Source: Macrostomum hystrix (Eukaryota > Animalia > Platyhelminthes). From it: a DNA stretch of 64,000 nucleotides. This document shows, piece by piece, positions 1 through 64,000 of the stretch. The notes under the pieces were generated by a model. That model did no database searches. It saw only the letters and a list, made by a program, of their open reading frames with translations, and was not told the origin of the DNA. The position numbers and the translations under genes are program-made. Numbering within the stretch: position 1 is the first letter of the stretch; each line of letters opens with the position of its first letter. The DNA is taken from contig CATNEN010000032.1 of NCBI GenBank assembly GCA_950097015.1, positions 1,736,001 to 1,800,000 of the forward strand, read 5' to 3'.

Positions 1-540
1 GACAGGATTTCCAAGGTCTACTGACGGATTTCCTGGGTCTACTGACGGATTTCCAAGGTCTACTGACGGATTTCCTGGGTCTACTGACAAGATTTCCTGG
101 GTCTACTGACAGGATTTCCTGGGTCTACTGACAGGATTTCCTGGGTCTACTGACAGGATTTCCTGGGTCCACTGACAGGATTTCCTGGGTCCACTGACAG
201 GATTTCCTGGGTCCACTGACAGGATTTCCTGGGTCTACTGACAGGATTTCCTGGGTCCACTGACAGGATTTCCTGGGTCTACTGACAGGATTTCCTGGGT
301 CCACTGACAGGATTTCCTGGGTCTACTGACAGGATTTCCTGGGTCCACTGACAGGATTTCCTGGGTCTACTGACAGGATTTCCTGGGTCCACTGACAGGA
401 TTTCCTGGGTCTACTGACAGGATTTCCTGGGTCCACTGACAGGATTTCCTGGGTCTACTGACAGGATTTCCTGGGTCCACTGACAGGATTTCCTGGGTCC
501 ACTGACAGGATTTCCTGGGTCTACTGACAGGATTTCCAGA
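1..540. repeat. 22-bp minisatellite (GACAGGATTTCCTGGGTC[T/C]ACT)n, runs off window start
   Basis: About 24 near-identical tandem units, directly visible. Confidence 0.95.
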
Positions 541-1034
541 GTCTGCATTTTGTACTAATAGTATAGAGTGTCTTTTCGATCTACGGGCGTATTCTGCTTC
601 TACGCAGTATAAAAAAGGCGGTTAAAAGGGCATTGTAATGATAATAAATGTTCAGAATTTTCACAGCCTTCTAGTCCAAAGAAAATCATGCAGTAAGATA
701 TGAGCTAAAAATCAGCTTATTCGCATCGCGTCTCTCCAATTAAGGCTGTGAAAGTATGAAATTTCCTTGTTTTTTCGCAGCTTTAAAAAAATGCCACCCG
801 ATTGAAAAATGAAAACGTGAAAAATCACTAATTTAATTAGAGATTAATTCGAGACATAACGCTCAAATGATTTTCCCCTTTGATTTTGCTAATTAATGAT
901 TTAAAGGTATCACAAATCATGTATGCGTGTCGGTGTTTTATGTCTTGTCTTTTGAAACTTCACACCGAATATTGTCAGCGGGAGATCCCATTACAAGGGC
1001 TGCTGGGGAAGAATGCTAAAAGCTTCTCTTCTAA

Positions 1035-1560
1035 ACTCTCCTCTCCTCTCCTCTTCTCTCTTCTTCTCTTCTCTCCTCTCCTCTTCTCTCCTCACCTCTC
1101 CTCTCCTCTTCTCTCCTCTCCTCTCCTCTCCTCTCCTCTTCTCTTCTCTCCTTTTCTCTCCTCACCTCTCCTCTCCTCTCCTCTCCTCTCCTCTCCTCTT
1201 CTCTTCTCTCCTCTTCTCTCCTCACCTCTCCTCTCCTCTCCTCTCCTCTTCTCTTCTCTCCTCTTCTCTCCTCACCTCTCCTCTCCTCTCCTCTCCTCTC
1301 CTCTCCTCTCCTCTCCTCTCCTCTCCTCTCCTCTCCTCTCCTCTCCTCTTCTCTTCTCTCCTCTTCTCTCCTCACCTCTTCTCTCCTCACCTCTCCTCTC
1401 CTCTCCTCTCCTCTCAACTCCTCTCCTCTTCTCCTCTCCTCTCCTCTCTTCTCCTCTCCTCTCTTCTCCTCTCCTTTCCTCTCCTCTCCTCACCTCTACT
1501 CTCCTCTCCTCTTCTCCTCTCCTCTCCTCTCCTTTCCTCTTCTCTCCTCTTCCTTACACT
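1035..1560. repeat. (CTCCT)n pentanucleotide microsatellite
   Basis: Directly visible; source of the spurious LSSPL/RGEE ORFs. Confidence 0.95.
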
Positions 1561-2384
1561 CCACCTCATTTCCCCAATATTCGTCTGTTTCCAAGTCAGC
1601 ACACATTAGATTTCAAGCACTGTCTTCCATAGCTCCCAATTTTTTTCTATTAGTAATCTAACTGGGGATAATTCTGTGAGGATTTTATCCCGCATATCAA
1701 GCAAATCGGCTCCAGCTCCTGTATCGATTAGCGCGGCACTTTAAGTCCATCTGATTCACTGGAAAATAAGCTGGAAAATTTATAGAACCCTGTCTATTCG
1801 CTTCCTGCGCATCTCACTTTAGTCATAAATAATAACAATTTTGATATGTGCTGCTAGGAGGGGAGATTTCCCTCTTAAGTATGATCATAAAGCGACCAAA
1901 GGCGACTCAGTTTAGTAATACTGACCCTGGCCTTGGGAGAAGGGTGGGAGATATTGTGCCCCCTATCACTCTCTCTCCCACACTCAATCCTCGATTCCAC
2001 AAAGAGCTATCAGCAATCACAACAGCCCCTCAACTTTTTCCCAACTGATAGAAATGCTTTGTGACACTGTGCGAGATTCTGCTAGCTGACTGGGGTGGAG
2101 CACACTTTGATTATTGCGAGAACTCGCTACCAAATCACTTGGCGGAACCAAGTGAACCCGTTGGCTGCCGAGCACGGCCACGTCCTAATGGAACTTGTCT
2201 CCGGAATGAAATTTGCATTTATTTACAGGCCAACTGCCACAATGACCCGAGAGGGGCTGACCAAGCCACCTAGTCACATCACTGCCACTCACTGCTCAAA
2301 TCAGATTGTTGGGCCTACCATTCATCCCCACTCTGCCTTTCCCATACCCAACTTCCTCTTATATCTCTTATCTCCCACCTCCTT

Positions 2385-2640
2385 CTCCCTATCCCATACT
2401 CATCTCCCTCTCCCATACTCATCTCCCTCTCTCATACTCATCTCCCTCTCCCATACTCATCTCCCTCTCCCATACTCATCTCCCTCTCCCATACTCATCT
2501 CCCTCTCCCATACTCATCTCCCTCTCCCATACTCATCTCCCTCTCCCATACTCATCTCCCTCTCCCATACTCATCTCCCTCTCCCATACTCATCTCCCTC
2601 TCCCATACTCATCTCCCTCTCCCATACTCATCTCCCATTC
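2385..2640. repeat. 19-bp minisatellite (CCATACTCATCTCCCTCTC)n
   Basis: Period 19 visible, about 13 units. Confidence 0.9.
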
Positions 2641-3263
2641 CCACCCTTATCAACCTTTCCCAATGTCCAATTTTGCCGACTACAACATTTTTCTTACCTT
2701 TTCCAATATTGTTTTCCATTTCGTTTATTAGAATCATGGCAAAATTCTACCGGTATGTCTCTCTGTCGAGAAATTCTCCCCAGTGTAGTATTCCCAGTAT
2801 TCTCCCCAGATATCTTCAATGCGAAATCTGGCCTCCACAAAACTTCACCACTCAGAACTATTTTAATTCCATCTTTGGTATTGTCCGTTTTCTGTCGTTC
2901 TGGCATAAACTTGTCTATCATTAGCATATATTTGCATACTGGCGTGTCTCCCCCACCTACGCTAAAATTTCTTATTAAGATCGGCAGGTGCGCCCAGATT
3001 GAGTTTCTGCGCAGATCCAAACTTTAATGCGGACTGTGTTCTTTTTTTCTACTCTGCATTGCCTGGCCTGCTTTTAGAAGCTGAAGTGCTCATTAGGCGA
3101 GCCTAGATTCCTGACGATTAAATTGCACCGATGCTCCAACAGAATCCATGCCTATCCTATTTAATTCACAAAAGCAGCAACATTCGGTATTAGAGGTGAT
3201 TGGCAATTTGGCCACACTGCGGCTATCCCAGTTTGATACTGACACCTGCTTCTGCTCCCAGGA

Positions 3264-4246
3264 GAAGAGGAGGCAGTGGAAGAGGAGGCAGTGGAAGAGG
3301 AGGCAGAGGAAGAGGAGGCAGTGGAAGAGGAGGCAGTGGAAGAGGAGGCAGTGGAAGAGGAGGCAGTGGAAGAGGAGGCAGTGGAAGAGGAGGCAGTGGA
3401 AGAGGAGGCATTGGAAGAGGAGGCAGTGGAAGAGGAGGCAGTGGAAGAGGAGGCAGTGGGAGAGGAGGCAGTGGAAGAGGAGGCAGTGGAAGAGGAGGCA
3501 GTGGGAGAGGAGGCAGTGGAAGAGGAGGCAGTGGAAGAGGAGGCAGTGGAAGAGGAGGCAGTGGAAGAGGAGGCAGTGGAAGAGGAGGCAGTGGAAGAGG
3601 AGGCAGTGGAAGAGGAGGCAGTGGAAGAGGAGGCAGTGGAAGAGGAGGCAGTGGAAGAGGAGGCAGTGGAAGAGGAGGCAGTGGAAGAGGAGGCAGTGGA
3701 AGAGGAGGCAGTGGGAGAGGAGGCAGTGGAAGAGGAGGCAGTGGAAGAGGAGGCAGTGGGAGAGGAGGCAGTGGAAGAGGAGGCAGTGGAAGAGGAGGCA
3801 GTGGAAGAGGAGGCAGTGGAAGAGGAGGCAGTGGAAGAGGAGGCAGTGGAAGAGGAGGCAGTGGGAGAGGAGGCAGTGGAAGAGGAGGCAGTGGAAGAGG
3901 AGGCAGTGGAAGAGGAGGCAGTGGAAGAGGAGGCAGTGGAAGAGGAGGCAGTGGAAGAGGAGGCAGTGGAAGAGGAGGCAGTGGAAGAGGAGGCAGTGGA
4001 AGAGGAGGCAGTGGAAGAGGAGGCAGTGGAAGAGGAGGCAGTGGAAGAGGAGTCAGAGGAAGAGGAGGCAGTGGAAGAGGAGGCAGTGGAAGAGGAGGCA
4101 GTGGAAGAGGAGGCAGTGGAAGAGGAGGCAGTGGAAGAGGAGGCAGTGGAAGAGGAGTCAGAGGAAGAGGAGTCAGAGGAAGAGGAGGCAGTGGAAGAGG
4201 AGGCAGTGGAAGAGGAGTCAGTGGAAGAGGAGGCAGAGGAAGAGGA
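3264..4246. repeat. 15-bp minisatellite (GAGGAGGCAGTGGAA)n
   Basis: About 65 units; open in several frames only because the unit is 3n and lacks stops. Confidence 0.95.
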
Positions 4247-4802
4247 CGTGGTGGCAGAATCAGTATAGAAGCAGAAGCAGTATTATATTGCTCAAAGTTG
4301 CACCGTGACATTGAGCAGAAGTGTGACAGAATCATTATTCACAATTCTTGTGCAGATTGCAATACCCTCTACTGTCACAGGGTTGAGCTGCTCAGTGAAA
4401 TCTTACTAGATTATTGCCGCTCAGCCAAGCCTGAAATTTGATGTGTGTGTGTGAGTGTGTGACCATATTTGGAGACAAAAGACATGAAAGTGGCCAGTAC
4501 TTAATTAAAATTTCCTAATTATGTTGGACGAGCGGATAAATTTAATTTTCCGGTCACGGACAACTTTGTAAACTCTTGAAAGAAAACTGGAAACTTTCCT
4601 TAAGAAAACTGGAAATACTTTAGGGTTGCAAGAGAAGCTGAACCCAAGCAGGTCGAGTGGGTCTGTTTGCCCGAATTGGTTCACTCGAATGAATCCTTAT
4701 TTTAGGGGCAAATGTTTCATGAGGCTTCTGACACACCCGATTCGATTCGGTTGGAAAACAGTCTCAGGTATGATACAACCATGCTTTGGGGAACTCAGGG
4801 GA

Positions 4803-5187
4803 GACTGTGAGACAGTGAGACAGTGAGTGAGACAGTGAGACAGTGAGACAGTGAGACAGTGAGACAGTGAGACAGTGAGACAGTGAGACAGTGAGACAGT
4901 GAGACAGTGAGTGAGACAGTGAGACAGTGAGACAGTGAGACAGTGAGACAGTGAGACAGTGAGACAGTGAGACAGTGAGTGAGACAGTGAGACAGTGAGA
5001 CAGTGAGACAGTGAGACAGTGAAACAGTGAGACAGTGAGACAGTGAGACAGTGAGACAGTGAGACAGTGAGTGAGACAGTGAGACAGTGAGACAGTGAGA
5101 CAGTGAGACAGTGAAACAGTGGGACAGTGAGACAGTGAGACAGTGAGACAGTGAGACAGTGAGACAGTGAGACAGTGAGACAGTGAG
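4803..5187. repeat. 8-bp tandem repeat (GAGACAGT)n
   Basis: Directly visible. Confidence 0.95.
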
Positions 5188-5352
5188 TTTCGCTGAATTA
5201 ATATTTGCTAAATCTAAAATTTAACCAGCAGAGCCGGTTGCTGCACAGTTTATCACACACACAACTCACGCACACACTCTGAGACTGAGGCTCTGGGGTT
5301 GACGCCCTGGGATTCTGTCCTCGTCCGTCCTTCTGCGGATCCCACGAACCAG

Positions 5353-6666
5353 TCAGCCGAATCCACTCCCAATGCCTCCCTTCCAATCCCGACCGCACTC
5401 GGAGCTGGCAGCCGAGGCAATCATTTGTCTCCCCAAGTCGGCAGACCATTCTGAGCACACCTTGAGCAGTCTTTTCCGCTTTATCCTCCAGTGTCTGACG
5501 CTGATCCCGCTAGAAAATTTCTGATTGGCTTCCTCAGCTCCATCAATTTCCTCCCAGAGCCAGAGTCCAGGCTCGGCGGGACATGACGCAATGAGGCGCA
5601 TGGAATGCGGCCACCCACGCACGGGCAGTTCCCATAAATACGGAGCGGACATCGGTCCAAGGAATTTCACTGCGGAGAATCGAACAACAGAAAACGGAAG
5701 CAAGGACAAGAGAGCCGCAATTGCTGCCCTGGCAATTGTGTTTTGGTGAGTACTAAGCATGCTTTGGTGTAGTTTCGGATTCTTCAGTATTCGCTTTGCC
5801 GTATTAGCGTCAAGCGTGTCTGTGGGCGCCCGAAATTAGTTGGATCTGTTGAGGATTTTCGCTGAGCTGCAAGCGGGCAACGGGGGAAGCCGACCCGGCC
5901 TATTCTATATTCCCATGGGTGGGATTTGACCGAGCTGCTATCGATGCTTGGCGAGTGTGCCTCTGGTATCCAAGCTGACCGCTGGCGACTAGCTGAAAAC
6001 TGAATTTTGTCTATATTGAGCAGCGTGGGAGGACCGCTGCCTGCCGTAGTTCTTTGCGGGAGAAGAAGTTAGGGGACAAAGTTCGTGTTTATATTGAAGC
6101 TATGCGAGAGTGAAAGTCAGAGCGGAGAGTGAGAGCGGAGAGTGACAGCGGAGAGTGAGAGCGGTGAGTGAGAGCGGAGAGTTGGAGCGGAGGGTGAGAG
6201 CGGTGAGTGAGAGCGGAGAGTGACAGCGGAGAGTGAGAGCGGTGAGTGAGAGCGGAGAGTGAGAGCGGTGAGTGAGAGCGGAGATTGAGAGTGGAGAGTG
6301 AGAGCGGAGATTGAGAGTGGGGAGTGAGAGCGGAGAGTGAGAGCGGAGAGTGAGAGCGGAGAGTGAGAGCGGAGAGTCAGAGCGGTGAGTGAGAGCGGAG
6401 AGTGAGAGCGGAGAGTGAGAGCGGTGAGTGAGAGCGGAGAGTGAGAGCGGTGAGTGAGAGCGGAGAATGAGAGCGGAGAGTGAGAGCGGAGAGTGAGAGC
6501 GGTGAGTGAGAGCGGTGAGTGAGAGCGGAGGGTGAGAGCGGAGAGTGAGAATACCTGATTGAGTGTCGGGGCAGTAAGTGCCGAAATAGTTGATGGCATG
6601 AAGCGACAACGTCAGGTATTTCACTTCAGCTTTCTTCAATTGAGAATCAATTGCATAAAATTCCAT
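5353..6666 (-). CDS. Candidate first exons of an unidentified minus-strand gene, head-to-head with the C16orf89 gene
   Basis: ATG at 6666 opens MEFYAIDSQLKKAEVKYLTLSLHAINYFGTYCPDTQS ending at G|gtattc (6555, phase 1). The intron holds the 13-bp repeat. Acceptor ctaat..cacag|AC at 5819 continues in phase (DTLDANTAKRILKNPKLHQSML...). Product not recognised; downstream structure uncertain. Confidence 0.3.
6110..6550. repeat. 13-bp minisatellite (GAGTGAGAGCGG[A/T])n
   Basis: Directly visible. Confidence 0.9.
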
Positions 6667-7009
6667 TGCAGTCTTTACTTTTTATGAAGTGCAGCTATTA
6701 AAAATGAGCAACACCAGGCAATGTATGAGTACTAGTTTTTGTAATTTCCCTCGACTGGAGGGTTGTCATTCAGATTTTAGCCTTCTTTTCTGCCAAATCC
6801 TGGGAATTAAACAGGTGACTGTCTGTTTGCACAGTTATACAGTATTTTTGTACTGCAAAGAATGTCTCGGTACCGTATGTCTGTTAAAGTTGCTGATTGA
6901 AAATTCCTTTGCATTCAAGTCAGCCTTAACTCTCCTTATTGTACGGAATTGAAAAAAATTTAGAAATTTCAAAGAAAAAAGTTTTAATCTAACGTAGTAA
7001 TATAAAAAC

Positions 7010-7397
7010 GATCTGGGATCTAGGATCCTGGGATCTAGGATCTGGGATCTAGGATCTGGGATCTAGGATCTGGGATCTAGGATCTGGGATCTAGGATCTG
7101 GGATCTAGGATCTGGGATCTAGGATCTGGGATCTAGGATCTGGGATCTAGGATCTGGGATCTAGGATCTGGGATCTAGGATCTGGGATCTAGGATCTGGG
7201 ATCTAGGATCTGGGATCTAGGATCTGGGATCTAGGATCTGGGATCTAGGATCTGGGATCTAGGATCTGGGATCTAGGATCTGGGATCTAGGATCTGGGAT
7301 CTAGGATCTGGGATCTAGGATCTGGGATCTAGGATCTGGGATCTAGGATCTGGGATCTAGGATCTGGGATCTAGGATCTGGGATCTAGGATCTGGGA
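7010..7397. repeat. 14-bp tandem repeat (GGATCTGGGATCTA)n
   Basis: Near-perfect units, period 14. Confidence 0.95.
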
Positions 7398-8331
7398 CCG
7401 CACTACATTATAGGAATCGCTCTGTAGTTTAATTATACGTTATTCATTCGTCTGTCTGTCTCTGTGGCAAGCAAAGCTAAAAATGCTCGCATTTTTAGAA
7501 ATGCTTCCTTTCTAAGAATAATCCCGGATTTGGGCAAGGACTGCGGGCGAAAAGAAGCAAGATTAATGGGATTTGCTGAGTGGCGAGGGGTCTGCTAGAG
7601 CTAGCGATTTTTTTAATCCCCAATGGGGAAATTCCGTTGGGATAAAAAATACAGAGACACTGACGGGACGCAAGATGGAAATTGAAACACAGGGAATGTC
7701 TAAAGGCCTGAAATTTCGGTAAAAAATGGTTTGCTATTAAAATTTAAAATGGTTTCGGCAACGGTTCTTGGTTTAATAATGCACATCAATGACTTGAGAT
7801 AACAACAGATAATTAATCATCAGAATTTGTTTATTCCAGATTAGGCGCAGCAAATTTGGTTTGCTTAGTATTTGTTGGATAAAAAATTCGAGATACTAAA
7901 TTCGTGTTCATCCCATCTGTTTCCCTACTCAATCTTATAAATTATCCCCTACCTGACATCCAATACCGTGTGTTATCAGTTACGTAGGGTTGGTAGCAAA
8001 CTCGAATAAATTGTGGCCCCAGTGTGTCACAGGCCTGTAATCTCAGATGATCAGGATAACCAGCTGATAATTTCAGACTACAGACAGCTCGCCGTACTTG
8101 GCTTGTTATTTATTATTATTATCAAATCTTGTTATTACAGGCTGGCTTTGTTTTATCAGCAGGGCTGGGACAGAAAGATGGTCAAAGAGTACAGTACAGT
8201 TCAGTACAGCATACAGTACAGTTCAGTACAGTACTTGTAGTACAGTACAGAGTGACAGTACAGGCAGGCAGATGGAGGGACAGGCAGATACTGACACCAC
8301 TTTTTGAAAACCTTTCAATTTTAGCGACTCG

Positions 8332-11300
8332 ATGACGCTACTCTCTGTCGGGCTGCTGACTGCTGCCTGCGTATTCGTCTGCTGCCCACTGCTCACCGAA
8401 GCCACAGTTAGAGGGGACTCTGCTGTCGCCAAAGCCGCCGCCGATCTTGCGCTGACTCTGGACGCTGTGGAACGCGCGGTGGCCTTCATGGGGCGACACA
8501 CCCGGAGCGCCAATCTGGACGGCGGCATCGGACTCCGAACAGTGGAAGGTAAGCAGAGGAGAGGAGAGGAGAGGAGAGGAGAAGAGAGGAGAGGAGAGGA
8601 GAGGAGAGGAGAGGAGAGGAGAGGAGAGGAGAGGAGAGGAGAGGAGAGGAGAGGAGAGGAGAGGAGAGGAGAGGAGAAGAGGAGAGGAGAGGAGAGGAGA
8701 GGAGAGGAGAGGAGAGGAGAGGAGAGGAGAGGAGAGGAGAGGAGAGGAGAGGAGAGGAGAGGAGAGGAGAGGAGAGGAGAGGAGAGGAGAGGAGAAGAGG
8801 AGAGGAGAGGAGAAGAGGAGAGGAGAGGAGAGGAGAGGAGAGGAGAGGAGAGGAGAGGAGAGGAGAGGAGAGGAGAGGAGAGGAGAGGAGAGGAGAGGAG
8901 AGGAGAAGAGAGGAGCGGAGGATATGAGTGGATTAACAAAATCAGCAGTTCAGTGCCATAAAGATTCGAACCCATGCCCACCAAGGTCAATTCGGAGGCC
9001 TTCTGGCGCGCCATTGGACTGAAATGCCTCTGTGGCTGGTTACTAGGCTAAAATCGATACAGTCTTCGGCTGGGCGCGTTGCCAAGGAGACGTCGAGCTC
9101 GGCACACCGAAGCACACCATTGTACTTTGCCAGTGAGTAGATACTTTGCACTTTGCACAGGAGTTGGGGCAGTTGGATGCAATTGATTCGTTTAGTCTAT
9201 TGACTGGAAAATCTTGTTTGATCTGATCAGAAATCGAATTGAATTTTTTGTTAACTATCAATGGGGTGGGATTTCATCGATCATGTCAGGACAAATTAGT
9301 CTGAAAACTTCGCTTGCTGAATCCTGCTCAAGCTAATGTCATTTTATCCGGCTGGAAATGCAACATAGCAGTTAGTCACTTGTTTTGCATTTGATGTTGT
9401 CATTTTTTAACCAATAAGGATTCGCCATAGAGAACTGTTAGTCGACCCTGTCACCAGTGCCTTCGACAAGAATCGCGGAATGTCTCGACGATGCTGACTC
9501 GGTCGGCTTTGAAAGTTAATTTACAGTAAAGGGCGGAAAATGTCGATCCATATTGTGGACTTTCACGAAAATCGGTCATTCGGTTTGGGAGCTGTCGTGA
9601 AGTAGGCAGTGGGTATGTTTGAAAATCTTCCGTTGTCCTCCGCAGGGTAGAAATGGCCCTGCGTTTCGTTTCGAAAGAAAAGATTAGGAATCAATTCGAA
9701 AAAGTGACAGGGTTGAGAGGTCAAAGGGATCGGGGAGGTCAACGGGATCGGGGAGGTCAAAAGGATCGGGGAGGTCAAAGGGATCGGGAAGGTCAAAGGG
9801 ATCGGGGAGGTCAAAGGGATCGGGGAGGTCAAAGGGATCGGGGAGGTCAAAGGGATCGGGGAGGTCAAAGGGATCGGGGAGGTCAAAGGGAGGAGGATCT
9901 TTTAGAAGTTATCGCAAATTTGAAGTTCGCAACGATTGACGGTCCGAAATTCCCCCTCCACCCACGGTCAGACGCAGGCCGTCTCCTTGACGACCACTCG
10001 TGGGACGCCTTCTTCCCCAGCCGTCAGCTGCCAATGAGTTCCGGCGCCGCGCTGCTGGCCGAGGCGGCGGCCACAAAGGCCGCCCTTGCTACCGGTGCCG
10101 CTGACGAGGACGACGGATTCGACGAGAAATTCAGCGACGACTGCATCCGCGAGTTCTACGGAGCGTCCGGGTGAGGCCCAAACTGGGGATCACGGGGAAA
10201 CGGAAAATTTTCTCCATCTCACAATAACAGACAAAATCTCTTTTTAAAGAACAATTGAATTCCATTTGAGAAAAACTGCTGGATTGGACTACTAAAAGCA
10301 TTTTACTTACCAATAAGAAAAATTCTTTTACAGGCGACCTGCCTGTTCAATCTCGAATGGCTGCTGGGACACAATGGTCCGATCCGAGGGTCGTCGGGAT
10401 TACTTCCTGACGCACCAGGTCTTCTATCTGCTTAGCGGAATCAATGTGAGTGCTTTATTATAAAAATACTGGCCTCTCAATGGACTGGTGTCGAAAGAGG
10501 AGTGACGTGGGTGTCGAAACTGGAGTCAGGTGGGTGTCGACATTGGAGTAAGGTGGTTGTCGACAGTGAAGTGAAGTGGGTGTCGACAGTGAAGTGAGTT
10601 AGGTGTTGACATTGGAGTGAGGTGGGTGTCGACAGTGGAGTGAGGTGGGTGTCGATAGTGGAGTGAGGTGGGTGTCGACAGTCGACTGAGGTGGGACCGA
10701 CAGTGGACTGAGGTGGGTGTCGACAGTGGAGTGAGGTGGGTGTCGACAGTGGAGTGAGGTGGGTTAAGACAGTAGAGTGGGGTGGGTTAAGACAGTGGAC
10801 TGAGGTGGGTGTCGACAGTGGAGTGAGGTTGGTTAAGACAATGTAGTGAGGTGGGTTAAGACAGTGGAGTGGGGTGGGTTGAGACAGTGGACTGAGGTGG
10901 GTGTCGACAGTGGACTGAGGTGGGTGTCGACAGTGGAGTGAGGTTGGTTAAGACAATGTAGTGAGGTGGGTTAAGACAGTGGAGTGGGTGGGTTAAGACA
11001 GTGGAGTGAGGTGGGTGTCGACAGTGAAGTGAGGTGGGTTAAGACAGTGGAGTGAGGTGGGTTAAGACAGTGGAGTGAGGTAATCATTCTTTAACACAAA
11101 CCCCTCCACAAAATCTGCCATGTGATATAAACCACCCACAATATTGCGATCAGCCTTCTTAAAGCCACCTTTTTTACTTACTTGCCTGGCTCGTAGAGAG
11201 CCCTTTAACAGAATAACCTGTCCTAAAAGACAAATCTATACTAAAAAATTCCATGACGCAACAACCCTTCAGGCCAACTGCCTCTACAACCTGACCGAGA

Positions 11301-12101
11301 TGAGAAAGTCGCGACCCTCGCAAAGCGAAGCCTGGAAGCGCAGACCCGGAACCCACCCGATCCGAGCACTACTGGACAAATTCTGCGGCAGAATTTTGGT
11401 GGAGGCCACCGCGCAAGAGACTCAGGGATTTCCGGCAATCAATCGGGACCTTTTCATGGAGCAGGGTGAGAAGCTGAAGAAGCGCCATTATCTGAATTAA
11501 GAATCGCTCCAAGCTAAGAATCGCAGCACGTGATAGGAATCGCTCTGTAGTTTAATTATCCGTTATTCTCTCTTTACTCCTAGTAGCCAGGCAAAGGTGC
11601 GAAATGAGTTTCTCTGGTTGAGAATGATAAAAATACACAATAGCTGCTCGCAGATAGACAAATAGAAATTATGCCAAGCCCCAGTTGAGCCAGTTATAAA
11701 GCTAGCGGCGCTTCTACGGAGCTCCCCGTTAACCCGCACCCGCAGTCGGTCTGTGCGGCCTGGCTGGCTACGTGGCCGAGTTCGGGCAGGCCCGTTGGCG
11801 CCGCCCGGTGCTCGGCTGGCAGAGGGCCAACGGTTGCTACGGCGCCTTCCCCAACGAGCCGGTGGCCCAGGAGAATTTCAACCCGGAGCGCTACGGAAAT
11901 TATCGGAGGCGAAGGAAGCGATCCGAGGCGCTGATGGCCGGCGACGGCTGCCTGTCGCACCGAACGTCGGTGGCCCTGGATGCCCTCGTGGCCTTCATCC
12001 GGCAGCAGATTGAGAGCCTATTGAAGCTCCGGACTAAACTGAACGTCAACCGCGGAGAGGAGCATACAGCAGGCAGCAGCAGCGACTTTGAATTCATCTG
12101 A
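8332..12101 (+). CDS. C16orf89: UPF0764 / C16orf89 homologue, secreted protein, 6 exons: 8332-8548, 8986-9132, 9972-10170, 10334-10445, 11273-11465, 11746-12101
   Basis: Signal-peptide-like N-terminus; motifs LDAVERAVAF..NLDGGIGLR, FDEKFSDDC, YFLTHQVFY, RDLFMEQVGLCG, WQRANGCYG, RRKR..DGCLSHRT match the family as I recall it. All GT-AG junctions are phase-compatible and give one open frame. Confidence 0.85.
8556..8915. repeat. (GAGGA)n microsatellite in intron 1 of C16orf89
   Basis: Begins just after the G|gtaagc donor. Confidence 0.95.
9715..9890. repeat. 18-bp minisatellite (GGGGAGGTCAAAGGGATC)n, intron 2
   Basis: About 10 units. Confidence 0.9.
10500..11081. repeat. ~23-bp minisatellite (GTGGAGTGAGGTGGGTGTCGACA)n, intron 4
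   Basis: About 25 diverged units. Confidence 0.9.
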
Positions 12102-12499
12102 CTTCAGGGATTCAAAGAGTTTGAGATTGAAAGCTAGCCAATCAATAATCTGAGAAGTATGTCCTTATCTTAATTCTCGATAAAAAAACACCGGAAAGCA
12201 AAAAAATAAACAAAACTCTACAGAGATGAAGCCACTGTTAAGATTCAGAAATAAACCGTTACAAAAAATCCGGAGATGAAATCAATTTGAGAAGAGCATC
12301 AGTTGATTTTCTGAAATATTAAACTTTATTATATTTGTCTGTTTATAAGTGTTAATAACTTTCCTTTATTAATAATAACAACAAATTAATTTGCAAAATG
12401 ACTGAAATTCCTCATATTGTAAGGGCTTCTAAAATTGGCATAGTCACACTTGACATTTTATTACCAAGTGATGGTAATCGCCGGGACGACCACGTAGAA

Positions 12500-12725
12500 T
12501 TGATGATGGTTGATAGAAATCTATTGGTAGATTGATGATGGTTGATAGAAATCTATTGGTAGATTTATGATGGTTGATAGAAATCTATTGGTAGATTTAT
12601 GATGGTTGATAGAAATCTATTGGTAGATTGATGATGGTTGATAGAAATCTATTGGTAGATTTATGATGGTTGATAGAAATCTATTGGTAGATTTATGATG
12701 GTTGATATAAATCTATTGGTAGATG
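12500..12725. repeat. 32-bp minisatellite (GATGGTTGATAGAAATCTATTGGTAGATT..)n
   Basis: About 7 units. Confidence 0.9.
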
Positions 12726-13007
12726 GTTAGTGGCGGCGATCATTATTCAAGGCTATACACGTGCATATTACACATGCGCATTGTTCTATGGCCTAAACTA
12801 GTCATTGCGTCATGATCATTGCGTACCGCTTATAAGTTTCTTCAGAGATTGGCCATAGACTATAATTAAGTTACAGTGTTTGGATGAAATAAAAACAGAA
12901 AAATTAGGGCGCGATTGACCATAGACTATTCGCTGCGTTGCATAAAAGCTCTATTATAAGTGACTGCTTTCTTACACTTCATTTTCTTAGTCAAGACTTA
13001 GTCAAAG

Positions 13008-13760
13008 ATGGCTTTGATTAACTGGAAAAATCTTCCATGTTTCTCTTTGGATGAAGTCAGCCGCAGCGAATTTGAATTGGTTTCTGCGCTAAGCTCTAAG
13101 GATCACGATGAAGACGACGAACTACTGAACTTTGTCAACTTTCTCACGGATCCCCAGGCCAACTCGGACGGTTATGTTAGCGGAGTTGAATTACCGAATG
13201 CACCAGAAGCTGTCGCTGCCGATATTGGACAAGGTTGAGATTGATTCGTACCACTGTCAACCCATCCGTGATCAAATGATTCAGCAAGGTGAACGGTTCG
13301 TAAACTTTAGGAACCATGAATATACGCAAGCATACGATTGAAGAAGTGCAAGGTATGGCAGAGGAGAAGCTGAGAGAGTATCTCCGTTATTAATACTTTG
13401 GATTTAAAGAAGGCTGATGGGAGTCCGTATGCAACAGCCACGCTAGTGTCTCTTGTCTTACGCGTTACCTTTCCGACAGTTGTCACAGCATGAACGAGAT
13501 TATGGCTGTCACAGGACAACAAAGTGAAGCTACTGTGCGCCGTTACCTGTCGCGCAAGCGAGATTAAGCATTGAGAAAAGTTGCAACTGCTGTCAGTACC
13601 AGTCTTCACCGTGACGTGGTGAATGTGACAAGCCCACCAGTTGAGAATGAACCTACGTTGGAACCATGCAACAGTTTAGAAGGCGGGTCAATTGTTATCG
13701 CATCAACCGGCAGTGGTATAATTACAGTGGCCGTTTCTCTAACGCAGCACACTATAAATT
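13008..13760 (+). pseudogene. Decayed, internally deleted Crypton-like tyrosine recombinase remnant
   Basis: Frameshifted pieces EEKLREYLRY / LKKADGSPYATATLVSL (Crypton N-terminal rKxDGxxY motif) and HSMNEIMAVTGQQSEATVRRY (YR C-terminal IMxxTGHxS..Y box); multiple stops; central catalytic part missing. Confidence 0.55.
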
Positions 13761-14163
13761 AAAAGTGGCCGAAAAAGTGGCCCATATGTACAAAGTTGGA
13801 AATTCAACTCTTTACAAAAATATTTATGTGATAAATTCTGTCTTCTATGTACTTTATTAAGCACAAGGAAGCACATTTTGTGCCTTTGGATCTCTTAATT
13901 AAGTCATAATGTAAATAAACTTGGAATTTATTAAAGTAGTGGCCGGTTTGTTTTCAAAGTAAAATCGGGCATTTAAAAATTAGGTGAAGTCAAGATTATG
14001 ACCGATTGTTTATAATTAACAATTAAATATTAGCTTAAAAAATAATTATATTAAGCCAATATTTACATAACAAAACGAATCAAAAAAAATTATTTATGAT
14101 TATGATCTTTTTTTATTTACCTACTGTTTTCAAATTTATATTCTTTTTTTTTGTCTAATATGA

Positions 14164-14628
14164 ACTAAGTACTGAATTCACCGCCACTTGATTTCACCGC
14201 TTTTTGAAACAAACTTTTAACAACCAAAACTATATAAAATCGATTGCGCAAGTTAATTTAGAGATGCGCCTAAATTTCTAGCACTGCGCGTTCCGTCGGG
14301 GCTGCATAAGAGCGATTTTTTGTTTTATTTTAGGCGGTGAACCGGCGGTGAACTAGATAAATGTAAATTATTTTTTGCGCGTAATTGCGCATGAAAAGCG
14401 GTGTTGCATTTTAAGTTTACACGCCTTTGCGCGATCCTTTTAGCATCTCAGAGTCGTTTTATATGCCTTTGGCTTCATGAAATTGCCTGTTAAAGTATTT
14501 TATTTAAAACAAAGCTGGCGCGAATTCGAAATCAATACACATGCTCGCGGAAGTCAGATTGAATTGAAACATCGACTTATTGATTTATCTCGTATGTATG
14601 CCCTTAAAAGTAAAAAATACATTACAAA
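14164..14628 (+). repeat. Left terminal inverted repeat (465 bp), starts ACTAAGTACTGAATTCACCGCC
   Basis: No mismatch seen by eye against the right TIR; contains repeated TTCACCGC/GCGGTGAA motifs. Confidence 0.92.
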
Positions 14629-16859
14629 ATTGAAGTTACTAATTGGGTACACAGTGCTACACACAATGGCCCCCTCCCTGTGGGCGAAATTGAAGTTGAA
14701 AATTGAAATTGAAAACCAATAGTAAATAGTAAATGAATCCTAGGCTAGGCACCTTGGCCTAGTATTAATTCCTTAACAATAAACATATTAACAATATTGT
14801 TTCTTAATTGTTCATTTCTCGAATTCCTAGAAAAATATCTTTTATTAACTTATAAAAATATTACTATGCATCATTGAATGGTAGGGGCCTATATCTTGGG
14901 TTTCTAGGCCTAATTTTAAGGTTAGTAAGTACAAGTGTATGTTACAAATTATGGTCTAGTCATATTATAAAGTAGCGCCTAATCACTTTTTGCCTTATAT
15001 TGCCTTTCTTGTTTTAAAAAAAATACTGTCATCATTTCTATCTATAAACTTTTCATCTGTAAGTATTGGGCCAATTGTATTGAATAACCAGAGTTGGCTA
15101 TTTGATTAAAATACCTTCGTAGTTTATAAAATTATTTATAATCATTTAGGTCCATTCAGTCTTGGTAATACTTGCATATAACAAACATCAACATGATTTA
15201 CTAGGCCTACTATTACAACTTAACATTGGAAGTAACAATTTGATATAATTTTGTAGGCATCCTCAATTAGGCTTTAAAGTGCTGTCACAACACTATTATA
15301 GACATTTTGTCAATTGAGTTAAGTAGGCCTATTTCCATGTATAAATTTGTATTTATTTTGTGAAAAAAACTAAAAAACACAATTATACAATGTTTGTATG
15401 TTGCCTTGTGCAAACTATAAGAGCCAATACTCTTGAAATAATTGTTTATTATTTGTGAGTACTCACAAAAACCAATCCAAGGTTTCAGATGGCCAATAGC
15501 AGATAGCAAAGTGACCTAGGTTGGATTCAGTGCCATGATTGTGCCAGTGTTGCCTACAGTGTAATTGGCCAGCACCATTCCCACCTAGACATTGTGGACT
15601 GGTTTGGACATTTGCTATTCTGCGGATCACTTTAACCAGAGCTGATTGTGTCAACAGAACAACTATTTACCAAGCACATTGTAATTTACTTTTTTTTATA
15701 AATAATCCTAACTCCTATGTGAATCCCTTGTTGTTTTTTTCGGGGTTCATGTGGGGTATGCTGCTTTCGTTTCACCATAAGAATGCAAGTGCATGTGGTG
15801 TGTCATTTTCGCTAGTTTTTTAGTGCCCAAATGTGCCTGTAGGCTGTCATGGAAAGGTTGCTTGTTTACAATGCATGCCAAATATAAAAGCGCCCCCATA
15901 TGCATTTCAAAGTCAATTTTTCAACATTAACCTAACTGTGTTTCTCGCTTCAATAGCCACACTGCCGAACCTATTGTGTTGTTTGTCGTCCTGTCAAATT
16001 AAAAGGCATTTTAGACATTTAAAATATACTACACTTCTAGTGCTTTAGATTTATTCCTTTATTATTTTAGCATATATAGCAGATATAATAGAGTTGACTT
16101 GCTGTTTTTCCCGAATTGGTGTAAAATGCGACTATTAAGTAATCAAAAGCAAATCAATACGAGTATCAGCATTTCGTTCAGCATCAAAGAGTTCTTTTGT
16201 CGACTCCCATTCCAGGTTTAGCGCTCCTTAAAAAAGAAAACATACATTTAAAAAGGTCTCTCTGTCTTCACGTTTAAAGCAAAAAAACTCTATTTCAGCC
16301 GAACTTCTACTGGGTGCATATGCCCTACAGACCGAGTCAAGAGGGGGGCTCAATAATTTATTGTACTCGTACTTTTGCGTGGCTGCTAGAAACTAATTAA
16401 CATATCTTCACGATCTTTGTATAGTTAAACAGCGGGTTTGTAATTCTATCATTTGATGTAAGATCAAATTCATACAGCTGAACTGTCGGATCTCTATAAT
16501 GGTATAGAAATTGGGAGTCAACTGGTTAAACAATATAGAGTAAACTCCGACACCGTTAAAGCAGTTAAAGCATTGACTGGCTGGACAGCCTTTCATTGTA
16601 CTCCAGACTCAACGTGTTGAGTGTGGCTGTGTTTCAACCGCGTTCAGAAGTAATAGCGCATTTCGAGCGCTTAACTCGAAAGGTCACCATGAAGTTACAT
16701 TACTACGAGTAGAAATCACTAAGATTTTGGATGTGACCCAAGGAGTAGAAAGCTCAACGTTACTCCGATCGATCGGCATCCAAGTAATTTTCGGTGAAAA
16801 ATAAAAGCCAGCAGTAAAGACTTAAAACTTTATAAGCATAGTCAAATGATATTTGCTCC

Positions 16860-17150
16860 AAAAATGCCACAAAGTCTTTCTGCCAGCGCCGAACTCACTT
16901 CAAAGGCAGCATCGCAGCCGCTGCAGGATGGCCAGATGCCACAGAGCTCATTAATCACAGTTCTGGATCTGCTCCACAGAGGCAAACGTTAAACACGAGG
17001 GCTCTACTTCCCAGAATCGGGTGAATTGTGTGGTTGTGCCAGGACTGTTGTTGCTGCAAGCCAAATGAGCTTCATTTGCCGACGATGTCGCCTTAAAGCT
17101 GTCTCCACGGGCTGTCTTATGCCGCCCATTCCGCTAAACGCGCCGTCATG
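16860..17150 (-). pseudogene. Gypsy integrase remnant in left arm, inverted paralogue of 28110-28410
   Basis: DSPWRQL*GDIVG motif; nucleotide homology to the right-arm copy. Confidence 0.55.
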
Positions 17151-17199
17151 AGCGTGGAGATGGCCAGGGTGGTCCCTATCTACGTCTACCTATCAACGA

Positions 17200-18810
17200 G
17201 ATTGAAACTTTCGTATTTACACGCTTTCTGGATGCATGTGTTCGGCCCGAGGTAAGTAATTCTGTACCGCATAAAGGCAGGACAGATGCTGACGAAGTGC
17301 TTAGCGGTCTTCTTCGGGCGTGCGCGGGCCAGGGCCCATGGCACCTGGCATCAGATGATGCCCGCCTTCCCAAGCAGGGCCAGCACGGAAGCACAGCATT
17401 CAAAGACCGCAGCGGGCTCCGGGCAGGGGCCCCAGAGGCGGCAGCGGTGGGCGGTCAGGGCGGGGCAGGCGAGGAGCACGTGGGCCGCCGTCTCGTCGCC
17501 CTCGCCACAGAGTCGGCAGGTGGGGGCCACCGGGGCGCCAATCGCGGCCTGGAAGCCCCGGAGGGCATGGCAGCGGTCGGCGCGCAGCTGGCAGATCAGC
17601 CGCTCGTGCCGCCGCGAGAGGTCAGTCGGCGGAGGAGGCGGCAGGTGGCCCGAGGTGCAGGCGGCGTGCCAGGGCAGCGAGCTCATGCCCGCAGCGTCGG
17701 CGGCCGCCGCGCGGTACAGCTGGTGCGGTCCATCGGGATGTGGGCCTCAGCCTGCGGCAGCGCGGAGCCGCGCTTGGCAATGGCATCGACCGCCTCGTTG
17801 CCAGGGATGCCCGCGCGCGTGGCCCGGGACCCACTGCAGGTGGACAGCGACGCCTCCGGCTGCGAGGTGGGAGAGGCTGGCCCAGATGGCATCGGCAGTG
17901 GTGACGCCCGTCGAGCCGGGGCCGGATGGGACGCACAGTGCCGTGCAGCATTCGGGTCCCAGCTACCGTGAGCGTTGATGTCGCTCATCAGCAGCCAGTG
18001 CCCATCGGTGGGCCAGCCGTCGGTTTGCAGGGCCCCGTCGCGGTCGTCCGCGGCGGAGTGCTGGATAGGTGGGCGGTAGAGGTTGGCGAGGTGCAGCGGC
18101 TTGGACTTGTCCCTGAACAGGCGGATGGTCAGCTGCTCCAGGGCCGCGTTGACGGGGGTCCGCAGACCCGCCTCCACCTCTTCATGGGACAGGCCTTGCC
18201 TGACCAGTGTGAGAAGGCCGCCATGGTGACCGCCACCACCCCGGTGGACGACCCGGTCGCGGCGATGGACTGTGTAGCCGCGGAACTTCGGTGTGGACTC
18301 GGTGAGGTTGGACTCCTGCAGTAGGGCTATGTCTATCTTGTTCTCCTCCAGCAGCCGTTCGAGTACCGGTCGACGCGCCTGCAGCCCGTTGAGCTTCCAC
18401 TGCAGGACGCGGATATCGGCTTGTACCGCACCAGGGTTTGGCTCTACATCCCCCGACAACAGAAGCCGGCGGCGAGACCAGTCGCGGTTGGCCTGCCATC
18501 CACCCAAAAACCCGCCAGCGGGTGGGGGTTCGGACATCGAAGCGACATCCGGGGAGCCGGAGCATTTGGCACAGATCACGTCTGTGACACCCGTCCCCAC
18601 GTGAAGGGAGCTCCGTTTGACGGACGCGTGGCGGCGTCGGCGTGCTGATGGGACCGCGCCTTCGGCAGAGCGTGTACTGCACCCCACTCTCCCCGCGTCT
18701 GTTGCGGGTTGCGCCTGCGCGCTCCCTGCATCCGGCTTTTCTGCGCGTACGCCCCTACGGCTGCCCACCGATAGAAGCAGCGGATCGTGTCAGGCCAAGA
18801 GCAGGCAACG
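17200..18810 (-). mobile_element. Internally deleted, frameshifted non-LTR retrotransposon (Ingi/I-clade-like): 2A-like motif + APE endonuclease + RNase H, no RT
   Basis: LLLSGDVEPNPG, IALLQES, LANLYRPP, SDINAH (APE) joined directly to LQWVPGH/GIPGNEAVDAIAK (RNase H) and C-terminal CRLCGEGDETAAHVLLAC zinc knuckle. Confidence 0.8.
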
Positions 18811-19649
18811 CTCCGAGGCTTATTTATAAGTGTGCATACGTGTCCCATGTGATTCAGTGTCGCAGTGGATGCGACATAGTTATGAATTTTACGACTGCCT
18901 CAAACAGTATCTATTGCCGAAGCCCCTGTCTGGTTTTAGGAATAATATAAAAATAAGTAAAGCCATTGAAACTATTCGCGCAAGTTACATAAACTTTAAC
19001 GTAAACGATAGTAGAAACGGTAGGAATGTCTACCGTGTAAATGTACTTTTGTAAACAAATGCACACACGGGCATCTTTAATAAAGAACACACGCAAATTA
19101 TCTGTGTCACTGAGAATGTCTTATGCCTGCAGCTTTATTATCTGAATTTCAGGCGTTATACCAACAGTATAACAAAAACAAATGTTTAAGGCTAAGCCGG
19201 CAAGCAGCTGATTTTCGCAAGTGTGCAAAAAAGTATTAACGATAGCGTCTCCTCGCGGTGCCAGAGTTGACAAGACGACGGCCTCGAAATTCTGACCGAC
19301 AGATGGACACACGGGCTAAACCCGATTTTTGTCCAAAAAGTATCCGGCGGCTCAGGTGCGGCCACTAGCAACTGCACCTTCTGCCACTCAGCGCAGCTCA
19401 AGGCATTGTGGTGGTTGTGGCTATTCCGTGGGCTGGATCTCTACCTTGATCTCGCGCACAAAGCACAGGACACGCGGTGCACAGGACATGGCTGAGGTCA
19501 GTTTTTCGCAGGTGGCGTCGGGCTCGAGCGCCCGAGCCAGCAGCTGTTGGAGCGGCGGAGAATCGGCAAGAGACCGGTGCGGATCGAGCCAGGCGAGCAG
19601 GATAGCGTCGGCGCAGCTGCTAACGCCGATCTGTCGCTTGATTCGCGGT

Positions 19650-19930
19650 CGGTCGGAGGCGTCACAGGCCCTCACAGACCCTGTTCTTTGTCGCCTATTC
19701 AATGGCAAGAACGCCGCCTGGAGGCTCACCGGGCGCCGAGTTAGTTGCGCCGCATCCAGCAGTGGCCACAGGACGGTCACGGACAATGCGGCTCTTGAGA
19801 ATGTGTCCATCCGCCTGTTTGGGGACAAGACCAGGCCACTGCACTTGGCCAACCTGTATCGCTCGCCGGTCCGTCACTCCGCCACTGATGACCGCGACGG
19901 GAACCTTCACACCGATGGGTCTGCTGGCAC
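19650..19930 (+). pseudogene. Second, inverted, decayed copy of the same APE endonuclease
   Basis: AALENVSIRLFGDKTRPLHLANLYRSPVRHSATDDRDG is homologous to AALEQLTIRLFRDKSKPLHLANLYRPPIQHSAADDRDG. Confidence 0.75.
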
Positions 19931-20189
19931 TGACTGCTGGGAGACCTAAACACCCGCGGTAGCTGCAGGACCCCAGCACAGAGTCTGATCCCCTTAAGCG
20001 CGAGCTCGAAGATTGTCTGAGCGACCACGGCTGGAGGCACCTAATCACGATCGCGTCTTCCCCACGGTGCCAACCACAGGGCAACACCCTGCAGCCAAGA
20101 ATCGTGTACCTTCGGCGGCTTGTCCACCCGGTGCCCCGAATTCATCTCGTCCGTGTTTTTTGCTTCGGACAAAGCAATGCCACCCCTCA

Positions 20190-20780
20190 TCCGCATCCTC
20201 CTGCTAAGAGCTGGTCTCGAGCAAAATATTCTCAGCGTTACCTTATTGCTAGGGAAAGGCAAGCTCCAAGTCATCAACATCCCCCAGTTCCCAGTTCCAG
20301 CCCTCAGTTCCTGCCACACCAACCACACCTACCATACCTTTGACCTGCCGCAACTTTTCGGTGACACCTACGCCCAGTCTGGTCCTCGGCGACTTCAACG
20401 CCCATGACAGTCTCTGGCACTCTATTCTTGCCGACACCATCGGCAAGAGTAGAGTGCCATCGTGAAGCCATCGTTGAATCCATCATTAACACTGACCTTG
20501 GCATCCTTAATGCCGAGCCGGCCACCAGGCCTACACCTAGAGCAATACGCTGACGACATAACTGCACCCGGGGCCCAGTCGTGAATCTGATGCCCGTCTA
20601 AGTCCAAACGTACCTTGACGTGCTCGGTAGGTACCTGGACATCAAGCGCCTTCCACTCTCACCTGGAAAATCGATGCCACTCTCTTTATGCCTAGAGACA
20701 CATCCGTATGCTACCACCACCACCTGCACCGTGCTCGGCATACGCGAACGCATCACTAACGGGTGCCTACAAAACACCAG
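20190..20780 (+). pseudogene. Fragments of a different LINE (APE endonuclease plus RT C-terminal piece)
   Basis: LVLGDFNAHDSLWHS..IINTDLGILN (APE); QTYLDVLGRYLDIKRLPLSPGKS (RT end); frameshifts. Confidence 0.65.
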
Positions 20781-21039
20781 GGCCGAAGTTCAAAAGTTCG
20801 GGGCCGGACTGCTACCGATGACTCTTCCTGCAGCCAGACTCAGTGGCGACAATTTCAGAAAAACGTTTGCGCAGTGAGAGATGTGGCTCTACCAACTAGG
20901 AATTGGATCTAGGCCGCGACGGATAAGATTCCGAGCATTCACAGTACATTGGCGTGTGTGTTGTAGTAATAAAAATGTAAATGACTAACTACAGCAGAAA
21001 AAGACAACAGAAAGTAAACGACGAAGTAGAACTGAAAAA

Positions 21040-21290
21040 GACAACAAGAAAAACTGAGCCAGCAAAAAACTGAACGACGATGAAGAACAGAAAAAGAACA
21101 AAAAAACTGAGCCAACAAAAAACTGAACGACGATGAAGAACAGAAAAAGAACAAAAAAACTGAGCCAACAAAAAACTGAACGACGATGAAGAACAGAAAA
21201 AGAACAAAAAAACTGAGCCAACAAAAAACTGAACGACGATGAAGAACAGAAAAAGAACAAAAAAACTGAGCCAACAAAAAAATTAAACGA
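21040..21290. repeat. 53-bp A-rich tandem repeat, about 4-5 units
   Basis: CGACGATGAAG recurs at 21128, 21181 and 21234. Confidence 0.85.
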
Positions 21291-21906
21291 CAAAGTAGAA
21301 CAGACAACAGGAAAAAAACGAAGAATATGAAAGTCAAAAGAAAAGTAAAAACTGAAAAAACAGTAGGAGGCAAAACATCAGTTCGACGAGAATGAGTGCA
21401 CGCTCACATATTTTACGTCTAGCGGCGTAAACTAACATCGCCTTATGTTTCAAACTATACCCGCTGTTGAAAACAATTTCTGGATCTGAAGCAGCTTGGA
21501 CAGTGCCCCTTTGCTCGATCGACGTAACCACCTGGTCACATATCTCCAAATCTCGCAATACTTCGCTGTCCTCAGTGTGTTGTGGAATCAGCGAAGTCCC
21601 GCTGGGCTGCATAAGGTTTTTTATTTTTCCTTAGCTACGTTTCCCACTACTATCAGCAACATATTAATAATAAGGATAAACAGCGCGACGGGTCTCACTA
21701 ATCTTGCATGGATTAATCTATGCACAACCCAGAGTTGTTTTGTCCACGCTGCGTGCATGCTTGTGTAGACACATTTTTTACCGTCAATGACCATTGTCTT
21801 GCCTAGGTGACAAATTTATTGTTTATCCATTATTTACGTTATCATCTGGATATAGTAAAAGCGGCAGAAAAATTATCAATAGAAAATAGACTTCAAATGA
21901 TATCTT

Positions 21907-24900
21907 TTAGGCAGGTAAAAGTGGTGATTTGGAGAAGTAAACAGCACTGTGCGGGATTGCACCAATGGGGATGCGAGGATGATGGTTGTCGCGGTCGTCG
22001 TAGATTATTTCTCGCTTCTGCTGCTGATTTAAGTGGGGCAGTCGCAGCTGGTAGTGCTCGTTTGAAAAATATGTTATTCCAGCTAGAACGAATCGCGCCT
22101 CACCGATGTCGATTTCAGTTTTAAGATGGTCAGTGGTACCAACTACTGCTGGCCAAATTAGAATCAGCGGAATCGGCCGCCTAGGAGCCACAACCATAAC
22201 AGAATGACATGCTCCTTGCCCAGTGACATGAGGACATAGTTTCGGCTCGGGTCTCATAAATTCCGCCTCTATGACGTCTTCGATGCTGCGCTGCTCGACA
22301 TCTCTTTGAAAAGTCAATGCTTCTTTAGCATATTTAAACGCATCGAATTCTTTTCGGTGACCGTTAGAGCATTCCGCAAGTCGCGAAGAGCTCTGTAGTA
22401 GCGGCAGAATCATCAGTTCGATGACCTCACGCTCATCGCCATCAGTGTGGTCGACATGCACGGCATGTGAATTCAACAGGACGCATTTGCTTAGAAAGCT
22501 CAGCCTGTACTGTGATCCCAAAATTGCGTCAAGCAATACAGTCTGCGCCTCTTGCTGTGAGGTAGCTCCGACCAACCGAAGAATGCTTTGTCCAATTCTA
22601 ATGCTGCCGAATTGGACGCCAAATGCTTCCCTTGTGGCGAGATTCTGGCGTAAAAACAAAACAATCGCCATGACGATGTGGTTTACCGCGCACATACCAT
22701 TGAGGTACACGTCAATTGGCTCGTTGCATCCAGGCCAATGGTTGTAATTTTTGACAACAATTGTATTTGCGAGCAGAACACCAGGAAGATGCTGACGGGT
22801 GCGTTCATAATCAGTTCTGTCACTTTTGAAATATTTACCTGTCGGGAAATAGTTAGAACTCACGCAGTTCGACCGACTCTTGTTTTCCACGAAGCTTCGT
22901 GCAGCCTGGTTTGAGTCATCATCAAATGCGTTTCTAAGTGGTGTCAGGACAGATCTCGTCACGAAGCCTGTACTCAAATCCTCATTGGGTTCGGAGCCAC
23001 TACCTGTAGCTCGGTCAGTAGTACTAGAGTTGCTAACCTCGTGACCAGTGCCGACACCAGCGCCGCGTCCAGCGCCACGACCAGCGTCACGACCAGCGCC
23101 ACGACCAGCGCCGCGATCAGCGCCGCGACCAGCGCCGCGACCAGCGCCGCGACCAGCGCCGCGACCAGCGCCACGACCAGCGCCGCGACCAGCGCCGCGA
23201 CCAGCGCTGCGACCAGTGCCGCTACCAGCGCCGCGCCCAGCGCCGCGCCCAGCTCCGCGACCAGCTCTGCGACCAGCGCCGCGACCAGCGCCACTCACAG
23301 CGCCGCGACCAGTATCGCAACTAGTGCCTTGATAAATTCCGCAGTCAGCGCCACCACCAGTGCCGCAGTCAGCGCCACGACCAATGTTGCAGTCAGCTCC
23401 AGCACCAGGGCCGCAGTGAGTGCCGCGACCCGTCCCGCAAGCAGGATCCCGATCAGTGTCGGAGATAGTGCCTTGTTCAACGTCGGGGTCAGCGGTGCTG
23501 TGAGGACTATTAGTATGTAGGTGGGTAGCAGCCACAGAAATGGGGTCAGCTCTACAGTCAGAATTTTCATCAGCAATAAAATCCCGCTGCATAGACATTT
23601 GCTCGGCGTCAGATGCCAATGACGCATCCAAATCGACATCTCCAGCAGAGCGTAGCTCGGTATTTCCAGCAATAAGCCGATAGCGTAAACGCCCTCGAGT
23701 AAACTCCTCCAATAATGTTAAGACATCGATTAGGGTTCGCGATCTGCCTCCAAGTACATCCCTTCGAACTGTTCTGTGATACACTTCAACACTTCCTTCG
23801 GTGTTGCGGAAATCTACTACGTGGGACACTCTTCGAGTAAAATGGCGTTCTGCATTTTCCATCATACTACTGAATAGAGGAAAGAATGCATACAAGTCCA
23901 CAATTCTTTTCGCCAAGGCTTCATTCATGTACGCATTAACCATCACAACATCATTCATAGAAACTTGATGGCATGAGACAGTTGCTCTCTGCAATAATTC
24001 GCGTGCTTCGTGGTAAAAACGTGAGGAAGCACGAATTGTGGCCCTTGATTTCTCCTCATCACTGCTTTCGTCCGAACGCTCTAAGAGTACTGGATCCATT
24101 GAGTCGTCCACCTGTTGGTTGCGCACGGATTGAATGTATGGTAGCGCTTGCATGGCATCTCGTTCAAGAAGGATATGCAGTAGATTCTGCAGACTGACGC
24201 GCCCTTCCATGACTGTTGTGCTTGCGACGATTAGAGCAAAGCCTTGCAGGTACAGCACTCGGGCAGATGGCTGTGCAGACCTCACTTCCGGCCAATTACG
24301 AACTTCATTCATAATATGGCTACGACCAAGCATGATAGCGGTTCGTTCACGTGCCTGCTTCAACGTAGCACGTAGCCAAGATGGCACACCTGATTGTCCG
24401 TTATCGTCTTGCAGACCAACAAGGTAGCACCAATTTAGGTATTCTTCAATACTCAAACCGTTAAATACCTGCAATAAGGCATGCAAAGTAGGCCAATTGA
24501 AATCGGTCACTACCTTTGCCACTCTTAAAAGGCCGTAGCCAGGGACATCTTGTAGAGTTCGCCACCACTTAGCTGGAATGCTGGTAAGTTGAACTTTGTC
24601 ATGAAGGCACGACAGCACGTCTAACAAAGAAACCTGCAAGCATGATTGACCTTTTGAGGGTAGTACAAGAGCATAGTGGAACACTCTTTTAGGCAAACAG
24701 CCTGGCCAGCTACTTGTAGCAATTGATGCGCCAGTTGAGTCAATAGCTAGATTTATGGGAACTTTTGCTTTCTTCATCGCATAAAAGACGCCTGCCGTCA
24801 ACTCAGGGTGAGACAAGGCGATGACGAGAAGCGTTAAATTTCCTGAAAATTGCGTATACTGCACATACTTTGATAGCGTTTCTGAGTGTGCGATACGAAG

Positions 24901-25734
24901 CATCAGATCGTGAGTAGAACTGTCTTTGCACATTTTTTGTTTGGACTTCTCATGCTGCCGAATGTTAATTAAGGTCTTTTTAGACGGCATGTCACGAGCA
25001 TCGTGAGCAGATGCAGCAACCGAGGCCTGTAACGCAGCAATCGATCGTTTCTGTACTTTTCGTTTCAAGCTTTTATCGCGCACTTTTCCAGCCTTAAAAT
25101 CGTGGTCTATGGGCTCTGTGATGCACCTTATCAATACGCGAGAGGCTTTGACTCGCACTTGCCATTGTCCTGGGCAAACGCCGGATTCTTCCGATAATGC
25201 CGCAGAACATTTTAAAACGTAAATGACGGTACGAGCACCGTGCTTGTCAAAGTGGCTTCGTTTTACACTGAGGCTGCAACTTTTCACATATGTCGTTTGA
25301 ATAGTTGATATTACATTATAGCATATATTATCCTGCGCCTTCCTACGATCGTTTTCAGCTGTGCCAGACTGCTCAAGGTCAGTCCAGTAACTATTTAATG
25401 CGTCGATTTCAGCGACGTTGAAATAGGAATCACTTTCTGGTAGCTGTAGATCAGCAGCTTCTGCAGGCTCCTCTGGCGGCTCGTCCACACAGGACAAGAC
25501 TAGTGAGATTTTGCTCCTAAGTTCTCTTCTGTTCTGTTGAACGTCGCATCGAATCGTTTTTAAATCCCTTTCGCCATACTGTCCAGGAAAAAGTGCATCT
25601 AACTGGCTTGCGAGGGCGCTGTAAGCCAAACTTGAAGGAGCAGATGTAACAAAATCGGAGCCAGAGAATGCTGATGATTCCGTCAAAATTTGCAGTGCCT
25701 GCAGCACGTGCTTGTCACGGACACTAGGAGATGT
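21907..25734 (-). CDS. Mutator/NOF-like DDE transposase fused to a C-terminal USP (peptidase C19)-like domain; 5' exon(s) not resolved
   Basis: Uninterrupted ~1270-codon frame from acceptor tttcag|ACA (25734). WRKY/GCM1-like C..CP..W.V..H segment; LAIDSTG (D), VVTDFNW (D), GRSH (CxxH position), NTEGSVEVYH (E). C-terminus LNGMCAVN (Cys box), LAGITYFSNEHY (His box), IIYDD. Confidence 0.8.
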   Translation of the reverse strand, partial: TSPSVRDKHVLQALQILTESSAFSGSDFVTSAPSSLAYSALASQLDALFPGQYGERDLKTIRCDVQQNRRELRSKISLVLSCVDEPPEEPAEAADLQLPESDSYFNVAEIDALNSYWTDLEQSGTAENDRRKAQDNICYNVISTIQTTYVKSCSLSVKRSHFDKHGARTVIYVLKCSAALSEESGVCPGQWQVRVKASRVLIRCITEPIDHDFKAGKVRDKSLKRKVQKRSIAALQASVAASAHDARDMPSKKTLINIRQHEKSKQKMCKDSSTHDLMLRIAHSETLSKYVQYTQFSGNLTLLVIALSHPELTAGVFYAMKKAKVPINLAIDSTGASIATSSWPGCLPKRVFHYALVLPSKGQSCLQVSLLDVLSCLHDKVQLTSIPAKWWRTLQDVPGYGLLRVAKVVTDFNWPTLHALLQVFNGLSIEEYLNWCYLVGLQDDNGQSGVPSWLRATLKQARERTAIMLGRSHIMNEVRNWPEVRSAQPSARVLYLQGFALIVASTTVMEGRVSLQNLLHILLERDAMQALPYIQSVRNQQVDDSMDPVLLERSDESSDEEKSRATIRASSRFYHEARELLQRATVSCHQVSMNDVVMVNAYMNEALAKRIVDLYAFFPLFSSMMENAERHFTRRVSHVVDFRNTEGSVEVYHRTVRRDVLGGRSRTLIDVLTLLEEFTRGRLRYRLIAGNTELRSAGDVDLDASLASDAEQMSMQRDFIADENSDCRADPISVAATHLHTNSPHSTADPDVEQGTISDTDRDPACGTGRGTHCGPGAGADCNIGRGADCGTGGGADCGIYQGTSCDTGRGAVSGAGRGAGRRAGRGAGRGAGRGAGSGTGRSAGRGAGRGAGRGAGRGAGRGAGRGAGRGADRGAGRGAGRDAGRGAGRGAGVGTGHEVSNSSTTDRATGSGSEPNEDLSTGFVTRSVLTPLRNAFDDDSNQAARSFVENKSRSNCVSSNYFPTGKYFKSDRTDYERTRQHLPGVLLANTIVVKNYNHWPGCNEPIDVYLNGMCAVNHIVMAIVLFLRQNLATREAFGVQFGSIRIGQSILRLVGATSQQEAQTVLLDAILGSQYRLSFLSKCVLLNSHAVHVDHTDGDEREVIELMILPLLQSSSRLAECSNGHRKEFDAFKYAKEALTFQRDVEQRSIEDVIEAEFMRPEPKLCPHVTGQGACHSVMVVAPRRPIPLILIWPAVVGTTDHLKTEIDIGEARFVLAGITYFSNEHYQLRLPHLNQQQKREIIYDDRDNHHPRIPIGAIPHSAVYFSKSPLLPA
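23050..23310 (-). repeat. 12-bp coding repeat encoding (GRGA)n linker inside the transposase
   Basis: (GACCAGCGCCGC)n on the plus strand, in frame. Confidence 0.85.
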
Positions 25735-26679
25735 CTGAAAGGAAAGGTCGCATAAATATTACATATGGAACACCCCTTGTAATTATAGGTGCCGGGCTTT
25801 TCTATGCTTTCTGATTGCATAAGTGATACTTTTAATAGTACGTCGTCCGTAGCAAAACAAGTTATTTGCTGATCTTGATTAAGCACCCAGGTCAATCTTC
25901 TGTCGACTTGGATACTTCTTTTCATTTTTATCTTAACAATTTTGCATGCAGCTAAAAACTACTTCATGTCTAATGAGGATTGTGGTGTCGTTGAAAAAAT
26001 GGCTTACGGTTGTTTCCTTGTGTAAGAATCATTTCACTTAAATAAGGTACAGCGCAATACGTACTCACATTTGACGTTAAATAGGAAATCACATTTTTTT
26101 AATTCCTAGTTTTCCGATGCGGCATTTTATGTTCGTTTCTCTCTTTGAAATGCTGATCTCACCGTGACCGATGGTATGCAGAGCATGCAATGATTAGTCC
26201 TATATTTTTGCTACGACTTGAAACTGTGTAGATCAAGTTTTAGGTGTGATACTGTTACATTACGACTAATCCAGGGTTTATTTGATAAATATTACGCTCC
26301 TATATTACATCGCACGCTCGTATTGTCATGAATTAGGTAACAATAAATCCATGCACTTCAAAACTAAAAGCGGTATTTTAAATTTTCAGCTTAAAATGAT
26401 GTCTCCGTAGAGTCCACGAATGTTAGATAAAGTGCTATTGATGCGCGAAAGCAGCAAAAAGAACAGAAAGCATGAATTAAAACCCATGCGCAACACACAT
26501 TTGGTTACCTTTAAAAAGACATTTTAAACAATGAAAATAATTATGCCATCGATGTCCAAGAATTTTTCACTAGTCTCCGAGGGTATTAGTGAACCATGAG
26601 AAGGTTTAACGGAAGCAGTGCTCCTTGAAGGTAATGCACAACATCTTCTTTGACTTCCATATGTCCAGAGAAGCGGTGA

Positions 26680-28200
26680 AGGCGAGCAAGCCTTCGTTGC
26701 AAATCTACGCCATGCCGCCAAGAACTGCCAGTTCGGAATACTCCATGATAATCTCCATAAAGGTGCGCGAATGACTTCTCCTGTAAAATGAGCTCACGTA
26801 CGCTGGCAATCCAGACAGCACCTATGGTGGAAATGGCGGTCTAATATCTGGCAGTGATCTGCACTGCGCGGGACGTGGGAAGGCGTGCACGAAGTGCGAC
26901 AGGCTCAACCACTTCGCCAAGGTGTGCAAGAGCAGCACCACGGCAACGCGTCGAAATATACAGCTTCAGTCAACAGAGCATCTTCGCTGTCGAGTCGAGC
27001 AAGAAATGCGGTTAAAAGAGAGTCAACATAAGGATCCACGATCGCAGCATTCCGTTATTGGTTGGACACAGCCACCTAAGTTTCCATCCCCAGCGTGCAG
27101 ATAAGCCTCAGAACCTTCGGATCTAGAGTTTATCTGCGCCCGTCCTAGAAGAAACTGCTGTCCTACAACGGCTCTAGCATGAGCGTCGCTGGCGAGATCA
27201 ACGCCAGGTCGAGTTTGATGGCGTCCAGCTTCCGTCGTTCACTTAAATTGTCAGTTTAGATTCCTTCCAAGTACCATACTTTAGGCAAGGGTCTTAGAGA
27301 GATAAAGGGATTCTGCCACCACCCCAAGGTGGAACCGAGAGTGCCGTCGGTAGCCCAGCGGGTGCGCCGGCTGGCACTCGCCTTGCAACAAGTGCCGCAG
27401 AGATGAAGTGTGGAAGGAGGATGTCATCATTGAGCTGGTTGACGTTGATGCTACTTACTGACAATCCGATTTCACCTGCGCCAGGAACTCTGACGGGAAG
27501 CTTCGTCTCAGCATCGACCTACGCAGCATCAACATGGCGGTTGTCCCATTTATGTCACTGCCGACATTCGCTGACCTAGTTACCGAGTTTACCACGAGTT
27601 TATTTTCTCGCGGATCACCCTCAACCGTCGTACTCCTACCTGCAACTGCCGCTGCGTGACGACGTTAAAAACCTGACCTGTTTCCACACCTAATCTAGCA
27701 TGTTGCCTGTACCGATTCAAGTTAATGCCGTTTGGAATCGGCTCAGCTCTGGCGGCCTTCCAGAAGGTCATCGGTAAGATCCTGGAAGGTGGCTTTATGC
27801 ACTATCAGGACGACATCGCGGTCATCGATGACCATGTCAACTCAGCGAGTCGTTCAGTTCGTGCTTAACTGATGGCCCATCGAGACTCCTAGGAACGACA
27901 CGGACCCAGTCTCTCTCCGTGACCTGTTGTTGACTGAGGCGCATCAATGCTACCTCTCGGCGTGGGGAAAGTCAAGGCGCGAAGCCACGATATCGTCTCG
28001 TGGCTGCGCATTGACTGCGACGTGGGAGCATTCGTGAGGAACTGAAACACTTGCATCCTGTCTGAGAAGGCGTTTTAAACTGATCCAGCTAGGTGACCTG
28101 GTCAACCCCAGAACTACCAACCGGCCCGTAGAGACGGTTTCAAGTCGACATCGTCGGGGAGCTCATTTGGCTAGCAGTCACAACAGTCTTGGCACAACCA
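26680..28200 (+). mobile_element. Decayed Ty3/Gypsy LTR retrotransposon remnant (gag knuckle, RT, integrase N-terminus)
   Basis: CTKCDRLNHFAKVCKS; DGKLRLSIDLRSIN; YRFKLMPFG..AFQ..HYQDD; EAH..GVGKVKAR..C; FQVDIVGEL; many stops and deletions. Confidence 0.8.
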
Positions 28201-30149
28201 CGCAATTCACCCGATTTGGTACCTGCAACGGACTTCTACATTTTTCTATAATGAAGGAGCACCCTCGTGGTCAACGTTTGCCTCTGTGGAGCAGATCAAC
28301 AACAGTGATTCCTCAGCTCTGCGGCATCTGGCAATCGATTGCTGCGATGCTGCCTTTGCTGTCCGATGTGAGTTCGGGCTGGCAGACCTGACGGCAATTT
28401 TTTAAAGTTAATATGGAATCTTTTGACTACTTTCAAAGCTTAGAGTCTTCCAACTGTTGGATTTTATTGTTCATTGCAACTTATTTTTGGGATAACCCTA
28501 GCAGATGGATTCCGTCAGTTCAGTTTCAGTGCTGGAGATAATTAGTTAATTTATCGCTAAAGTATGCAAAGTTTCAGTATTATTTGCTGAATATTTTCAC
28601 TGTCTAATGGGTTTGGAAATCTGGGGTTTCCATCGATGCTTCATAGCATGGTCAAGCTTTCTACTTCTTGGGACATGTCGCATTCTTAATCTTAGTGTCT
28701 TGTAACTTAATGGTGACCCTTGAGTTAAGAGTAAGAAATGCGTGAAATGAGTGAACGCAGTTGATTCAAGTCTGGATTACAATAACCAGCCAGCTTTTGG
28801 ACGCGTGAAAGCTTTAACATGCATGTTTTCAGTGGCTGGGTTAACTACCAATTTCTATATAAGGTTGTAGTAGAGTTCTGACAGTTCTTGGCAGTTTGCT
28901 GCATGACGTGAGTCTCACATTATGAATTTGATCGATTCACTAAAGGAATTTTAAAACTTTTAAATAAATAAAACGCGTTGTTACACCAAGTGATAGAATG
29001 ACAATGAATAGAATGTTTGAACAGCCGCTGTTCGAACACACTAAGATTTCGAGGATATGTTAATTAGTTTCTAGCAGCATGCAAAAGTACAAGAACTTAG
29101 GTACACCCCTCTTATTTAGATCAGTAGGGCATAAGCATCCTGGAGAAGTTTTGCATGAGTAAAATAGAGCTTTTGTTGCTTTAAATGAATTGCAGAGACA
29201 GCCCCTTCAACTGTACGTCTTCTTTCTTTTCTTTTCGCGCTAAAACTGGAATGTGAGTCAACATAAGAACTCTTAATAACCCTGATGCTGAAAGAAATTA
29301 TGATATAGATTTGCAACTACTTGATAAATGCACTTTACATCCATTCAATATTAATCACATCAAGAAAAAAAGAAACATGTCTGGGAGAAACAGCAAGATA
29401 ATTATCCGTGAAGCTGCTAGATAGGCGAAAAACAAAGGAATAAAACGTAAGCACTATAATTGAAGTATATTTTATCATAAAGTATAGCTTAAGAAAACGA
29501 CACTCAATTCTTTAGACAGCGTGGCCAACGAATCAATAACAACAATGAGGTTACTCGCAAGGTTGAAAAAGTTACACTTGGTATGAGTTGTAAACAAGCC
29601 ACCTTTCCATAACAGCTAACAGGCCCATTCGGGCAGGCTAAAGGCCCTAATGGTGGAATGAAAGCTGCATACCCAACATAAGTCCCTAAAGAAGCAGCAA
29701 GGGATTAACCATAGAGATTAGAAAAAGTAAGAAAAAGTATAGAAAAAAATAATGAATACAATGAGCTTGGTCAATAGTTAATTCAGTTCACACAACCAGC
29801 TGTGGCTGGGTACTGATCCAAACCAGTTTATGGTCTTGGTAGGAACAGTGGCATCTTGCTGGAGGACGTCATCATAGGCGATACTGCTGCCAGTGTTAGC
29901 ACCATCAGGGCACTGAATACAACCTTGGCCACTTCGAATTCTGATATTGTTATATCTGAAACATAAGCTTGGCTTGTCTGAGCAGTATCACACAAATGCA
30001 AACAAATATTTACTTAAGGAGCAATAAGTACTCAGGCATGTTGTATTATCAGTTTGGAAACATAAATATATTACAACTATGTTTTGGGCCTTTCACAACA
30101 AAAAACTAATTACTATATTGTGATGGAATTTTTTAGGCCAAATACACCT

Positions 30150-30305
30150 AACCCTAGCTAATGTTGGTACCCATTTAAGAGCTAGGTGAACTATAGCAAA
30201 TAGAGTTAAACATAAGCAAAAGGACACAAATTGTTCCAGTGAGTCAGGAATTGAACTTCAATTTATGAGTCCTACATTCTAATCACAAGGCTAGGCCTAC
30301 ATCTG
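30150..30305 (-). mobile_element. Decayed copy of the tRNA-derived SINE
   Basis: Reverse complement shares GGAACA.TTTGTGTCCTTT.GC and TTAAATGGGT.CCA.CATTAGCT.GGG with the 58498 copy. Confidence 0.6.
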
Positions 30306-30898
30306 TTGTAGCTTGTACATATAAGATGAGATTGAGATGATGACAATGTACACGTAGGCCTATCATCTTTCCAAATATGTCAATTTTAATAAAGTAAAAT
30401 GTTCTGGATAGCTATGATAAAAGTATTTTTTGAAAGAAGAAAAACAAAACAAAAAGAACAAGTAGACCCAACTTAAACATGACTAATTTCAAGTATATTA
30501 TATTTGTTTTATATTTATATATTTTACTTTTTTTGATATATTCTAATTTACTGACCTTCTTAACAGTAGGCCTAGCATAGCATAGAAATACAGTAGGCCT
30601 ATACTATACAATCCAAATATGTATCGCTGATTTTCAAAATACTACAAATACCCAGCTCACCCTTTCTAGCCAGCAGTATTCTTAATAAACGATGCTTTTT
30701 ATGCGAATTTTATTTATTAACTAATGCTAGGGCCCAAGGTCTATTCTTGTACCATAATAGGGAATTATAGCCTACTTAAATTGAATTGTACATATGTTGA
30801 TATTAACTTAAATAAGATAGCTATACAAGAAATCTAGTTCAAGACAATATAGAAACTATTCTCATTTCTACTAACCACTTAATTTTTAGAAGTATAAC

Positions 30899-31363
30899 TT
30901 TGTAATGTATTTTTTACTTTTAAGGGCATACATACGAGATAAATCAATAAGTCGATGTTTCAATTCAATCTGACTTCCGCGAGCATGTGTATTGATTTCG
31001 AATTCGCGCCAGCTTTGTTTTAAATAAAATACTTTAACAGGCAATTTCATGAAGCCAAAGGCATATAAAACGACTCTGAGATGCTAAAAGGATCGCGCAA
31101 AGGCGTGTAAACTTAAAATGCAACACCGCTTTTCATGCGCAATTACGCGCAAAAAATAATTTACATTTATCTAGTTCACCGCCGGTTCACCGCCTAAAAT
31201 AAAACAAAAAATCGCTCTTATGCAGCCCCGACGGAACGCGCAGTGCTAGAAATTTAGGCGCATCTCTAAATTAACTTGCGCAATCGATTTTATATAGTTT
31301 TGGTTGTTAAAAGTTTGTTTCAAAAAGCGGTGAAATCAAGTGGCGGTGAATTCAGTACTTAGT
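30899..31363 (-). repeat. Right terminal inverted repeat (465 bp)
   Basis: Reverse complement of 14164-14628. Confidence 0.92.
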
Positions 31364-33503
31364 TAATATGACGTATACGCGCGCATAATTAGTCGGTTTG
31401 ACTATCCAATCCCAGCCTTACTAGTCCTAATAATAAGTTCTTGACTTTATGCTTTCTTGTAGTGAAAAAGAAAGAATGATTCTCAGTTTCATTTTCATCA
31501 AGCTAGTGCTTCAAACTCAAGGTCTTATGTAATAGTCGATTTGGCTTCTTTAAATAAAACAGTATTCTCATGCAAATGTAGGGTGAAAATAAACTCCTTT
31601 TCTGAGCTCATTAAAAATTTGTCATTGTGTCTTATGCTAGGGGCCTATCAAATTTAGGAGATAATTCATATAATTGTGCAATTTTAAATTGTTCTATGTC
31701 AGGTACATCTAAGCACTCACTATTAAAACATTTACACATTTTCATTCTAAATTAGGCCTACCTATGATTGATTATTGAAAAAGGGAATTAAAGAGGTTCG
31801 TCCATTTAATGCCTTAGGTTATATATCCATGGCTTCCTTTTTCCTTCCAGATTTATTTTATGATATAATATTAGTAAGGGTGTCATATTTTGTTGTTTGT
31901 ATTACAATCAGATTTTTATTTAATTAAAATGCATTATTACTCTTTGAAGATATAAAAATCATATTACATTTTCCCATTTCCCTGCTAGCTCTACTACCTA
32001 CCTAAAAATAGGCTGCCTTTTTGTGCTGCTGATATGACTAAAGTCATTCATAGATTGCCTTTATGTTTTGGGCCTTATGTCGTAGGGCTTATCATATATG
32101 CGCAACACCCGGCCATGTGAAACGAGGGCCAAGTTTTTAGTTACTTAGTTATTTCATATAATTCATAAGATTATATATTTATCGTTAAGCTGATTAGGCT
32201 AATCTGGTTTGTAATATTCAGTCCGCTTTTAAGGCATTACCAATGATCTAGGGATTACAGCTTTTCTTCTATATTTTTTCATATGAAATGAATAACTTCT
32301 AGGAAACTCCTTTTGAATATTTAGTTTTGAACACACTTATTTGAACCTTAGGTTTTTTACAATGTTTTCACATTTGACAAGGTTGCTCTTCCTTCAGTTC
32401 TTTCCTGTGTATTTATAGGCTAACCACTACCCTGCTATTATAACAAACAATTTTTGGTGCAATAAAACAAACACTCGGGTGCATTAAAAATATTTATTGG
32501 AAACATGAAAACTAATTTAGTTTCTAGGAAAATGCTTAAATTTTAAACGTAAGATACAATAGCTAATTTCATACTTATTTTTGCCCTATAACACCTGACC
32601 TCCCTAAACAAAAGCAATCAATGAAATGTACACAAAAATTTCATAGTTATAGAAACTTATAAAAATGGGGCTAAATAAAATCATAACACAAAACTTTTTA
32701 AAACAGTGAAAAGTTTGTCAATTAGAGGTACTTAAAACTTGCAAGGTGCTGGTAGTGTCCAGTAGTACAGTTGTACAGCCATCCAAGTTGGCAGAAAACC
32801 CACTGGAATTCCCAGTTGAGTTGTTTCCAGTGTGGTGTCCCAGCTTGGCCTGACACTATGGCTTGCTGAATCTGATGAGCCACTGATTGGAGAATGGCTA
32901 CTGTCTGTCCTTGGTCGAATCGCTGCCTCAATGTGTCATTGGTGCTCCATATGGCTTGTTGTTGTGGATAGCGCAGCTCATAGGTGTGAGAACCTACTTT
33001 CTCCATGTGTCATGCAGCGTTTTCTCTCGCAGATCGCTGTCCTCCAGTTGATGATCTCTTGGCTGTCGTTGCAATTCTGGCTGACGCTGATATCGTTGGC
33101 CTGGCTGACCGCTGGGCTGCTCTGGCTGATGCTGATCTAGGCCTGGCTGACTGCTGGGCTGCTCCGGCTGATTTCAACCTCGTTTCAACAAGCATATAGG
33201 CTAACTTCAACATTAATTACAAGTAATCGCCTTATTAATTTTATGACATGGTCTTGTTTTGAAACTTGGATTATTCTGCTTCTAGGAAGCATTGTTATGA
33301 AAATACTTTATCTGGGAAAGTATCTGTAAAAGATTCTGTGATCATGGATGAGTGTAACTCTAGGATCTGGAATGTTTTCAGTCCGAACTCTTGGATCTGG
33401 GATGTTGTCAGTCCCCTCTGTGGGATCTTGGAGTTGCTGATCAGTGCATCTACAATTCTAGTGTATATTTAATTGCCCAAAACATTGCAGCAAAATCACT
33501 TCG

Positions 33504-34208
33504 ATGACTCTCCAGTGGACAATTGTGGCTGGCTTCCTCTACTTAGAGGTGTTCGCTATTCTGGTTCTAATGCTTCCAGTGTTCAGCGTCCAGCGTTGGC
33601 GCCGAATCTTTCGCTCCCGCCTGCTCAGTCGGCTTGACGCTTGGGGCAATGTTTACTTCAACATGTTCTTAGGCTTGCTAGTCTTGGCCGTGCTAGACGG
33701 CTTTCGCAGCGCCAGAAAGCACTCTAACGAGGCTGACCTAGTCGAAGAGAAGGTCAATCCGCAGGGCCACGCACTGTGCCTCATGAGAATGTTCAGAGCA
33801 CAGCGGAATCTGTACGTAGCTGGCGGCGCCCTCATACTCTGGCTGGTGCTGAAGTGGATGGTCAAGGCCGTGACTCAGCGCGCCCTGACTGAGGCCAACC
33901 TTCTGGCTGCTCAGAGCCAGCTGGACAGCGCCACCAAGACGGCTGAGAAGCTGATGGAGGAGAACAGGAAGGCTTCCGGCGGCGGTGGTGGCGACGGAGA
34001 TGCCAAGGAGGAGATAAAGAAGCTGCGAGAGCGCCTGGCTGAGACTGACACCGAATTGCGCAAAACTCGCGCCAGCCTGGAGGCCATGACTTCTCAGGGC
34101 GCCTCTGCCGGCCGCGCCTACGACGAGCTAGTGAAGGAGAACGAGAAGCTGAATAGCCGAATCGCCAAGCTGGAGGGCCAGAAGACCGAAGATAAGAAGG
34201 ACGCTTAG
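33504..34208 (+). CDS. BCAP31: B-cell receptor-associated protein 31/29 (BAP31), intronless CDS, 234 aa
   Basis: MTLQWTIVAGFLYLE start, three hydrophobic helices, MRMFRAQRNLY motif, coiled coil, C-terminal KKDA dilysine ER-retrieval signal. Confidence 0.92.
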   Translation: MTLQWTIVAGFLYLEVFAILVLMLPVFSVQRWRRIFRSRLLSRLDAWGNVYFNMFLGLLVLAVLDGFRSARKHSNEADLVEEKVNPQGHALCLMRMFRAQRNLYVAGGALILWLVLKWMVKAVTQRALTEANLLAAQSQLDSATKTAEKLMEENRKASGGGGGDGDAKEEIKKLRERLAETDTELRKTRASLEAMTSQGASAGRAYDELVKENEKLNSRIAKLEGQKTEDKKDA

Positions 34209-35164
34209 GTACCGGGTGGCTTATCGACACGTGGCGAAGTTCCTAGAGTAATAACTGTGAGGCTGAGGCTAACAATTCGAACAGCTAGTCTAACAGGTTG
34301 AATAGCAAGTAGTCAAGTAAACATTAGACCTAATGTTATTTAGTATTGAGAAAACTCAAGATCAATTGATGTGTCTGCCCTGAAGATGACCGATTGTGGT
34401 CGAAATGCATTGGTAAAATTCTAAGAATATTTAAATGTTGATCTTGAGTTTTCTCTACTTAATTGTTGTCAAGCGAGCTACTCTACCTGTATTTAGTGTT
34501 GAATTACTGATAGTAAACATACGACTACTACCCGTGGACCGAAATATAAATAACTATTACTTTAGATAAATAAATATTTACACTTAAGTCAATCATGGGT
34601 TGTCTGTGCGACTTATAAACAGTTAGCGTTGATTTTAATAGGGCAGTAATTGTAATTTTGACTGAGAATAATATGCAAATATCGTTCGTTCGCTGCTTAA
34701 AAAGCATCAATCCTGTTTTGTCCTCCCTCAAGCATATTTTAACTTTCTTAAATTGCTTTGTAAATCTCTCTGAAAAATGCGTGTTTATCCAGAAAGAGGC
34801 GAAACCTTTTTTCTTCCTCCGTGAAAGGCAAGTTATAAATTAGTCTTTGACAAACACATCAACAAAAATTAGCTTATTCGCGTGCCTATTCATAAATAAA
34901 CGGTGTATTTTTTCTCAAGTGTTTTCCTTTAATCATTATACAAACTATTTCAGACTGAATGCTGACTTACCGCAGAAGTTCTAAGCAATTTTACTATGCG
35001 CTGAAATGTAACTGATGATATATATCGAGTATATATTAACCAATCATCTGCGTTTATACGTGATAAAACGCCTTAATTTTTGTTTGTTAGCTATTAGACA
35101 ATTTATTATATTCGTACGTAATTTTCCATTTGCTCGCTACATTGCTTAAATCACCTAGCTAGGC

Positions 35165-35260
35165 AGACTATGTAGCCATTCCAGTCCATGGACTGAACAG
35201 CGGTACACAGTCTTTGTGTGCACCTTAACCACTGGCTGTACATCTAGCCATCCTAGGTAA
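35165..35260 (+). mobile_element. 3' fragment of the same SINE family
   Basis: Shares CCAGTCCATGGACTGAACAGC.GTAC.CAG with the copy at about 58660. Confidence 0.5.
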
Positions 35261-35884
35261 AACTAAAAAAAACTTTTGTACACGCAACAAACGCAACAAA
35301 TTAAAATAGTACACGATTCTGGATTAAGAAGAATGTTAATACATTCGAGATTAAGAGTGCATTGTATTATGTCCTATTGCCTCACGAGCATATTTATCTC
35401 GGCGTGTGCCGAGACATGCAGATTGCCGCAAGTTGAGGCTTTTGGAAGAGAAACCGAGAGACTGCAGCAATACACATTCTGATAGGCAAAAATGCATTAG
35501 TCAGTACAGACAAATTCTACACAATTATTAATATGTTGAGCAAAAATACTATTACTGGTAAAAAGCGTTTGTACACGTAATTAAGCAATAATTGTGACAA
35601 TATAAAGCGATGAAACGTATTTTATGCGATTATTAACAACGATTAGCATACGACTAGAAATTATAAAAAAGCTGCTGTTGTCTGTTATGTCTAACATGAA
35701 AATATAAGAACAGGACATTTGTACATATTCAGAAAAGAACTTGAAACATTCTAAGCCAGAGCTTAGCGGCGGCCATTTGAAGTTCGAAAATAGACCTGAT
35801 ATAAACCACGAGAGGTTTAGGGTGTTAAGATAAGAGACAGCCTTTGATCTACGCTAGGGGTGTCAGGAGTAGTGGCTTTGGTGA

Positions 35885-36080
35885 GCGGCAGCCTTTGATC
35901 TACGCAGAGGGTAAGGAGTGGGGTGGGTGAGCGGCAGCTCTTGATCTACGCAGAGGGTAAGGAGTGGGGTGGGTGAGCGGCAGCTCTTGATCTACGCAGA
36001 GGGTAAGGAGTGGGGTGGGTGAGCGGCAGCTCTTGATCTACGCAGAGGTTAAGGAGTGGGGTGGGTGAGCGGCAGCCTTT
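35885..36080. repeat. 46-bp tandem repeat, about 4 units
   Basis: GATCTACGCAGAGGGTAAGGAGTGGGGTGGGTGAGCGGCAGC recurs. Confidence 0.85.
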
Positions 36081-36148
36081 GTTCAGCGTGAGAAGTGAGC
36101 AGTGTTACGTTAAATAGGAAAAGGCGGAACGTTAAATAGCGCTAAATT

Positions 36149-39100
36149 TCACTCGTCGCCGACGTCCCCGCTGCTTCCACCGTTGCCTTCGTCGATGCCA
36201 CCGCCGCCGGCCTGCTGCTGGAAGCCGGTGCGGATGGCCCAGGCCGGGGTGCCTGGCGGCACCAGCCGGGAGCTGCGCGCCCCCACATCGCGCCGGCACT
36301 TCTCCAGCTGGACTCGCTGCTTGACCGTGGCGAAGCGGCGCAAAAAGTTGGTGTCTAGCGCGGCCTTGATCTCGCGCACCCGGTCTGACTCCCAGACCAG
36401 CTGCCGGACGCGCAGATTCTCAGATTCGTCTTCCTCATCTGAGGAGGTCATGTCGCGGGTCAGCACCAGGCGGTACTGATCGAGATCGTCCGGCGACAGG
36501 CCAGACAGGAGCGACTCAAACGCCTTCTGTCTGCGGCTCAGCTTCTGCAGGATGGCGAAGGATTGCGGCGAGCTGCTTACTTGATACTTCCAATATCTAC
36601 TCTCCACTCTGATCCCATTCTCCTCTGATCTATTACATTCTCCCGTGATCTATTACACTCTCCCATGATCTATTACATTCTTCCCTGATCTATTACATTC
36701 TCCCATGATCTATTACATTCTTCCCTGATCTATTACATTCTCCCATGATCTATTATATTCTTCCCTGATCTATTACACTCTCCCATGATCTATTACATTC
36801 TTCCCTGATCTATTATTACATTCTCCCTATGATCTATTAAATTCTATCCTGACCTATCCCATTCTATCCTGACCTATCCCATTCTCGCCTAATATATCAT
36901 ATTCTCAGACTCTCACCTACCCTATGCTTCCCCAATCTATATTTTTCTGCCAGATGTTTTGCTTCTAAATTATTAAATAAAGTAATTTTTATTTTTATAC
37001 GTCACATAATACTTCATCAAAGGCCACGCCTTTAAAAAGTTCATAAAAAAGGAAATTCTTAATCTCTATCGCTAATATAAGAAGTTGTTTCGGATTGAAA
37101 AAGCCCAGGTCAATGTAGAACAGTCTCCAATGTTCAGTTAGTAATCTTACACTGTTCCTTCGCAGATACTTCCTGGAATCCTTGCGCCAATTTAACAGCG
37201 TAGTGAAAACACACTTTCGCAGCTCGCCTTCGATCAAGTATCAAGGATTAAGCGGAAAAACATGTCGCGTTAATAACGCTATTCTTTCAACAGAAAAACT
37301 GAAGATTCTACACTTTCACTGAGATTGAAGTATGCCAGGTTGTTTTTTTGCCAATTCCGCTAAACAGAAGCACGGCTTAATCAAGCAGTATTCAAATGTT
37401 TAACTGAACACAAAGTGAAATACCTGTTTGAGCTTGTTGCACCTAGCAGCTGACCTGCGCCTAATGCCAATCCATTTGGTTTCGTTGATAAAATTGTAAC
37501 GACATGCGCCTAGCGTTAATTGTTTGGTTAAAAACACAATAGTGTGAACAATAATGCCGCTGTTCTGTTCTGCATTACACTGACATCTTAAGCCATTGTT
37601 CTAAACGAATTAATGAAGGCTGCAAGCTGCTGCTTTGACGCATTAGAAATTTAGTCTAAACTCAATCACATACCCCATTCCTGCGCTTATACTTTCGACT
37701 GTTGTTCACCCACGAGGCCAGCAGCTTCTTAGTTGAATAGTACAGATTGGAGGCCATGACTGGACAAGTTTTTTAGTAGAGACTGCTAATTAAAGTTCGC
37801 CCGAGAAAACACAATTTAGTTAAAGCATACCTGGCCGAGTGTGAAGGTCTACTTTCATTGCACTTACTCCAAACAGGAAATTGTAGCAAAGCTCAACGGT
37901 ATCGTTGTCTAGGTGGCCACTATTATCAATGGGTCACTCTCTTATCAGCTAGCTACTAATCATTAATGGGTCACTCTCTTATCAGCTAGCCACACATTAT
38001 CAATGGGTCACTCTCTTATCAGCTAGCCACTCATTATCAATGGGTCACTCTCTTATCAGCTAGCCACTCATTATCAATGGGTCACTCTCTTAAGAGGCTA
38101 GCCACTCATCATCAATGGGTCACTCTCTTATCAGCTAGCCACACATTATCAATGGGTCACTCTCTTATCAGCTAGCCACTCATTATCAATGGGTCACTCT
38201 CTTATCAGCTAGCCACACATAATCAATGGTTCACTCTCTTATCAGCTAGCCACTCATCATCAATGGGTCACTCTCTTATCAGCTAGCCACTCATCATCAA
38301 TGGGTCACTCTCTTATCAGCTAGCCACTCATCATCAATGGGTCACTCTCTTATCAGCTAGCCACTCATTATCAATGGGTCACTCTCTTATCAGCTAGCCA
38401 CACATTATCAATGGGTCACTCTCTTATCAGCTAGCCACTAATCATCAATGGGTCACTCTCTTATCAGCTAGCCACTCATCATCAATGGGTCACTCTCTTA
38501 TCAGCTAGCCACTCATCATCAATGGGTCACTCTCTTATCAGCTAGCCACTCATTATCAATGGGTCACTCTCTTATCAGCTAGCCACACATTATCAATGGG
38601 TCACTCTCTTATCAGCTAGCCACTAATCATCAATGGGTCACTCTCTTATCAGCTAGCCACTCATCATCAATGGGTCACTCTCTTATCAGCTAGCCACTCA
38701 TCATCAATGGGTCACTCTCTTATCAGCTAGCCACTCATCATCAATGGGTCACTCTCTTATCAGCTAGCCACTCATTATCAATGGGTCACTCTCTTATCAG
38801 CTAGCCACACATTATCAATGGGTCACTCTCTTATCAGCTAGCCACTCATCAGCAATGGGTCACTCTCTTATCAGCTAGCCGCTAATCATCAATGGGTCAC
38901 TCTCTTATCAGCTAGCCACTAATCAGCAATGGGTCACTCTCTTATCAGCTAGCCACTCATCATCAATGGGTCACTCTCTTATCAGCTAGCCACTCATCAG
39001 CAATGGGTCACTCTCTTATCAGCTAGCCGCTAATCATCAATGGGTCACTCTCTTATCAGCTAGCCACTAATCAGCAATGGGTCACTCTCTTATCAGCTAG

Positions 39101-40613
39101 CCACTCATCATCAATGGGTCACTCTCATACCAATAGGTTCCATTATGCATTAGCGGGTAATTTAGAGTTTCGAGAAAACTTAGATGGTTTAGTTGTGCAT
39201 CTTAGCTGTTTGGGATAAATAGTTGCAGTTAATTGGCTGATTATTTCATAATTGGCAGGTACATGGCGCTAACAGCGCGCAACCTTAACTGAGCACTGCT
39301 TATGCAAAGCAGCCGGTAATTGTTTTAGCAGACTTCAAACTCGAGCAGAAAGAAGAAAACAGTTTTGTTACACAAAAATACACCATGACCCTTGCTACAC
39401 TACTGACAGTAGGCGCACGGAACTATTTATTACCTTTCCAGGTGTCAGGATCGGCGGTGACACCTGAGGCAAGCTGAGCGTGATCGATGACACTCTGTGC
39501 CACAGCTTGATTGGCAGCGTGTTCCCAACTGGCAAATAAAATCACGGGACATCAGGATGATAGTTGAGAGTGCTCAATGCAGACAATTACTCATGTCAAA
39601 AATACTCACGGCTTAGAAAAGTCGAACAGATGAGGGCCATTTCCTCGAAGGTTTTTGTAAGTGTCTTTTAACAGATTCTGCAACAATGCGACAGGGTGCG
39701 TAGTAATTGGTGCAAAGCAGCCAACGAGATATGAGATATTTAACGATTCTGACAGTGGTCCCAGATTTTCCCAGAAGCGCTAATGCATTCAGTACACCCC
39801 TGTAAACAAATCAGCACTGATCCTCATCATCCTCATGATTCGCATTTCCTCAAATTCAAATTATCCAAGCTTCTAAGCGGGTCCCGACTGCCTGCAACTA
39901 ACCCGAATATCGGCACCACCGCACGTAGCAGCGGCGGCGGCGGCGGCGGCAGCGGCAGCGGCGGCAAGCTGCTCGTCGCTGTCAATCATAAGCGAGGAAG
40001 ATCGGGCGCCGCCATGACTCCTGGACTGCCGCTTAGACTGCTGCTGCTGCTGCTGAAAGTGGTGCTGCAGTGGCAAGGCACTGATGTCTAGGCCGGAGAA
40101 GTCGCCGCCGCTCTCATCCTCCAGAATCATGACGCATTCATCACCGCCGCCGCCCTCGTCGTACTGTTCGTCGAATTCGCCGCCACCAGGGCTGAATTTC
40201 TCCTCCTCCTCAGAGGCCAGAGCTTCCGAGACTATGGGCTCGGTTTTCAAATTCGAGCAGTGACGCTTGGCTGGCGGCGGCTCGACAGCCGCGGCGGCTG
40301 CGGCGGCCGACGAGGAAGCGGCTTCAACGTCGCGCAGCAGCATCAGCTGACGGTTGGCTTCGGCTAGCTGGAGCTTCAACTGGCAGGCGGACGGATGCAT
40401 GACGTCAACAAGCTGGTGCTGCAGGTTCTGCACCAACCGCATGGCGGCCAACAGATCGTCTAGCGGCATGCTGTCTAATAGCATGCCAGCGTTGAGCAGG
40501 GTGGACTCAAACAGGGTCAGAGCTGAGAAGCCGCCAGAGCCGGGGCCGCCAGGAAGGGAGGCGGACGGCAGCGCCTGACTGGCTGGGGAGGACTGAATGC
40601 ACGCGGCGGCCAT
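36149..40613 (-). CDS. Paralogue A, C14orf93-like C-terminal region: exons 40613-39903, 39677-39610, 39528-39434, [one cassette exon], 36544-36149
   Basis: Phase-compatible GT-AG junctions (0, 2, 1, then 0 at the last exon). LFESTLLNAGMLLDSM N-terminal domain; LLKDTYKNL..LFDFSKPW; last exon KLSRRQK..MTSSDEE..WES..LD..SSRLVP..PAWA is homologous to B and C. Confidence 0.78.
36615..36900. repeat. 20-bp minisatellite with alternating variants, last intron of paralogue A
   Basis: TGATCTATTACATTCTCCCA alternates with TGATCTATTACATTCTTCCC. Confidence 0.85.
37151..37227 (-). CDS. Paralogue A cassette exon A3 (77 nt): GELRKCVFTTLLNWRKDSRKYLRRNS
   Basis: gaag|GC...AGT|gtaaga; 3n+2; homologous to A1 (W..SRKY.RRN). 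Confidence 0.65.
37424..37509 (-). CDS. Paralogue A cassette exon A2 (86 nt): GACRYNFINETKWIGIRRRSAARCNKLKQ
   Basis: gctag|GC...CAG|gtattt; 3n+2; same length as A1. Confidence 0.55.
37674..37759 (-). CDS. Paralogue A cassette exon A1 (86 nt): VMASNLYYSTKKLLASWVNNSRKYKRRNG
   Basis: tccag|TC...GGG|gtatgt; 3n+2; open. Confidence 0.62.
37918..39125. repeat. 37-bp minisatellite (CAGCTAGCCACTCATCATCAATGGGTCACTCTCTTAT)n
   Basis: About 32 units, intronic in paralogue A. Confidence 0.95.
39250..39316 (-). promoter_or_regulatory. Candidate docking site of paralogue A
   Basis: 120-185 nt into the intron after exon 3; partial complementarity to 37818-37836, 37629-37637 and 37373-37394 upstream of A1, A2 and A3. 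Confidence 0.4.
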
Positions 40614-40779
40614 CGCTCAAAGAAGTATCTGAGAACGCTGGAATGGCAACCAACGACAATTGAAATGATCTCATTTCTCTGGATTTGTAGCTCAAATATA
40701 AATAGAAGACACCTAGAAGCTTCTGACAGGTGGAAGACTTAAAGTATTTTAAAAAAAGATTGCTTCAGAGAGGCGATAT

Positions 40780-43680
40780 TAGAATATTAGACAGTGAGAT
40801 TTGGAGACTAGACACAGGGATTGGAATATTAGACAGTGAGATTTGGAGACTAGACACAGGGATTGGAATATTAGACAGTGAGATTTGGAGATTAGACACA
40901 GGGATTGGAATATTAGACAGTGAGATTTGGAGACTAGACACAGGGATTGGAATATTAGACAGTGAGATTTGGAGACTAGACACAGGGATTGGAATGTTAG
41001 ACAGTGAGATTTGGAGACTAGACACAGGGATTGGAATATTAGACAGTGAGATTTGGAGACTAGACACAGGGATTGGAATATTAGACAGTGAGATTTGGAG
41101 ACTAGACACAGGGATTGGAATATTAGACAGTGAGATTTGGAGACTAGACACAGGGATTGGAATATTAGATAGTGAGATTTGGAGATTAGACACAGGGATT
41201 GGAATATTAGACAGTGAGATTTGGAGACTAGACACAGGGATTGGAATATTAGACAGTGAGATTTGGAGACTAGACACAGGGATTGGAATGTTAGACAGTG
41301 AGATTTGGAGACTAGACACAGGGATTGGAATATTAGACAGTGAGATTTGGAGACTAGACACAGGGATTGGAATATTAGACAGTGAGATTTGGAGACTAGA
41401 CACAGGGATTGGAATATTAGACAGTGAGATTTGGAGATTAGACACAGGGATTGGAATATTAGACAGTGAGATTTGGAGACTAGACACAGGGATTGGAATG
41501 TTAGACAGTGAGATTTGGAGACTAGACACAGGGATTGGAATATTAGACAGTGAGATTTGGAGACTAGACACAGGGATTGGAATACTAGATAGTGAGATTT
41601 AGAGACTAGACACAGGGATTGGAATGTTAGACAGTGAGATTTGGAGATTAGACACAGGGATTGGAATATTAGACAGTGAGATTTGGAGACTAGACACAGG
41701 GATTGGAATATTAGACAGTGAGATTTGGAGATTAGACACAGGGATTGGAATATTAGACAGTGAGATTTGGAGACTAGACACAGGGATTGGAATGTTAGAC
41801 AGTGAGATTTGGAGACTAGACACAGGGATTGGAATATTAGACAGTGAGATTTGGAGACTAGACACAGGGATTGGAATACTAGATAGTGAGATTTAGAGAC
41901 TAGACACAGGGATTGGAATGTTAGACAGTGAGATTTGGAGATTAGACACAGGGATTGGAATATTAGACAGTGAGATTTGGAGACTAGACACAGGGATTGG
42001 AATATTAGACAGTGAGATTTGGAGACTAGACACAGGGATTGGAATATTAGACAGTGAGATTTGGAGACTAGACACAGGGATTGGAATATTAGACAGTGAG
42101 ATTTGGAGACTAGACACAGGGATTGGAATATTAGATAGTGAGATTTGGAGATTAGACACAGGGATTGGAATATTAGACAGTGAGATTTGGAGACTAGACA
42201 CAGGGATTGGAATATTAGACAGTGAGATTTGGAGACTAGACACAGGGATTGGAATGTTAGACAGTGAGATTTGGAGACTAGACACAGGGATTGGAATATT
42301 AGACAGTGAGATTTGGAGACTAGACACAGGGATTGGAATATTAGACAGTGAGATTTGGAGACTAGACACAGGGATTGGAATATTAGACAGTGAGATTTGG
42401 AGATTAGACACAGGGATTGGAATATTAGACAGTGAGATTTGGAGACTAGACACAGGGATTGGAATGTTAGACAGTGAGATTTGGAGACTAGACACAGGGA
42501 TTGGAATATTAGACAGTGAGATTTGGAGACTAGACACAGGGATTGGAATACTAGATAGTGAGATTTAGAGACTAGACACAGGGATTGGAATGTTAGACAG
42601 TGAGATTTGGAGATTAGACACAGGGATTGGAATATTAGATAGTGAGACTTGGAGACTAGACACAGGGATTGGAATATTAGACAGTGAGATTTGGAGATTA
42701 GACACAGGGATTGGAATATTAGATAGTGAGATTTGGAGACTAGACACAGGGATTGGAATATTAGATAGTGAGATTTGGAGACTAGACACAGGGATTGGAA
42801 TGTTAGACAGTGAGATTTGGAGACTAGACACAGGGATTGAAATATTAGACATTGAGATTTGGAGACTAGACACAGGGATTGGAATATTTGATAGTGAAAC
42901 TTGGAGACTAGACACAGGGATTGGAATATTAGATAGTGAGATTTGGAGACTAGACACAGGGATTGGAATACTAGATAGTGAGATTTGGAAACTAGACACA
43001 GGGATTGGAATATTAGACAGTGAGATTTGGAGACTAGACACAGGGATTGGAATACTAGATAGTGAGATTTGGAGACTAGACACAGGGATTGGAATGTTAG
43101 ACAGTGAGATTTAGAGACTAGACACAGGGATTGGAATATTAGACAGTGAGATTTGGAGACTAGACACAGGGATTGGAATATTAGACAGTGAGATTTGGAG
43201 ACTAGACACAGGGATTGGAATATTAGATAGTGAGATTTGGAGACTAGACACAGGGATTGGAATATTAGATAGTGAGATTTGGAGACTAGACACAGGGATT
43301 GGAATACTAGATAGTGAGATTTGGAGACTAGACACAGGGATTGGAATATTAGACAGTGAGATTTGGAGACTAGACACAGGGATTGGAATGTTAGACAGTG
43401 AGATTTGGAGACTAGACACAGGGATTGGAATATTAGACAGTGAGATTTGGAGACTAGACACAGGGATTGGAATATTAGACAGTGAGATTTGGAGACTAGA
43501 CACAGGGATTGGAATATTAGACAGTGAGATTTGGAGACTAGACACAGGGATTGGAATATTAGACAGTGAGATTTGGAGACTAGACACAGGGATTGGAATA
43601 TTAGATAGTGAGATTTGGAGACTAGACACAGGGATTGGATGAGATTTGGAGACTAGACACAGGGATTGGAATATTATTGG
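40780..43680. repeat. 42-bp minisatellite, about 69 units (ATTAGACAGTGAGATTTGGAGACTAGACACAGGGATTGGAAT)
   Basis: Directly visible; intergenic between paralogues B and A. Confidence 0.97.
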
Positions 43681-44199
43681 CAAAGGCAAAATAAAAAACG
43701 GTTTCGTAAATGTTGCAAGAACGCAGAAGTTAAATAATTATGTTTATTTTACTAGCTTTTGATGGCAACAAAATGCAATTCACTTAAATAAAATTAGCAT
43801 AGATTAAGCTAGGGTGATACTTGTTCAGCATTACTACTGAGCCGCATAGAGATCATATGACAAACATTTAAACATTCATATGGTACAACAGCGAATGAAG
43901 AGTGGTGCAGGCGGGTGAACAAATTGAAATGTACTTTTGTAAGTTATATTACTGATGACGGCACAGTTGTAGAAATTTATAAATCGAATCGTTTTAAATC
44001 GAAGCAATTAATAGCCAACAACAATCAGAAACATAAAATGAATGATAAAAAGCACAAATGAATCATTGAAAAATGATTTTTCGCCCTATGTTAGTTGTTC
44101 CGTGCAAAATAGTACCTGTGCACCAAACCAGACGAATTTCTAAACCAGAACTTCTATTAGCCGAATTTACACTTGCCTGACTAAGTCTCTTGATTTGGC

Positions 44200-44910
44200 C
44201 CTGTCATTATCTACCGATTTGAATTACCCAATCTGTCATTATCTACCGATTTGAGTTACCCAATCTGTCATTATCTACCGATTTGAGTTACCCAATCTGT
44301 CATTATCTACCGATTTGAGTTACCCAATCTGTCATTATCTACCGATTTGAGTTACCCAATCTGTCATTATCTACCGATTTGAGTTACCCAATCTGTCATT
44401 ATCTACCGATTTGAGTTACCCAATCTGTCATTATCTACCGATTTGAATTACCCAATCTGTCATTATCTACCGATTTGAGCTACCCAATCTGTCATTATCT
44501 ACTGATTTGAATTACCCAATCTGTCATTATCTACCGATTTGAGTTACCCAATCTGTCATTATCTACCGATTTGAATTACCCAATCTGTCATTATCTACTG
44601 ATTTGAGTTACCCAATCTGTCATTATCTACCGATTTGAGCTACCTAATCTGTCATTATCTACTGATTTGAATTACCCAATCTGTCATTATCTACCGATTT
44701 GAGTTACCCAATCTGTCATTATCTACCGATTTGAGTTACCCAATCTGTCTTTGTCTACTGATTTGAATTACCCAATCTGTCATTATCTACCGATTTGAGC
44801 TACCTAATCTGTCATTATCTACTGATTTGAATTACCCAATCTGTCTTTGTCTACTGATTTGAATTACCCAATCTGTCTTTGTCTACTGATTTGAATTACC
44901 CAATCTGTCA
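44200..44910. repeat. 32-bp minisatellite (CTGTCATTATCTACCGATTTGAGTTACCCAAT)n
   Basis: About 22 units. Confidence 0.95.
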
Positions 44911-45034
44911 TTAAAAATAGTAAAATGACAAATAATTGGAGCAAGAACATACACATGAAATAAAACAAGTGGCAGCGTGGATTTTAAGGACAGCAGCTGC
45001 TGGTAGCTTCAGGGCGGTGACAGTCAAAAAGCTT

Positions 45035-48000
45035 TTACCAAGAGCCTTCTCCACTGCCGGGCATCGATTGTTGCTGATTGGCAGCCGCGCCAGCAGCAGC
45101 AGCAGCAGCGGCGGCGGCCGGCGTCCAGATTGGGTCCCTGGCCCAGGGCACGCACTCTGGCGGCGGCGGCCGCTCCGACTGGCAGGCCGGGTGTCGCTGG
45201 AGGCGAAGGAGCTCGGCTCGCTGCCTCTCGTCGGCAAGGCGTTCGACGAACACGGAGTCCAGGCGCTGCTTCATCCGGCGCAGCTCGTCGCTCTCCCAGG
45301 ACAGGCAGCGAACTCTGGCGGCCTCGGTCGAGTCTAAGTCAGCGCCGGCCTCTTCATCCGAGCTGGTGTAGTCTCTAGTGAGCACACTCTGATAGCGAGC
45401 TCTGGTGGACTCGTCTAGGTCATCTTTGATTGCTTCAAAGCTTTTCTGTCGTCGGTTGAGCTTCTGTTTTGATGTGGCGAGGCGGCAAGTGAACAGAATT
45501 GTGAGTCAATGTTCAGCTGGAAAGATAGATGTCTCGAGAGTACTAGAAAAGGTAAGCATAAGCTATCAGAATGTCTGGGAGATACTAAAGCGACCAGAAT
45601 AGCTGGGAGAGAAATTGAAGCTACCAGAACATTTGGATGATAGATAATATAGAAAATCTAGCTCGTAGCTAATAGAATGTCTTGGAGACACTGAAGCTAC
45701 CAGAGTGTCTTGGAGAGACTGAAGCTACCAGAATGTCTTGGAGACACTGAAGATACCAGAGTGTCTGGGAGACACTGAAGCTACCAGAGTGTCTTGAAGA
45801 GACTGAAGCTACCAGAATGTCTTGGAGACACTGAAGCTACCAGAGCGTCTTGGAGACACTGAAGCTACCAGAATGTCTGGGAGACACTGAAGCTACCAGA
45901 ATGTCTGGGAGACACTGAAGCTACCTGATGTCTTGGAGATATTGAAGCTACCAGAATGTCTGGGAGACACTGAAGCTACCAGAATGTCTGGGAGACACTG
46001 AAGCTACCAGAATGTCTGGGAGACACTGAAGCTACCTGATGTCTTGGAGATATTGAAGCTACCAGAATGTCTGGGAGACACTGAAGCTACCAGAATGTCT
46101 GGGAGACACTGAAGCTACCAGAATGTCTGGGAGACACTGAAGCTACCTGATGTCTTGGAGATATTGAAGCTACCAGAATGTCTGGGAGACACTGAAGCTA
46201 CCAGAATGTCTGGGAGACACTGAAGCTACCAGAATGTCTGGGAGACACTGAAGCTACCAGAATGTCTGGGAGACACTGAAGCTACCAGAATGTCTGGGAG
46301 ACACTGAAGCTACCAGAATGTCTGGGAGACACTGAAGCTACCAGAATGTCTGGGAGACACTGAAGCTACCTGATGTCTTGGAGATATTGAAGCTACCAGA
46401 ATGTCTGGGAGACACTGAAGCTACCAGAATGTCTGGGAGACACTGAAGCTACCAGAATGTCTTGGAGATATTGAAGCTACCAGAATAATGTCTGGGAGAG
46501 AAATTGAAGCTAGTAGAATGTGTGGGGCAGCTCAAATGCCTGTCTGGGTGTCAGTGACCGCGTTACTCACAGTCTGAATGAGTATCATTGAGTTAAACTT
46601 ATTCTTTCTAGACTTGGCAACAAAGTCCCGTCTGAGACGCTGGGTGTACCAGTTGCGCAAGTACTTCACTGACAAAACTGAAAACGGTACAGTGACAGCC
46701 AATGGCAAGGCTAGCTAAACACGTCAATCTTACAATAAAATATTTCAGTTAATCACGATCGAGAGCGACGTTGCAGACCCATGGCGATAGTCTTAACCAA
46801 AGTGTAAGGCAACATTTTCTTTTTTTCTTCTTTGCTTTATTTTGTTATAAAGGCGGAATGCATTCGCGGAAGTGTCTGCTGATGGCGTGTGCTCATTGGG
46901 GTGGGTCTGTTGATGGCGTGTGCTCATTGGGGTGGGTCTGCTGATGGCGTGTGCTCATTGGGGTGGGTCTGTTGATGGCGGGTGTACATCGAGGTGGGAT
47001 CTGTTGATGGCGTGTGTACATCGAGGTGGGATCTGTTGATGGCGTGTGTACAGTGGGGTGGGATCTGTTGATGGCGGGTGTACATTGGGGAGGGATCTAT
47101 TGATGGCGGGTGTACAGTGGGGTGGGATCTGTTGATGGTGGGTGTACATTGGGGAGGGATCTGTTGATGGCGGGAGTACAGTGGGGTGGGATCTGTTGAT
47201 GGCGGGTGTACATCGGGGTGGGATCTGTTGATGGCGGGTGTTCATCGGGGTGGGATCTGTTGATGGCGGGTGTACATCTGGGAGGGATCTGTTGATGGCG
47301 GGTGTACATCGGGGTGGGATCTGTTGATGGCGGGTGTTCATCGGGGTGGGATCTGTTGATGGCGGGTGTACATTGGGGTGGGATCTGTTGATGGCGGGTG
47401 TTCATTGGGGTGGAGTCATTGGAAAGCAGGGTGTACACTCGGGTGGGTCTGTTGATGGCGGGTGTACATCTGGGAGGGATCTGTTGATGGCGGGTGTTCA
47501 TTCGGGTGGAGTCATTGGAAAGCAGGGTGTACACTCGGGTGGGTCTGTTGATGGCGGGTGTACATCTGGGAGGGATCTGTTGATGGCGGGTGTTCATTGG
47601 GGTGGGATCTGTTGATGGCGGGTGTTCATTGGGGTGGAGTCATTGGAAAGCAGGGTGTACACTCGGGTGGGTCTGTTGATGGCGGGTGTACATCTGGGAG
47701 GGATCTGTTGATGGCGGGTGTTCATTGGGGTGGAGTCATTGGAAAGCAGGGTGTACACTCGGGTGGGTCTGTTGATGGCGGGTGTACATTGGGGTGGATT
47801 CAGTTGAAGGCAGGGTTGTACACTGCGAATAATACATGTTTACATCAGAAATAAAGCACTCACGGACTGAACGAAAATCAATGAATTGAGCCTATTTTGT
47901 CTGGCTTTGGATTGGAAATCGCGCTTTAGATTTTGGCTGTACCAATTGCGCATGTACTTTCCAGCATTTGCTGAAACAAGTGTGACAAAATAATCTCTTC

Positions 48001-51000
48001 GCTGCTTGCCTGACTCTGTATGAGGTGGGCAGCTTTAAAAATAACAGTGTGCGGCCCATCGCAAAGGAGTTTTAAGCAAAAATAATGGTGTGCATTGAAA
48101 TTTCACCAGGTCAGAAGAAATGTAATTTAGGAATGATGAGCTTTTAGAACTAATAAATGAAGCTATATCGCTCAATGTTGGTGATTAAAGCCAGCCCTTA
48201 AGATGAGCTAGCGCTGAACTTTAAGTAGACTTACAAACTGGGCAGAGATCAGTGAGTTAATTTTAGTCTGCTTGGCTTTCGCATTGAATTCGCGTTTAAG
48301 ATACTGGCCGTAGTAGCGCACATACTTCATTGAGACTTCTGAAAGTAACATGCTTGAGTGCTACAAAAACTCCGCTATACATACATGGAGCCTGAGGGAC
48401 ACATCGCAAAAATGTTTAAACAGCTGGAAGCAAGTTTTTGTTTACTAACCGTGAGATTTAAAGTAGTTACACTAGAAATTCTTCTTTTTTAGGAATTATT
48501 TTTTAACTTTTGTACTTTTTAACTCCTGTGTGTGCACCTCTGTGTACAACTCCAATAGAGTGAGGATGAATACAGACTGAGTGTACATTTTCAGTGGAGT
48601 GAGGTTGGATGCAGACTGACTGTACACTTTCAGTGGAGTGAGGTTGGATGCAGACTGAGTGTACACTTTCAGTGGAGTGAGGTTGGATGCAGACTGAGTG
48701 TACACTTTCAGCAGAGTGAGGTTGGATGCAGACTGAGTGCACACTTTCAGTGGAGTGAGGTTGGATGCAGACTGAGTGTACACTTTCAGTGGAGTGAGGT
48801 TGGCTGCAGACTGAGTGTACACTTTCAGTGGAGTGAGGTTGGATGCAGACTGAGTGTACACTTTCAGTGGAGTGAGGTTGGATGCAGACTGAGTGTACAC
48901 TTTCAGTGGAGTGAGGTTGGATGCAGACTGAGTGTACACTTTCAGTGGAGTGAGGTTGGATGCAGACTGAGTGTACACTTTCAGTGGAGTGAGGTTGGCT
49001 GCAGACTGAGTGTACACTTTCAGCAGAGTGAGGTTGGATGCAGACTGAGTGTACACTTTTAGCAGAGTGAGGTTGGATGCAGACTGAGTGTACACTTTCA
49101 GTGGAGTGAGGTTGGATGCAGACTGAGTGTACACTTTTAGCAGAGTGAGGTTGGATGCAGACTGAGTGTACACTTTCAGTGGAGTGAGGTTTGCTGCAGA
49201 CTGAGTGTACACTTTCAGCAGAGTGAGGTTGGATGCAGACTGAGTGTACACTTTCAGTGGAGTGAGGTTTGCTGCAGACTGAGTGTACACTTTCAGCAGA
49301 GTGAGGTTGGATGCAGACTGAGTGTACACTTTTAGCAGAGTGAGGTTGGATGCAGACTGAGTGTACACTTTCAGTGGAGTGAGGTTTGCTGCAGACTGAG
49401 TGTACACTTTTAGCAGAGTGAGGTTGGCTGCAGACTGAGTGTACACTTTCTGTGGAGTGAGGTTGGCTGCAGACTGAGTGTACACTTTCAGTGGAGTGAG
49501 GTTGGCTGCAGACTGAGTGTACACTTTCAGTGGAGTGAGGTTGGATGCAGACTGAGTGTACACTTTCAGTGGAGTGAGGTTGGATGCAGACTGAGTGTAC
49601 ACTTTCAGTGGAGTGAGGTTGGATGCAGACTGAGTGTACACTTTCAGTGGAGTGAGGTTGGCTGCAGACTGAGTGTACACTTTCAGTGGAGTGAGGTTGG
49701 ATGCAGACTGAGTGTACACTTTCAGTGGAGTGAGGTTGGATGCAGACTGAGTGTACACTTTCTGTGGAGTGAGGTTGGCTGCAGACTGAGTGTACACTTT
49801 CAGTGGAGTGAGGTTGGATGCAGACTGAGTGTACACTTTTAGCAGAGTGAGGTTGGATGCAGACTGAGTGTACACTTTCTGTGGAGTGAGGTTGGATGCA
49901 GACTGAGTGTACACTTTCAGTGGAGTGAGGTTGGCTGCAGACTGAGTGTACACTTTCAGTGGAGTGAGGTTGGATCCAGACTGAGTGTACACTTTCAGCG
50001 GAGTGAATTGGAATACAGACTGAGTGCACATTTTTAATGGAGTGCCAATGTATCTGAATGGTATTAGAAGATAAGACGAGCTAGTACTCACAGTCTGTGT
50101 GATAATTAGAGAGTTCAGTTTAGTTCGCTTGGCCTTGTTATTAAAATCGCGCCTAAGATACTGGCGATACCAGCTGCGCAAATATTTAGCGCTATTAACT
50201 GAAAGCAAATAACTATAATTGAAATTTTTTCAAAAGAACCTCTATAATCTGAACGGCGCAGAGGAACTCATCGCAAAATATCAGTCACGATAATATCAGT
50301 AAGTACAGTAAGTGTGCATCTAGACTGAATGCTATTACGTCGTTGTGACAGTTCGTTAGAAATGCGTAATTTCGCGGCCTGGTGGAGACTGAGAATAGAG
50401 GGGTTAGTCTGGTTAATCTACACTGGGAGTGAGGGGGTTAGTCTGGCCGATGTACACTGGGAGTAAGGGGGTTAGTCTGGCTGATGTACACTGGGAGTAA
50501 GGGGGTTAGTCTGGCTGATGTACACTAGGAGTGAGGGGGTTAGTCTGGTTAATGTACACTGGGAGTGAGGGGGTTAGTCTGGCTGATGTACACTGGGAGT
50601 AAGGGGGTTAGTCTGGCTGATGTACACTGGGAGTAAGGGGGTTAGTCTGTCTGATGTACACAATGAGCGTGGGAGGTTAGTCTGGCTGATGTACACTGGG
50701 AGTAAGGGGGTTAGTCTGGCTGATGTACACAATGAGCGTGGGAGGTTAGTGTGACTGATGTACACTGGGAGTAAGGGGGTTAGTCTGGCTGATGTACACT
50801 ATGAGCGTGGGAGGTTAGTCTGGCTGATGTACACTATGAGCGTGGGAGGTTAGTCTGGCTGATGTACACTATGAGCGTGGGAGGTTAGTCTGGCTGATGT
50901 ACACTGGGAGTAAGGGGGTTAGTCTGGCTGATGTACACTGGGAGTAAGGGGGTTAGTCTGGCTGATGTACACTATGAGCGTGGGAGGTTAGTCTGGCTGA

Positions 51001-54000
51001 TGTACACTGGGAGTAAGGGGGTTAGTCTGGCTGATGTACACTGGGAGTAAGGGGGTTAGTCTGGCTGATGTACACTAGGAGTGAGGGGGTTAGTCTGGTT
51101 AATGTACACTGGGAGTGAGGGGGTTAGTCTGGCTGATGTACACTGGGAGTAAGGGGGTTAGTCTGGCTGATGTACACTAGGAGTGAGGGGGTTAGTCTGG
51201 TTAATGTACACTGGGAGTGAGGGGGTTAGTCTGGCTGATGTACACTGGGAGTAAGGGGGTTAGTCTGTCTGATGTACACTGGGAGTAAGGGGGTTAGTCT
51301 GGCTTGCTTAAGCGAATCTAGAACGCTCTCATCAGCGGTACAGCACTCACAGTCTGCAAGCTGATCAGTGAGGAAATCTTTGACTGATCGAATTTGGCTC
51401 TGAAGCTACGCTTTAGAAACTGGGTGTACCAGATCCGCAGATATTTAAATGAAGCAGCTAAAAATGGCAAGTTTTGCAGACGTTATTAAAAATAGGAGAA
51501 TAACGGACAAAAAACTTGAGAACTGCGCGGACGAGTTGCAAGGCCAAAGTAGAAAATGCCCCTACATTAACTTACAAGAGTGGCTGAAATGCTAAAGTTT
51601 GGCTTTAGCCGACGCAGATAAGGATAGCGCCAGTTTTTAGAATAGTGCGGCTTCAAATAGCGATGACAGGAGGCTAGAAAGTTGAGCAAAAGCATCATTT
51701 ATAGACTCAACTAGCAATAACACAGAGGGCTGGCCGGATAGCAAAGAGCAACTTTAATTCGGAGAATTTTTCTCCTTGGCAAGTGTGAACCCCAATGTCC
51801 TAGAATTACTAACCATTATTTTTGTAAACAATTTTGCACTATCAGATTTGTAAGACTTGCGCTTGTGATCTCGTTTTAACACGCTGTCAAAGTAGATTCT
51901 AAAGTAGAGCGTCATCATTCCTATGCAATTATTCAGATTAGAATGCAATGTGCAATTCATACTACTGCACAAAGTAGAGGTTCATTAAAACAAATGCAAG
52001 CTAGCAAAGGAGTTGCAGTGGCTTTCTCGCATTAACTCAAAACATTTCTTACTATGATTAACTAACAGCATACAAAGTAAGAAGTTATGAAAATATTGAT
52101 TCAAAATCCTTCGACTTCGTGTCCAACATTTGGTACTGGGGTTTAATTGGTTCTTGGATTTGGTACTGGTGCTTAATTGGTACTTAAATTTGGTACTGGG
52201 ATTTGATTATTGTGGTTCGCTACTAAGGTTATGTACCAATCCTTTTTTATTTGGTACTGGGGTTTAATTGGTTCTTGGATTTGGTACTGGTGCTTAATTG
52301 GTACTTAAATTTGGTACTGGGATTTGATTATTGTGGTTCGCTACTAAGGTTATGTACCAATCCTTTTTTATTTGGTACTGGGGTTTAATTGGTTCTTGGA
52401 TTTGGTACTGGTGCTAATTGGTACTTAAATTTGGTACTGGGATTTGATTATTGTGGTTCGCTACTAAGGTTATGTACCAATCCTTTTTTATTTGGTACTG
52501 GGGTTTAATTGGTTCTTGGATTTGGTACTGGTGCTAATTGGTACTTAAATTTGGTACTGGGATTTGATTATTGTGGTTCGCTACTAAGGTTATGTACCAA
52601 TCCTTTTTTATTTGGTACTGGGGTTTAATTTGTTCTTGGATTTGGTACTGGTGCTAATTGGTACTTAAATTTGGTACTGGGATTTGATTATTGTGGTTCG
52701 CTACTAAGGTTATGTACCAATCCTTTTTTATTTGGTACTGGGGTTTAATTTGTTCTTGGATTTGGTACTGGTGCTAATTGGTACTTAAATTTGGTACTGG
52801 GATTTGATTATTGTGGTTCGCTACTAAGGTTATGTACCAATCCTTTTTTATTTGGTACTGGGGTTTAATTGGTTCTTGAATTTGGTACTGGTGCTTAATT
52901 GGTACTTAAATTTGGTACTGGGATTTGATTATTGTGGTTCGCTACTAAGGTTCTGTACCAATCCTTTTTTATTTGGTACTGGGGTTTAATTTGTTCTTGG
53001 ATTTGGTACTGGTGCTAATTGGTACTTAAATTTGGTACTGGGATTTGATTATTGTGGTTCGCTACTAAGGTTATGTACCAATCCTTTTTTATTTGGTACT
53101 GGGGTTTAATTGGTTCTTGAATTTGGTACTGGTGCTTAATTGGTACTTAAATTTGGTACTGGGATTTGATTATTGTGGTTCGCTACTAAGGTTCTGTACC
53201 AATCCTTTTTATTTGGTACTGGGGTTTAATTGGTTCTTGGATTTGGTACTGGTGCTTAATTGGTACTTAAATTTGGTACTGGGATTTGATTATTGTGGTT
53301 CGCTACTAAGATTATGTACCAATCCTTTTTTATTTGGTACTGGGGTTTTGAAACTGGAGATTTTGGTACAAGGACATTGGTATTTGGTCTTGGTCTTGAT
53401 ACTAGGATTTAGTACAGGGAGAATCTTAGAGATTCGGTACAGTATGATTTTATTTTAGTACTCTGGTAATTAGATTTTGCACTATAATTTAGGTATACTA
53501 GGTCTCCGTTACAAGAAGGTTTCGGGTGCAGAATTTTAAATCTAGTGCTTAAAATCAGAAAAAATGAGTATGATAGCACAAGAGTAAACATACAGACAGG
53601 AATCTCTGATTTACCCGCATCTGCTGCAACAGTTTGGCATTGCCATCCTTGACAACTTTTAAGTTGTTATCTCGTTTTAATACGCTGTAGAAGTAAATCT
53701 TAAAGTAGCGATCCATCTTAGCTGATAATTTTAAGGATTTATTAGAAGATAGAAAAAAACTGCGTTTTAGCTATTTGCTGGCGGGTATGGCATTTCTAAG
53801 AGAGTCTGATTTCAGAGAGTGCTGCAGTGGCTATCATAAATGTCATCCATTTTTTGAAGCATAAACCACACACTTAAGAACAAAAGTCTAGAAAAGGATA
53901 GTTAATCGAGGCATGTGGTGAGCTTCTTACCAGATTACTGGTGACAATTCTGGCCATCCTAGCAGCATCCTCGAACTTTTTATTAGTAGGCTTCAGGGTG

Positions 54001-55743
54001 GACTTGTAGTAGATGCTCAGGTAGTGCTTCATGGCACTGTCTGTGCGCATAAGGCCGATAGTTTTGTCAAGCAACATGTCAAGGCACTCACAATGCGCCT
54101 AATATTCCACTAACTTCAGCCGCTTTCAGGCGAAATTGTGTCAAAAAGTCCTATTTTTTTCTATATAAATTTTAACAGAGCGAACACGCTAATTAGTTGA
54201 TTAAATATCATATTTGGCAGGTTTTCTCAGCTTTCAACCGCATCAGAAGGGCAGCTGAATGTCAGTTATGATCGCTCATTGATTTAAAAAAGCAGACTTA
54301 AAAAATTGGTATCGATAAACACAATAGAAATCCCGCCTGAAGCCACACTGAATTAAATAAATTTAAATTAAAGCTGCGAGCGATCAGCTAACCAACCGGT
54401 GCTTTATTAACTTTAACCTAGGCGAATGTGTAAAAACAATTTAGTGACATCTTTGCGATGGCCCTGCAACGCCCTCTGATAACAAATAACCTTAAATGAC
54501 TAATGAATAGTGCGACAATTAACTCCTCCTTTCGGAGGACTTTTCTGCTTTTATAAAATAGCAGATAATTGATCTTGAAAAATTGGGATTAAACTCACTG
54601 CGCCACGCTTCGACATTGGCTGGTCTCTGCCGGCCCAGCGACAGGGCCTTGTCAATCACCCTATTGGCTGCCAGAACGTTGGCTCTGGCTGAATACGGGA
54701 GGGCGAAGTCGAACACATTGCTCCCAGTTTCTTCTTTTAGCACCCGGTAGGCGCGTCGAAGGATTCCCTTCCATTCGTTGGACAGTTCGGAGGAGCTGCC
54801 TTCCTCGGCGCCGCCGCTGACGCCAGCACCAGAGGAGCGACCACCGGCGCCAGGCTGTCTGTTCGAGAACATGGACGAGTTTCCTGAGCCGGACTGGTCA
54901 AACATAATATCCGTCTCCATTAGAACGCAATCGTCGTCCGAGTCGTTTATTGTGGCCTCTAATTTCATAGCTGCCGCTGCTGACGATGCTGACGCCGAAG
55001 CGTTTGAGGACTGCTGCTGTTGGTGCTTTTCAGATTTCTCTGACTTAGAGGCCGGAGTGTGCTGGTGATGATCAGCGAAGGCCGGCGGAGGCGGTGGGCA
55101 CTTTAAATGAAACATGAAAGAGAGTCAGATCAGCTTAGCTTAGACGCAGTCAGATCACATTAGATAAGGAATCTAATCCCATTGGATAAGGAATCTAATC
55201 CCATTGGATAAGGAATCTAATACCATTTGATAAGGAATCTAATCCCATTGGATAAGGAATCTAATCCCATTAGATAAGGAGTCTAATCCCATTAGATAAG
55301 GAATCTAATCCCATTAGATAAGGAATCTAATCCCATTAGATAAGAAATATAATCCCATTAGATAAGGAATCTAATCCCATAAGATAAGGAATCTAATCCG
55401 ATTAGATAAGGAATCTAATCCCATTAGATAAGGAATCTAATCCCATTAGATAAGCAATCTAATCCCATTAGATAAGGAATCAGGTTCTACTCATCGAGCT
55501 CACCATGGCGTGCTCGTCAGCGACGCTCGCCAGTCGTTGCACGGCGGGATCCAGGACATCCATGAGGTGACCGTGCAGCTGAGCCACAATACGAAAGGCC
55601 ATGAGGAGATCTCTGACAGCCATATTGTCTATGAGCATAGTGGCACTGGAGATGGTGCACTCAAACATGGTCAGCGGTGAGAAGGTGCCGGCGCCGCTTG
55701 CAGACCCGAGCTGCGACGGCATGGAGAAAGCGGTGGACGCCAT
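45035..55743 (-). CDS. Paralogue B, C14orf93-like: exon 1 55743-55504, exon 2 55100-54599, [one of 9 cassette exons], last exon 45463-45035
   Basis: ATG|gtgagc to ttaaag|TGC (phase 0); exon 2 ends TGG CGC A|gtgagt (phase 1); last exon aaacag|AAG CTC AAC (phase 0) KLNRRQK..YTSSDEE..WES..LD..SERPPP..PWA; homologous to A and C. Confidence 0.85.
45680..46490. repeat. 28-bp minisatellite (CTGAAGCTACCAGAATGTCTGGGAGACA)n between B9 and the last exon
   Basis: Directly visible. Confidence 0.93.
46571..46677 (-). CDS. Cassette exon B9 (107 nt): ILSVKYLRNWYTQRLRRDFVAKSRKNKFNSMILIQT
   Basis: ttttcag|TT...ACT|gtgagt; 3n+2; homologous to B5-B8. Confidence 0.85.
46758..46790 (-). promoter_or_regulatory. 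Selector sequence for B9
   Basis: Plus strand ATCGAGAGCGACGTTGCAGACCCATGGCGATAG resembles the docking transcript ATCAGAGGGCGTTGCAGGGCCATCGCAAAG, so it is complementary to it in the pre-mRNA. Confidence 0.75.
46875..47810. repeat. 32-bp minisatellite between B8 and B9
   Basis: (GGGGTGGGATCTGTTGATGGCGGGTGTACATT)n with variants. Confidence 0.92.
47864..47970 (-). CDS. Cassette exon B8 (107 nt): TNAGKYMRNWYSQNLKRDFQSKARQNRLNSLIFVQS
   Basis: gtttcag|CA...TCC|gtgagt; 3n+2. Confidence 0.85.
48053..48066 (-). promoter_or_regulatory. Selector sequence for B8
   Basis: Plus strand GGCCCATCGCAAAG vs docking GGGCCATCGCAAAG. Confidence 0.7.
48235..48338 (-). CDS. Cassette exon B7 (104 nt): KVSMKYVRYYGQYLKREFNAKAKQTKINSLISAQF
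   Basis: ctttcag|AA...TTT|gtaagt; 3n+2. Confidence 0.85.
48392..48411 (-). promoter_or_regulatory. Selector sequence for B7
   Basis: Plus strand CTGAGGGACACATCGCAAAA matches both ends of the docking site. Confidence 0.65.
48560..50030. repeat. 39-bp minisatellite between B6 and B7
   Basis: About 37 units (GAGTGAGGTTGGATGCAGACTGAGTGTACACTTTCAGTG). Confidence 0.95.
50092..50198 (-). CDS. Cassette exon B6 (107 nt): INSAKYLRSWYRQYLRRDFNNKAKRTKLNSLIITQT
   Basis: gctttcag|TT...ACT|gtgagt; 3n+2. Confidence 0.85.
50259..50278 (-). promoter_or_regulatory. Selector sequence for B6
   Basis: Plus strand CAGAGGAACTCATCGCAAAA matches both ends of the docking site. Confidence 0.65.
50400..51302. repeat. 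34-bp minisatellite between B5 and B6
   Basis: (GGGGGTTAGTCTGGCTGATGTACACTGGGAGTAA)n with variants. Confidence 0.93.
51351..51457 (-). CDS. Cassette exon B5 (107 nt): TASFKYLRIWYTQFLKRSFRAKFDQSKISSLISLQT
   Basis: tttttag|CT...ACT|gtgagt; 3n+2. Confidence 0.85.
51535..51546 (-). promoter_or_regulatory. Selector sequence for B5
   Basis: Plus strand GTTGCAAGGCCA vs docking GTTGCAGGGCCA (12 bp with one G-U pair). Confidence 0.62.
51576..51673 (-). CDS. Cassette exon B4 (98 nt): TSCHRYLKPHYSKNWRYPYLRRLKPNFSISATL
   Basis: tttctag|CC...CTT|gtaagt; 3n+2; RYL..Y motif; more divergent. Confidence 0.65.
51723..51746 (-). promoter_or_regulatory. Selector sequence for B4
   Basis: Plus strand CAGAGGGC...ATAGCAAAG matches both ends of the docking site. 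Confidence 0.6.
51814..51920 (-). CDS. Cassette exon B3 (107 nt): RMMTLYFRIYFDSVLKRDHKRKSYKSDSAKLFTKIM
   Basis: tgcatag|GA...ATG|gttagt; 3n+2; close to B2. Confidence 0.8.
52012..52022 (-). promoter_or_regulatory. Selector sequence for B3 (short)
   Basis: Plus strand GTTGCAGTGGC vs docking GTTGCAGGGC. Confidence 0.45.
52125..53350. repeat. ~120-bp composite tandem repeat (about 10 units, internal TTTGGTACTGG subrepeats) between B2 and B3
   Basis: Sequence lines recur every 120 nt (52381, 52501, 52621, 52741). Confidence 0.93.
53615..53721 (-). CDS. Cassette exon B2 (107 nt): TKMDRYFKIYFYSVLKRDNNLKVVKDGNAKLLQQMR
   Basis: ttatcag|CT...CGG|gtaaat; 3n+2. Confidence 0.8.
53812..53840 (-). promoter_or_regulatory. 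Selector sequence for B2
   Basis: Plus strand TCAGAGAGTGCTGCAGTGGCTATCATAAA; in the pre-mRNA pairs along nearly the whole docking site (3 G-U, 3 mismatches, 1 bulge). Confidence 0.75.
53931..54040 (-). CDS. Cassette exon B1 (110 nt): NSAMKHYLSIYYKSTLKPTNKKFEDAARMARIVTSNL
   Basis: gcacag|AC...CTG|gtaaga; 3n+2; shares YL..YY/WY..TLKPT with the single exon of paralogue C. Confidence 0.82.
54451..54480 (-). promoter_or_regulatory. Docking site for mutually exclusive splicing of paralogue B (pre-mRNA AUCAGAGGGCGUUGCAGGGCCAUCGCAAAG)
   Basis: About 120 nt downstream of the exon 2 donor; complementary to sequences 50-120 nt upstream of B2-B9. Confidence 0.78.
55160..55480. repeat. 22-bp minisatellite in intron 1 of paralogue B (GATAAGGAATCTAATCCCATTA)n
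   Basis: About 14 units. Confidence 0.93.
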
Positions 55744-56949
55744 AGGGTGATGCTGGTGCAACGATCAACTGTTTCGATTCGGATAGGTTGATTAGGGTGC
55801 AATAAAGAGAGGCGACCTGTTTCTGCAAAAAGACGGATTGGGAATAATTGTAGGAAATGTAGCTTGTGCTTTGCTAACCGACACGTTTTTTATTAAACCT
55901 AACCAATTTTCCAATTTTCGTCTCTACCGATCATCGTTCCTCATGACCTTTCATGTCTCTTTATATCACCTTTCCCATCTTCTCGTAACCTTTTCCCTAT
56001 CCCTATCACCTTTCTCGTCTTTCCACGACTATTTCTCTCTGAACAGAAAAAACTGGCCAAAGCAAACATGCCTTAATAAGGTTACAACCGACAAGTGTTT
56101 ATTAGGCATTCAGGTGAACAATTTTAACAGCTGACGAGACGAACAAGCCAGCAAAGATGCACAGCAACTGCTAATAATCCTAAGTTTCAACAAACAATGC
56201 ATGGAAGCAGTGAAAGGTTGCAAATATACAAATGATATTAATAATAAGTTTACTATTGCTCTCATTAAAAAGGACGAGCTGTTAGACACACGCAATTGTT
56301 AGAAACATTGTTAGACAGGCAGAATCTGTGCAAAAAAAAGACTTGATATTCACATGTTCATAAGCAAATATGAAATAAATTTTACTTAAACAATTAAATA
56401 AATAGATTTAAGAAAAAGCTAGCATGCAGTATAATTCCTTGATTACTCATAAAAGCAGCAAATTAGTAATGAAAATCACAGGTGCTAATGGTATGTTCAA
56501 TAAAAAAACAGATAAATAAGTTGTTCTTGTAAGTCACTTTTTTATACATACAAAAAACTAAAAGTGTTGCTTTGAGTAAAATGAAATAGCATTAAAATAA
56601 GTTAATTAAACAACTCTGCAATATTATATTAGTGACCGCAAGGAAAACATTACATCAATTAATAAATTAATAAAAAGCGAAAACACGACAATACAGGCAA
56701 TTCAATTGTGAAGAAAAAATTAATTTTCAATAAAAACATCAGCCGAAGAAGAGATAATGATTAAAAAAATTATAATTTTTGTACGAAATCGTGTTTGGTA
56801 ACATGCAGACATGATTTTTTACTAGAAATTTAAACTCAAACAATCATTTATTTACACCATTTTATACAACAGAACAGTAAGAAATTAAGCCAAAATGCAA
56901 CACCCTTGCTGGAGCCCTATGAATGGGCGATAATAGTACATAAGACTGA

Positions 56950-57570
56950 CCGATCTAAAATGACTGACGGAGTGGGTCAATGACCGATCTAAAATGACTG
57001 AGGGAGTGGGTCAATGACCGATCTAAAATGACTGAGGGAGTGGGTCAATGACCGATCTAAAATCACTGAGAGAATGGGTGAATGACCGATCTAAAATGAC
57101 TGAGGGAGTGGGTCAATGACCGATCTAAAATGACTGAGGGAGTGGGTCAATGACCGATCTAAAATGACTGAGGGAGTGGGTCAATGACCGATCTAAAATG
57201 ACTGAGAGAATGGGTGAATGACCGATCTAAAATGACTGAGGGAGTGGGTCAATGACCAATCTAAAATGACTGAGAGAATGGGTGAATGACCGATCTAAAA
57301 TGACTGAGGGAGTGGGTCAATGACCGATCTAAAATGACTGAGGGAGTGGGTCAATGACCGATCTAAAATGACTGAGGGAGTGGGTCAATGACCGATCTAA
57401 AATGACTGAGGGAGTGGGTCAATGACCGATCTAAAATGACTGAGGGAGTGGGTCAATGACCGATCTAAAATGACTGAGGGAGTGGGTCAATGACCGATCT
57501 AAAATGACTGAGGGAGTGGGTCAATGACCGATCTAAAATGACTGAGGGAGTGGGTCAATGACCGATTTGA
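56950..57570. repeat. 34-bp minisatellite (TGACCGATCTAAAATGACTGAGGGAGTGGGTCAA)n
   Basis: About 18 units. Confidence 0.94.
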
Positions 57571-57740
57571 AAAACAGAGAGAGTAAATGACCGATACACA
57601 ATGACCGTTGTTGATTATAAGGTGGATCTGACAGGCCGATAACCAAACCGCTAGGAAAAAATTTGAAGAAAGGAGAGAAACATTCTTCACTTTTGGCAAC
57701 TATGCAGTAACAAAAGGCTGGAACAGATTCAGCAAAAAAA

Positions 57741-60700
57741 TCAATGATCAACCGTCGCAGACGCCTCCGTCTCTTCGATCATCATCTCTTCGTCTTCCTC
57801 AGCTTCCTTCTCTTCCGCATCCTCATCCGCGCCATCTTTATGATCATCTTTGTCGAGTCCGGTGTCGTCGTCGTTCCAAGTTGCCATGGAGTCCGCCGCG
57901 ACAGCCGCCACCACTGGGGCGTCCAGCACGCCGACAGTCTTGTCGACGGCCCAGTCTGGGGCGTCAGCGGGCGGCCGCCTGCTGCTGACATAGCCCGGAT
58001 GCCGCCGCACCCTGGCCAGCTCCTGCTTCTCCCTGTCATTGGCCAGCTCTTCGGCGAAGTGGTCGTCCAGTGTTGACTTCAGCCTGGCCGACTCGACCGT
58101 CTCCCAGGGCAGCAGTTTGACGTAGAGGCAACCGTCCGGCTCCTCTTCGTCAGAGCTGACCAGGTCCCGCTCCAGCAGGGCTGCCATGCGATCTCCGGTG
58201 GCCGGAGACAGCCGGTTCAGGGTCAGCAGGCTTTGCAGACTTTGGCGACGCTGGTTCAGTTTCTGGAGAAAGGTCGTTTGAAAAGTATCGCATGGCCTTC
58301 GTACAGTATCTGAGTGCGTGGCTTAAACTGACTCTTTGCTGGCTGCGTATCATAGGCTAACAGAGCAAGGGCTACGGAAGAAAACGAGGAAGGGGATCAA
58401 AAAGTCGATGAGAGGTACAGGAAATAGGCAAAAACTGAAAGGTATCCAAAGTCATTAAAATATATTTAATTTACACTATAAAGAGAAGTGTACAAATGGG
58501 TTGTAGCCTAATGGTTAGAGCGTCGGACTTACGACTAGAAGGTCGGGGGTTCGAGTCGCGTCTACACAGGAACAGTTTGTGTCCTTTAGCAAGATACTTA
58601 ACTCTTGTTAAATGGGTGCCAGCATTAGCTGGGGCAATTGAGGGTGGGTGTGGCGTCCCCCAGTCCATGGACTGAACAGCCGTACGCAGCCTTCAAAAGC
58701 GCCGGCTGCACATCTCACCCAATTTGGGCAGGTGTAGTCAATTAGTATTATTAATTATTACCCTATAAAACTGGCAATTATTCAGTATGTAGAACACACA
58801 AATAGATCCAAACCTTGTCCATGGACATCTGGACGCGACAGGCGGACTTGCAATGAGTCGGCTTCAAAGTCTTCCTGTACCACTGCTCCAGATAGCGCGT
58901 AAACAAGTCTGGCAATAGTGACAAGAGGCACTAGAATATATAAACATAAAAGCATGACAATTTATAAGAGAAGATACAAAAGGCCTGACATAGCACACTC
59001 ACTCTTCCATGACTTTACATCCGGTGTAGGCTTAGCGCTCATAGCCACAGCTCTACTGATGATAATTTCGGCAGAGGCGCGATTCTCATGGGCCGAATAG
59101 CTGCGATTAGAGAAGGATTAAAAGAAAATGTTAGACACCTTCGTATGATCCCGTTAAGCAACAACGGGTACAGAGCTTTCTAACACCAACTAGTAGGTCT
59201 TCTAAATTACACTTGATTGGTCTTCTAAATTACACTTGATTGGTCTTCTAAATTACACTTGATTGGTCTTCTAAATGACACCTAATTGGTCTTCCAAATT
59301 ACACTTGATTGGTCTTCCAAATTACACTTGATTGGTCTTCTAAATTACACTTGATTGGTCTTCTAAATTACACTTGATTGGTCTTCTAAATTACACTTGA
59401 TTGGTCTTCTAAATTACACTTGATTGGTCTTCTAAATTACACTTGATTGGTCTTCTAAATTACACTTGATTGGTCTTCTAAATTACACTTGATTGGTCTT
59501 CTAAATTACACTTGATTGGTCTTCTAAATTACACTTAATTGGTCTTCTAAATTACACCCAATTGGTCTTCTAAATGACACCTAATTGGTCTTCTAAATTA
59601 CACTTGATTGGTCTTCTAAATTACACCCAATTGGTCTTCTAAATGACACCTAATTGGTCTTCCAAATTACACTTGATTGGTCTTCCAAATTACACTTGAT
59701 TGGTCTTCTAAATGTCACCTAATTGGTCTTCTAAATTACACTTAATTGGTCTTCTAAATTACACTCGATTGGCCTTCTAAATGACACCTAATTGGTCTTC
59801 TAAATTACACTTAATTGGTCTTCTAAATGTCACCTAATTGGTCTTCTAAATAACACCTAATTGGTCTTCTAAATTACACTTAATTGGTCTTCTAAATGTC
59901 ACCCAATTGGTCTTCTAAATGACACCTAATTGGTCTTCTAAATGTCACCTAATTGGTCTTCTAAATTACACTTAATTGGTCTTCTAAATGACACCTAATT
60001 GGTCTTCTAAATTACACTTAATTGGTCTTCTAAATGTCACCTAATTGGTCCTCTAAATGACACCTTATTGAAGTCCTTATCTAAGATCTATTAGACAGGA
60101 TCTATTAGAGTTATAATTATCACTCACGACTTAGTGAAGTCGAACAGCTGCTGCCCCTCGGACTGCAGGACTCTGTAGGCCTTGCGCAACAGCTGCTTCC
60201 AGCTGTCAGACAAGCCCCTGGTGGCGCTGCTGTCCCTGTTGTTGACCTTGGAGGCGCCCGCAGTTGCAGCAGCAGCCGCAGAAGTAGACTGCCGCCTGGA
60301 GGCCCTAGAAGCAGCACTAGAAGAGGAGCCAGTAGTAGGCTTGGCTTTGTCCGCAACAGTAGCCGTGCCAGTCTTCTCCGTTGCTGTGTTCATCGACAAG
60401 ATACTTCGTCTGGCCTTACTAGTACTACTAATAGTACTATTGTTAGCCGCTAAAGCATCTTCGAAATGTTCATTAGAAATTGATGATCTGCCATTTCTTC
60501 TTTTAGTAATGGGAGGCGGAGGCGGCCGCTGCTGCGGACGAGTCTTGGAGTCTGGCTCCTTGGCTTCAATCTCCTCGGAGTGTCGGCTATAGAGATTAGC
60601 TAAGCGGATCAGCCGGCTAGCCGACGGTTCAACGCACTCCACCAGGCGGCCGTGCAACTGGGAGACAATCCTCAGGGCTAGGACTAGGTCGGCCAGTTCC

Positions 60701-60831
60701 ATGGAGTCCAGCAACAGTTGGGCATTGTGAATACTGCATTCGAATAGAGCTATGGACGAGAACGGGACGCCGGCTGCGGCTGCTGTGGCAGCGTCGGGCA
60801 GAGTTGGCGACTGGCACAGTAAAGTAGCCAT
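57741..60831 (-). CDS. Paralogue C, C14orf93-like: exons 60831-60128, 59100-59003, 58908-58814 (single helix exon), 58262-57741
   Basis: Phases 2, 1, 0 are compatible. LFECSIHNAQLLLDSM domain; WKQLLRKAYRVL..FDFTKSY; NLFTRYLEQWYRKTLKPT; KLNQRRQ..VSSDEE..WET..LD..SSRRPP..PDWA. Confidence 0.82.
58498..58760 (+). mobile_element. tRNA-derived SINE with CORE/Meta-like central segment, in the last intron of paralogue C
   Basis: A box TAGCCTAATGG and B box GGTTCGAGTC, followed by GTGTCCTTTAGCAAGATACTTAAC..AAATGGGTGCCA; AT-rich tail; related copies elsewhere in the window. Confidence 0.75.
59195..60065. repeat. 23-bp minisatellite in intron 1 of paralogue C (AAATTACACTTGATTGGTCTTCT)n
   Basis: About 38 units. 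Confidence 0.94.
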
Positions 60832-60984
60832 TGTGTGTTGGTTCTATTGCTGCGGTTGCTGCCAAGTTGGTTTATTGCTAGTTTAATTATGAAAAGTAGG
60901 AAATCTGAATCTTTCTGAAAGAGATCACAGTTTAGAGCGCTGTTGACAAGTTGACATATCGAAGCCTCACACACCTAGCAGTTT

Positions 60985-61110
60985 GGCCACATGTACTGTC
61001 AGGGCACAGTCGCAGCCGTTGCGTACAGCTGTTCAGTCCATGGACCAGGGGGTGGGGCATCACACCCTCCGACTTTCTAAACTAGCTAATGTTGGCATCT
61101 TACGTATTTT
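60985..61110 (-). mobile_element. Partial SINE copy
   Basis: Reverse complement has TGCCAACATTAGCT...GGTCCATGGACTGAACAGCTGTACGCA. Confidence 0.6.
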
Positions 61111-61519
61111 TCAAAAAGATTCGAACTTCTGACCTTTTGGCTCAGAGTCTGAAACTCAAACTAATTGACTGCAACGTACGCATTTATAAAAATGAAAAAA
61201 ACAAGATTAGAATATTGCATAAAAAAGCGCGCAAAGACAATGTTTTATTAAGTGCATCGATACAACAAAAGAAGTGAATAAAATCAGGCGGACACTGTAC
61301 ACATTATGAGCAAAAAAACATTTAGCAATTAGCAAGAAGACTAGACATAAAACTGTTCTTTATTATTGTAGTCCTTGGTAAATAAGGCAATCTTTATACA
61401 AAAGTACATACAAATATGGAGATTATTTACGTTTGAAAATTTTGTTACTCATAATAACACATTAAATTAATATTTAACTTTCTGCCAATAAGAGGTGACA
61501 GTTGTTATAATCGGGATCA

Positions 61520-62005
61520 CGATCTGGAACGGGACCTATCCCAAAATGGGATCTGGGACAGGATCTATCCCAAAAGGGGATCTGGGACAGGATCTATACT
61601 AAAAATGGGATCTGGGACGGGACCTATCCCAAAATGGGATCTGGGACAGGATCTATCCCGAAAAGGGGATCTGGGACAGGATCTATCCCAAAAGGGGATC
61701 TGGGACAGGATCTATCCCAAAATGGATCTGGGACAGGATCTATCCCAAAAGGGGATCTGGGACAGGATCTATCCCAAAATGGATCTGGGACAGGATCTAT
61801 CCCAAAAGGGGATCTGGGACAGGATCTATCCCAAAATGGATCTGGGACAGGATCTATCCCAAAATGGATCTGGGACAGGATCTATCCCAAAAGGGGATCT
61901 GGGACAGGATCTATCCCAAAATGGATCTGGGACAGGATCTATCCCAAAAGGGGATCTGGGACAGGATCTATCCCAAAATGGATCTGGGACAGGATCTATC
62001 CTAAA
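61520..62005. repeat. 22-23-bp minisatellite (GGATCTGGGACAGGATCTATCCCAAAA..)n
   Basis: Directly visible. Confidence 0.92.
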
Positions 62006-62195
62006 TTGTGGTATATCCATGAGAGTAACTGTAATACAATGGATCTAGGCCAGATCTAGGCTGGAAAATGTGGATTGGGATAAATAACCTTTAAAGAGAT
62101 AGGGATCTAGAAATAAAAGCTGTGCCATAGAAATATTTTCTTTATTATGGATTTGAATACGAAGTAGAAACAGGAGTTGTGGAATCCCAAGTGAC

Positions 62196-63758
62196 TCAGG
62201 CATCATCTCCAGGACTGCCGGGCTTGTGCTGACGATGTCTGGCTCTTGGTGGCTGCTGCCGCCTGCGATGCATTAGGAGCTGCTGCTGCTGCTCCTTAAT
62301 CTGGTGCTCCTCGAAAATTCGCTGATGCTCCCGAAGCAGCTGCTCGTGCAGGCTGACTCGCTCCTCGAAGACCCGCTGCGACTGGGCCTCGGCGCTGTCG
62401 ATCTCTCGCTGCACGTGCGCCTCCAAGTCGGCCAGGTGGCGCAGCTTCAACTCCAGGCGCCGCATCTGGGCGTCGGTGAGGACGGCTAGCAGAGCTCGAA
62501 CTCGCGACCTCTCTGATTCGGCCAGCCAGCCACTCTTTTCGGCTCCGGCCCGCAGTGCAGCTTCAGCGATGCGGCCGGCGGAAGCTTGCAGCTGTTCAGC
62601 GGATGCGGCGGTGGATGCGTCCTTCTTTTTGCCTGGCTCGGCCTATACGTAGGAGTTTTAATCAGAAGCCATGTTGAATGCTTTTGTCCAGTCCCACACG
62701 CTCAGGAATCCCAAAATAGGAATTTAGATAACGAGCTAGCTCTTAGACAAACAAATTTTTGGATCTGGGAGCTATTTCCAGTGATTTTGGGATGCCATAC
62801 GCATACGATTTATGGGATATGGGATAAATTGTATATCATTTGGAGGATCTGAGTGGCTAAATTGGCAACTTGATCTAAGATTGAGGAGATTAAACTCCCT
62901 AAGTTAGGGAGCTGGGAGATATACACACCATTTATTTTAAATCAGGGAGTCAACACATTGTACACGAGGAATTTGGGATCTGCTGGATTTACAGATAATA
63001 TATTATAGATCAGGTGGGACAACACATCCTATTTAATGGATTTGGGATCTGGCTTACTAAAAATCCCTTTTAGGATCTCGGAGACTGCATATAAGACCTC
63101 TGAGGACAAGAATCCCATAAATCGTGATTCGAGGCAGCTGAATGAATGAACTTAAAATTCAAATTATTAAATAGCAACAAGGAAATAGAAAAAACCAGCG
63201 CTGTAAAAATAAACTCACCGTCTTGGCAGCACCGCAGGCATCGCCGCCCAACCGGCCGTATTCGGACAGGGCGGCCAAGGCGGCCGCAGCGCCAACCCTG
63301 GGATCAACAGAGCTAGCTAGAAAGGCCACCGTGCACATGGCCGGATTGGCGGCCTGCGAGAATGGAGCCAGATTGGCATCTCCGCCGGCTAGGGGACCTA
63401 GCGCTTCATCCGCTCCGTCCAAGTAGGGATCAGCGATAGGCAGGCGCAGCATTTGGGCTATGCACTCTTCCTGAGTCCGATTGCTGCCAACTCTGTCGGC
63501 CACTCTTGCCCAGTCTTCGCCAAATACTTCAACTGCTTCTAGTAGGGCCAAGATTTCCTGCTCTGTCCAATTGCTGCCGACTCCGCTTCCACGTTGGCCG
63601 CCACCGCCCAGGCTGCCGAAGCCGCCGCTCCGATTGGCACCGCCAGTTGCCGACTGATCCAGGCGGAGGCCGAAGCTGGAGGCGCCGGATTGTCGCTGGG
63701 ATGATCCGCCGGCAGCGGCCGAAGCATTTTGGCAAAAATTTGCTGGGGCCTTTGGCAT
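62196..63758 (-). CDS. SMARCC1/2: SWI/SNF complex subunit SMARCC/SWI3 family, 3' exons (approx. 63758-63219 and 62642-62196); 5' part beyond window
   Basis: FGLRLD, SANT domain [18 protein letters not shown]...[37 protein letters not shown]-terminal [12 protein letters not shown] coiled coil; ACG|gtgagt to gtatag|GCC in phase 0; 5' acceptor not pinned. Confidence 0.88.
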
Positions 63759-64000
63759 TGGGTTGGGAATACAACAAGGTGGTTACTCAAATATGCGTTG
63801 CGCAGGTACACACTCTCTAGGCCCATGTTTTGACCCTTGATTTCACGTAAATTACACGACAATCTCCCAAGCCGTTTCTCTGCTGCTTGGCCCCATGTTT
63901 ATATGACCTTATATGGCTTCGATTCTAAACAATTCACTACTCGAATATGAGCATATTGTGTTTCAAATATAGTACTATTCTTACCGGTCCGAAATCTCTC

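What the first reader, a model, noticed from the sequence alone, without database searches (positions are those of the whole stretch)
36149..39434. Paralogue A has its own independent cassette array and a candidate docking site
Seen: after the phase-1 donor at 39434 there are three open 3n+2 exons (37759-37674, 37509-37424, 37227-37151) before the phase-0 last exon. A1 and A3 share W..SRKY.RRN and differ in sequence from the B cassettes. A possible fourth exon (37908-37868, 41 nt, DNDTVELCYNFLFG|gtaagt) has a weak acceptor. Intron segment 39250-39316 lies at a similar distance from the donor as B's docking site and partly complements 37818-37836, 37629-37637 and 37373-37394; its sequence is unrelated to B's. 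Inference: exon arrays and their RNA switches arose twice within one gene cluster.
Basis: partly seen in the sequence, partly recalled or inferred. Interest (0 to 1): 0.75.

Follow-up and report, generated by a model that had tools for sequence, protein, structure and literature searches.

The report
Three-way swappable exon with RNA switch

Summary
The three 3n+2 exons are real. A1 is 37759-37674, A2 is 37509-37424 and A3 is 37227-37151, all on the minus strand. All three are kept in the Macrostomum lignano orthologue (84-86% nucleotide identity). Nearly all changes are silent (pS about 0.6, pN 0-0.06), while the flanking introns are unalignable. Each conserved frame needs a direct join to the phase-1 donor at 39434, so only single inclusion keeps the frame. 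M. lignano gene models carry A1 alone or A3 alone.

The likely docking site is a 24-nt block at 39348-39325, identical in M. lignano. It pairs with a selector 69-88 nt upstream of each cassette in both genomes (-21 to -27 kcal/mol). Its sequence is unrelated to paralogue B's docking site and does not cross-pair with B's selectors.

"Arose twice" is only partly supported. A and B lie in different subfamilies, and two of A's close paralogues have a single cassette. But at least five paralogues carry arrays, and A2 resembles another paralogue's single exon.

The scan had already reported this kind of array in B (same window) and in a paralogue on another piece of this genome.

No reads could be laid.

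The parts
39903..40613 (-). Exon 1 of gene A (ATG at 40613, donor CGG|gttagt, ends in phase 0)
   Evidence: collinear with M. lignano protein P0001
39610..39677 (-). Exon 2 (68 nt; NLLKDTYKNLRGNGPHLFDFSKP)
   Evidence: blastn block 39679-39604 against L001
39434..39528 (-). Exon 3, the constitutive exon before the array; phase-1 donor AAAG|gtaata
39325..39348 (-). Docking-site candidate CUGCUCGAGUUUGAAGUCUGCUAA, starting at intron position +86. Pairing extends to 39353 for selector S3.
   Evidence: 24/24 identical to L001 11433-11456 in an otherwise unalignable intron. It is the top-scoring 30-nt window for pairing with all three upstream zones in both genomes. The repeat finder pair I8.
37916..39126 (-). 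Intronic 37-nt tandem repeat (about 33 copies) between the docking site and the first selector; absent from the M. lignano orthologue, so not part of the switch
37829..37854 (-). Selector S1 (AAGUAGACCUUCACACUCGGCCAGGU), 69 nt upstream of the A1 acceptor
   Evidence: duplex of -25.7 kcal/mol with the docking site; counterpart at L001 11578-11605
37674..37759 (-). Cassette A1, 86 nt (V)MASNLYYSTKKLLASWVNNSRKYKRRNG
   Evidence: 12 nucleotide differences from M. lignano and 0 amino-acid changes; the only cassette in the M. lignano model PAA53999.1
37598..37624 (-). Selector S2 (UGCAGCCUUCAUUAAUUCGUUUAGAAC), 88 nt upstream of the A2 acceptor
   Evidence: duplex of -20.8 kcal/mol; counterpart at L001 12986-13013 pairs at -27.3 kcal/mol, and is the best site in a 1.3-kb intron
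37424..37509 (-). Cassette A2, 86 nt (G)ACRYNFINETKWIGIRRRSAARCNKLKQ
   Evidence: 14 nucleotide differences and 2 amino-acid changes, pN 0.06 against pS 0.59; resembles the single exon of paralogue P0006
37312..37338 (-). Selector S3 (CUGGCAUACUUCAAUCUCAGUGAAAGU), 84 nt upstream of the A3 acceptor
   Evidence: duplex of -24.9 to -26.3 kcal/mol; its core 37335-37321 is the only other conserved intronic word of 15 nt or more shared with L001 (13238-13252); the repeat finder I8
37151..37227 (-). Cassette A3, 77 nt (G)ELRKCVFTTLLNWRKDSRKYLRRNS
   Evidence: 11 nucleotide differences, all silent; the only cassette in the M. lignano model A0A1I8IGX9
36149..36544 (-). Last exon (phase 0; KLSRRQKAFESLL ... 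stop), with a strong pyrimidine tract before its acceptor
37868..37908 (-).
   Evidence: not conserved, unlike the cassettes, poor acceptor at the edge of the tandem repeat
39250..39316 (-).
   Evidence: no counterpart in L001; loose pairings at inconsistent positions; energy rank 1.4%

Best explanation
Gene A is an uncharacterised, Macrostomum-expanded gene on the minus strand at 40613-36149. It holds a cluster of three mutually exclusive exons, A1, A2 and A3.

Each cassette encodes the basic middle stretch of one long alpha-helix in the conserved C-terminal domain. Exactly one cassette must be spliced between the phase-1 donor at 39434 and the phase-0 last exon for the protein to stay in frame.

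The choice is most likely made by competing RNA pairing, as in the Dscam exon 6 cluster. A 24-nt docking site (39348-39325) lies 86 nt into the intron after exon 3. It can pair with only one of three selector sequences at a time. Each selector lies 69-88 nt upstream of a cassette acceptor. Pairing loops out the cassettes in between and brings the chosen weak 3' splice site next to the exon 3 donor. The cassette's donor then joins the strong acceptor of the last exon.

Shown here: the exons, their selective constraint, the frame logic, conservation of the docking site, and complementarity to all three selectors in two genomes.

Inferred, not shown: that the pairing forms in vivo and controls the choice; how downstream cassettes are kept silent; and what the three helix versions do.
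For: 1. Exon anatomy and phases were read from the sequence.
2. In the M. lignano orthologue locus L001, only the exons are alignable, and that includes all three cassettes, with block edges within 2-7 nt of the exon ends. Cassette pS is 0.58-0.66 and pN is 0-0.06, while flanking introns are 23-32% identical, which is random.
3. The conserved frame of every cassette is the phase-1 frame, which exists only directly after exon 3. Double inclusion runs into TGA in the third codon of the last exon (read from the sequence).
4. The M. lignano model PAA53999.1 reads E3-A1-last. The GenBank annotation of that assembly comes from an RNA-seq-based StringTie/TACO transcriptome (PMC5730564). Model A0A1I8IGX9 reads E3-A3-last.
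5. An unbiased search for shared words of 11 nt or more in the roughly 2.9-kb intron found one 24-mer (the docking site) and one 15-mer (the S3 core). These two are complementary at 13 of 15 positions.
6. In a 30-nt sliding scan, the docking block is the best window in both genomes. In L001 it scores -75.3 kcal/mol against -42.2 for the next window. 0.4-0.8% of natural control 30-mers score as well.
7. The selectors sit at matching offsets in both genomes: 69, 88 and 84 nt in the window, and about 70, 76 and 82 nt in L001. This holds even though the A1-A2 intron is 164 nt in one genome and 1328 nt in the other. All selectors use the same docking nucleotides (alignment).
8. In the fold of L001:11420-11615, the docking:S1 stem closes both the MFE and the centroid structure. 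The z-score is -3.6, and 0 of 200 shuffles fold as stably.
9. As a positive control, the same scan recovers B's docking site at 54474-54445.
10. In the AF2 model of P0001, the cassette (residues 288-316) lies inside helix 283-331, where the 10-residue block-mean pLDDT is 87-97.
Against:
- No isoform containing A2 was seen in any database protein.
- Only two genomes were compared, and the docking core is invariant, so no two-sided compensatory change supports any core base pair.
- In the window itself the energy signal is modest. It is in the top 0.8% of controls, two non-conserved neighbouring windows reach 1.4%, and S2 pairs at only -20.8 kcal/mol.
- The duplexes are weaker than B's, which are -32 to -35 kcal/mol.
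- The A3-only model is a database gene prediction whose RNA support I could not check.
Confidence: 0.62

Rival explanations
1. The three exons are mutually exclusive, but the choice is set by proteins, weak splice sites and reading-frame surveillance. The conserved 24-mer would be a protein-binding splicing element, and its complementarity to the selectors would have no function.
For: No in vivo structure data and no compensatory changes. The cassette acceptors have poor pyrimidine tracts while the last exon has a strong one, which could bias splicing by itself. The energy rank in the window is only about 1%.
Against: The two longest conserved intronic words are complementary to each other. 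All three selectors hit the same docking bases at the same offset in two genomes. The docking:S1 stem dominates the local fold in M. lignano. Four sister paralogues show the same layout.
Confidence: 0.2
2. The reader's segment 39250-39316 is the functional docking site, or a second, species-specific one.
For: Window 39295-39266 reaches -68.6 kcal/mol summed over the three upstream zones, which is in the top 1.4% of controls. It pairs at -25.7 kcal/mol with 37642-37611, next to S2.
Against: It has no counterpart in M. lignano. Its partners lie 23, 101 and 2 nt from the acceptors, and the pairings have long internal loops. The segment is GC-rich and self-complementary (read from the sequence), which may raise duplex scores in general.
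Confidence: 0.06
3. Only A1, and perhaps A3, is used. A2 is a decaying duplicate or a rarely used poison exon.
For: No database protein carries A2 in this gene. A2 has the weakest selector pairing in the window and the poorest pyrimidine tract.
Against: A2 has pN 0.06 against pS 0.59, with open frame and intact splice sites in both genomes. Its selector is the strongest of the three in M. lignano, at -27.3 kcal/mol.
Confidence: 0.07

Closest known systems
Drosophila Dscam1 exon 6 cluster (docking site / selector sequences; competing RNA secondary structures)
   Same: - One conserved docking site in the intron just downstream of the constitutive exon.
- One selector upstream of every variable exon.
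- All selectors complementary to overlapping docking bases, so only one pairing can form.
- The docking site is the most conserved intronic element.
- Cassettes of similar length in the same phase.
The principle is described in PMC6071210 and PMC4691838.
   Different: - Three cassettes rather than 48.
- A flatworm, and an unrelated gene of unknown function.
- Duplexes of about 20 bp with bulges, at -21 to -27 kcal/mol.
- No known repressor (such as hrp36) or locus control region.
- Nothing has been tested experimentally.
Drosophila 14-3-3 xi, srp and MRP1 small clusters of mutually exclusive exons with competing pairings
   Same: Small arrays of 2-8 exons in ordinary genes that use intronic docking/selector competition (from my knowledge of the field; PMC4691838 and PMC6071210 were listed).
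   Different: In several of those clusters the docking site lies downstream of the array or pairing is bidirectional; here it lies upstream. All of them are arthropod genes.
Paralogue B in this window (45035-55743), and the 7 x 77-nt paralogue reported earlier by this scan
   Same: - Same gene family and the same exon position and phases.
- Same layout, with the docking site 69-125 nt after the donor and selectors before each cassette.
- B's docking site is also conserved in M. lignano, 28 of 30 positions.
   Different: - A has 3 cassettes of 86/86/77 nt; B has at least 7 of about 107 nt.
- The docking sequences are unrelated: local alignment is at background and cross-pairing is at background.
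- A lies in a different subfamily from B.
Ivanov and Pervouchine duplication model for the birth of competing structures (PMC6071210)
   Same: Selector plus exon looks like the duplicated unit, because the selector keeps a fixed offset of about 70-90 nt from each acceptor. A single docking arm lies outside the array.
   Different: - No ancestral stem-loop was found in the single-cassette paralogue P0003. Its best pairing was -21.8 kcal/mol and fell within an intronic repeat.
- The corresponding intron in P0006 is only 83 nt long.
- A2 is not recognisably similar to A1 or A3.

Membership tests
Docking-site/selector (competing RNA structure) mutually exclusive exon cluster | Tandem array of homologous exons of similar length, all in the same phase, between two constitutive exons | tested here: met
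   The cassettes are 86, 86 and 77 nt, all 3n+2, entered in phase 1 and followed by a phase-0 exon. A1 and A3 score 48 against a 99% null of 31; A2 is of a different type but the same length and position.
Docking-site/selector (competing RNA structure) mutually exclusive exon cluster | Exactly one cassette is present in the mature mRNA | tested here: inconclusive
   The frame logic and the silent-only divergence require each cassette to follow exon 3 directly. M. lignano models carry A1 only or A3 only.
Docking-site/selector (competing RNA structure) mutually exclusive exon cluster | A single docking site next to the constitutive exon, conserved between species | tested here: met
   The 24-mer 39348-39325 is identical to L001 11433-11456, at a synonymous divergence of about 0.6.
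Docking-site/selector (competing RNA structure) mutually exclusive exon cluster | A selector before every cassette, complementary to overlapping parts of the docking site | tested here: met
   There are six duplexes, three per genome, of -20.8 to -27.3 kcal/mol. All use docking bases 39346-39327, and the selectors lie 69-88 nt from the acceptors in the window.
Docking-site/selector (competing RNA structure) mutually exclusive exon cluster | Compensatory covariation in the duplexes | tested here: inconclusive
   The docking core is invariant. Selector changes are mostly one-sided and keep the pairing (G-C to G-U at 39340 for S2). Only the species-specific flanks differ on both sides, and they pair with different selectors. 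Two genomes are too few.
Docking-site/selector (competing RNA structure) mutually exclusive exon cluster | Disrupting the pairing changes the choice, and restoring it rescues the choice | not testable with these tools
   Needs minigenes or transgenic worms.
C14orf93 / DUF4616-like protein family (protein identity of gene A) | Significant match to the Pfam model | tested here: not met
   hmmscan of the window's exons and of P0001, P0006, P0007 and P0010 gave no family hit at E up to 1 other than noise.
C14orf93 / DUF4616-like protein family (protein identity of gene A) | Shared fold of the C-terminal domain | tested here: inconclusive
   The Atlas search lists DUF8263 and DUF4616 clusters at feature score 0.90-0.93 and TM 0.51-0.52; these are leads only. 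Foldseek against PDB found nothing at E of 0.001 or better.

The most novel reading that the evidence does not exclude
A Macrostomum-expanded gene family has repeatedly built, or repeatedly re-coded, docking/selector splicing switches.

At least five paralogues (A, B, P0004-like, P0007-like, P0010-like) carry arrays at the same exon position. Each has its own docking sequence 69-125 nt after the same donor, except the P0004-like candidate, which lies 865 nt downstream.

A and B are adjacent, and one database model fuses them. Their codes do not cross-pair, which would prevent cross-talk if the two genes share one precursor RNA.

If this holds, these would be the first multi-way docking/selector clusters outside arthropods. 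They would also be a natural series for testing how competing RNA structures are born and diverge.
Probability: 0.4. Interest if true: 0.78.

Novelty: new member of a known kind. Interest (0 to 1): 0.6.

Why it matters
Docking/selector control of mutually exclusive splicing is well documented mainly in arthropod genes. My literature searches found no flatworm case.

Gene A adds a small, tractable three-way cluster with a perfectly conserved 24-nt docking site. It sits next to a nine-way sister cluster that uses a different, non-cross-pairing code. Close paralogues have only one cassette.

That combination gives the before and after states needed to test models of how tandem exon duplication creates competing RNA structures (PMC6071210). 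The relative M. lignano also has working transgenesis (PMC5730564).

The swapped piece is the basic core of a long helix in a domain of unknown function. The isoforms therefore probably differ in a binding surface.

Tried and rejected
Stored M. lignano proteins were used instead.
- The word-index protein search with the last exon found nothing, because of its length window. With P0001 it returned only M. lignano proteins, so no third species was available.
- Pfam gave no family. Foldseek against PDB gave no hit. Rfam gave nothing above the gathering score.
- RNAduplex with a 67-nt docking segment against whole introns gives long, loose, inflated duplexes, so I dropped it in favour of 30-nt windows.
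- The docking sites of the paralogues were compared. A matches none of them. B, P0004 and P0007 share only an 8-10-nt TTGCAG(A)GG core, at p of about 0.03 against a repeat-inflated null. This is too weak to call homology.
- I looked for a pre-existing stem-loop in the single-cassette paralogue P0003 and found nothing convincing.
- A cassette phylogeny was not attempted beyond pairwise scores, because 25-36 residues are too few.
Full report
**What is there**

On the minus strand, gene A runs from the ATG at 40613 to the stop at 36149.
- Exon 1 is 40613-39903, exon 2 is 39677-39610 and exon 3 is 39528-39434. Exon 3 ends one base into a codon (AAAG|gtaata).
- The last exon, 36544-36149, begins in phase 0.
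- All three are AG/GT-bounded, 3n+2 and open in the phase-1 frame.
- A 1.2-kb array of 37-nt repeats (37916-39126) fills most of the intron before A1.
- Notes from this scan identify the genome as a Macrostomum flatworm. They had already reported the neighbouring paralogue B (nine cassettes) and a 7 x 77-nt paralogue elsewhere.

**Are the cassettes real?**

A full HMMER search with the last exon found a 449-aa M. lignano protein, P0001 (PAA53999.1), 83% identical over that exon. Its sequence reads ...EPDTWK-[A1 peptide]-KLSRRQKAF.... I fetched its genomic locus as L001.

blastn between gene A and L001 aligns only exons. The aligned blocks include all three cassettes, and their edges fall within 2-7 nt of the exon ends.
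- The M. lignano cassettes have the same lengths and splice sites.
- A1 differs at 12 of 86 nt and A3 at 11 of 77 nt, with no amino-acid change. A2 differs at 14 of 86 nt, with two amino-acid changes.
- pS is 0.58-0.66 and pN is 0-0.06. The 60 nt on either side of each cassette are 23-32% identical, which is random.

All three are therefore translated in the stated frame. That frame exists only if the cassette directly follows exon 3. After one cassette the phase is 0, after two it is 2, and a two-cassette mRNA hits TGA in the third codon of the last exon. Single inclusion is the only productive outcome.

Database models agree.
- PAA53999.1 carries A1 alone. The GenBank annotation of that assembly was derived from an RNA-seq-based StringTie/TACO transcriptome (PMC5730564).
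- UniProt A0A1I8IGX9 is a fused B+A prediction and carries A3 alone.
- I found no model with A2.

The 41-nt fourth exon (37908-37868) has a poor acceptor at the edge of the repeat, does not resemble the cassettes and has no M. lignano counterpart. I reject it.

**The docking site**

- Its named partners are a 9-bp match of the kind chance supplies, plus two loose pairings.
- Its best duplexes land 23, 101 and 2 nt from the three acceptors.

Reading the M. lignano intron revealed a different element. CTGCTCGAGTTTGAAGTCTGCTAA sits at window 39348-39325 and L001 11433-11456, identical at 24 of 24 positions, and is unique in the window.

An unbiased search for shared exact words of 11 nt or more across the whole exon 3 to last-exon intron gave only two non-trivial intronic hits.
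- The first is this 24-mer.
- The second is the 15-mer GCATACTTCAATCTC, at 37335-37321 and L001 13238-13252.
- The two are complementary at 13 of 15 positions. The repeat finder reports the same pair in both genomes (I8 in the window, I1 in L001).

The docking block pairs with a site upstream of each cassette.
- S1 is 37854-37829 (-25.7 kcal/mol).
- S2 is 37624-37598 (-20.8 kcal/mol).
- S3 is 37338-37312 (-24.9 to -26.3 kcal/mol).
- These lie 69, 88 and 84 nt before the acceptors.

M. lignano has the equivalents.
- They are at 11578-11605 (-24.7), 12986-13013 (-27.3) and 13238-13258 (about -24 kcal/mol).
- They lie about 70-82 nt before the acceptors, even though its A1-A2 intron is 1328 nt rather than 164 nt.

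All six selectors use the same docking bases, 39346-39327. Aligned with the reverse complement of the docking site, they share the core GCAGACTTCAAACTCG.

**How strong is the pairing evidence?**

I ran a sliding 30-nt scan of the intron after exon 3 against the 150 nt before each cassette.
- The conserved block ranks first in both genomes.
- In L001 it scores -75.3 kcal/mol against -42.2 for the next window (intron mean -32.5, sd 10.9).
- In the window it scores -71.4, but two other windows reach -68.6 and -68.1.
- Against random natural 30-mers, 0.5-0.8% do as well in the window and 0.4% in L001.

Thermodynamics alone is therefore suggestive. Conservation, the fixed offsets and the shared docking bases carry the argument.

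Two further checks support it.
- Folding L001:11420-11615 puts the docking:S1 stem at the base of both the MFE and the centroid structure, with z = -3.6 and 0 of 200 shuffles as stable.
- As a positive control, the same scan picks out B's docking site at 54474-54445 (-215.7 over seven cassettes, next window -141.7). That site is also conserved in M. lignano at 28 of 30 positions.

There are no two-sided compensatory changes in the core, because the docking site does not vary.

**Likely mechanism**

The layout is that of the Dscam exon 6 cluster.
- One docking site follows the constitutive donor, and one selector precedes each variant.
- Only one pairing is possible at a time.
- The pairing loops out upstream cassettes and brings one weak 3' splice site to the donor. 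The cassette acceptors have poor pyrimidine tracts, while the last exon has a good one.
- The reading frame penalises zero or double inclusion.

How downstream cassettes are silenced after a choice is unknown.

At the protein level, an AlphaFold model of P0001 was built with 16 family members. It places the cassette (residues 288-316) inside a 49-residue helix (283-331) of a confidently modelled C-terminal domain. Each cassette has 7-8 Lys or Arg residues, and A3 is three residues shorter. The isoforms therefore differ in a basic helical surface.

No Pfam family matches and no PDB fold matches. The Atlas search points weakly to DUF8263 and DUF4616, which fits the scan's earlier "C14orf93-like" label but does not prove it.

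**Did arrays and switches arise twice?**

A's docking sequence is unlike B's and unlike the docking candidates of three other paralogues. Cross-pairing is at background level.
- A's docking site against B's zones: -12.7 to -20.5 kcal/mol.
- B's docking site against A's zones: -16.5 to -19.1 kcal/mol.
- Single-zone control: mean -14.7, sd 4.3.

I built a tree of 17 family proteins with the cassette columns removed.
- A falls in a clade with P0002, P0003 and P0006 (support 100/99).
- B falls in another clade with P0075 (95/90) and then P0017 (88/86); P0030 joins on a weaker branch (80/72).

The loci of P0003 and P0006 hold a single cassette. B, P0075 and P0017 all hold B-type arrays. This favours separate expansion in A.

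Three things complicate that picture.
- Arrays with outstanding docking candidates also exist in the P0007 locus (5 or more cassettes; docking at L005 4368-4397) and the P0010 locus (5 or more 77-nt cassettes; docking at L006 5274-5303). The P0004 locus probably has two cassettes. "Twice" is therefore an undercount of arrays, whatever the number of origins.
- A2 is not detectably similar to A1 or A3, yet it scores 61 against P0006's single exon. A3 scores 38 against the second P0004 cassette, with the same 77-nt length and the same register. Either A2 kept the ancestral sequence while A1 and A3 diverged fast, or an older array was lost in A's closest paralogues.
- The B-type/A-type tandem gene pair is itself duplicated: P0075 sits just upstream of a P0003-like gene.

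I score the inference as partly supported.

**Verdict**

The exon observation is right. The docking observation is right in kind but misplaced. The evolutionary inference remains open. This is a new member of a known kind of splicing switch, in a phylum where I found no published case. The scan had already found sister arrays in this genome.

Noticed in passing
L005:4299-7403 (M. lignano NIVC01000420.1, gene of P0007): Another paralogue with at least five phase-compatible basic cassettes (acceptors near 5337, 5559, 5831, 6597 and 6796). A stand-out docking candidate lies at 4368-4397, 69 nt after the donor: summed pairing of -136.7 kcal/mol against an intron mean of -67.9, sd 19.5.
   Followed up: partly
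L006:5205-10226 and L004:5194-7883: The P0010 locus has at least five 77-nt cassettes and a docking candidate at 5274-5303. The P0004 locus has a 95-nt cassette and a possible 77-nt cassette. The docking candidates of B, P0004 and P0007 share a short TTGCAG(A)GG core, which may hint at common descent of those three switches.
   Followed up: partly
L007 (M. lignano NIVC01000681.1) and L001:1681-7927: The tandem gene pair (B-type upstream, A-type downstream) occurs twice in M. lignano: B/A on NIVC01002989.1, and P0075 with a P0003-like gene on NIVC01000681.1. UniProt A0A1I8IGX9 fuses B, A and a downstream gene into one model, so B and A may share a precursor transcript, or the model may simply be over-merged.
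   Followed up: no
window 37916-39126 (-): The 37-nt intronic tandem repeat carries UGAUGA and CUGA motifs. These give many sub-threshold hits to archaeal C/D-box sRNA models (about 20 bits, against gathering scores of 40-60). This is most likely chance. The repeat is absent from the M. lignano orthologue.
   Followed up: partly
window 33504-34208 (+): An intronless ORF of 234 aa with clear Bap31/Bap29 transmembrane and coiled-coil domains (Pfam E = 3e-32), convergent with the 3' end of gene A.
   Followed up: partly
P0060, P0061, P0063 (M. lignano): Three database models end with A1 followed by read-through into the next intron (..KRRNG-VRATSFLL-stop). This suggests that transcripts retaining the intron after A1 were assembled; they could be splicing intermediates or a truncated isoform.
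   Followed up: no
window 39419-39395 and L001 11272-11287 / 11365-11380: Both species have short CCTACT..AGTAGG palindromes in the intron between the exon 3 donor and the docking site. In the window, 39419-39410 also matches the A2 acceptor region 37512-37503 over 10 bp. Function, if any, is unknown.
   Followed up: no

What the first reader, a model, noticed from the sequence alone, without database searches (positions are those of the whole stretch)
45035..55743. Dscam-like array of nine mutually exclusive exons in an uncharacterised (C14orf93-like) gene
Seen: between exon 2 (phase-1 donor at 54599) and the last exon (phase-0 acceptor at 45463) lie nine homologous open exons (110, 107, 107, 98, 107, 107, 104, 107 and 107 nt). 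All have AG/GT ends and all are 3n+2. Including one gives a full-length protein, while skipping all, including two, or including all nine shifts the frame. Most are invisible in the ORF track. They encode variants of one basic/aromatic segment ([K/R/H]Y[L/F/M/V]R.[W/Y]Y...LKR). Established: duplicated, equal-phase, frame-incompatible exons are the hallmark of mutually exclusive splicing (Dscam1, Mhc). Inference: one locus makes up to nine isoforms that differ only in this segment. I know no description of such a cluster for this family.
Basis: partly seen in the sequence, partly recalled or inferred. Interest (0 to 1): 0.95.

Follow-up and report, generated by a model that had tools for sequence, protein, structure and literature searches.

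The report
Nine-exon mutually exclusive splicing array
A flatworm (Macrostomum) gene distantly related to human C14orf93 carries nine alternative copies of one small exon. RNA data show that at least four are spliced in one at a time, apparently chosen by the same RNA-pairing trick that insects use in Dscam.

Summary
On the minus strand lie two 5' exons, nine homologous cassettes (110/107/107/98/107/107/104/107/107 nt, all AG/GT, all 3n+2) and one 3' exon. Only single inclusion gives an open frame.

RNA-derived contigs of the same organism join exon 2 to the cassette and the cassette to the last exon for B1, B5, B8 and B9. No cassette-cassette joint was seen. B2, B3, B4, B6 and B7 are not shown spliced.

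The M. lignano ortholog keeps six cassettes (B1, B2, B4, B5, B8, B9). Their pN is 0.04-0.24 while synonymous sites are saturated.

A 29-nt docking site sits 123 nt downstream of exon 2. It is complementary to a selector 47-93 nt upstream of each of B2-B9 and is 29/29 identical in M. lignano. It is the only intronic sequence that aligns between the two species. A paralogous M. lignano gene shares 16 nt of this site and has its own selectors. This is the Dscam exon-6 layout, so I file it as a new member of a known kind, in a new phylum and gene family.

'C14orf93-like' is supported only at fold level (Foldseek); Pfam gives no match.

Other notes of this scan cover this same stretch (docking site, helix). 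None covers the same thing on other DNA.

The parts
55504..55743 (-). Exon 1 (starts at the ATG; 240 nt)
   Evidence: The joint 55504/55100 appears in RNA contigs of X3 and X4. It is 82% aa identical to the M. lignano ortholog.
54599..55100 (-). Exon 2 (502 nt), constitutive, phase-1 donor at 54599
   Evidence: RNA joints run from 54599 to B1 and B5. Loose ends at the B8 and B9 acceptors equal the last 29-30 nt of E2.
54447..54475 (-). Docking site (29-nt core; conserved block 54482..54447), 123 nt downstream of the exon 2 donor
   Evidence: It is the best 30-nt window in an unbiased scan of intron 2 (mean dG -31 against an intron mean of -14, z -3.6). A shuffled-docking control gave 0/500, z -6.6. 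It is 29/29 identical in M. lignano L002 at 11542. It is the only intronic blastn match between the species.
53931..54040 (-). Cassette B1 (110 nt)
   Evidence: E2->B1 joint and B1->last-exon loose end in X4. Ortholog in M. lignano, pN 0.17 / pS 0.66. No convincing selector.
53815..53844 (-). Selector of B2
   Evidence: Duplex with the docking site -28 to -38 kcal/mol, 93 nt upstream of the acceptor. It aligns to the reverse complement of the docking site.
53615..53721 (-). Cassette B2 (107 nt)
   Evidence: Ortholog in M. lignano. No coverage in X3 or X4.
52006..52032 (-). Selector of B3
   Evidence: -28 to -32 kcal/mol, 85 nt upstream.
51814..51920 (-). Cassette B3 (107 nt), a duplicate of B2 with no M. 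lignano ortholog
51725..51750 (-). Selector of B4 (the weakest of the eight)
   Evidence: -21 to -29 kcal/mol, 51 nt upstream.
51576..51673 (-). Cassette B4 (98 nt)
   Evidence: 91% aa identical to its M. lignano ortholog, pN 0.04 against pS 0.82. Not seen in X3 or X4.
51528..51560 (-). Selector of B5
   Evidence: -32 to -37 kcal/mol, 70 nt upstream. Its core is kept in the M. lignano b5 selector.
51351..51457 (-). Cassette B5 (107 nt)
   Evidence: One 982-nt X3 contig runs E1-E2-B5 and 30 nt into the last exon. Also seen in X4. 86% aa identical to its ortholog.
50250..50282 (-). Selector of B6
   Evidence: -28 to -35 kcal/mol, 51 nt upstream.
50092..50198 (-). Cassette B6 (107 nt), lineage-specific copy of the B8/B9 class
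   Evidence: No coverage in X3 or X4.
48387..48416 (-). Selector of B7
   Evidence: -34 to -35 kcal/mol, 48 nt upstream.
48235..48338 (-). Cassette B7 (104 nt), lineage-specific copy
   Evidence: Only an unspliced contig (48185-48453) in X6.
48026..48071 (-). Selector of B8 (the core is the 5' 22 nt, 48071..48050)
   Evidence: -34 kcal/mol, 55 nt upstream. Its core is kept in the M. lignano b8 selector.
47864..47970 (-). Cassette B8 (107 nt)
   Evidence: Contigs in X4 and X6 carry E2 letters on one side and last-exon letters on the other. Ortholog in M. lignano.
46766..46790 (-). Selector of B9
   Evidence: -30 to -39 kcal/mol, 88 nt upstream.
46571..46677 (-). Cassette B9 (107 nt)
   Evidence: X6 shows both E2->B9 and B9->last exon. 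X5 shows B9->last exon. Ortholog in M. lignano.
45035..45463 (-). Last exon (429 nt including the stop), phase-0 acceptor at 45463
   Evidence: Its first 30 nt are the loose ends at the donors of B1, B5, B8 and B9. 80% aa identical to its M. lignano ortholog.
46875..51304 (-). Three TGTACA-bearing minisatellites in the introns after B5 (50400-51304), B6 (48558-50044) and B8 (46875-47822). Their role is unknown, and whether they belong to the system is uncertain.
   Evidence: 81 of the window's 94 TGTACA hexamers lie here. The M. lignano introns after b5 and b8 carry the same motif in otherwise different repeat units.

Best explanation
This is a cluster of nine tandemly duplicated, mutually exclusive cassette exons in a Macrostomum gene that is a remote, fold-level relative of vertebrate C14orf93. 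Each mature mRNA carries exon 1, exon 2, one cassette and the last exon. The cassette encodes about 35 residues inside a long, basic and aromatic helix of a conserved domain of unknown function. The inferred mechanism of choice is competing RNA pairing. A single 29-nt docking site in the intron just after exon 2 can pair with only one of the selectors that lie 47-93 nt upstream of B2-B9. The pairing loops out the intervening cassettes and brings the exon 2 donor next to the chosen acceptor. B1, the closest cassette, has no good selector and would be the unpaired default. Products with more than one cassette meet a stop codon inside the second cassette, so they are non-productive and would be a likely target of nonsense-mediated decay. 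How cassettes downstream of the chosen one are skipped is not explained, as is also the case for Dscam exon 6. Shown here: the exon anatomy, single-cassette splicing of four cassettes, purifying selection on six, and complementarity and conservation of the docking site and selectors. Inferred: that the pairing causes the choice, that all nine are used, and what the variable helix does.
For: - Anatomy and frames.
- Spliced RNA contigs from runs of the same organism as the DNA (organism B): E1-E2; E2->B5->last exon in X3 and X4; E2->B1->last exon in X4; E2->B8->last exon in X4 and X6; E2->B9->last exon in X6; B9->last exon in X5.
- The loose ends were verified as exact E2 and last-exon termini that are unique in the window.
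- No cassette-cassette joints.
- M. lignano ortholog L002 has six orthologous cassettes with pN 0.04-0.24 against pS 0.65-0.87, similar to the constant exons.
- M. lignano gene models of one gene differ only in the cassette: P0005/P0007, P0001/P0006, P0002/P0010.
- Docking site: all four TTGCGATG matches in the 64-kb window lie in this gene, three upstream of cassettes and one as the complement in intron 2. Unbiased scan. Shuffle control 0/500. Within the gene, strong duplexes fall essentially only upstream of B2-B9. 29/29 nt identity in M. lignano, where the intron is otherwise unalignable.
- Paralog L001 has a docking site that shares 16 nt, with selectors 59-68 nt upstream of its cassettes.
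- Helix location: AlphaFold model with pLDDT 90.
Against: - Five of the nine cassettes have no splice evidence. B7 was seen only in an unspliced contig.
- The RNA evidence consists of short Logan contigs at low depth (4-19) from a handful of small runs of unrecorded library type. Such contigs drop rare variants, so rare double inclusion cannot be excluded.
- Duplex energies of B3 and B4 are not extreme against the window's background (90 and 201 of 1407 windows are as low).
- B1 has no good selector in either species.
- No experiment links the pairing to the choice.
- No downstream docking site or other element explains the skipping of distal cassettes.
Confidence: 0.8

Rival explanations
1. 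Only a subset is functional. B1, B5, B8 and B9 (perhaps also B2 and B4) are real alternative exons. The lineage-specific copies B3, B6 and B7 are young duplicates that are rarely or never spliced in and will decay.
For: B3, B6 and B7 have no ortholog in M. lignano. X3 and X4 do not cover B3 or B6. B7 appears only unspliced in X6.
Against: All three keep open frames, AG/GT ends, 3n+2 length and a selector. pN is below pS against their nearest paralogs: B2-B3 0.29/0.68, B6-B8 0.24/0.90. There are no decayed copies in the array. RNA-type runs X11-X13 hold 0.37-0.50 of the words of the B3-B4 stretch.
Confidence: 0.2
2. The exons are mutually exclusive, but the docking/selector complementarity is a passive by-product of duplicating exon plus flanking intron. 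Choice and exclusivity would come from protein regulators, splice-site competition and decay of out-of-frame products.
For: The selectors are homologous to one another, as expected from tandem duplication (model in PMC6071210). Multi-cassette products carry stop codons. No functional test exists.
Against: The docking site is not part of the duplicated unit. It is 29/29 identical between species whose synonymous sites are saturated and whose introns otherwise do not align. Half of it is kept in a paralog at 56% protein identity, with matching selectors. Orthologous selectors keep the same part of the pairing.
Confidence: 0.1
3. There is no regulated array. The contigs would come from separate paralogous genes or assembly chimeras, and the cassettes would be chance open segments.
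For: The contigs are de Bruijn unitigs with only 30-nt flanks. Two paralogs lie in the same window.
Against: The 30-nt flanks match the E2 end and the last-exon start exactly, and each is unique in the window. One 982-nt contig spans E1-E2-B5-last exon. The cassette sequences are 99-100% identical to this locus. The profile E-values for the nine cassettes are 1e-13 to 1e-19.
Confidence: 0.02

Closest known systems
Dscam1 exon 6 cluster of Drosophila (docking site / selector model; described in PMC6071210 and PMC8791459)
   Same: It has tandem homologous cassettes, with one docking site in the intron directly downstream of the upstream constitutive exon. One selector lies upstream of each variant, and all selectors overlap on the same docking sequence. 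The docking site is more conserved than the exons. The skipping of downstream variants is unexplained.
   Different: Nine variants here rather than 48. The protein is unrelated (no Ig domains). The cassettes are 3n+2, so the frame also enforces single inclusion. The phylum is Platyhelminthes. The first cassette lacks a selector. No repressor or balancer structures have been identified.
Other clusters with competing RNA structures: 14-3-3 xi, Mhc, MRP1, Dscam exons 4 and 9, srp, Branchiostoma MRP, human DNM1, CD55, ATE1 (listed in PMC8791459 and PMC6071210)
   Same: Mutually exclusive choice among duplicated exons goes with intronic complementarity to a shared site.
   Different: In most of these the docking site is downstream of the cluster (PMC6071210). 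Here it is upstream, and a scan for a downstream site found nothing. Most of these clusters have 2-8 exons.
Vertebrate C14orf93 (RTFC / 4931414P19Rik; Pfam DUF4616)
   Same: It is the top Foldseek match of the modelled C-terminal domain (E 1.4e-3 to 1.8e-3, probability 1.00, 225-233 aligned residues, C14orf93 residues about 291-505). An amphioxus entry named 'C14orf93-like' is among the AFDB cluster hits. A DUF4616 cluster appears among the ESM feature look-alikes.
   Different: There is no Pfam DUF4616 match for this protein or for 17 relatives. Identity is 12-14% and TM only 0.39. I found no report of a cassette array in C14orf93.

Membership tests
Tandem-duplicated mutually exclusive exon (MXE) cluster | Neighbouring homologous exons of similar length with the same phases and intact splice sites | tested here: met
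   Nine cassettes of 98-110 nt, all AG/GT and 3n+2, between a phase-1 donor and a phase-0 acceptor.
Tandem-duplicated mutually exclusive exon (MXE) cluster | Exactly one exon of the cluster in the mature mRNA | tested here: inconclusive
   Met for B1, B5, B8 and B9, with E2->Bx->last exon in contigs and no cassette-cassette joints. Not shown for B2, B3, B4, B6 or B7. Contigs cannot exclude rare double inclusion.
Tandem-duplicated mutually exclusive exon (MXE) cluster | Individual variants kept by selection | tested here: met
   Six one-to-one orthologs in M. lignano with pN 0.04-0.24 against pS 0.65-0.87.
Docking site / selector competing RNA structures (Dscam exon 6 type) | A single conserved intronic docking site next to the flanking constitutive exon | tested here: met
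   54475..54447, 123 nt after the E2 donor. Unique optimum of an unbiased scan. 29/29 identical in M. lignano. 16 nt shared with a paralog.
Docking site / selector competing RNA structures (Dscam exon 6 type) | A selector complementary to the docking site upstream of every variant | tested here: inconclusive
   Present 47-93 nt upstream of B2-B9 (shuffle control 0/500). Weak for B4. Absent or weak for B1 in both species.
Docking site / selector competing RNA structures (Dscam exon 6 type) | Selectors overlap on the docking site, so that only one pairing can form | tested here: met
   All eight selectors align to the same 33-nt reverse complement of the docking site.
Docking site / selector competing RNA structures (Dscam exon 6 type) | Exon choice depends on the pairing (disruptive and compensatory mutations) | not testable with these tools
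   This needs minigenes or transgenic animals.
C14orf93 / Pfam DUF4616 (PF15394) | Match to the Pfam model | tested here: not met
   No Pfam family at E <= 0.1 for the isoform with B9. None at 0.01 for ten relatives. No DUF4616 at E <= 10 for eight relatives.
C14orf93 / Pfam DUF4616 (PF15394) | Same fold as C14orf93 over the conserved C-terminal domain | tested here: inconclusive
   Mouse and human C14orf93 are the top two Swiss-Prot hits (E about 1e-3, probability 1.00), and the next hit has E 0.18. However, TM is 0.39 and both sides are predictions. An amphioxus 'C14orf93-like' entry scores 1.1e-4.
Dscam (Ig-superfamily receptor) | Ig and fibronectin III domains, transmembrane receptor | tested here: not met
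   No Pfam domains. The model is helical with two short strands. 'Dscam-like' applies to the splicing architecture only.

The most novel reading that the evidence does not exclude
The array is one instance of an old, family-wide system in Macrostomum. The cassette classes keep the same order (B1-type, B2/B3-type, B5-B9-type), and a related docking site is shared by paralogs at 56% identity. On this reading the conserved TGTACA minisatellites downstream of B5-class cassettes would be the platform for the unknown factor that silences cassettes distal to the chosen one. Cassette choice would differ between body regions or cells, as hinted by different cassettes in different runs. That would give a code of alternative basic helices in a conserved but uncharacterised metazoan domain.
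Probability: 0.15. Interest if true: 0.85.

Novelty: new member of a known kind. Interest (0 to 1): 0.68.

Why it matters
Clusters of mutually exclusive exons driven by a docking site and selectors are documented mainly in arthropods, with a few cases in amphioxus and human (PMC8791459). The upstream-docking layout is described for Dscam exon 6, and in the other genes the docking site lies downstream of the cluster (PMC6071210). My literature searches found no report from flatworms.

This locus is an independent nine-way example in Platyhelminthes. The docking site is perfectly conserved between species and is also shared by a paralogous gene. To my knowledge M. lignano can be made transgenic, so the pairing model, and the open question of how distal variants are silenced, could be tested in a small, simple array.

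It also gives a first functional handle on the C14orf93-like domain. Evolution has singled out one helix of that domain for diversification.

Tried and rejected
- Pfam scans of the isoform and of relatives found no family, and no DUF4616 even at E 10.
- A word-based search with the amphioxus relative found only amphioxus proteins and no C14orf93 name.
- Foldseek against the PDB gave nothing below E 1.8.
- X1 and X2 (organism A) held only parts of exons 1 and 2.
- A scan for a downstream docking site in the last intron, against sequences downstream of each cassette, stayed at background (z -1.6).
- Gene A's intron gave no convincing docking site (z -1.9).
- The exact docking core with up to 4 mismatches is absent from L001. 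An unbiased scan of that locus then found the related half-site.
- ARAGORN found no tRNA in the tRNA-like stretch of gene C's intron.
- Steric hindrance was rejected as the cause of exclusivity, because the introns between cassettes are 118-1753 nt.
Full report
**Observation**

I read the minus strand of 45000-55800 and cut out the exons by their boundary sequences.
- E1 is 55743..55504 and E2 is 55100..54599. Together they are 742 nt, so the E2 donor is phase 1.
- The nine cassettes are 110, 107, 107, 98, 107, 107, 104, 107 and 107 nt. All have AG/GT ends and all are 3n+2.
- The last exon is 45463..45035.

Each single inclusion gives an open protein of 423-427 aa. Skipping all cassettes, or including 2, 4 or 9, meets a stop within about 10-65 codons after exon 2, because a second cassette is read out of frame. 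A profile of the cassette peptides finds exactly nine segments between exon 2 and the last exon (i-E 2e-13 to 4e-19) and no decayed extra copies.

The cassettes fall into classes: B1; B2/B3 (62% nt identity); B4; and B5-B9 (55-62%).

**Organism and gene family**

The best protein matches are uncharacterised Macrostomum lignano proteins at 56-66% identity. The window therefore comes from another Macrostomum species.

The window holds three tandem paralogs on the minus strand.
- Gene C has a single 95-nt 3n+2 exon at the equivalent position (58908..58814).
- The second is the gene studied here.
- Gene A has three 3n+2 cassettes of 86, 86 and 77 nt.
The M. lignano locus L002 has the same three-gene order.

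Pfam finds nothing. A profile search finds 441 relatives. Those whose source I looked up come from a hemichordate, a sea star, amphioxus and a mussel. They share the C-terminal half of the protein, including the cassette region with an invariant Tyr.

An AlphaFold model of the C-terminal domain of the M. lignano paralog P0001 is confident (pLDDT 90, pTM 0.77). The cassette corresponds to residues 80-115, which lie wholly inside a 56-residue helix (75-130).

The best reviewed matches by Foldseek are mouse and human C14orf93 (E about 1e-3, probability 1.00, 225-233 aligned residues). The next hit is at E 0.18. An amphioxus 'C14orf93-like' entry and many cnidarian and fungal proteins appear among the AFDB clusters. 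Nothing in the PDB matches. So 'C14orf93-like' is a reasonable remote, fold-level assignment, but not a demonstrated family membership.

**RNA evidence**

Runs X3-X6 belong to the same organism label as the DNA run that probably gave the assembly. Their contigs are spliced, so they derive from RNA.

On 49750-55749:
- A joint E1/E2.
- A joint 54599->51457 (E2->B5) in X3 and X4. In X3 one 982-nt contig runs E1-E2-B5 and 30 nt further.
- A joint 54599->54040 (E2->B1) in X4.
- Loose ends at the donors of B5 and B1.

On 46527-48557:
- Contigs of B8 in X4 and X6, and of B9 in X6, carry loose ends on both sides. B9 in X5 has one on the donor side.

I checked that these loose ends are exactly the last 29-30 nt of E2 and the first 24-30 nt of the last exon, and that each sequence is unique in the window.

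So E2->Bx->last exon is shown for B1, B5, B8 and B9. No joint between two cassettes was reported, even though B7, B8 and B9, or B1-B6, lay on one stretch.

What is not shown:
- B7 was seen only in an unspliced 272-nt contig of X6.
- B2, B3, B4 and B6 had no coverage in X3 or X4.
- Further runs of the same study hold 0.37-0.50 of the words of the B3-B4 stretch. That fits exon-only presence, but I could not lay them.

Different runs show different cassettes: X3 shows B5; X4 shows B1, B5 and B8; X5 shows B9; X6 shows B8 and B9. This hints at sample-specific usage, but contig depth is not a measure of expression.

**Conservation**

The M. lignano ortholog (L002, 10001-16548) has six cassettes that pair one-to-one with B1, B2, B4, B5, B8 and B9. 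Between the two species pS is 0.65-0.87 (saturated) while pN is 0.04-0.24. The constant exons give pN 0.12-0.14. Each of these six cassettes is therefore kept as coding sequence.

B3, B6 and B7 are lineage-specific duplicates with intact features and pN below pS against their nearest paralogs.

M. lignano gene models of one gene differ only in the cassette: P0005/P0007, P0001/P0006 and P0002/P0010.

In the paralog P0001 (L001) the five cassettes follow the same class order: two B1-type, then one B2/B3-type, then one of unclear class, then one B5-B9-type. The array is therefore older than that gene duplication.

**Mechanism**

- All four TTGCGATG matches in the 64-kb window lie in this gene. 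Three are upstream of B6, B7 and B8, and one is the complement in intron 2.
- A 29-nt core at 54475..54447, 123 nt after the E2 donor, forms predicted duplexes of -21 to -39 kcal/mol with a site 47-93 nt upstream of the acceptor of each of B2-B9.
- A scan along the gene finds strong duplexes essentially only at those eight places.
- An unbiased scan of all 30-nt windows of intron 2 picks the same site (mean -31 against -14, z -3.6).
- Shuffling the docking letters never reaches the observed mean (0/500, z -6.6).
- All eight selectors align to the same 33-nt reverse complement of the docking site, so only one can pair at a time.

The core is 29/29 identical in M. lignano. The 36-nt block around it (94% identity) is the only intronic sequence that blastn aligns between the two loci, and it is better conserved than any exon. 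M. lignano has selectors upstream of b2, b5, b8 and b9, and orthologous selectors keep the same part of the pairing.

In the paralog L001, the best window of an unbiased scan shares 16 nt with this docking site. Selectors lie 59-68 nt upstream of its cassettes c2-c5.

This is the layout described for Dscam exon 6: docking site downstream of the constitutive exon, selectors upstream of each variant (PMC6071210). Most other known clusters have a downstream docking site.

Two parts of the mechanism remain open. B1 has no convincing selector in either species. I found no downstream docking site, so the skipping of distal cassettes is unexplained.

**A possible lead on the open part**

81 of the window's 94 TGTACA hexamers lie in the minisatellites of the introns after B5, B6 and B8. 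The M. lignano introns after b5 and b8 also carry tandem repeats that keep TGTACA in otherwise different units. Whether these are binding arrays or only an old repeat family is untested.

**Comparison and novelty**

The kind is known. Competing RNA structures are reported for Dscam1 exons 4, 6 and 9, 14-3-3 xi, Mhc, MRP1, srp, RIC-3, Branchiostoma MRP, and human DNM1, CD55 and ATE1 (PMC8791459, PMC6071210, PMC7797038).

Full-text searches found no report for Macrostomum or any other flatworm, nor for C14orf93. I therefore file it as a new member of a known kind: a new phylum, a new gene family, and the upstream-docking layout otherwise described for Dscam exon 6.

What the variable helix does is inference only. 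It is basic and aromatic and lies in a conserved domain with no solved relative. A change of binding partner, whether nucleic acid or protein, is plausible but untested. The scan's note that it is a DNA-recognition helix (s1-273999) has no support beyond the fact that it is a helix.

**Verdict**

Four of the nine cassettes are shown spliced, six are under purifying selection, and eight have selectors. Confidence is 0.8 and interest 0.68.

Noticed in passing
window 36150-40612 (minus strand), cassettes 37759..37674, 37509..37424, 37227..37151: Paralog 'gene A' has its own three candidate cassettes (86, 86 and 77 nt, all AG/GT and 3n+2) between a donor at 39434 and the last exon at 36544. An unbiased scan found no convincing docking site (z -1.9). 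No RNA test was done.
   Followed up: partly
window 57830-60830 (minus strand), exon 58908..58814: Paralog 'gene C' has a single 95-nt 3n+2 exon (B1-like, motif TLKPT) at the position of the array. This is probably the unduplicated state. Its downstream intron (about 58530-58610) looks tRNA-derived, but ARAGORN calls no tRNA.
   Followed up: partly
window 50400-51304, 48558-50044, 46875-47822; L002 13465-13820, 14352-15163: Minisatellites downstream of B5, B6 and B8 (and of b5 and b8 in M. lignano) all keep a TGTACA motif while the rest of the unit differs. 81 of the window's 94 TGTACA hexamers lie here. The array after B5 also has 27 ACTAAC motifs, which resemble a branch point.
   Followed up: partly
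window 55154-55481, 52128-53348, 45667-46526, 44201-44913, 37950-39140, 59200-60080: Most long introns of all three paralogs (but not gene C's last intron), and the spacer after the gene, hold a different high-copy tandem repeat (units of 22-120 nt). Short RNA-run contigs match some of these repeats, perhaps from other loci or from unspliced RNA.
   Followed up: no
runs X3-X6 on window 46527-55749: Different runs of one study show different cassettes: X3 shows B5; X4 shows B1, B5 and B8; X5 shows B9; X6 shows B8 and B9. This may reflect sample-specific or body-region-specific choice, or only low depth.
   Followed up: no
L001 11936-13792 (M. lignano NIVC01000020.1): The P0001 gene has five cassettes in the same class order as the window's array, a docking site at 11456-11490 that shares 16 nt with the window's, and selectors 59-68 nt upstream of cassettes c2-c5. 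The deposited models P0003 and P0006 are mis-spliced: one skips all cassettes and the other reads through several.
   Followed up: partly

Follow-up and report, generated by a model that had tools for sequence, protein, structure and literature searches.

The stretch of DNA analysed here (hereafter the window) comprises 64,000 nucleotides from the flatworm Macrostomum hystrix and contains three paralogues in tandem, which occur in the same order in locus L001 of Macrostomum lignano. The gene considered in the following lies on the minus strand, from about position 55761 to 45035 of the window (Table 1). Its first exon encodes a conserved N-terminal helix, FSPLTMFECTISSATMLIDNMAVRDLL, with 95-100% identity to the M. 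lignano orthologues, and its constitutive second exon ends in GTGGCGCA (...GCGCA/gtgagt), i.e. with a donor in phase 1. Between exon 2 and the last coding exon are nine homologous cassettes (B1-B9), which are clearly derived by tandem duplication. They are 98-110 nt long and all nine lengths equal 2 mod 3; hence the reading frame after the phase 1 donor is restored by a single cassette but not by two or three. The long introns of this cluster are packed with unrelated satellites, with donor-to-acceptor distances of up to 7.9 kb, and the introns around the close cassettes B4 and B5 measure 118-140 nt.

Table 1. Exons, docking site and selectors of the gene, in the order of transcription; positions are those of the window.
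Feature	Position	Strand	Evidence and remarks
Exon 1, coding part	55504..55761	(-)	ORF; RNA joint 55504/55100 (runs X3, X4)
Constitutive exon 2	54599..55100	(-)	RNA joints 55100/55504, 54599/53721, 54599/51457
Docking site	54447..54484	(-)	Pairing and core conservation; 30-mer is 54480-54451
Cassette B1 (110 nt), proximal	53931..54040	(-)	B1-type cassette conserved in M. lignano
Selector B2	53806..53844	(-)	-34 to -37 kcal/mol, almost whole dock; 0/300 shuffles
Cassette B2 (107 nt)	53615..53721	(-)	One RNA contig exon 2-B2-downstream exon
Selector B3	51999..52032	(-)	0/300 shuffles
Cassette B3 (107 nt)	51814..51920	(-)	Sequence homology to cassettes
Candidate selector B4, weak/degenerate	51722..51750	(-)	Matches only the two dock ends; 39/300 shuffles
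Cassette B4 (98 nt), diverged type	51576..51673	(-)	Conserved in M. lignano; 57% identity with L001:12723-12812
Selector B5	51526..51560	(-)	Pairs with core; 1/300 shuffles
Cassette B5 (107 nt)	51351..51457	(-)	RNA joint exon 2/B5; loose end into downstream exon
Selector B6	50242..50282	(-)	3' flank and 5' flank of dock; 0/300 shuffles
Cassette B6 (107 nt)	50092..50198	(-)	Sequence; RNA depth 0 over 50050-50241
Selector B7	48375..48416	(-)	0/300 shuffles
Cassette B7 (104 nt)	48235..48338	(-)	RNA loose ends to exon 2 and to downstream exon
Selector B8	48042..48071	(-)	Mainly dock 3' flank CAUCGCAAAG; 0/300 shuffles
Cassette B8 (107 nt)	47864..47970	(-)	One RNA contig exon 2-B8-downstream exon
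Selector B9, strongest	46757..46790	(-)	About -36 kcal/mol; 0/300 shuffles
Cassette B9 (107 nt)	46571..46677	(-)	205-nt loose end at exon 2 donor starts with B9 sequence
Constitutive last coding exon (KLNRRQKSFE...LTRDYTSSDEE...)	45035..45463	(-)	ORF; loose-end consensus maps to 45463-45434

A HMMER search with exon 2 returned 14 proteins, of which all eight that were looked up by name belong to Macrostomum lignano, the best, PAA94809.1, being 61% identical to the exon 2 product; a second search with a full-length relative as query likewise yielded M. lignano proteins only. An insect origin, which the GTGAGT donors and the analogy with Dscam might suggest, is accordingly rejected. No Pfam domain, PF15394 included, was found at E <= 1 in the exons of the window or in the full-length M. 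lignano relatives. The AlphaFold model of a full-length relative has a pLDDT of 80-93 over its C-terminal half and a pTM of 0.41, and the cassette forms the middle of a helix of 56 residues in this model. In a Foldseek comparison with Swiss-Prot, human and mouse C14orf93 were the sole clear matches, over the full length (E of 8e-5 and 2e-4, with the next match at 0.2). The fold similarity to C14orf93 amounts to a TM of only 0.24, obtained from a model of pTM 0.41, and the Atlas lead, DUF4616, scores 0.88. The label 'C14orf93-like', which we use for the host protein, is reasonable but unproven. The gene encodes a predicted helical protein; that it is not an Ig-domain receptor had already been maintained in the initial annotation of this DNA.

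Evidence for splicing comes from the public runs X3-X6, which are small (about 45-50 million letters) and were taken as RNA; they behave as such, since their contigs carry spliced joints. Two single contigs each run through one cassette, the first joining 28 nt of exon 2 to B2 and 30 nt of the last exon, the second exon 2 to B8 and the last exon. Furthermore, exon 2 is linked to B5, B7 and B9 by joints or loose ends, and for B5 and B7 there are also loose ends that run into the last coding exon. Spliced RNA is present in these small runs for five of the nine cassettes (B2, B5, B7, B8 and B9), none was seen in them for B1, B3, B4 and B6, and joints from one cassette to another do not occur among their RNA contigs. 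Protein records of M. lignano that differ only in the cassette (P0004/P0005 and P0025/P0006) agree with alternative use in that species.

The initial annotation had described a docking site (dock) about 120 nt after the constitutive donor, with complements (selectors) upstream of cassettes B2-B9. The RNA joints fix the end of exon 2 and place the dock 30-mer 118 nt downstream of the donor. Its core of 15 nt, GGGCGUUGCAGGGCC, occupies positions 54474-54460, and the flanks of this core, AUCAGA and AUCGCAAAG, are species-specific and take part in the pairing as well. We ran the 30-mer in RNAduplex against sliding windows over 9 kb of downstream pre-mRNA and collected the best non-overlapping matches. 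The nine best duplexes lie upstream of the cassettes, one for each, in the order B9, B2, B8, B3, B6, B7, B5, B1 (with a question mark) and B4. Their summed energy is -273 kcal/mol, compared with -189 +/- 9.7 kcal/mol for 300 dinucleotide-shuffled docks (z = -8.7); the comparison with shuffled controls, suggested along with the annotation, is therefore clearly in favour of the pairing. The dock also stands out within the gene itself: when every fourth 30-mer of the whole pre-mRNA (n=2,590) was treated as a pseudo-dock and its seven best energies were summed, the dock formed a unique peak at -224, against -183 for the runner-up, a coding stretch with 73-80% GC, and a mean of -100 (sd 21). When 30-mers were compared with the sequence that follows each cassette, GC-rich coding matches alone were returned; neither a downstream dock nor bidirectional pairing was detected, nor any element that would account for the skipping of cassettes beyond the selected one. 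The single dock is situated in the intron adjoining constitutive exon 2, as is characteristic of the Dscam1 exon 6 type.

The 3' ends of the selectors are located 36-84 nt before the cassette acceptors. All complements reported upstream of B2-B9 were recovered at their coordinates, and those of B2, B3 and B5-B9 are individually significant, each being reached by 0-1 of 300 shuffles; the exception is B4, whose candidate selector is no better than chance, as 39 of 300 shuffled docks reach its energy. Thus seven of the nine variable exons have a significant selector upstream, the candidate of B4 does not exceed chance, and B1 lacks a selector. The latter had likewise been noted in the annotation, and indeed the best duplex of B1 is matched by 61 of 300 shuffles, with its site 197 nt away. 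The best candidates for a B1 selector, one at 54276-54238 and the other an interrupted helix that the folded intron 1 forms immediately ahead of the acceptor, proved no better than shuffles.

Comparison with M. lignano was based on the orthologous locus L001, the paralogous copies L002, L003 and L005, and the more distant paralogues L004 and L006-L008. The 15-nt dock core GGGCGTTGCAGGGCC is present without change in L001, L002, L003 and L005, while L004 has a core with two substitutions (GGACGTTGCAGGGCT) and L006 a candidate with three. The core is always on the sense strand and in the first of the variable introns; its distance from the constitutive donor is about 125 nt in L004, compared with about 320-405 nt in L001-L003 and L005. 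Its flanks differ entirely among loci and the remainder of the intron is unshared. Moreover, the core is the longest exact word common to the variable regions, cassettes included (15 nt between the window and L001, 16 between the window and L002, and 15 between L001 and L002), and two of its 10-mers are the only 10-mers common to four of the five clusters. It occurs once per orthologous locus and is absent elsewhere in 240 kb on both strands, which rules out a dispersed repeat or transposon end as the nature of the dock.

Selectors are present in M. lignano as well, so that the conservation in a related genome for which the annotation had asked extends to both partners of the pairing. Every cassette except the first has one of the top duplexes ending 55-92 nt ahead of it: L001 has three such cassettes, which are preceded by its three best duplexes, and L002 has five, each with a site among the six best duplexes that ends 55-68 nt ahead of it. 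No selector was found at the usual distance before the acceptor of the first cassette in any of the three loci. In a pseudo-dock scan of M. lignano by energy alone (25-mers), the core ranks second, behind coding repeats of 88-92% GC. For other paralogues, an energy scan of paralogue A and a mismatch-tolerant count of complements in six further clusters resolved no docks, the results not exceeding those of controls.

Covariation between dock and selectors, a further expectation of the annotation, is seen in one of the two species. Selectors of the window reach -32.4 with their own dock, versus -23 to -24 with the docks of M. lignano, with which only the core is shared, and shuffling only the 10-nt dock flanks weakens the pairing in the window (z = -5.8, 0/200). 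This preference for the own dock, together with the flank shuffles, indicates that the selectors, above all in the B5-B9 expansion, are matched to flanks that are absent from M. lignano. By contrast, the flanks have no significant effect in M. lignano (L001 z = -0.6, L002 z = -1.5, L004 z = -0.1), nor do the selectors of L004 prefer its substituted core; between the two species compared, covariation is therefore clear only in that of the window.

The uniqueness of the dock, its conserved core, the spacing of the selectors in M. lignano and the RNA contigs with single cassettes all support the docking/selector reading put forward in the annotation, and we regard the locus as probably a docking/selector system of the Dscam1 exon 6 type, of independent origin and with a C14orf93-like helical protein as its host. 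From these observations we infer pairing in vivo, its control over which exon is taken, and the skipping of those cassettes that lie beyond the selected one. The dock near the exon 2 donor would pair with one selector just upstream of the branch-point region of a cassette; capture of this selector would loop out the cassettes in between and bring the exon 2 donor beside one distal acceptor, so that this cassette would be spliced in. As the proximal cassette is without a selector both here and in M. lignano, B1 would be the unpaired default. Inclusion of two or three cassettes would shift the frame and, every cassette being 2 mod 3, such products would be lost. We also lean, with less assurance, towards a wider statement, namely that the switch is independent in Platyhelminthes, predates the split from M. 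lignano and several gene duplications, and controls up to nine alternatives for the central part of a long helix, the proteins being of a C14orf93-like family that was expanded in Macrostomum.

The annotation had gone further and supposed that only one duplex forms at a time, which holds in part: each duplex, when folded alone, covers the dock core, but in three-piece folds of the 38-nt dock with two selectors, 13 of the 28 selector pairs occupy it together, both keeping at least 6 bp. The dock is predicted from these folds to behave as core plus 3' flank, and as these pairs can share it, the competition would be partial and not absolute. Such sharing would suit an alternative explanation, in which real pairing serves solely as an RNA bridge that shortens the effective intron and so activates distant acceptors, while exclusivity results from the reading frame and the decay of frame-shifted mRNAs, or from a repressor, instead of competition for the dock. 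The uniform cassette length of 2 mod 3 would accord with this bridge, as would a proximal cassette that needs no selector in any locus. However, each lone duplex covers the same conserved core, so that competition must be at least partial, and the close cassettes B4 and B5, despite their short introns, also have selector-like sites, although that of B4 is not significant. We consider this explanation unlikely.

The history of the cluster suggests another possibility, i.e. that the complementarity is a functionless relic, with the selectors left over from a duplicated unit of upstream intron and exon and the dock an old inverted copy. The tandem duplication of the cassettes is clear, and the selectors of B6 and B7 are indeed near-identical. 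Yet outside the selectors the upstream introns can no longer be aligned (42% column identity, in line with the annotation, which had called the introns otherwise unrelated), whereas the core is exact across species and paralogues as the most conserved word of the region, exons included, the selector spacing is maintained in M. lignano and the core is no dispersed repeat. A mere relic is thus very improbable. Equally hard to credit are single-stranded protein-binding sites with incidental complementarity: a short and strictly conserved core could bind a protein, and Rfam contains no matching family of structured RNAs, but dock and selectors are reverse complements and not copies of each other, and their pairing tolerates G-U and extends into the species-specific flanks.

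Returning to the docking/selector system as the preferred reading, large arrays of this kind are known essentially from arthropod genes and, to our knowledge, the documented cases outside the arthropods are confined to pairs of exons, as in ATE1. Full-text searches returned no paper that joins Macrostomum with mutually exclusive exons, or docking/selector systems with Spiralia, and the flatworm papers retrieved on mutually exclusive exons concern other genes, e.g. coq-2. The present locus appears to be the first such design in a flatworm. We assign it to a known class of mechanism, to which both the phylum and the gene family are new, almost certainly with an independent origin and, as the organism is a flatworm, with an independent evolution that spans phyla. 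If true, this would be the first docking/selector system with multiple exons to be known beyond the arthropods, its host being an animal open to transgenesis tests, and the RNA-structure route to the choice of one exon among many would be a recurrent result of tandem exon duplication and not an arthropod peculiarity. The locus would also offer a compact natural system for asking how such arrays grow, with a 15-nt core and 4-9 selectors that vary between two species and several paralogues, and would hint that diversity is regulated among the uncharacterised proteins of a family to which human C14orf93 is related.

The model of Ivanov and Pervouchine, in which duplication of an exon also copies one arm of a stem formed by the intron, so that several selectors come to face one dock (PMC6071210), was built on fly and human data, and the flatworm locus would be a new independent example. 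It fits the lineage-specific expansion of B5-B9, where each copy carries a selector. In mammals, conserved intronic elements compete for one partner at exons 7a/7b of ATE1, a case outside arthropods (PMC7797038); unlike the flatworm cluster, ATE1 comprises two exons only, with additional ultra-long-range helices and no selector array. Competing intronic pairings have also been tied to mutually exclusive exons in the insect genes 14-3-3zeta, Mhc, MRP1 and srp (PMC6071210, PMC4691838), where the dock follows the cluster or pairing is in both directions, while the flatworm dock is upstream. The closest counterpart is the exon 6 cluster of Drosophila Dscam1, with a dock after exon 5 and a selector before each of 48 variants (PMC6071210). 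The flatworm system differs from it in its phylum, Platyhelminthes, in its host, an unrelated C14orf93-like gene instead of an Ig receptor, and in having nine exons and not 48, a dock of about 30-38 nt and a proximal exon without selector; furthermore, no repressor corresponding to hrp36 of Dscam1 is known here, and the flatworm system is a predicted one. Both share a single dock, the most conserved intronic element, in the intron that follows the constitutive exon upstream of the cluster, as well as tandem duplicated exons of similar length and selectors, just upstream of the variable exons (most of them in the flatworm), whose complements within the dock overlap.

Three tandem paralogues of one gene family are located in the window, and their order is the same as in the Macrostomum lignano contig NIVC01000001.1 (L001:5273-24212, the orthologous locus). 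The upstream paralogue possesses a single cassette and lacks the dock core, and it therefore serves as a natural negative control. The cassettes of paralogue A, the downstream copy, are of another type (L..W...SRKY.RRN) and lie in a variable region of 2.9 kb; scans for dock pairing in this paralogue gave no improvement over controls. A possible candidate dock, GUGCGCCUACUG, was observed directly past the donor of this paralogue (about 39418), and UAGGCGCA motifs occur at about 37514 and about 37466.

Features of the tandem gene family and its intron satellites in the window
Feature	Position	Strand
Upstream paralogue	60831-57741	minus
Its single cassette	about 58897-58847	minus
Main gene (cassettes B1-B9)	55761-45035	minus
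Paralogue A	40613-36149	minus
Its variable region	39434-36544	minus
Intron satellite	52128-53348	
Intron satellite	50400-51304	
Intron satellite	48558-50044	
Intron satellite	46875-47816	
Intron satellite	45667-46526	

In a more distant M. lignano paralogue (L006), a diverged dock candidate, GCGCAUUGCAAGGCC, is found at L006:8239-8253. Its best partner, GGCCAUGCAAUGC (L006:10300-10325), is located 71 nt upstream of a cassette, and a G-to-A change in the candidate dock is paired with a C-to-U change in the selector, in this one case. The second-longest word shared between the main gene and its M. lignano orthologue, exceeded by the dock core, is the 12-14-nt (AA)ATTATCAGCTAA, which lies in the B2 acceptor region (53732-53719) and at two intronic sites of the orthologue (L001:12309 and 13650); it may represent the remnant of an acceptor or an additional element.

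Each long intron of the cassette cluster is filled by a satellite of its own, with unit lengths of 120, 34, 39, 32/96 and 28 nt, and three of these satellites have the palindromic core [AG]TGTACA[CT] in common. The equivalent introns of the M. lignano orthologue likewise harbour satellites (L001:12820-13500 and 14330-15890), which are unrelated in sequence to those of the window.

At the protein level, in the AlphaFold model of P0004, a full-length M. lignano relative, the segment encoded by the cassette forms the central part of a long helix (residues 248-303), which is predicted with confidence and runs on into the invariant KLNRRQK motif. Throughout the family, invariant W, K, L, R and Q residues flank the swapped segment on both sides.

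At 48066, the strain from which the public RNA runs X3 and X4 derive has an insertion of 4 nt (AAGT, plus strand), which directly adjoins the B8 selector and lies outside the selector itself; the strain also has SNPs at 48200 and 48252. These variants provide natural variation with which selector function could be tested.

What the first reader, a model, noticed from the sequence alone, without database searches (positions are those of the whole stretch)
46571..54040. The swapped segment looks like a DNA-recognition helix, suggesting a variable-specificity transcription factor
Seen: the cassette follows a conserved region ([W/I][K/R].[I/L]L[R/K]..Y..L...FDF...[Y/W]...N....V[I]..A......W[K/R]) and is rich in K/R/Y/W with helical spacing. 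It precedes the KL.RRQ..SSDEE..WES..LD..SxRxP..PxW tail. From memory this layout matches the human C14orf93 C-terminus (…KGACVAYFLTKRREY…MSDEED…SDRLP), with the cassette at the ACxAYF helix; A2 even starts GACRYNF. Inference: a BEN/MADF-like helical domain whose recognition helix is varied by splicing, analogous to mod(mdg4)/lola with a shared N-terminus and variable DNA-binding part.
Basis: inference. Interest (0 to 1): 0.8.

Follow-up and report, generated by a model that had tools for sequence, protein, structure and literature searches.

The report
Swapped exon recodes a long basic helix
A flatworm gene picks one of eight interchangeable exons, each encoding the middle of one long, positively charged helix in a conserved domain of unknown function that is distantly related to human C14orf93; no evidence shows that it is a BEN/MADF-type DNA-reading helix.

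Summary
Eight AG/GT-flanked cassette exons lie on the minus strand at exactly 54040-46571. They are 104-110 nt, all 2 mod 3. They sit between a constant exon ending at 54599 and a tail exon starting at 45463. Spliced contigs from four public runs join four of the cassettes directly to the constant or tail exon.

Each cassette encodes 35-37 residues with net charge +5 to +8 and 15% aromatic residues. In an AlphaFold model of the Macrostomum lignano orthologue (pLDDT 91.6), the cassette is the centre of one 56-residue helix.

The protein belongs to a family found in animals and fungi. It links to Pfam DUF4616 only through one intermediate sequence and through structure matches. That DUF4616 is the C14orf93 family rests on my memory.

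No BEN, MADF or SANT match appears in 146 family members. No solved structure matches convincingly; Myb-like three-helix domains score only Z 4.3-4.8, which is noise level.

M. lignano keeps orthologous cassettes in the same order under purifying selection. Starfish and scallop have a single copy of this exon.

My reading is a splice-variable basic binding surface, most likely for nucleic acid. The ligand is untested. The scan noted a similar array in a related gene elsewhere in this genome.

The parts
55504..55743 (-). Predicted first coding exon (ATG at 55743, donor GT at 55503). It encodes the N-terminal conserved helical motif shared with the two tandem paralogues.
   Evidence: Sequence read and ORF list. 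The junction CPPPP matches the M. lignano relative P0006. The splice junction is inferred, not seen in reads.
54599..55100 (-). Constant exon. It ends with the two short helices that precede the cassette (W-K-x-x-L-R...F-D-F...N...W-R). Donor in phase 1.
   Evidence: The donor at 54599 is fixed by spliced contigs in 3 runs. An ~845-nt contig covers the exon end in each of the four runs. The acceptor at 55100 is inferred from the sequence.
53931..54040 (-). Cassette c1 (110 nt, 37 aa). It contains a proline (L-K-P-T) in the middle of the helix.
   Evidence: AG/GT flanks. A contig joins it directly to the tail exon. M. lignano orthologue m1 is identical at 25/36 residues, pN 0.17 against pS 0.66.
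53615..53721 (-). Cassette c2 (107 nt).
   Evidence: Joint 54599->53721 with GT..AG ends in 3 runs, and a direct joint to the tail. M. lignano orthologue m2 is identical at 20/35.
51814..51920 (-). Cassette c3 (107 nt), closest to c2.
   Evidence: AG/GT flanks and a 58-bit HMM hit. No separate M. lignano counterpart was found.
51351..51457 (-). Cassette c4 (107 nt).
   Evidence: AG/GT flanks. M. lignano orthologue m3 is identical at 30/35, pN 0.08 against pS 0.82.
50092..50198 (-). Cassette c5 (107 nt).
   Evidence: AG/GT flanks and a 58-bit HMM hit.
48235..48338 (-). Cassette c6 (104 nt, one residue shorter).
   Evidence: AG/GT flanks. A contig joins the constant exon to the start of c6 in run X3.
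47864..47970 (-). Cassette c7 (107 nt).
   Evidence: AG/GT flanks. M. lignano m4 is identical at 24/35. The c7 isoform is 80% identical to the modelled protein.
46571..46677 (-). Cassette c8 (107 nt).
   Evidence: AG/GT flanks. Contigs join the constant exon to the start of c8 in runs X1 and X4.
45035..45463 (-). Constant tail exon. It holds the K-L-x-R-R-Q end of the long helix, the invariant S-S-D-E-E acidic motif, W-E-S, L-D and S-x-R-x-x-P...P-x-W, then the stop codon.
   Evidence: Sequence. Loose ends of contigs from c1 and c2 match its first 30 bases. A profile of the three paralogue tails finds 408 relatives among 1.8 billion proteins.

Best explanation
The swapped exon encodes the central 35-37 residues of a single, roughly 56-residue basic helix. 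This helix is the spine of a conserved domain of about 210 residues.

Layout of the helix. Its first third packs with two short helices from the constant exon to form a three-helix module. Its last third packs with the alpha/beta module encoded by the tail exon.

What stays and what changes. A fixed set of aromatic and leucine positions is kept in every cassette and anchors the helix: Y7, aromatic 11-12, L16, L32 and I33. Conserved lysines and arginines at 6, 9, 17, 18, 23 and 28, and the variable positions between them, make up the rest of the surface.

Consequence (inferred). Choosing one of eight exons yields eight versions of one positively charged surface on an otherwise identical protein. 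In c1 the version also has a proline kink. The most likely ligand is a polyanion in the nucleus, either DNA or RNA; which one is not resolved. On this reading the array diversifies binding specificity.

Family. The domain is not a BEN, MADF or SANT domain. It belongs to an uncharacterised family of animals and fungi that is tagged Pfam DUF8263 and remotely linked to DUF4616. From memory, DUF4616 is the C14orf93 family.

Shown versus inferred. Shown: the exon anatomy, mutually exclusive use of four cassettes, the helix and its position in the model, family membership, and purifying selection on individual cassettes. Inferred: which face is exposed, that this face binds something, and the nature of the ligand.
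For: Exons and splicing:
- Exon anatomy and reading frames.
- Spliced contigs showing one cassette per transcript.

Structure:
- AlphaFold model of the M. lignano orthologue P0153:98-316, which is 80% identical to the window's c7 isoform. pLDDT 91.6, pTM 0.77.
- One helix spans residues 62-117. The cassette is residues 67-102, at pLDDT 96-98.

Cassette chemistry:
- Net charge +5 to +8. Y7 and L16 are invariant, and the basic positions are conserved.
- The same segment is basic across the whole family, with R/K above 50% at many columns.

Selection and history:
- M. lignano has five cassettes in the same order. c1, c2 and c4 are 57-86% identical to their counterparts but only about 25% identical to each other. 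pN is 0.08-0.24 against saturated pS of 0.65-0.87.
- A related M. lignano gene has its own array.
- The segment is a discrete single exon in starfish and scallop.

Literature on the mammalian protein:
- Tagged mouse P19 (the C14orf93 homologue) is nuclear, with predicted bipartite NLSs starting at residues 291 and 369 (PMC10163356).
- RTFC was recovered in screens for RNA-binding and for phosphopeptide-binding proteins (PMC5322522).
Against: - No sequence or fold link to any known nucleic-acid-binding domain. The PDB profile search gives best E 0.34, Foldseek best E 2.2 and VIA best Z 5.8.
- I had no model coordinates, so exposure of the variable positions rests on a helical-wheel argument that is not statistically significant.
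- The model is of the orthologue, not of the window's own isoforms.
- In the window's c4-c8 cassettes the second half is more hydrophobic (L-N-S-L-I) than the family consensus. Part of the variation may therefore be in packing rather than on the surface.
- The mouse relative is also reported as secreted (PMC10163356).
- The link to DUF4616 rests on one intermediate sequence.
Confidence: 0.5

Rival explanations
1. The C-terminal domain is a BEN/MADF/SANT-like DNA-binding domain, the cassette is its recognition helix, and the eight isoforms are transcription factors with different DNA motifs.
For: - The first 90 model residues form a three-helix arrangement. Its third helix begins with the end of the constant exon and the first ~18 cassette residues.
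- Myb-like domains (ARR1, LUX, PHR2), the Zeste DNA-binding domain and winged-helix domains appear in the exhaustive structure search at Z 4.3-4.8 with 56-70 aligned residues.
- The helix is basic and aromatic.
- The mouse relative is nuclear (PMC10163356).
Against: - No BEN, MADF or Myb/SANT Pfam hit in any piece of the window or in 146 relatives at E<=1.
- One UniRef member is named 'MADF-like' (P0161), but it gives no Pfam hit.
- The Z values lie within the tool's stated chance range for helical models. Foldseek probability for Zeste is 0.10.
- HHpred and InterPro on mouse P19 found no domain (PMC10163356).
- The helix is 56 residues long and bridges two modules, unlike an HTH recognition helix.
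Confidence: 0.15
2. The long helix is a structural spine or hinge and a protein-docking surface. The cassettes change the geometry between the two modules, or the choice of protein partner, rather than nucleic-acid recognition.
For: - Conserved hydrophobic positions run along the whole cassette.
- c1 carries a conserved proline that should kink the helix, in both species and in paralogue B's single cassette.
- The second half of c4-c8 is hydrophobic.
- An invariant acidic S-S-D-E-E motif followed by a disordered linker lies close by in the sequence. It could fold back on the basic helix.
- RTFC was picked up in a phosphopeptide-binder screen (PMC5322522).
Against: - Net charge of +5 to +8 is kept in every cassette. 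That is more than packing requires.
- No partner is known.
- The helix is predicted as part of an intramolecular fold, not as a free coiled coil.
Confidence: 0.25
3. The basic cassette is mainly a nuclear-localisation or sorting signal. The isoforms differ in where the protein goes (nucleus, cytoplasm or secreted) rather than in what it binds.
For: - NLS predictors place a bipartite NLS starting at residue 369 of mouse P19 (PMC10163356).
- By the PF15394 coordinates of P0177, that position falls near the cassette-equivalent helix (the mapping is my inference).
- Mouse P19 is reported as both nuclear and secreted.
Against: - Every cassette is similarly basic.
- The invariant K-L-x-R-R-Q-K just after the cassette is constant, so all isoforms keep a basic cluster.
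- Eight cassettes kept distinct across species under purifying selection is more variety than a localisation switch needs.
- The segment is a confidently folded helix, not a linear motif.
Confidence: 0.1

Closest known systems
Pfam DUF4616 (PF15394), which I recall as the family of human C14orf93/RTFC and mouse 4931414P19Rik (P19), together with the overlapping Pfam DUF8263 (PF26792)
   Same: Same order of elements: two short helices, a long basic helix with an A-C-x-x-Y-F-type start, K-L-x-R-R, an acidic S-S-[DE]-E-E motif, W-E-S, and S-x-R-x-P...P-x-W. A family profile reaches the DUF4616 member P0177. Structure matches to DUF4616- and DUF8263-bearing clusters give TM 0.47-0.64. DUF8263 is the precomputed tag on relatives P0107 and P0147.
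   Different: Neither the window's own pieces nor the Macrostomum proteins reach PF15394 directly. The Macrostomum genes have a different N-terminal region. They also have multiplied the helix exon into mutually exclusive arrays, whereas starfish and scallop relatives have one copy. The function of C14orf93 itself is unknown (PMC5322522, PMC10163356).
Dscam1-type clusters of mutually exclusive exons (also 14-3-3zeta, Mhc and MRP in insects)
   Same: A tandem array of homologous exons with the same phase and near-identical length that is not a multiple of three. One exon is used per transcript. The variation falls on a defined structural element of an otherwise constant protein.
   Different: The animal is a flatworm, not an arthropod. 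The varied element is the middle of an intracellular basic helix, not an Ig-domain face. There are eight cassettes here, five in the M. lignano orthologue, and separate arrays in paralogues.
FOXP1 exon 18/18b (from my own knowledge: a mutually exclusive exon pair that alters the forkhead domain's DNA preference in embryonic stem cells)
   Different: FOXP1's domain is a proven DNA binder and has two alternatives. Here DNA binding is unproven, the fold has no solved relative, and there are eight alternatives.
mod(mdg4) and lola
   Same: One gene yields many isoforms with a shared part and a variable part presumed to set target specificity.
   Different: Those genes use alternative 3' terminal exons (partly by trans-splicing) that encode whole zinc-finger modules. 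Here an internal exon inside one helix is swapped, and both flanks are constant.

Membership tests
BEN domain | Significant match to the Pfam BEN model | tested here: not met
   No BEN hit at E<=1 in the window's exon translations, in 30 full-length relatives or in the 146-member scan.
BEN domain | Fold similarity to solved BEN domain structures | tested here: not met
   No BEN entry appears among the Foldseek rows shown or the top 50 of the exhaustive VIA search. A weak or missing match does not prove a different fold.
MADF / Myb-SANT three-helix DNA-binding domains | Significant match to the Pfam MADF or Myb/SANT models | tested here: not met
   None. P0161, which UniRef names as MADF-like, gave zero Pfam families.
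MADF / Myb-SANT three-helix DNA-binding domains | Three-helix fold with the third helix as recognition helix | tested here: inconclusive
   Model residues 1-90 align with ARR1, LUX, PHR2 and Zeste DNA-binding domains at Z 4.3-4.8, rmsd 2.7-3.8 and 56-70 residues. This is within the tool's stated chance range.
DUF4616 (PF15394; C14orf93 family by my recollection) | Score above the Pfam gathering threshold (27 bits) | tested here: not met
   No window piece or Macrostomum protein hits PF15394. Of 146 relatives only 3 hit at E<=1, and only P0177 passes the threshold with 47.2 bits.
DUF4616 (PF15394; C14orf93 family by my recollection) | Homology through an intermediate sequence covering the same domain | tested here: met
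   Profile A2, which includes Macrostomum proteins, hits P0177 at E 1e-12 in a 5.8-billion-protein database. P0177 residues 38-245 match PF15394 positions 270-479 at E 2.3e-12. Language-model features and structure also point to DUF4616/DUF8263 clusters.
DUF4616 (PF15394; C14orf93 family by my recollection) | That PF15394 is built on vertebrate C14orf93, and that human C14orf93 aligns with the cassette at its A-C-x-A-Y-F helix | not testable with these tools
   No vertebrate C14orf93 sequence was returned by any search. No paper in the library mentions DUF4616 or PF15394. The model length of 524 fits the 538-541-residue mammalian proteins (PMC10163356).
DUF8263 (PF26792) | Pfam match | tested here: inconclusive
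   The precomputed tag PF26792 is carried by relatives P0107 (scallop), P0147 (Clytia) and P0177. My own hmmscan runs never listed PF26792, so the local Pfam copy may lack it.
Mutually exclusive exon cluster | Tandem homologous exons with the same splice phase and a length that is not a multiple of three | tested here: met
   Eight exons of 104-110 nt, all 2 mod 3, all AG/GT flanked. Skipping or double inclusion gives an early stop.
Mutually exclusive exon cluster | Transcripts carry exactly one cassette | tested here: met
   Contigs join const->c2->tail, c1->tail, const->c6 and const->c8. No cassette-to-cassette joint was seen. Only c1, c2 and the constant exon lay within the stretch that could be laid, and contigs drop rare forms.
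mod(mdg4)/lola-type variable transcription factor | Alternative 3' terminal exons encoding alternative DNA-binding modules | tested here: not met
   The variable exon is internal, and the tail exon is shared by all isoforms.

The most novel reading that the evidence does not exclude
The DUF8263/DUF4616 domain is a previously unrecognised nucleic-acid-binding fold whose long basic helix reads sequence. Macrostomum has turned it into a splice-programmable reader with eight specificities from one gene, and further arrays in paralogues. This would also give human C14orf93/RTFC its first molecular function.
Probability: 0.25. Interest if true: 0.85.

Novelty: new variant of a known kind. Interest (0 to 1): 0.6.

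Why it matters
C14orf93/RTFC is a conserved protein reported in the nucleus. It has been linked to familial thyroid cancer and to cortical development, yet it has no known domain or mechanism.

If the remote link holds, the flatworm arrays point to one part of that domain, the long basic helix, as the part evolution chose to diversify. Evolution has also kept each version distinct across species. That gives a concrete, testable place to look for the ligand.

It is also a clear case, outside arthropods, of a multi-cassette mutually exclusive exon array acting on an intracellular protein. The predicted fold has no convincing solved relative.

Tried and rejected
Searches that found nothing useful:
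- Pfam scans of every exon translation and of relatives gave nothing except DUF4616 on one intermediate.
- The PDB sequence profile search gave only noise.
- Foldseek against the PDB and against viral models found nothing.
- The exhaustive VIA search gave best Z 5.8 for the whole domain. A separate model of the C-terminal half (pLDDT 87.3) gave best Z 4.1. Tyrosine-recombinase core-binding domains recur there at Z 3.2-3.9. I treat this as chance.
- The word search with P0177 found only P0177 itself. The word search with full-length alignment A2 was swamped by low-complexity candidates. No search returned a vertebrate C14orf93.

Ideas dropped:
- I considered that the family is carried by transposons, because language-model neighbours include fungal DUF6532/DUF6698 clusters at 0.80-0.81. 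I dropped this. Those scores are at chance level, and the starfish and scallop genes are ordinary multi-exon genes beside unrelated host genes.
- UniRef names of M. lignano cluster members (CUT, PDZ, FHA, MADF-like) were not reproduced by hmmscan. I ignored them.

Limits of what could be run:
Only 53420-54699 could be laid.
- The window's own spliced isoforms could not be folded, because they have no single reference. The M. lignano orthologue was folded instead.
Full report
**What is there.** The gene lies on the minus strand.

Eight exons follow. They are c1 54040-53931, c2 53721-53615, c3 51920-51814, c4 51457-51351, c5 50198-50092, c6 48338-48235, c7 47970-47864 and c8 46677-46571. Each is flanked by AG and GT. 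Lengths are 110, 107, 107, 107, 107, 104, 107 and 107 nt, all 2 mod 3.

The tail exon starts at 45463 with K-L-N-R-R-Q and runs to the stop near 45035. A cassette HMM run over all six frames finds exactly these eight at 55-64 bits, plus the single cassette of the upstream paralogue at 17 bits. Every const+cassette+tail join is an open frame. Leaving the cassette out, or including two, gives an early stop.

**Use in RNA.** The four public runs that hold this stretch have no recorded library type, but their contigs are spliced.
- One joint, 54599->53721 with GT..AG ends, is present in three runs.
- c2 and c1 each continue directly into the first bases of the tail exon.
- The constant exon continues directly into c8 in two runs and into c6 in one run.
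- No cassette-to-cassette joint was seen.

So four of the eight cassettes are shown to be used one at a time. The other four lie in stretches I could not lay, because the introns are full of tandem repeats.

**Organism and family.** A profile of the tails of the three tandem paralogues in this window (alignment A1) found 408 relatives among 1.8 billion representative proteins. The best hits are hypothetical proteins of the flatworm Macrostomum lignano. More distant hits come from starfish (Patiria, Acanthaster), scallop, oysters, amphioxus, a hydrozoan and a sponge. All are named 'uncharacterized'.

The window comes from a Macrostomum species close to, but not identical with, M. lignano. The domain is about 80% identical between the two.

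Alignments A2, A4 and A5 show one conserved C-terminal architecture of about 210 residues across the family. The window's cassette aligns with the family's conserved helix of the type A-C-[KR]-x-Y-F-x-S-L-[KR]-D...G...H...R...R, which immediately precedes the nearly invariant K-L-x-R-R-Q.

**The C14orf93 claim.** None of the window's pieces and none of the Macrostomum proteins hits any Pfam family. In a scan of 146 relatives, the only family matched more than twice was PF15394 (DUF4616). Three members matched it, and only P0177 scored above threshold, with 47 bits and E 2.3e-12 over profile positions 270-479 of 524.

P0177 is in turn hit by the family profile A2 at E 1e-12. A structure search of the model against ESM Atlas clusters finds eukaryotic clusters carrying DUF4616 (TM 0.50/0.64) and DUF8263 (TM 0.47) over residues ~79-216. 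Language-model features point the same way. DUF8263 is also the precomputed tag on the scallop and Clytia relatives.

That PF15394 is the C14orf93 family is my recollection. No search returned a vertebrate C14orf93, and no paper in the library mentions the Pfam name. I therefore rate the C14orf93 relationship as probable but remote, resting on one intermediate sequence.

**Structure.** I could not hand in the window's spliced isoforms, so I modelled the M. lignano orthologue P0153:98-316 with a 40-sequence family alignment. The model has mean pLDDT 91.6 and pTM 0.77.

The predicted elements, in order, are:
- helix 7-24;
- helix 38-54;
- one continuous helix 62-117;
- helix 120-129;
- a disordered acidic stretch after S-S-D-E-E;
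- a small alpha/beta unit.

The cassette is residues 67-102. It lies wholly inside the 56-residue helix, at pLDDT 96-98. However, it is the middle of a spine that bridges two modules, not a short recognition helix.

**Fold comparisons.** Foldseek finds nothing in the PDB (best E 2.2) or among viral models. The exhaustive VIA search gives best Z 5.8, and only for residues 1-90. Rows for Myb-like domains (ARR1, LUX, PHR2), Zeste and winged-helix domains sit at Z 4.3-4.8.

The tool's own note says that helical models without relatives typically reach far higher values by chance. So this is no evidence for a Myb/MADF fold, though it does not exclude a generic three-helix arrangement whose third helix starts the cassette.

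A separate model of the C-terminal half (pLDDT 87.3) has best Z 4.1. HHpred and InterPro on mouse P19 also found no domain, according to PMC10163356.

**Cassette chemistry.** K+R is 23%, aromatic residues are 15% and acidic residues are 4.5%. Net charge is +5 to +8 in every cassette.
- Y7 and L16 are invariant. Aromatic 11-12, L32 and I33 are conserved. F20 is conserved in c4-c8.
- K/R at positions 6, 9, 17, 18, 23 and 28 are conserved.
- Positions 2, 3, 5, 10, 13, 15, 21, 22, 24, 25, 27, 34, 35 and 37 vary.

On a helical wheel the conserved hydrophobic set points to about 52 degrees, and the basic and variable sets to about 235 degrees. This clustering is no stronger than in random draws, so exposure of the variable face is an inference.

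c1 carries a proline in L-K-P-T. Its M. lignano orthologue and the single cassette of the upstream paralogue carry it too. This should kink the helix.

**Evolution.** The M. lignano orthologue lies in locus L004, just upstream of the orthologue of the window's paralogue A, as in the window. It has five cassettes in the same order.
- c1/m1 are identical at 25/36 residues, c2/m2 at 20/35 and c4/m3 at 30/35. c1, c2 and c4 are only about 25% identical to each other.
- Non-synonymous differences are 0.08-0.24 per site, against saturated synonymous differences of 0.65-0.87.

Individual cassettes, including their distinguishing residues, are therefore under purifying selection.

A more distant M. lignano paralogue (P0006, locus L001) has its own array of cassette-like 107-nt exons. 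In the starfish and scallop genes the same segment is a discrete exon ending right before K-L/M-x-R-R/K, and it is single-copy. The exon is thus an old unit that Macrostomum multiplied.

**Interpretation.** What is shown is a splice-selected variable stretch in the centre of a conserved basic helix. Each variant has been kept by selection. The protein belongs to a family whose mammalian member is reported as nuclear (PMC10163356) and was recovered in an mRNA-interactome screen and a phosphopeptide-binder screen (PMC5322522).

I commit to a variable polyanion-binding surface, most likely for nucleic acid, as the best reading (confidence about 0.5). Within that, DNA versus RNA is open. Three rivals remain live:
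- the literal BEN/MADF transcription-factor version (0.15);
- a hinge or protein-docking role (0.25);
- tuning of localisation (0.1).

The decisive tests are accessibility and co-folding calculations on model coordinates, and binding assays on two or three isoforms.

Noticed in passing
window 45667-46526, 46875-47822, 48558-50044, 50400-51304, 52128-53348, 55154-55481; also 40778-43639 and 44201-44913: Large minisatellite arrays fill four of the seven introns between cassettes, plus the c8-to-tail intron and the intron before the constant exon. Periods are 22-120 nt, with 10-68 copies at 87-98% identity. Each array has a different unit. They blocked read-laying.
   Followed up: partly
window 57744-60831 (paralogue B) and 36152-40613 (paralogue A), minus strand: Two further genes of the same family lie in tandem on the same strand. 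B has a single cassette near 58800-58900 that shares T-L-K-P-T with c1. A has differently built cassettes at about 37000-39400.
   Followed up: partly
L004:3550-7144 (M. lignano NIVC01002989.1): The M. lignano orthologue has five cassettes where this genome has eight. c3, and probably two of c5, c6 and c7, have no one-to-one partner, so the array has gained or lost exons since the species split.
   Followed up: yes
L001:11800-14200 (M. lignano NIVC01000068.1, gene of P0006): A more distant paralogue has its own run of at least five cassette-like AG/GT exons of about 107 nt. The annotated protein uses only one of them. A 12.6-kb intron follows.
   Followed up: partly
L002:16370-16486 (Patiria miniata) and L003:11032-11148 (Mizuhopecten yessoensis): In starfish and scallop the cassette-equivalent segment is a separate single-copy exon. 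Its 3' boundary falls just before the conserved K-L/M-x-R-R/K, so the exon unit predates the flatworm duplications.
   Followed up: yes
proteins P0152-P0154, P0161-P0163, P0016, P0169: UniRef names for M. lignano members of these clusters (CUT, PDZ, FHA, Rab-GAP, Ribosomal_L28e and 'Alcohol dehydrogenase transcription factor Myb/SANT-like') do not fit. hmmscan finds no Pfam family in P0153 or P0161 and no Rab-GAP/TBC match in P0016. The names should not be used as evidence for a MADF link.
   Followed up: partly
window 53790-54031, 54083-54317, 54332-54484: Low-depth contigs (depth 2-4, against 22-34 on the constant exon) lie on intron sequence between the constant exon and c2. The 53790-54031 contig also overlaps most of c1. 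They are most simply unspliced pre-mRNA.
   Followed up: no
window 63159-63758, minus strand: This ORF contains a motif that looks by eye like the SANT domain of a SMARCC/BAF155-type chromatin remodeller subunit. I did not run it against Pfam.
   Followed up: no
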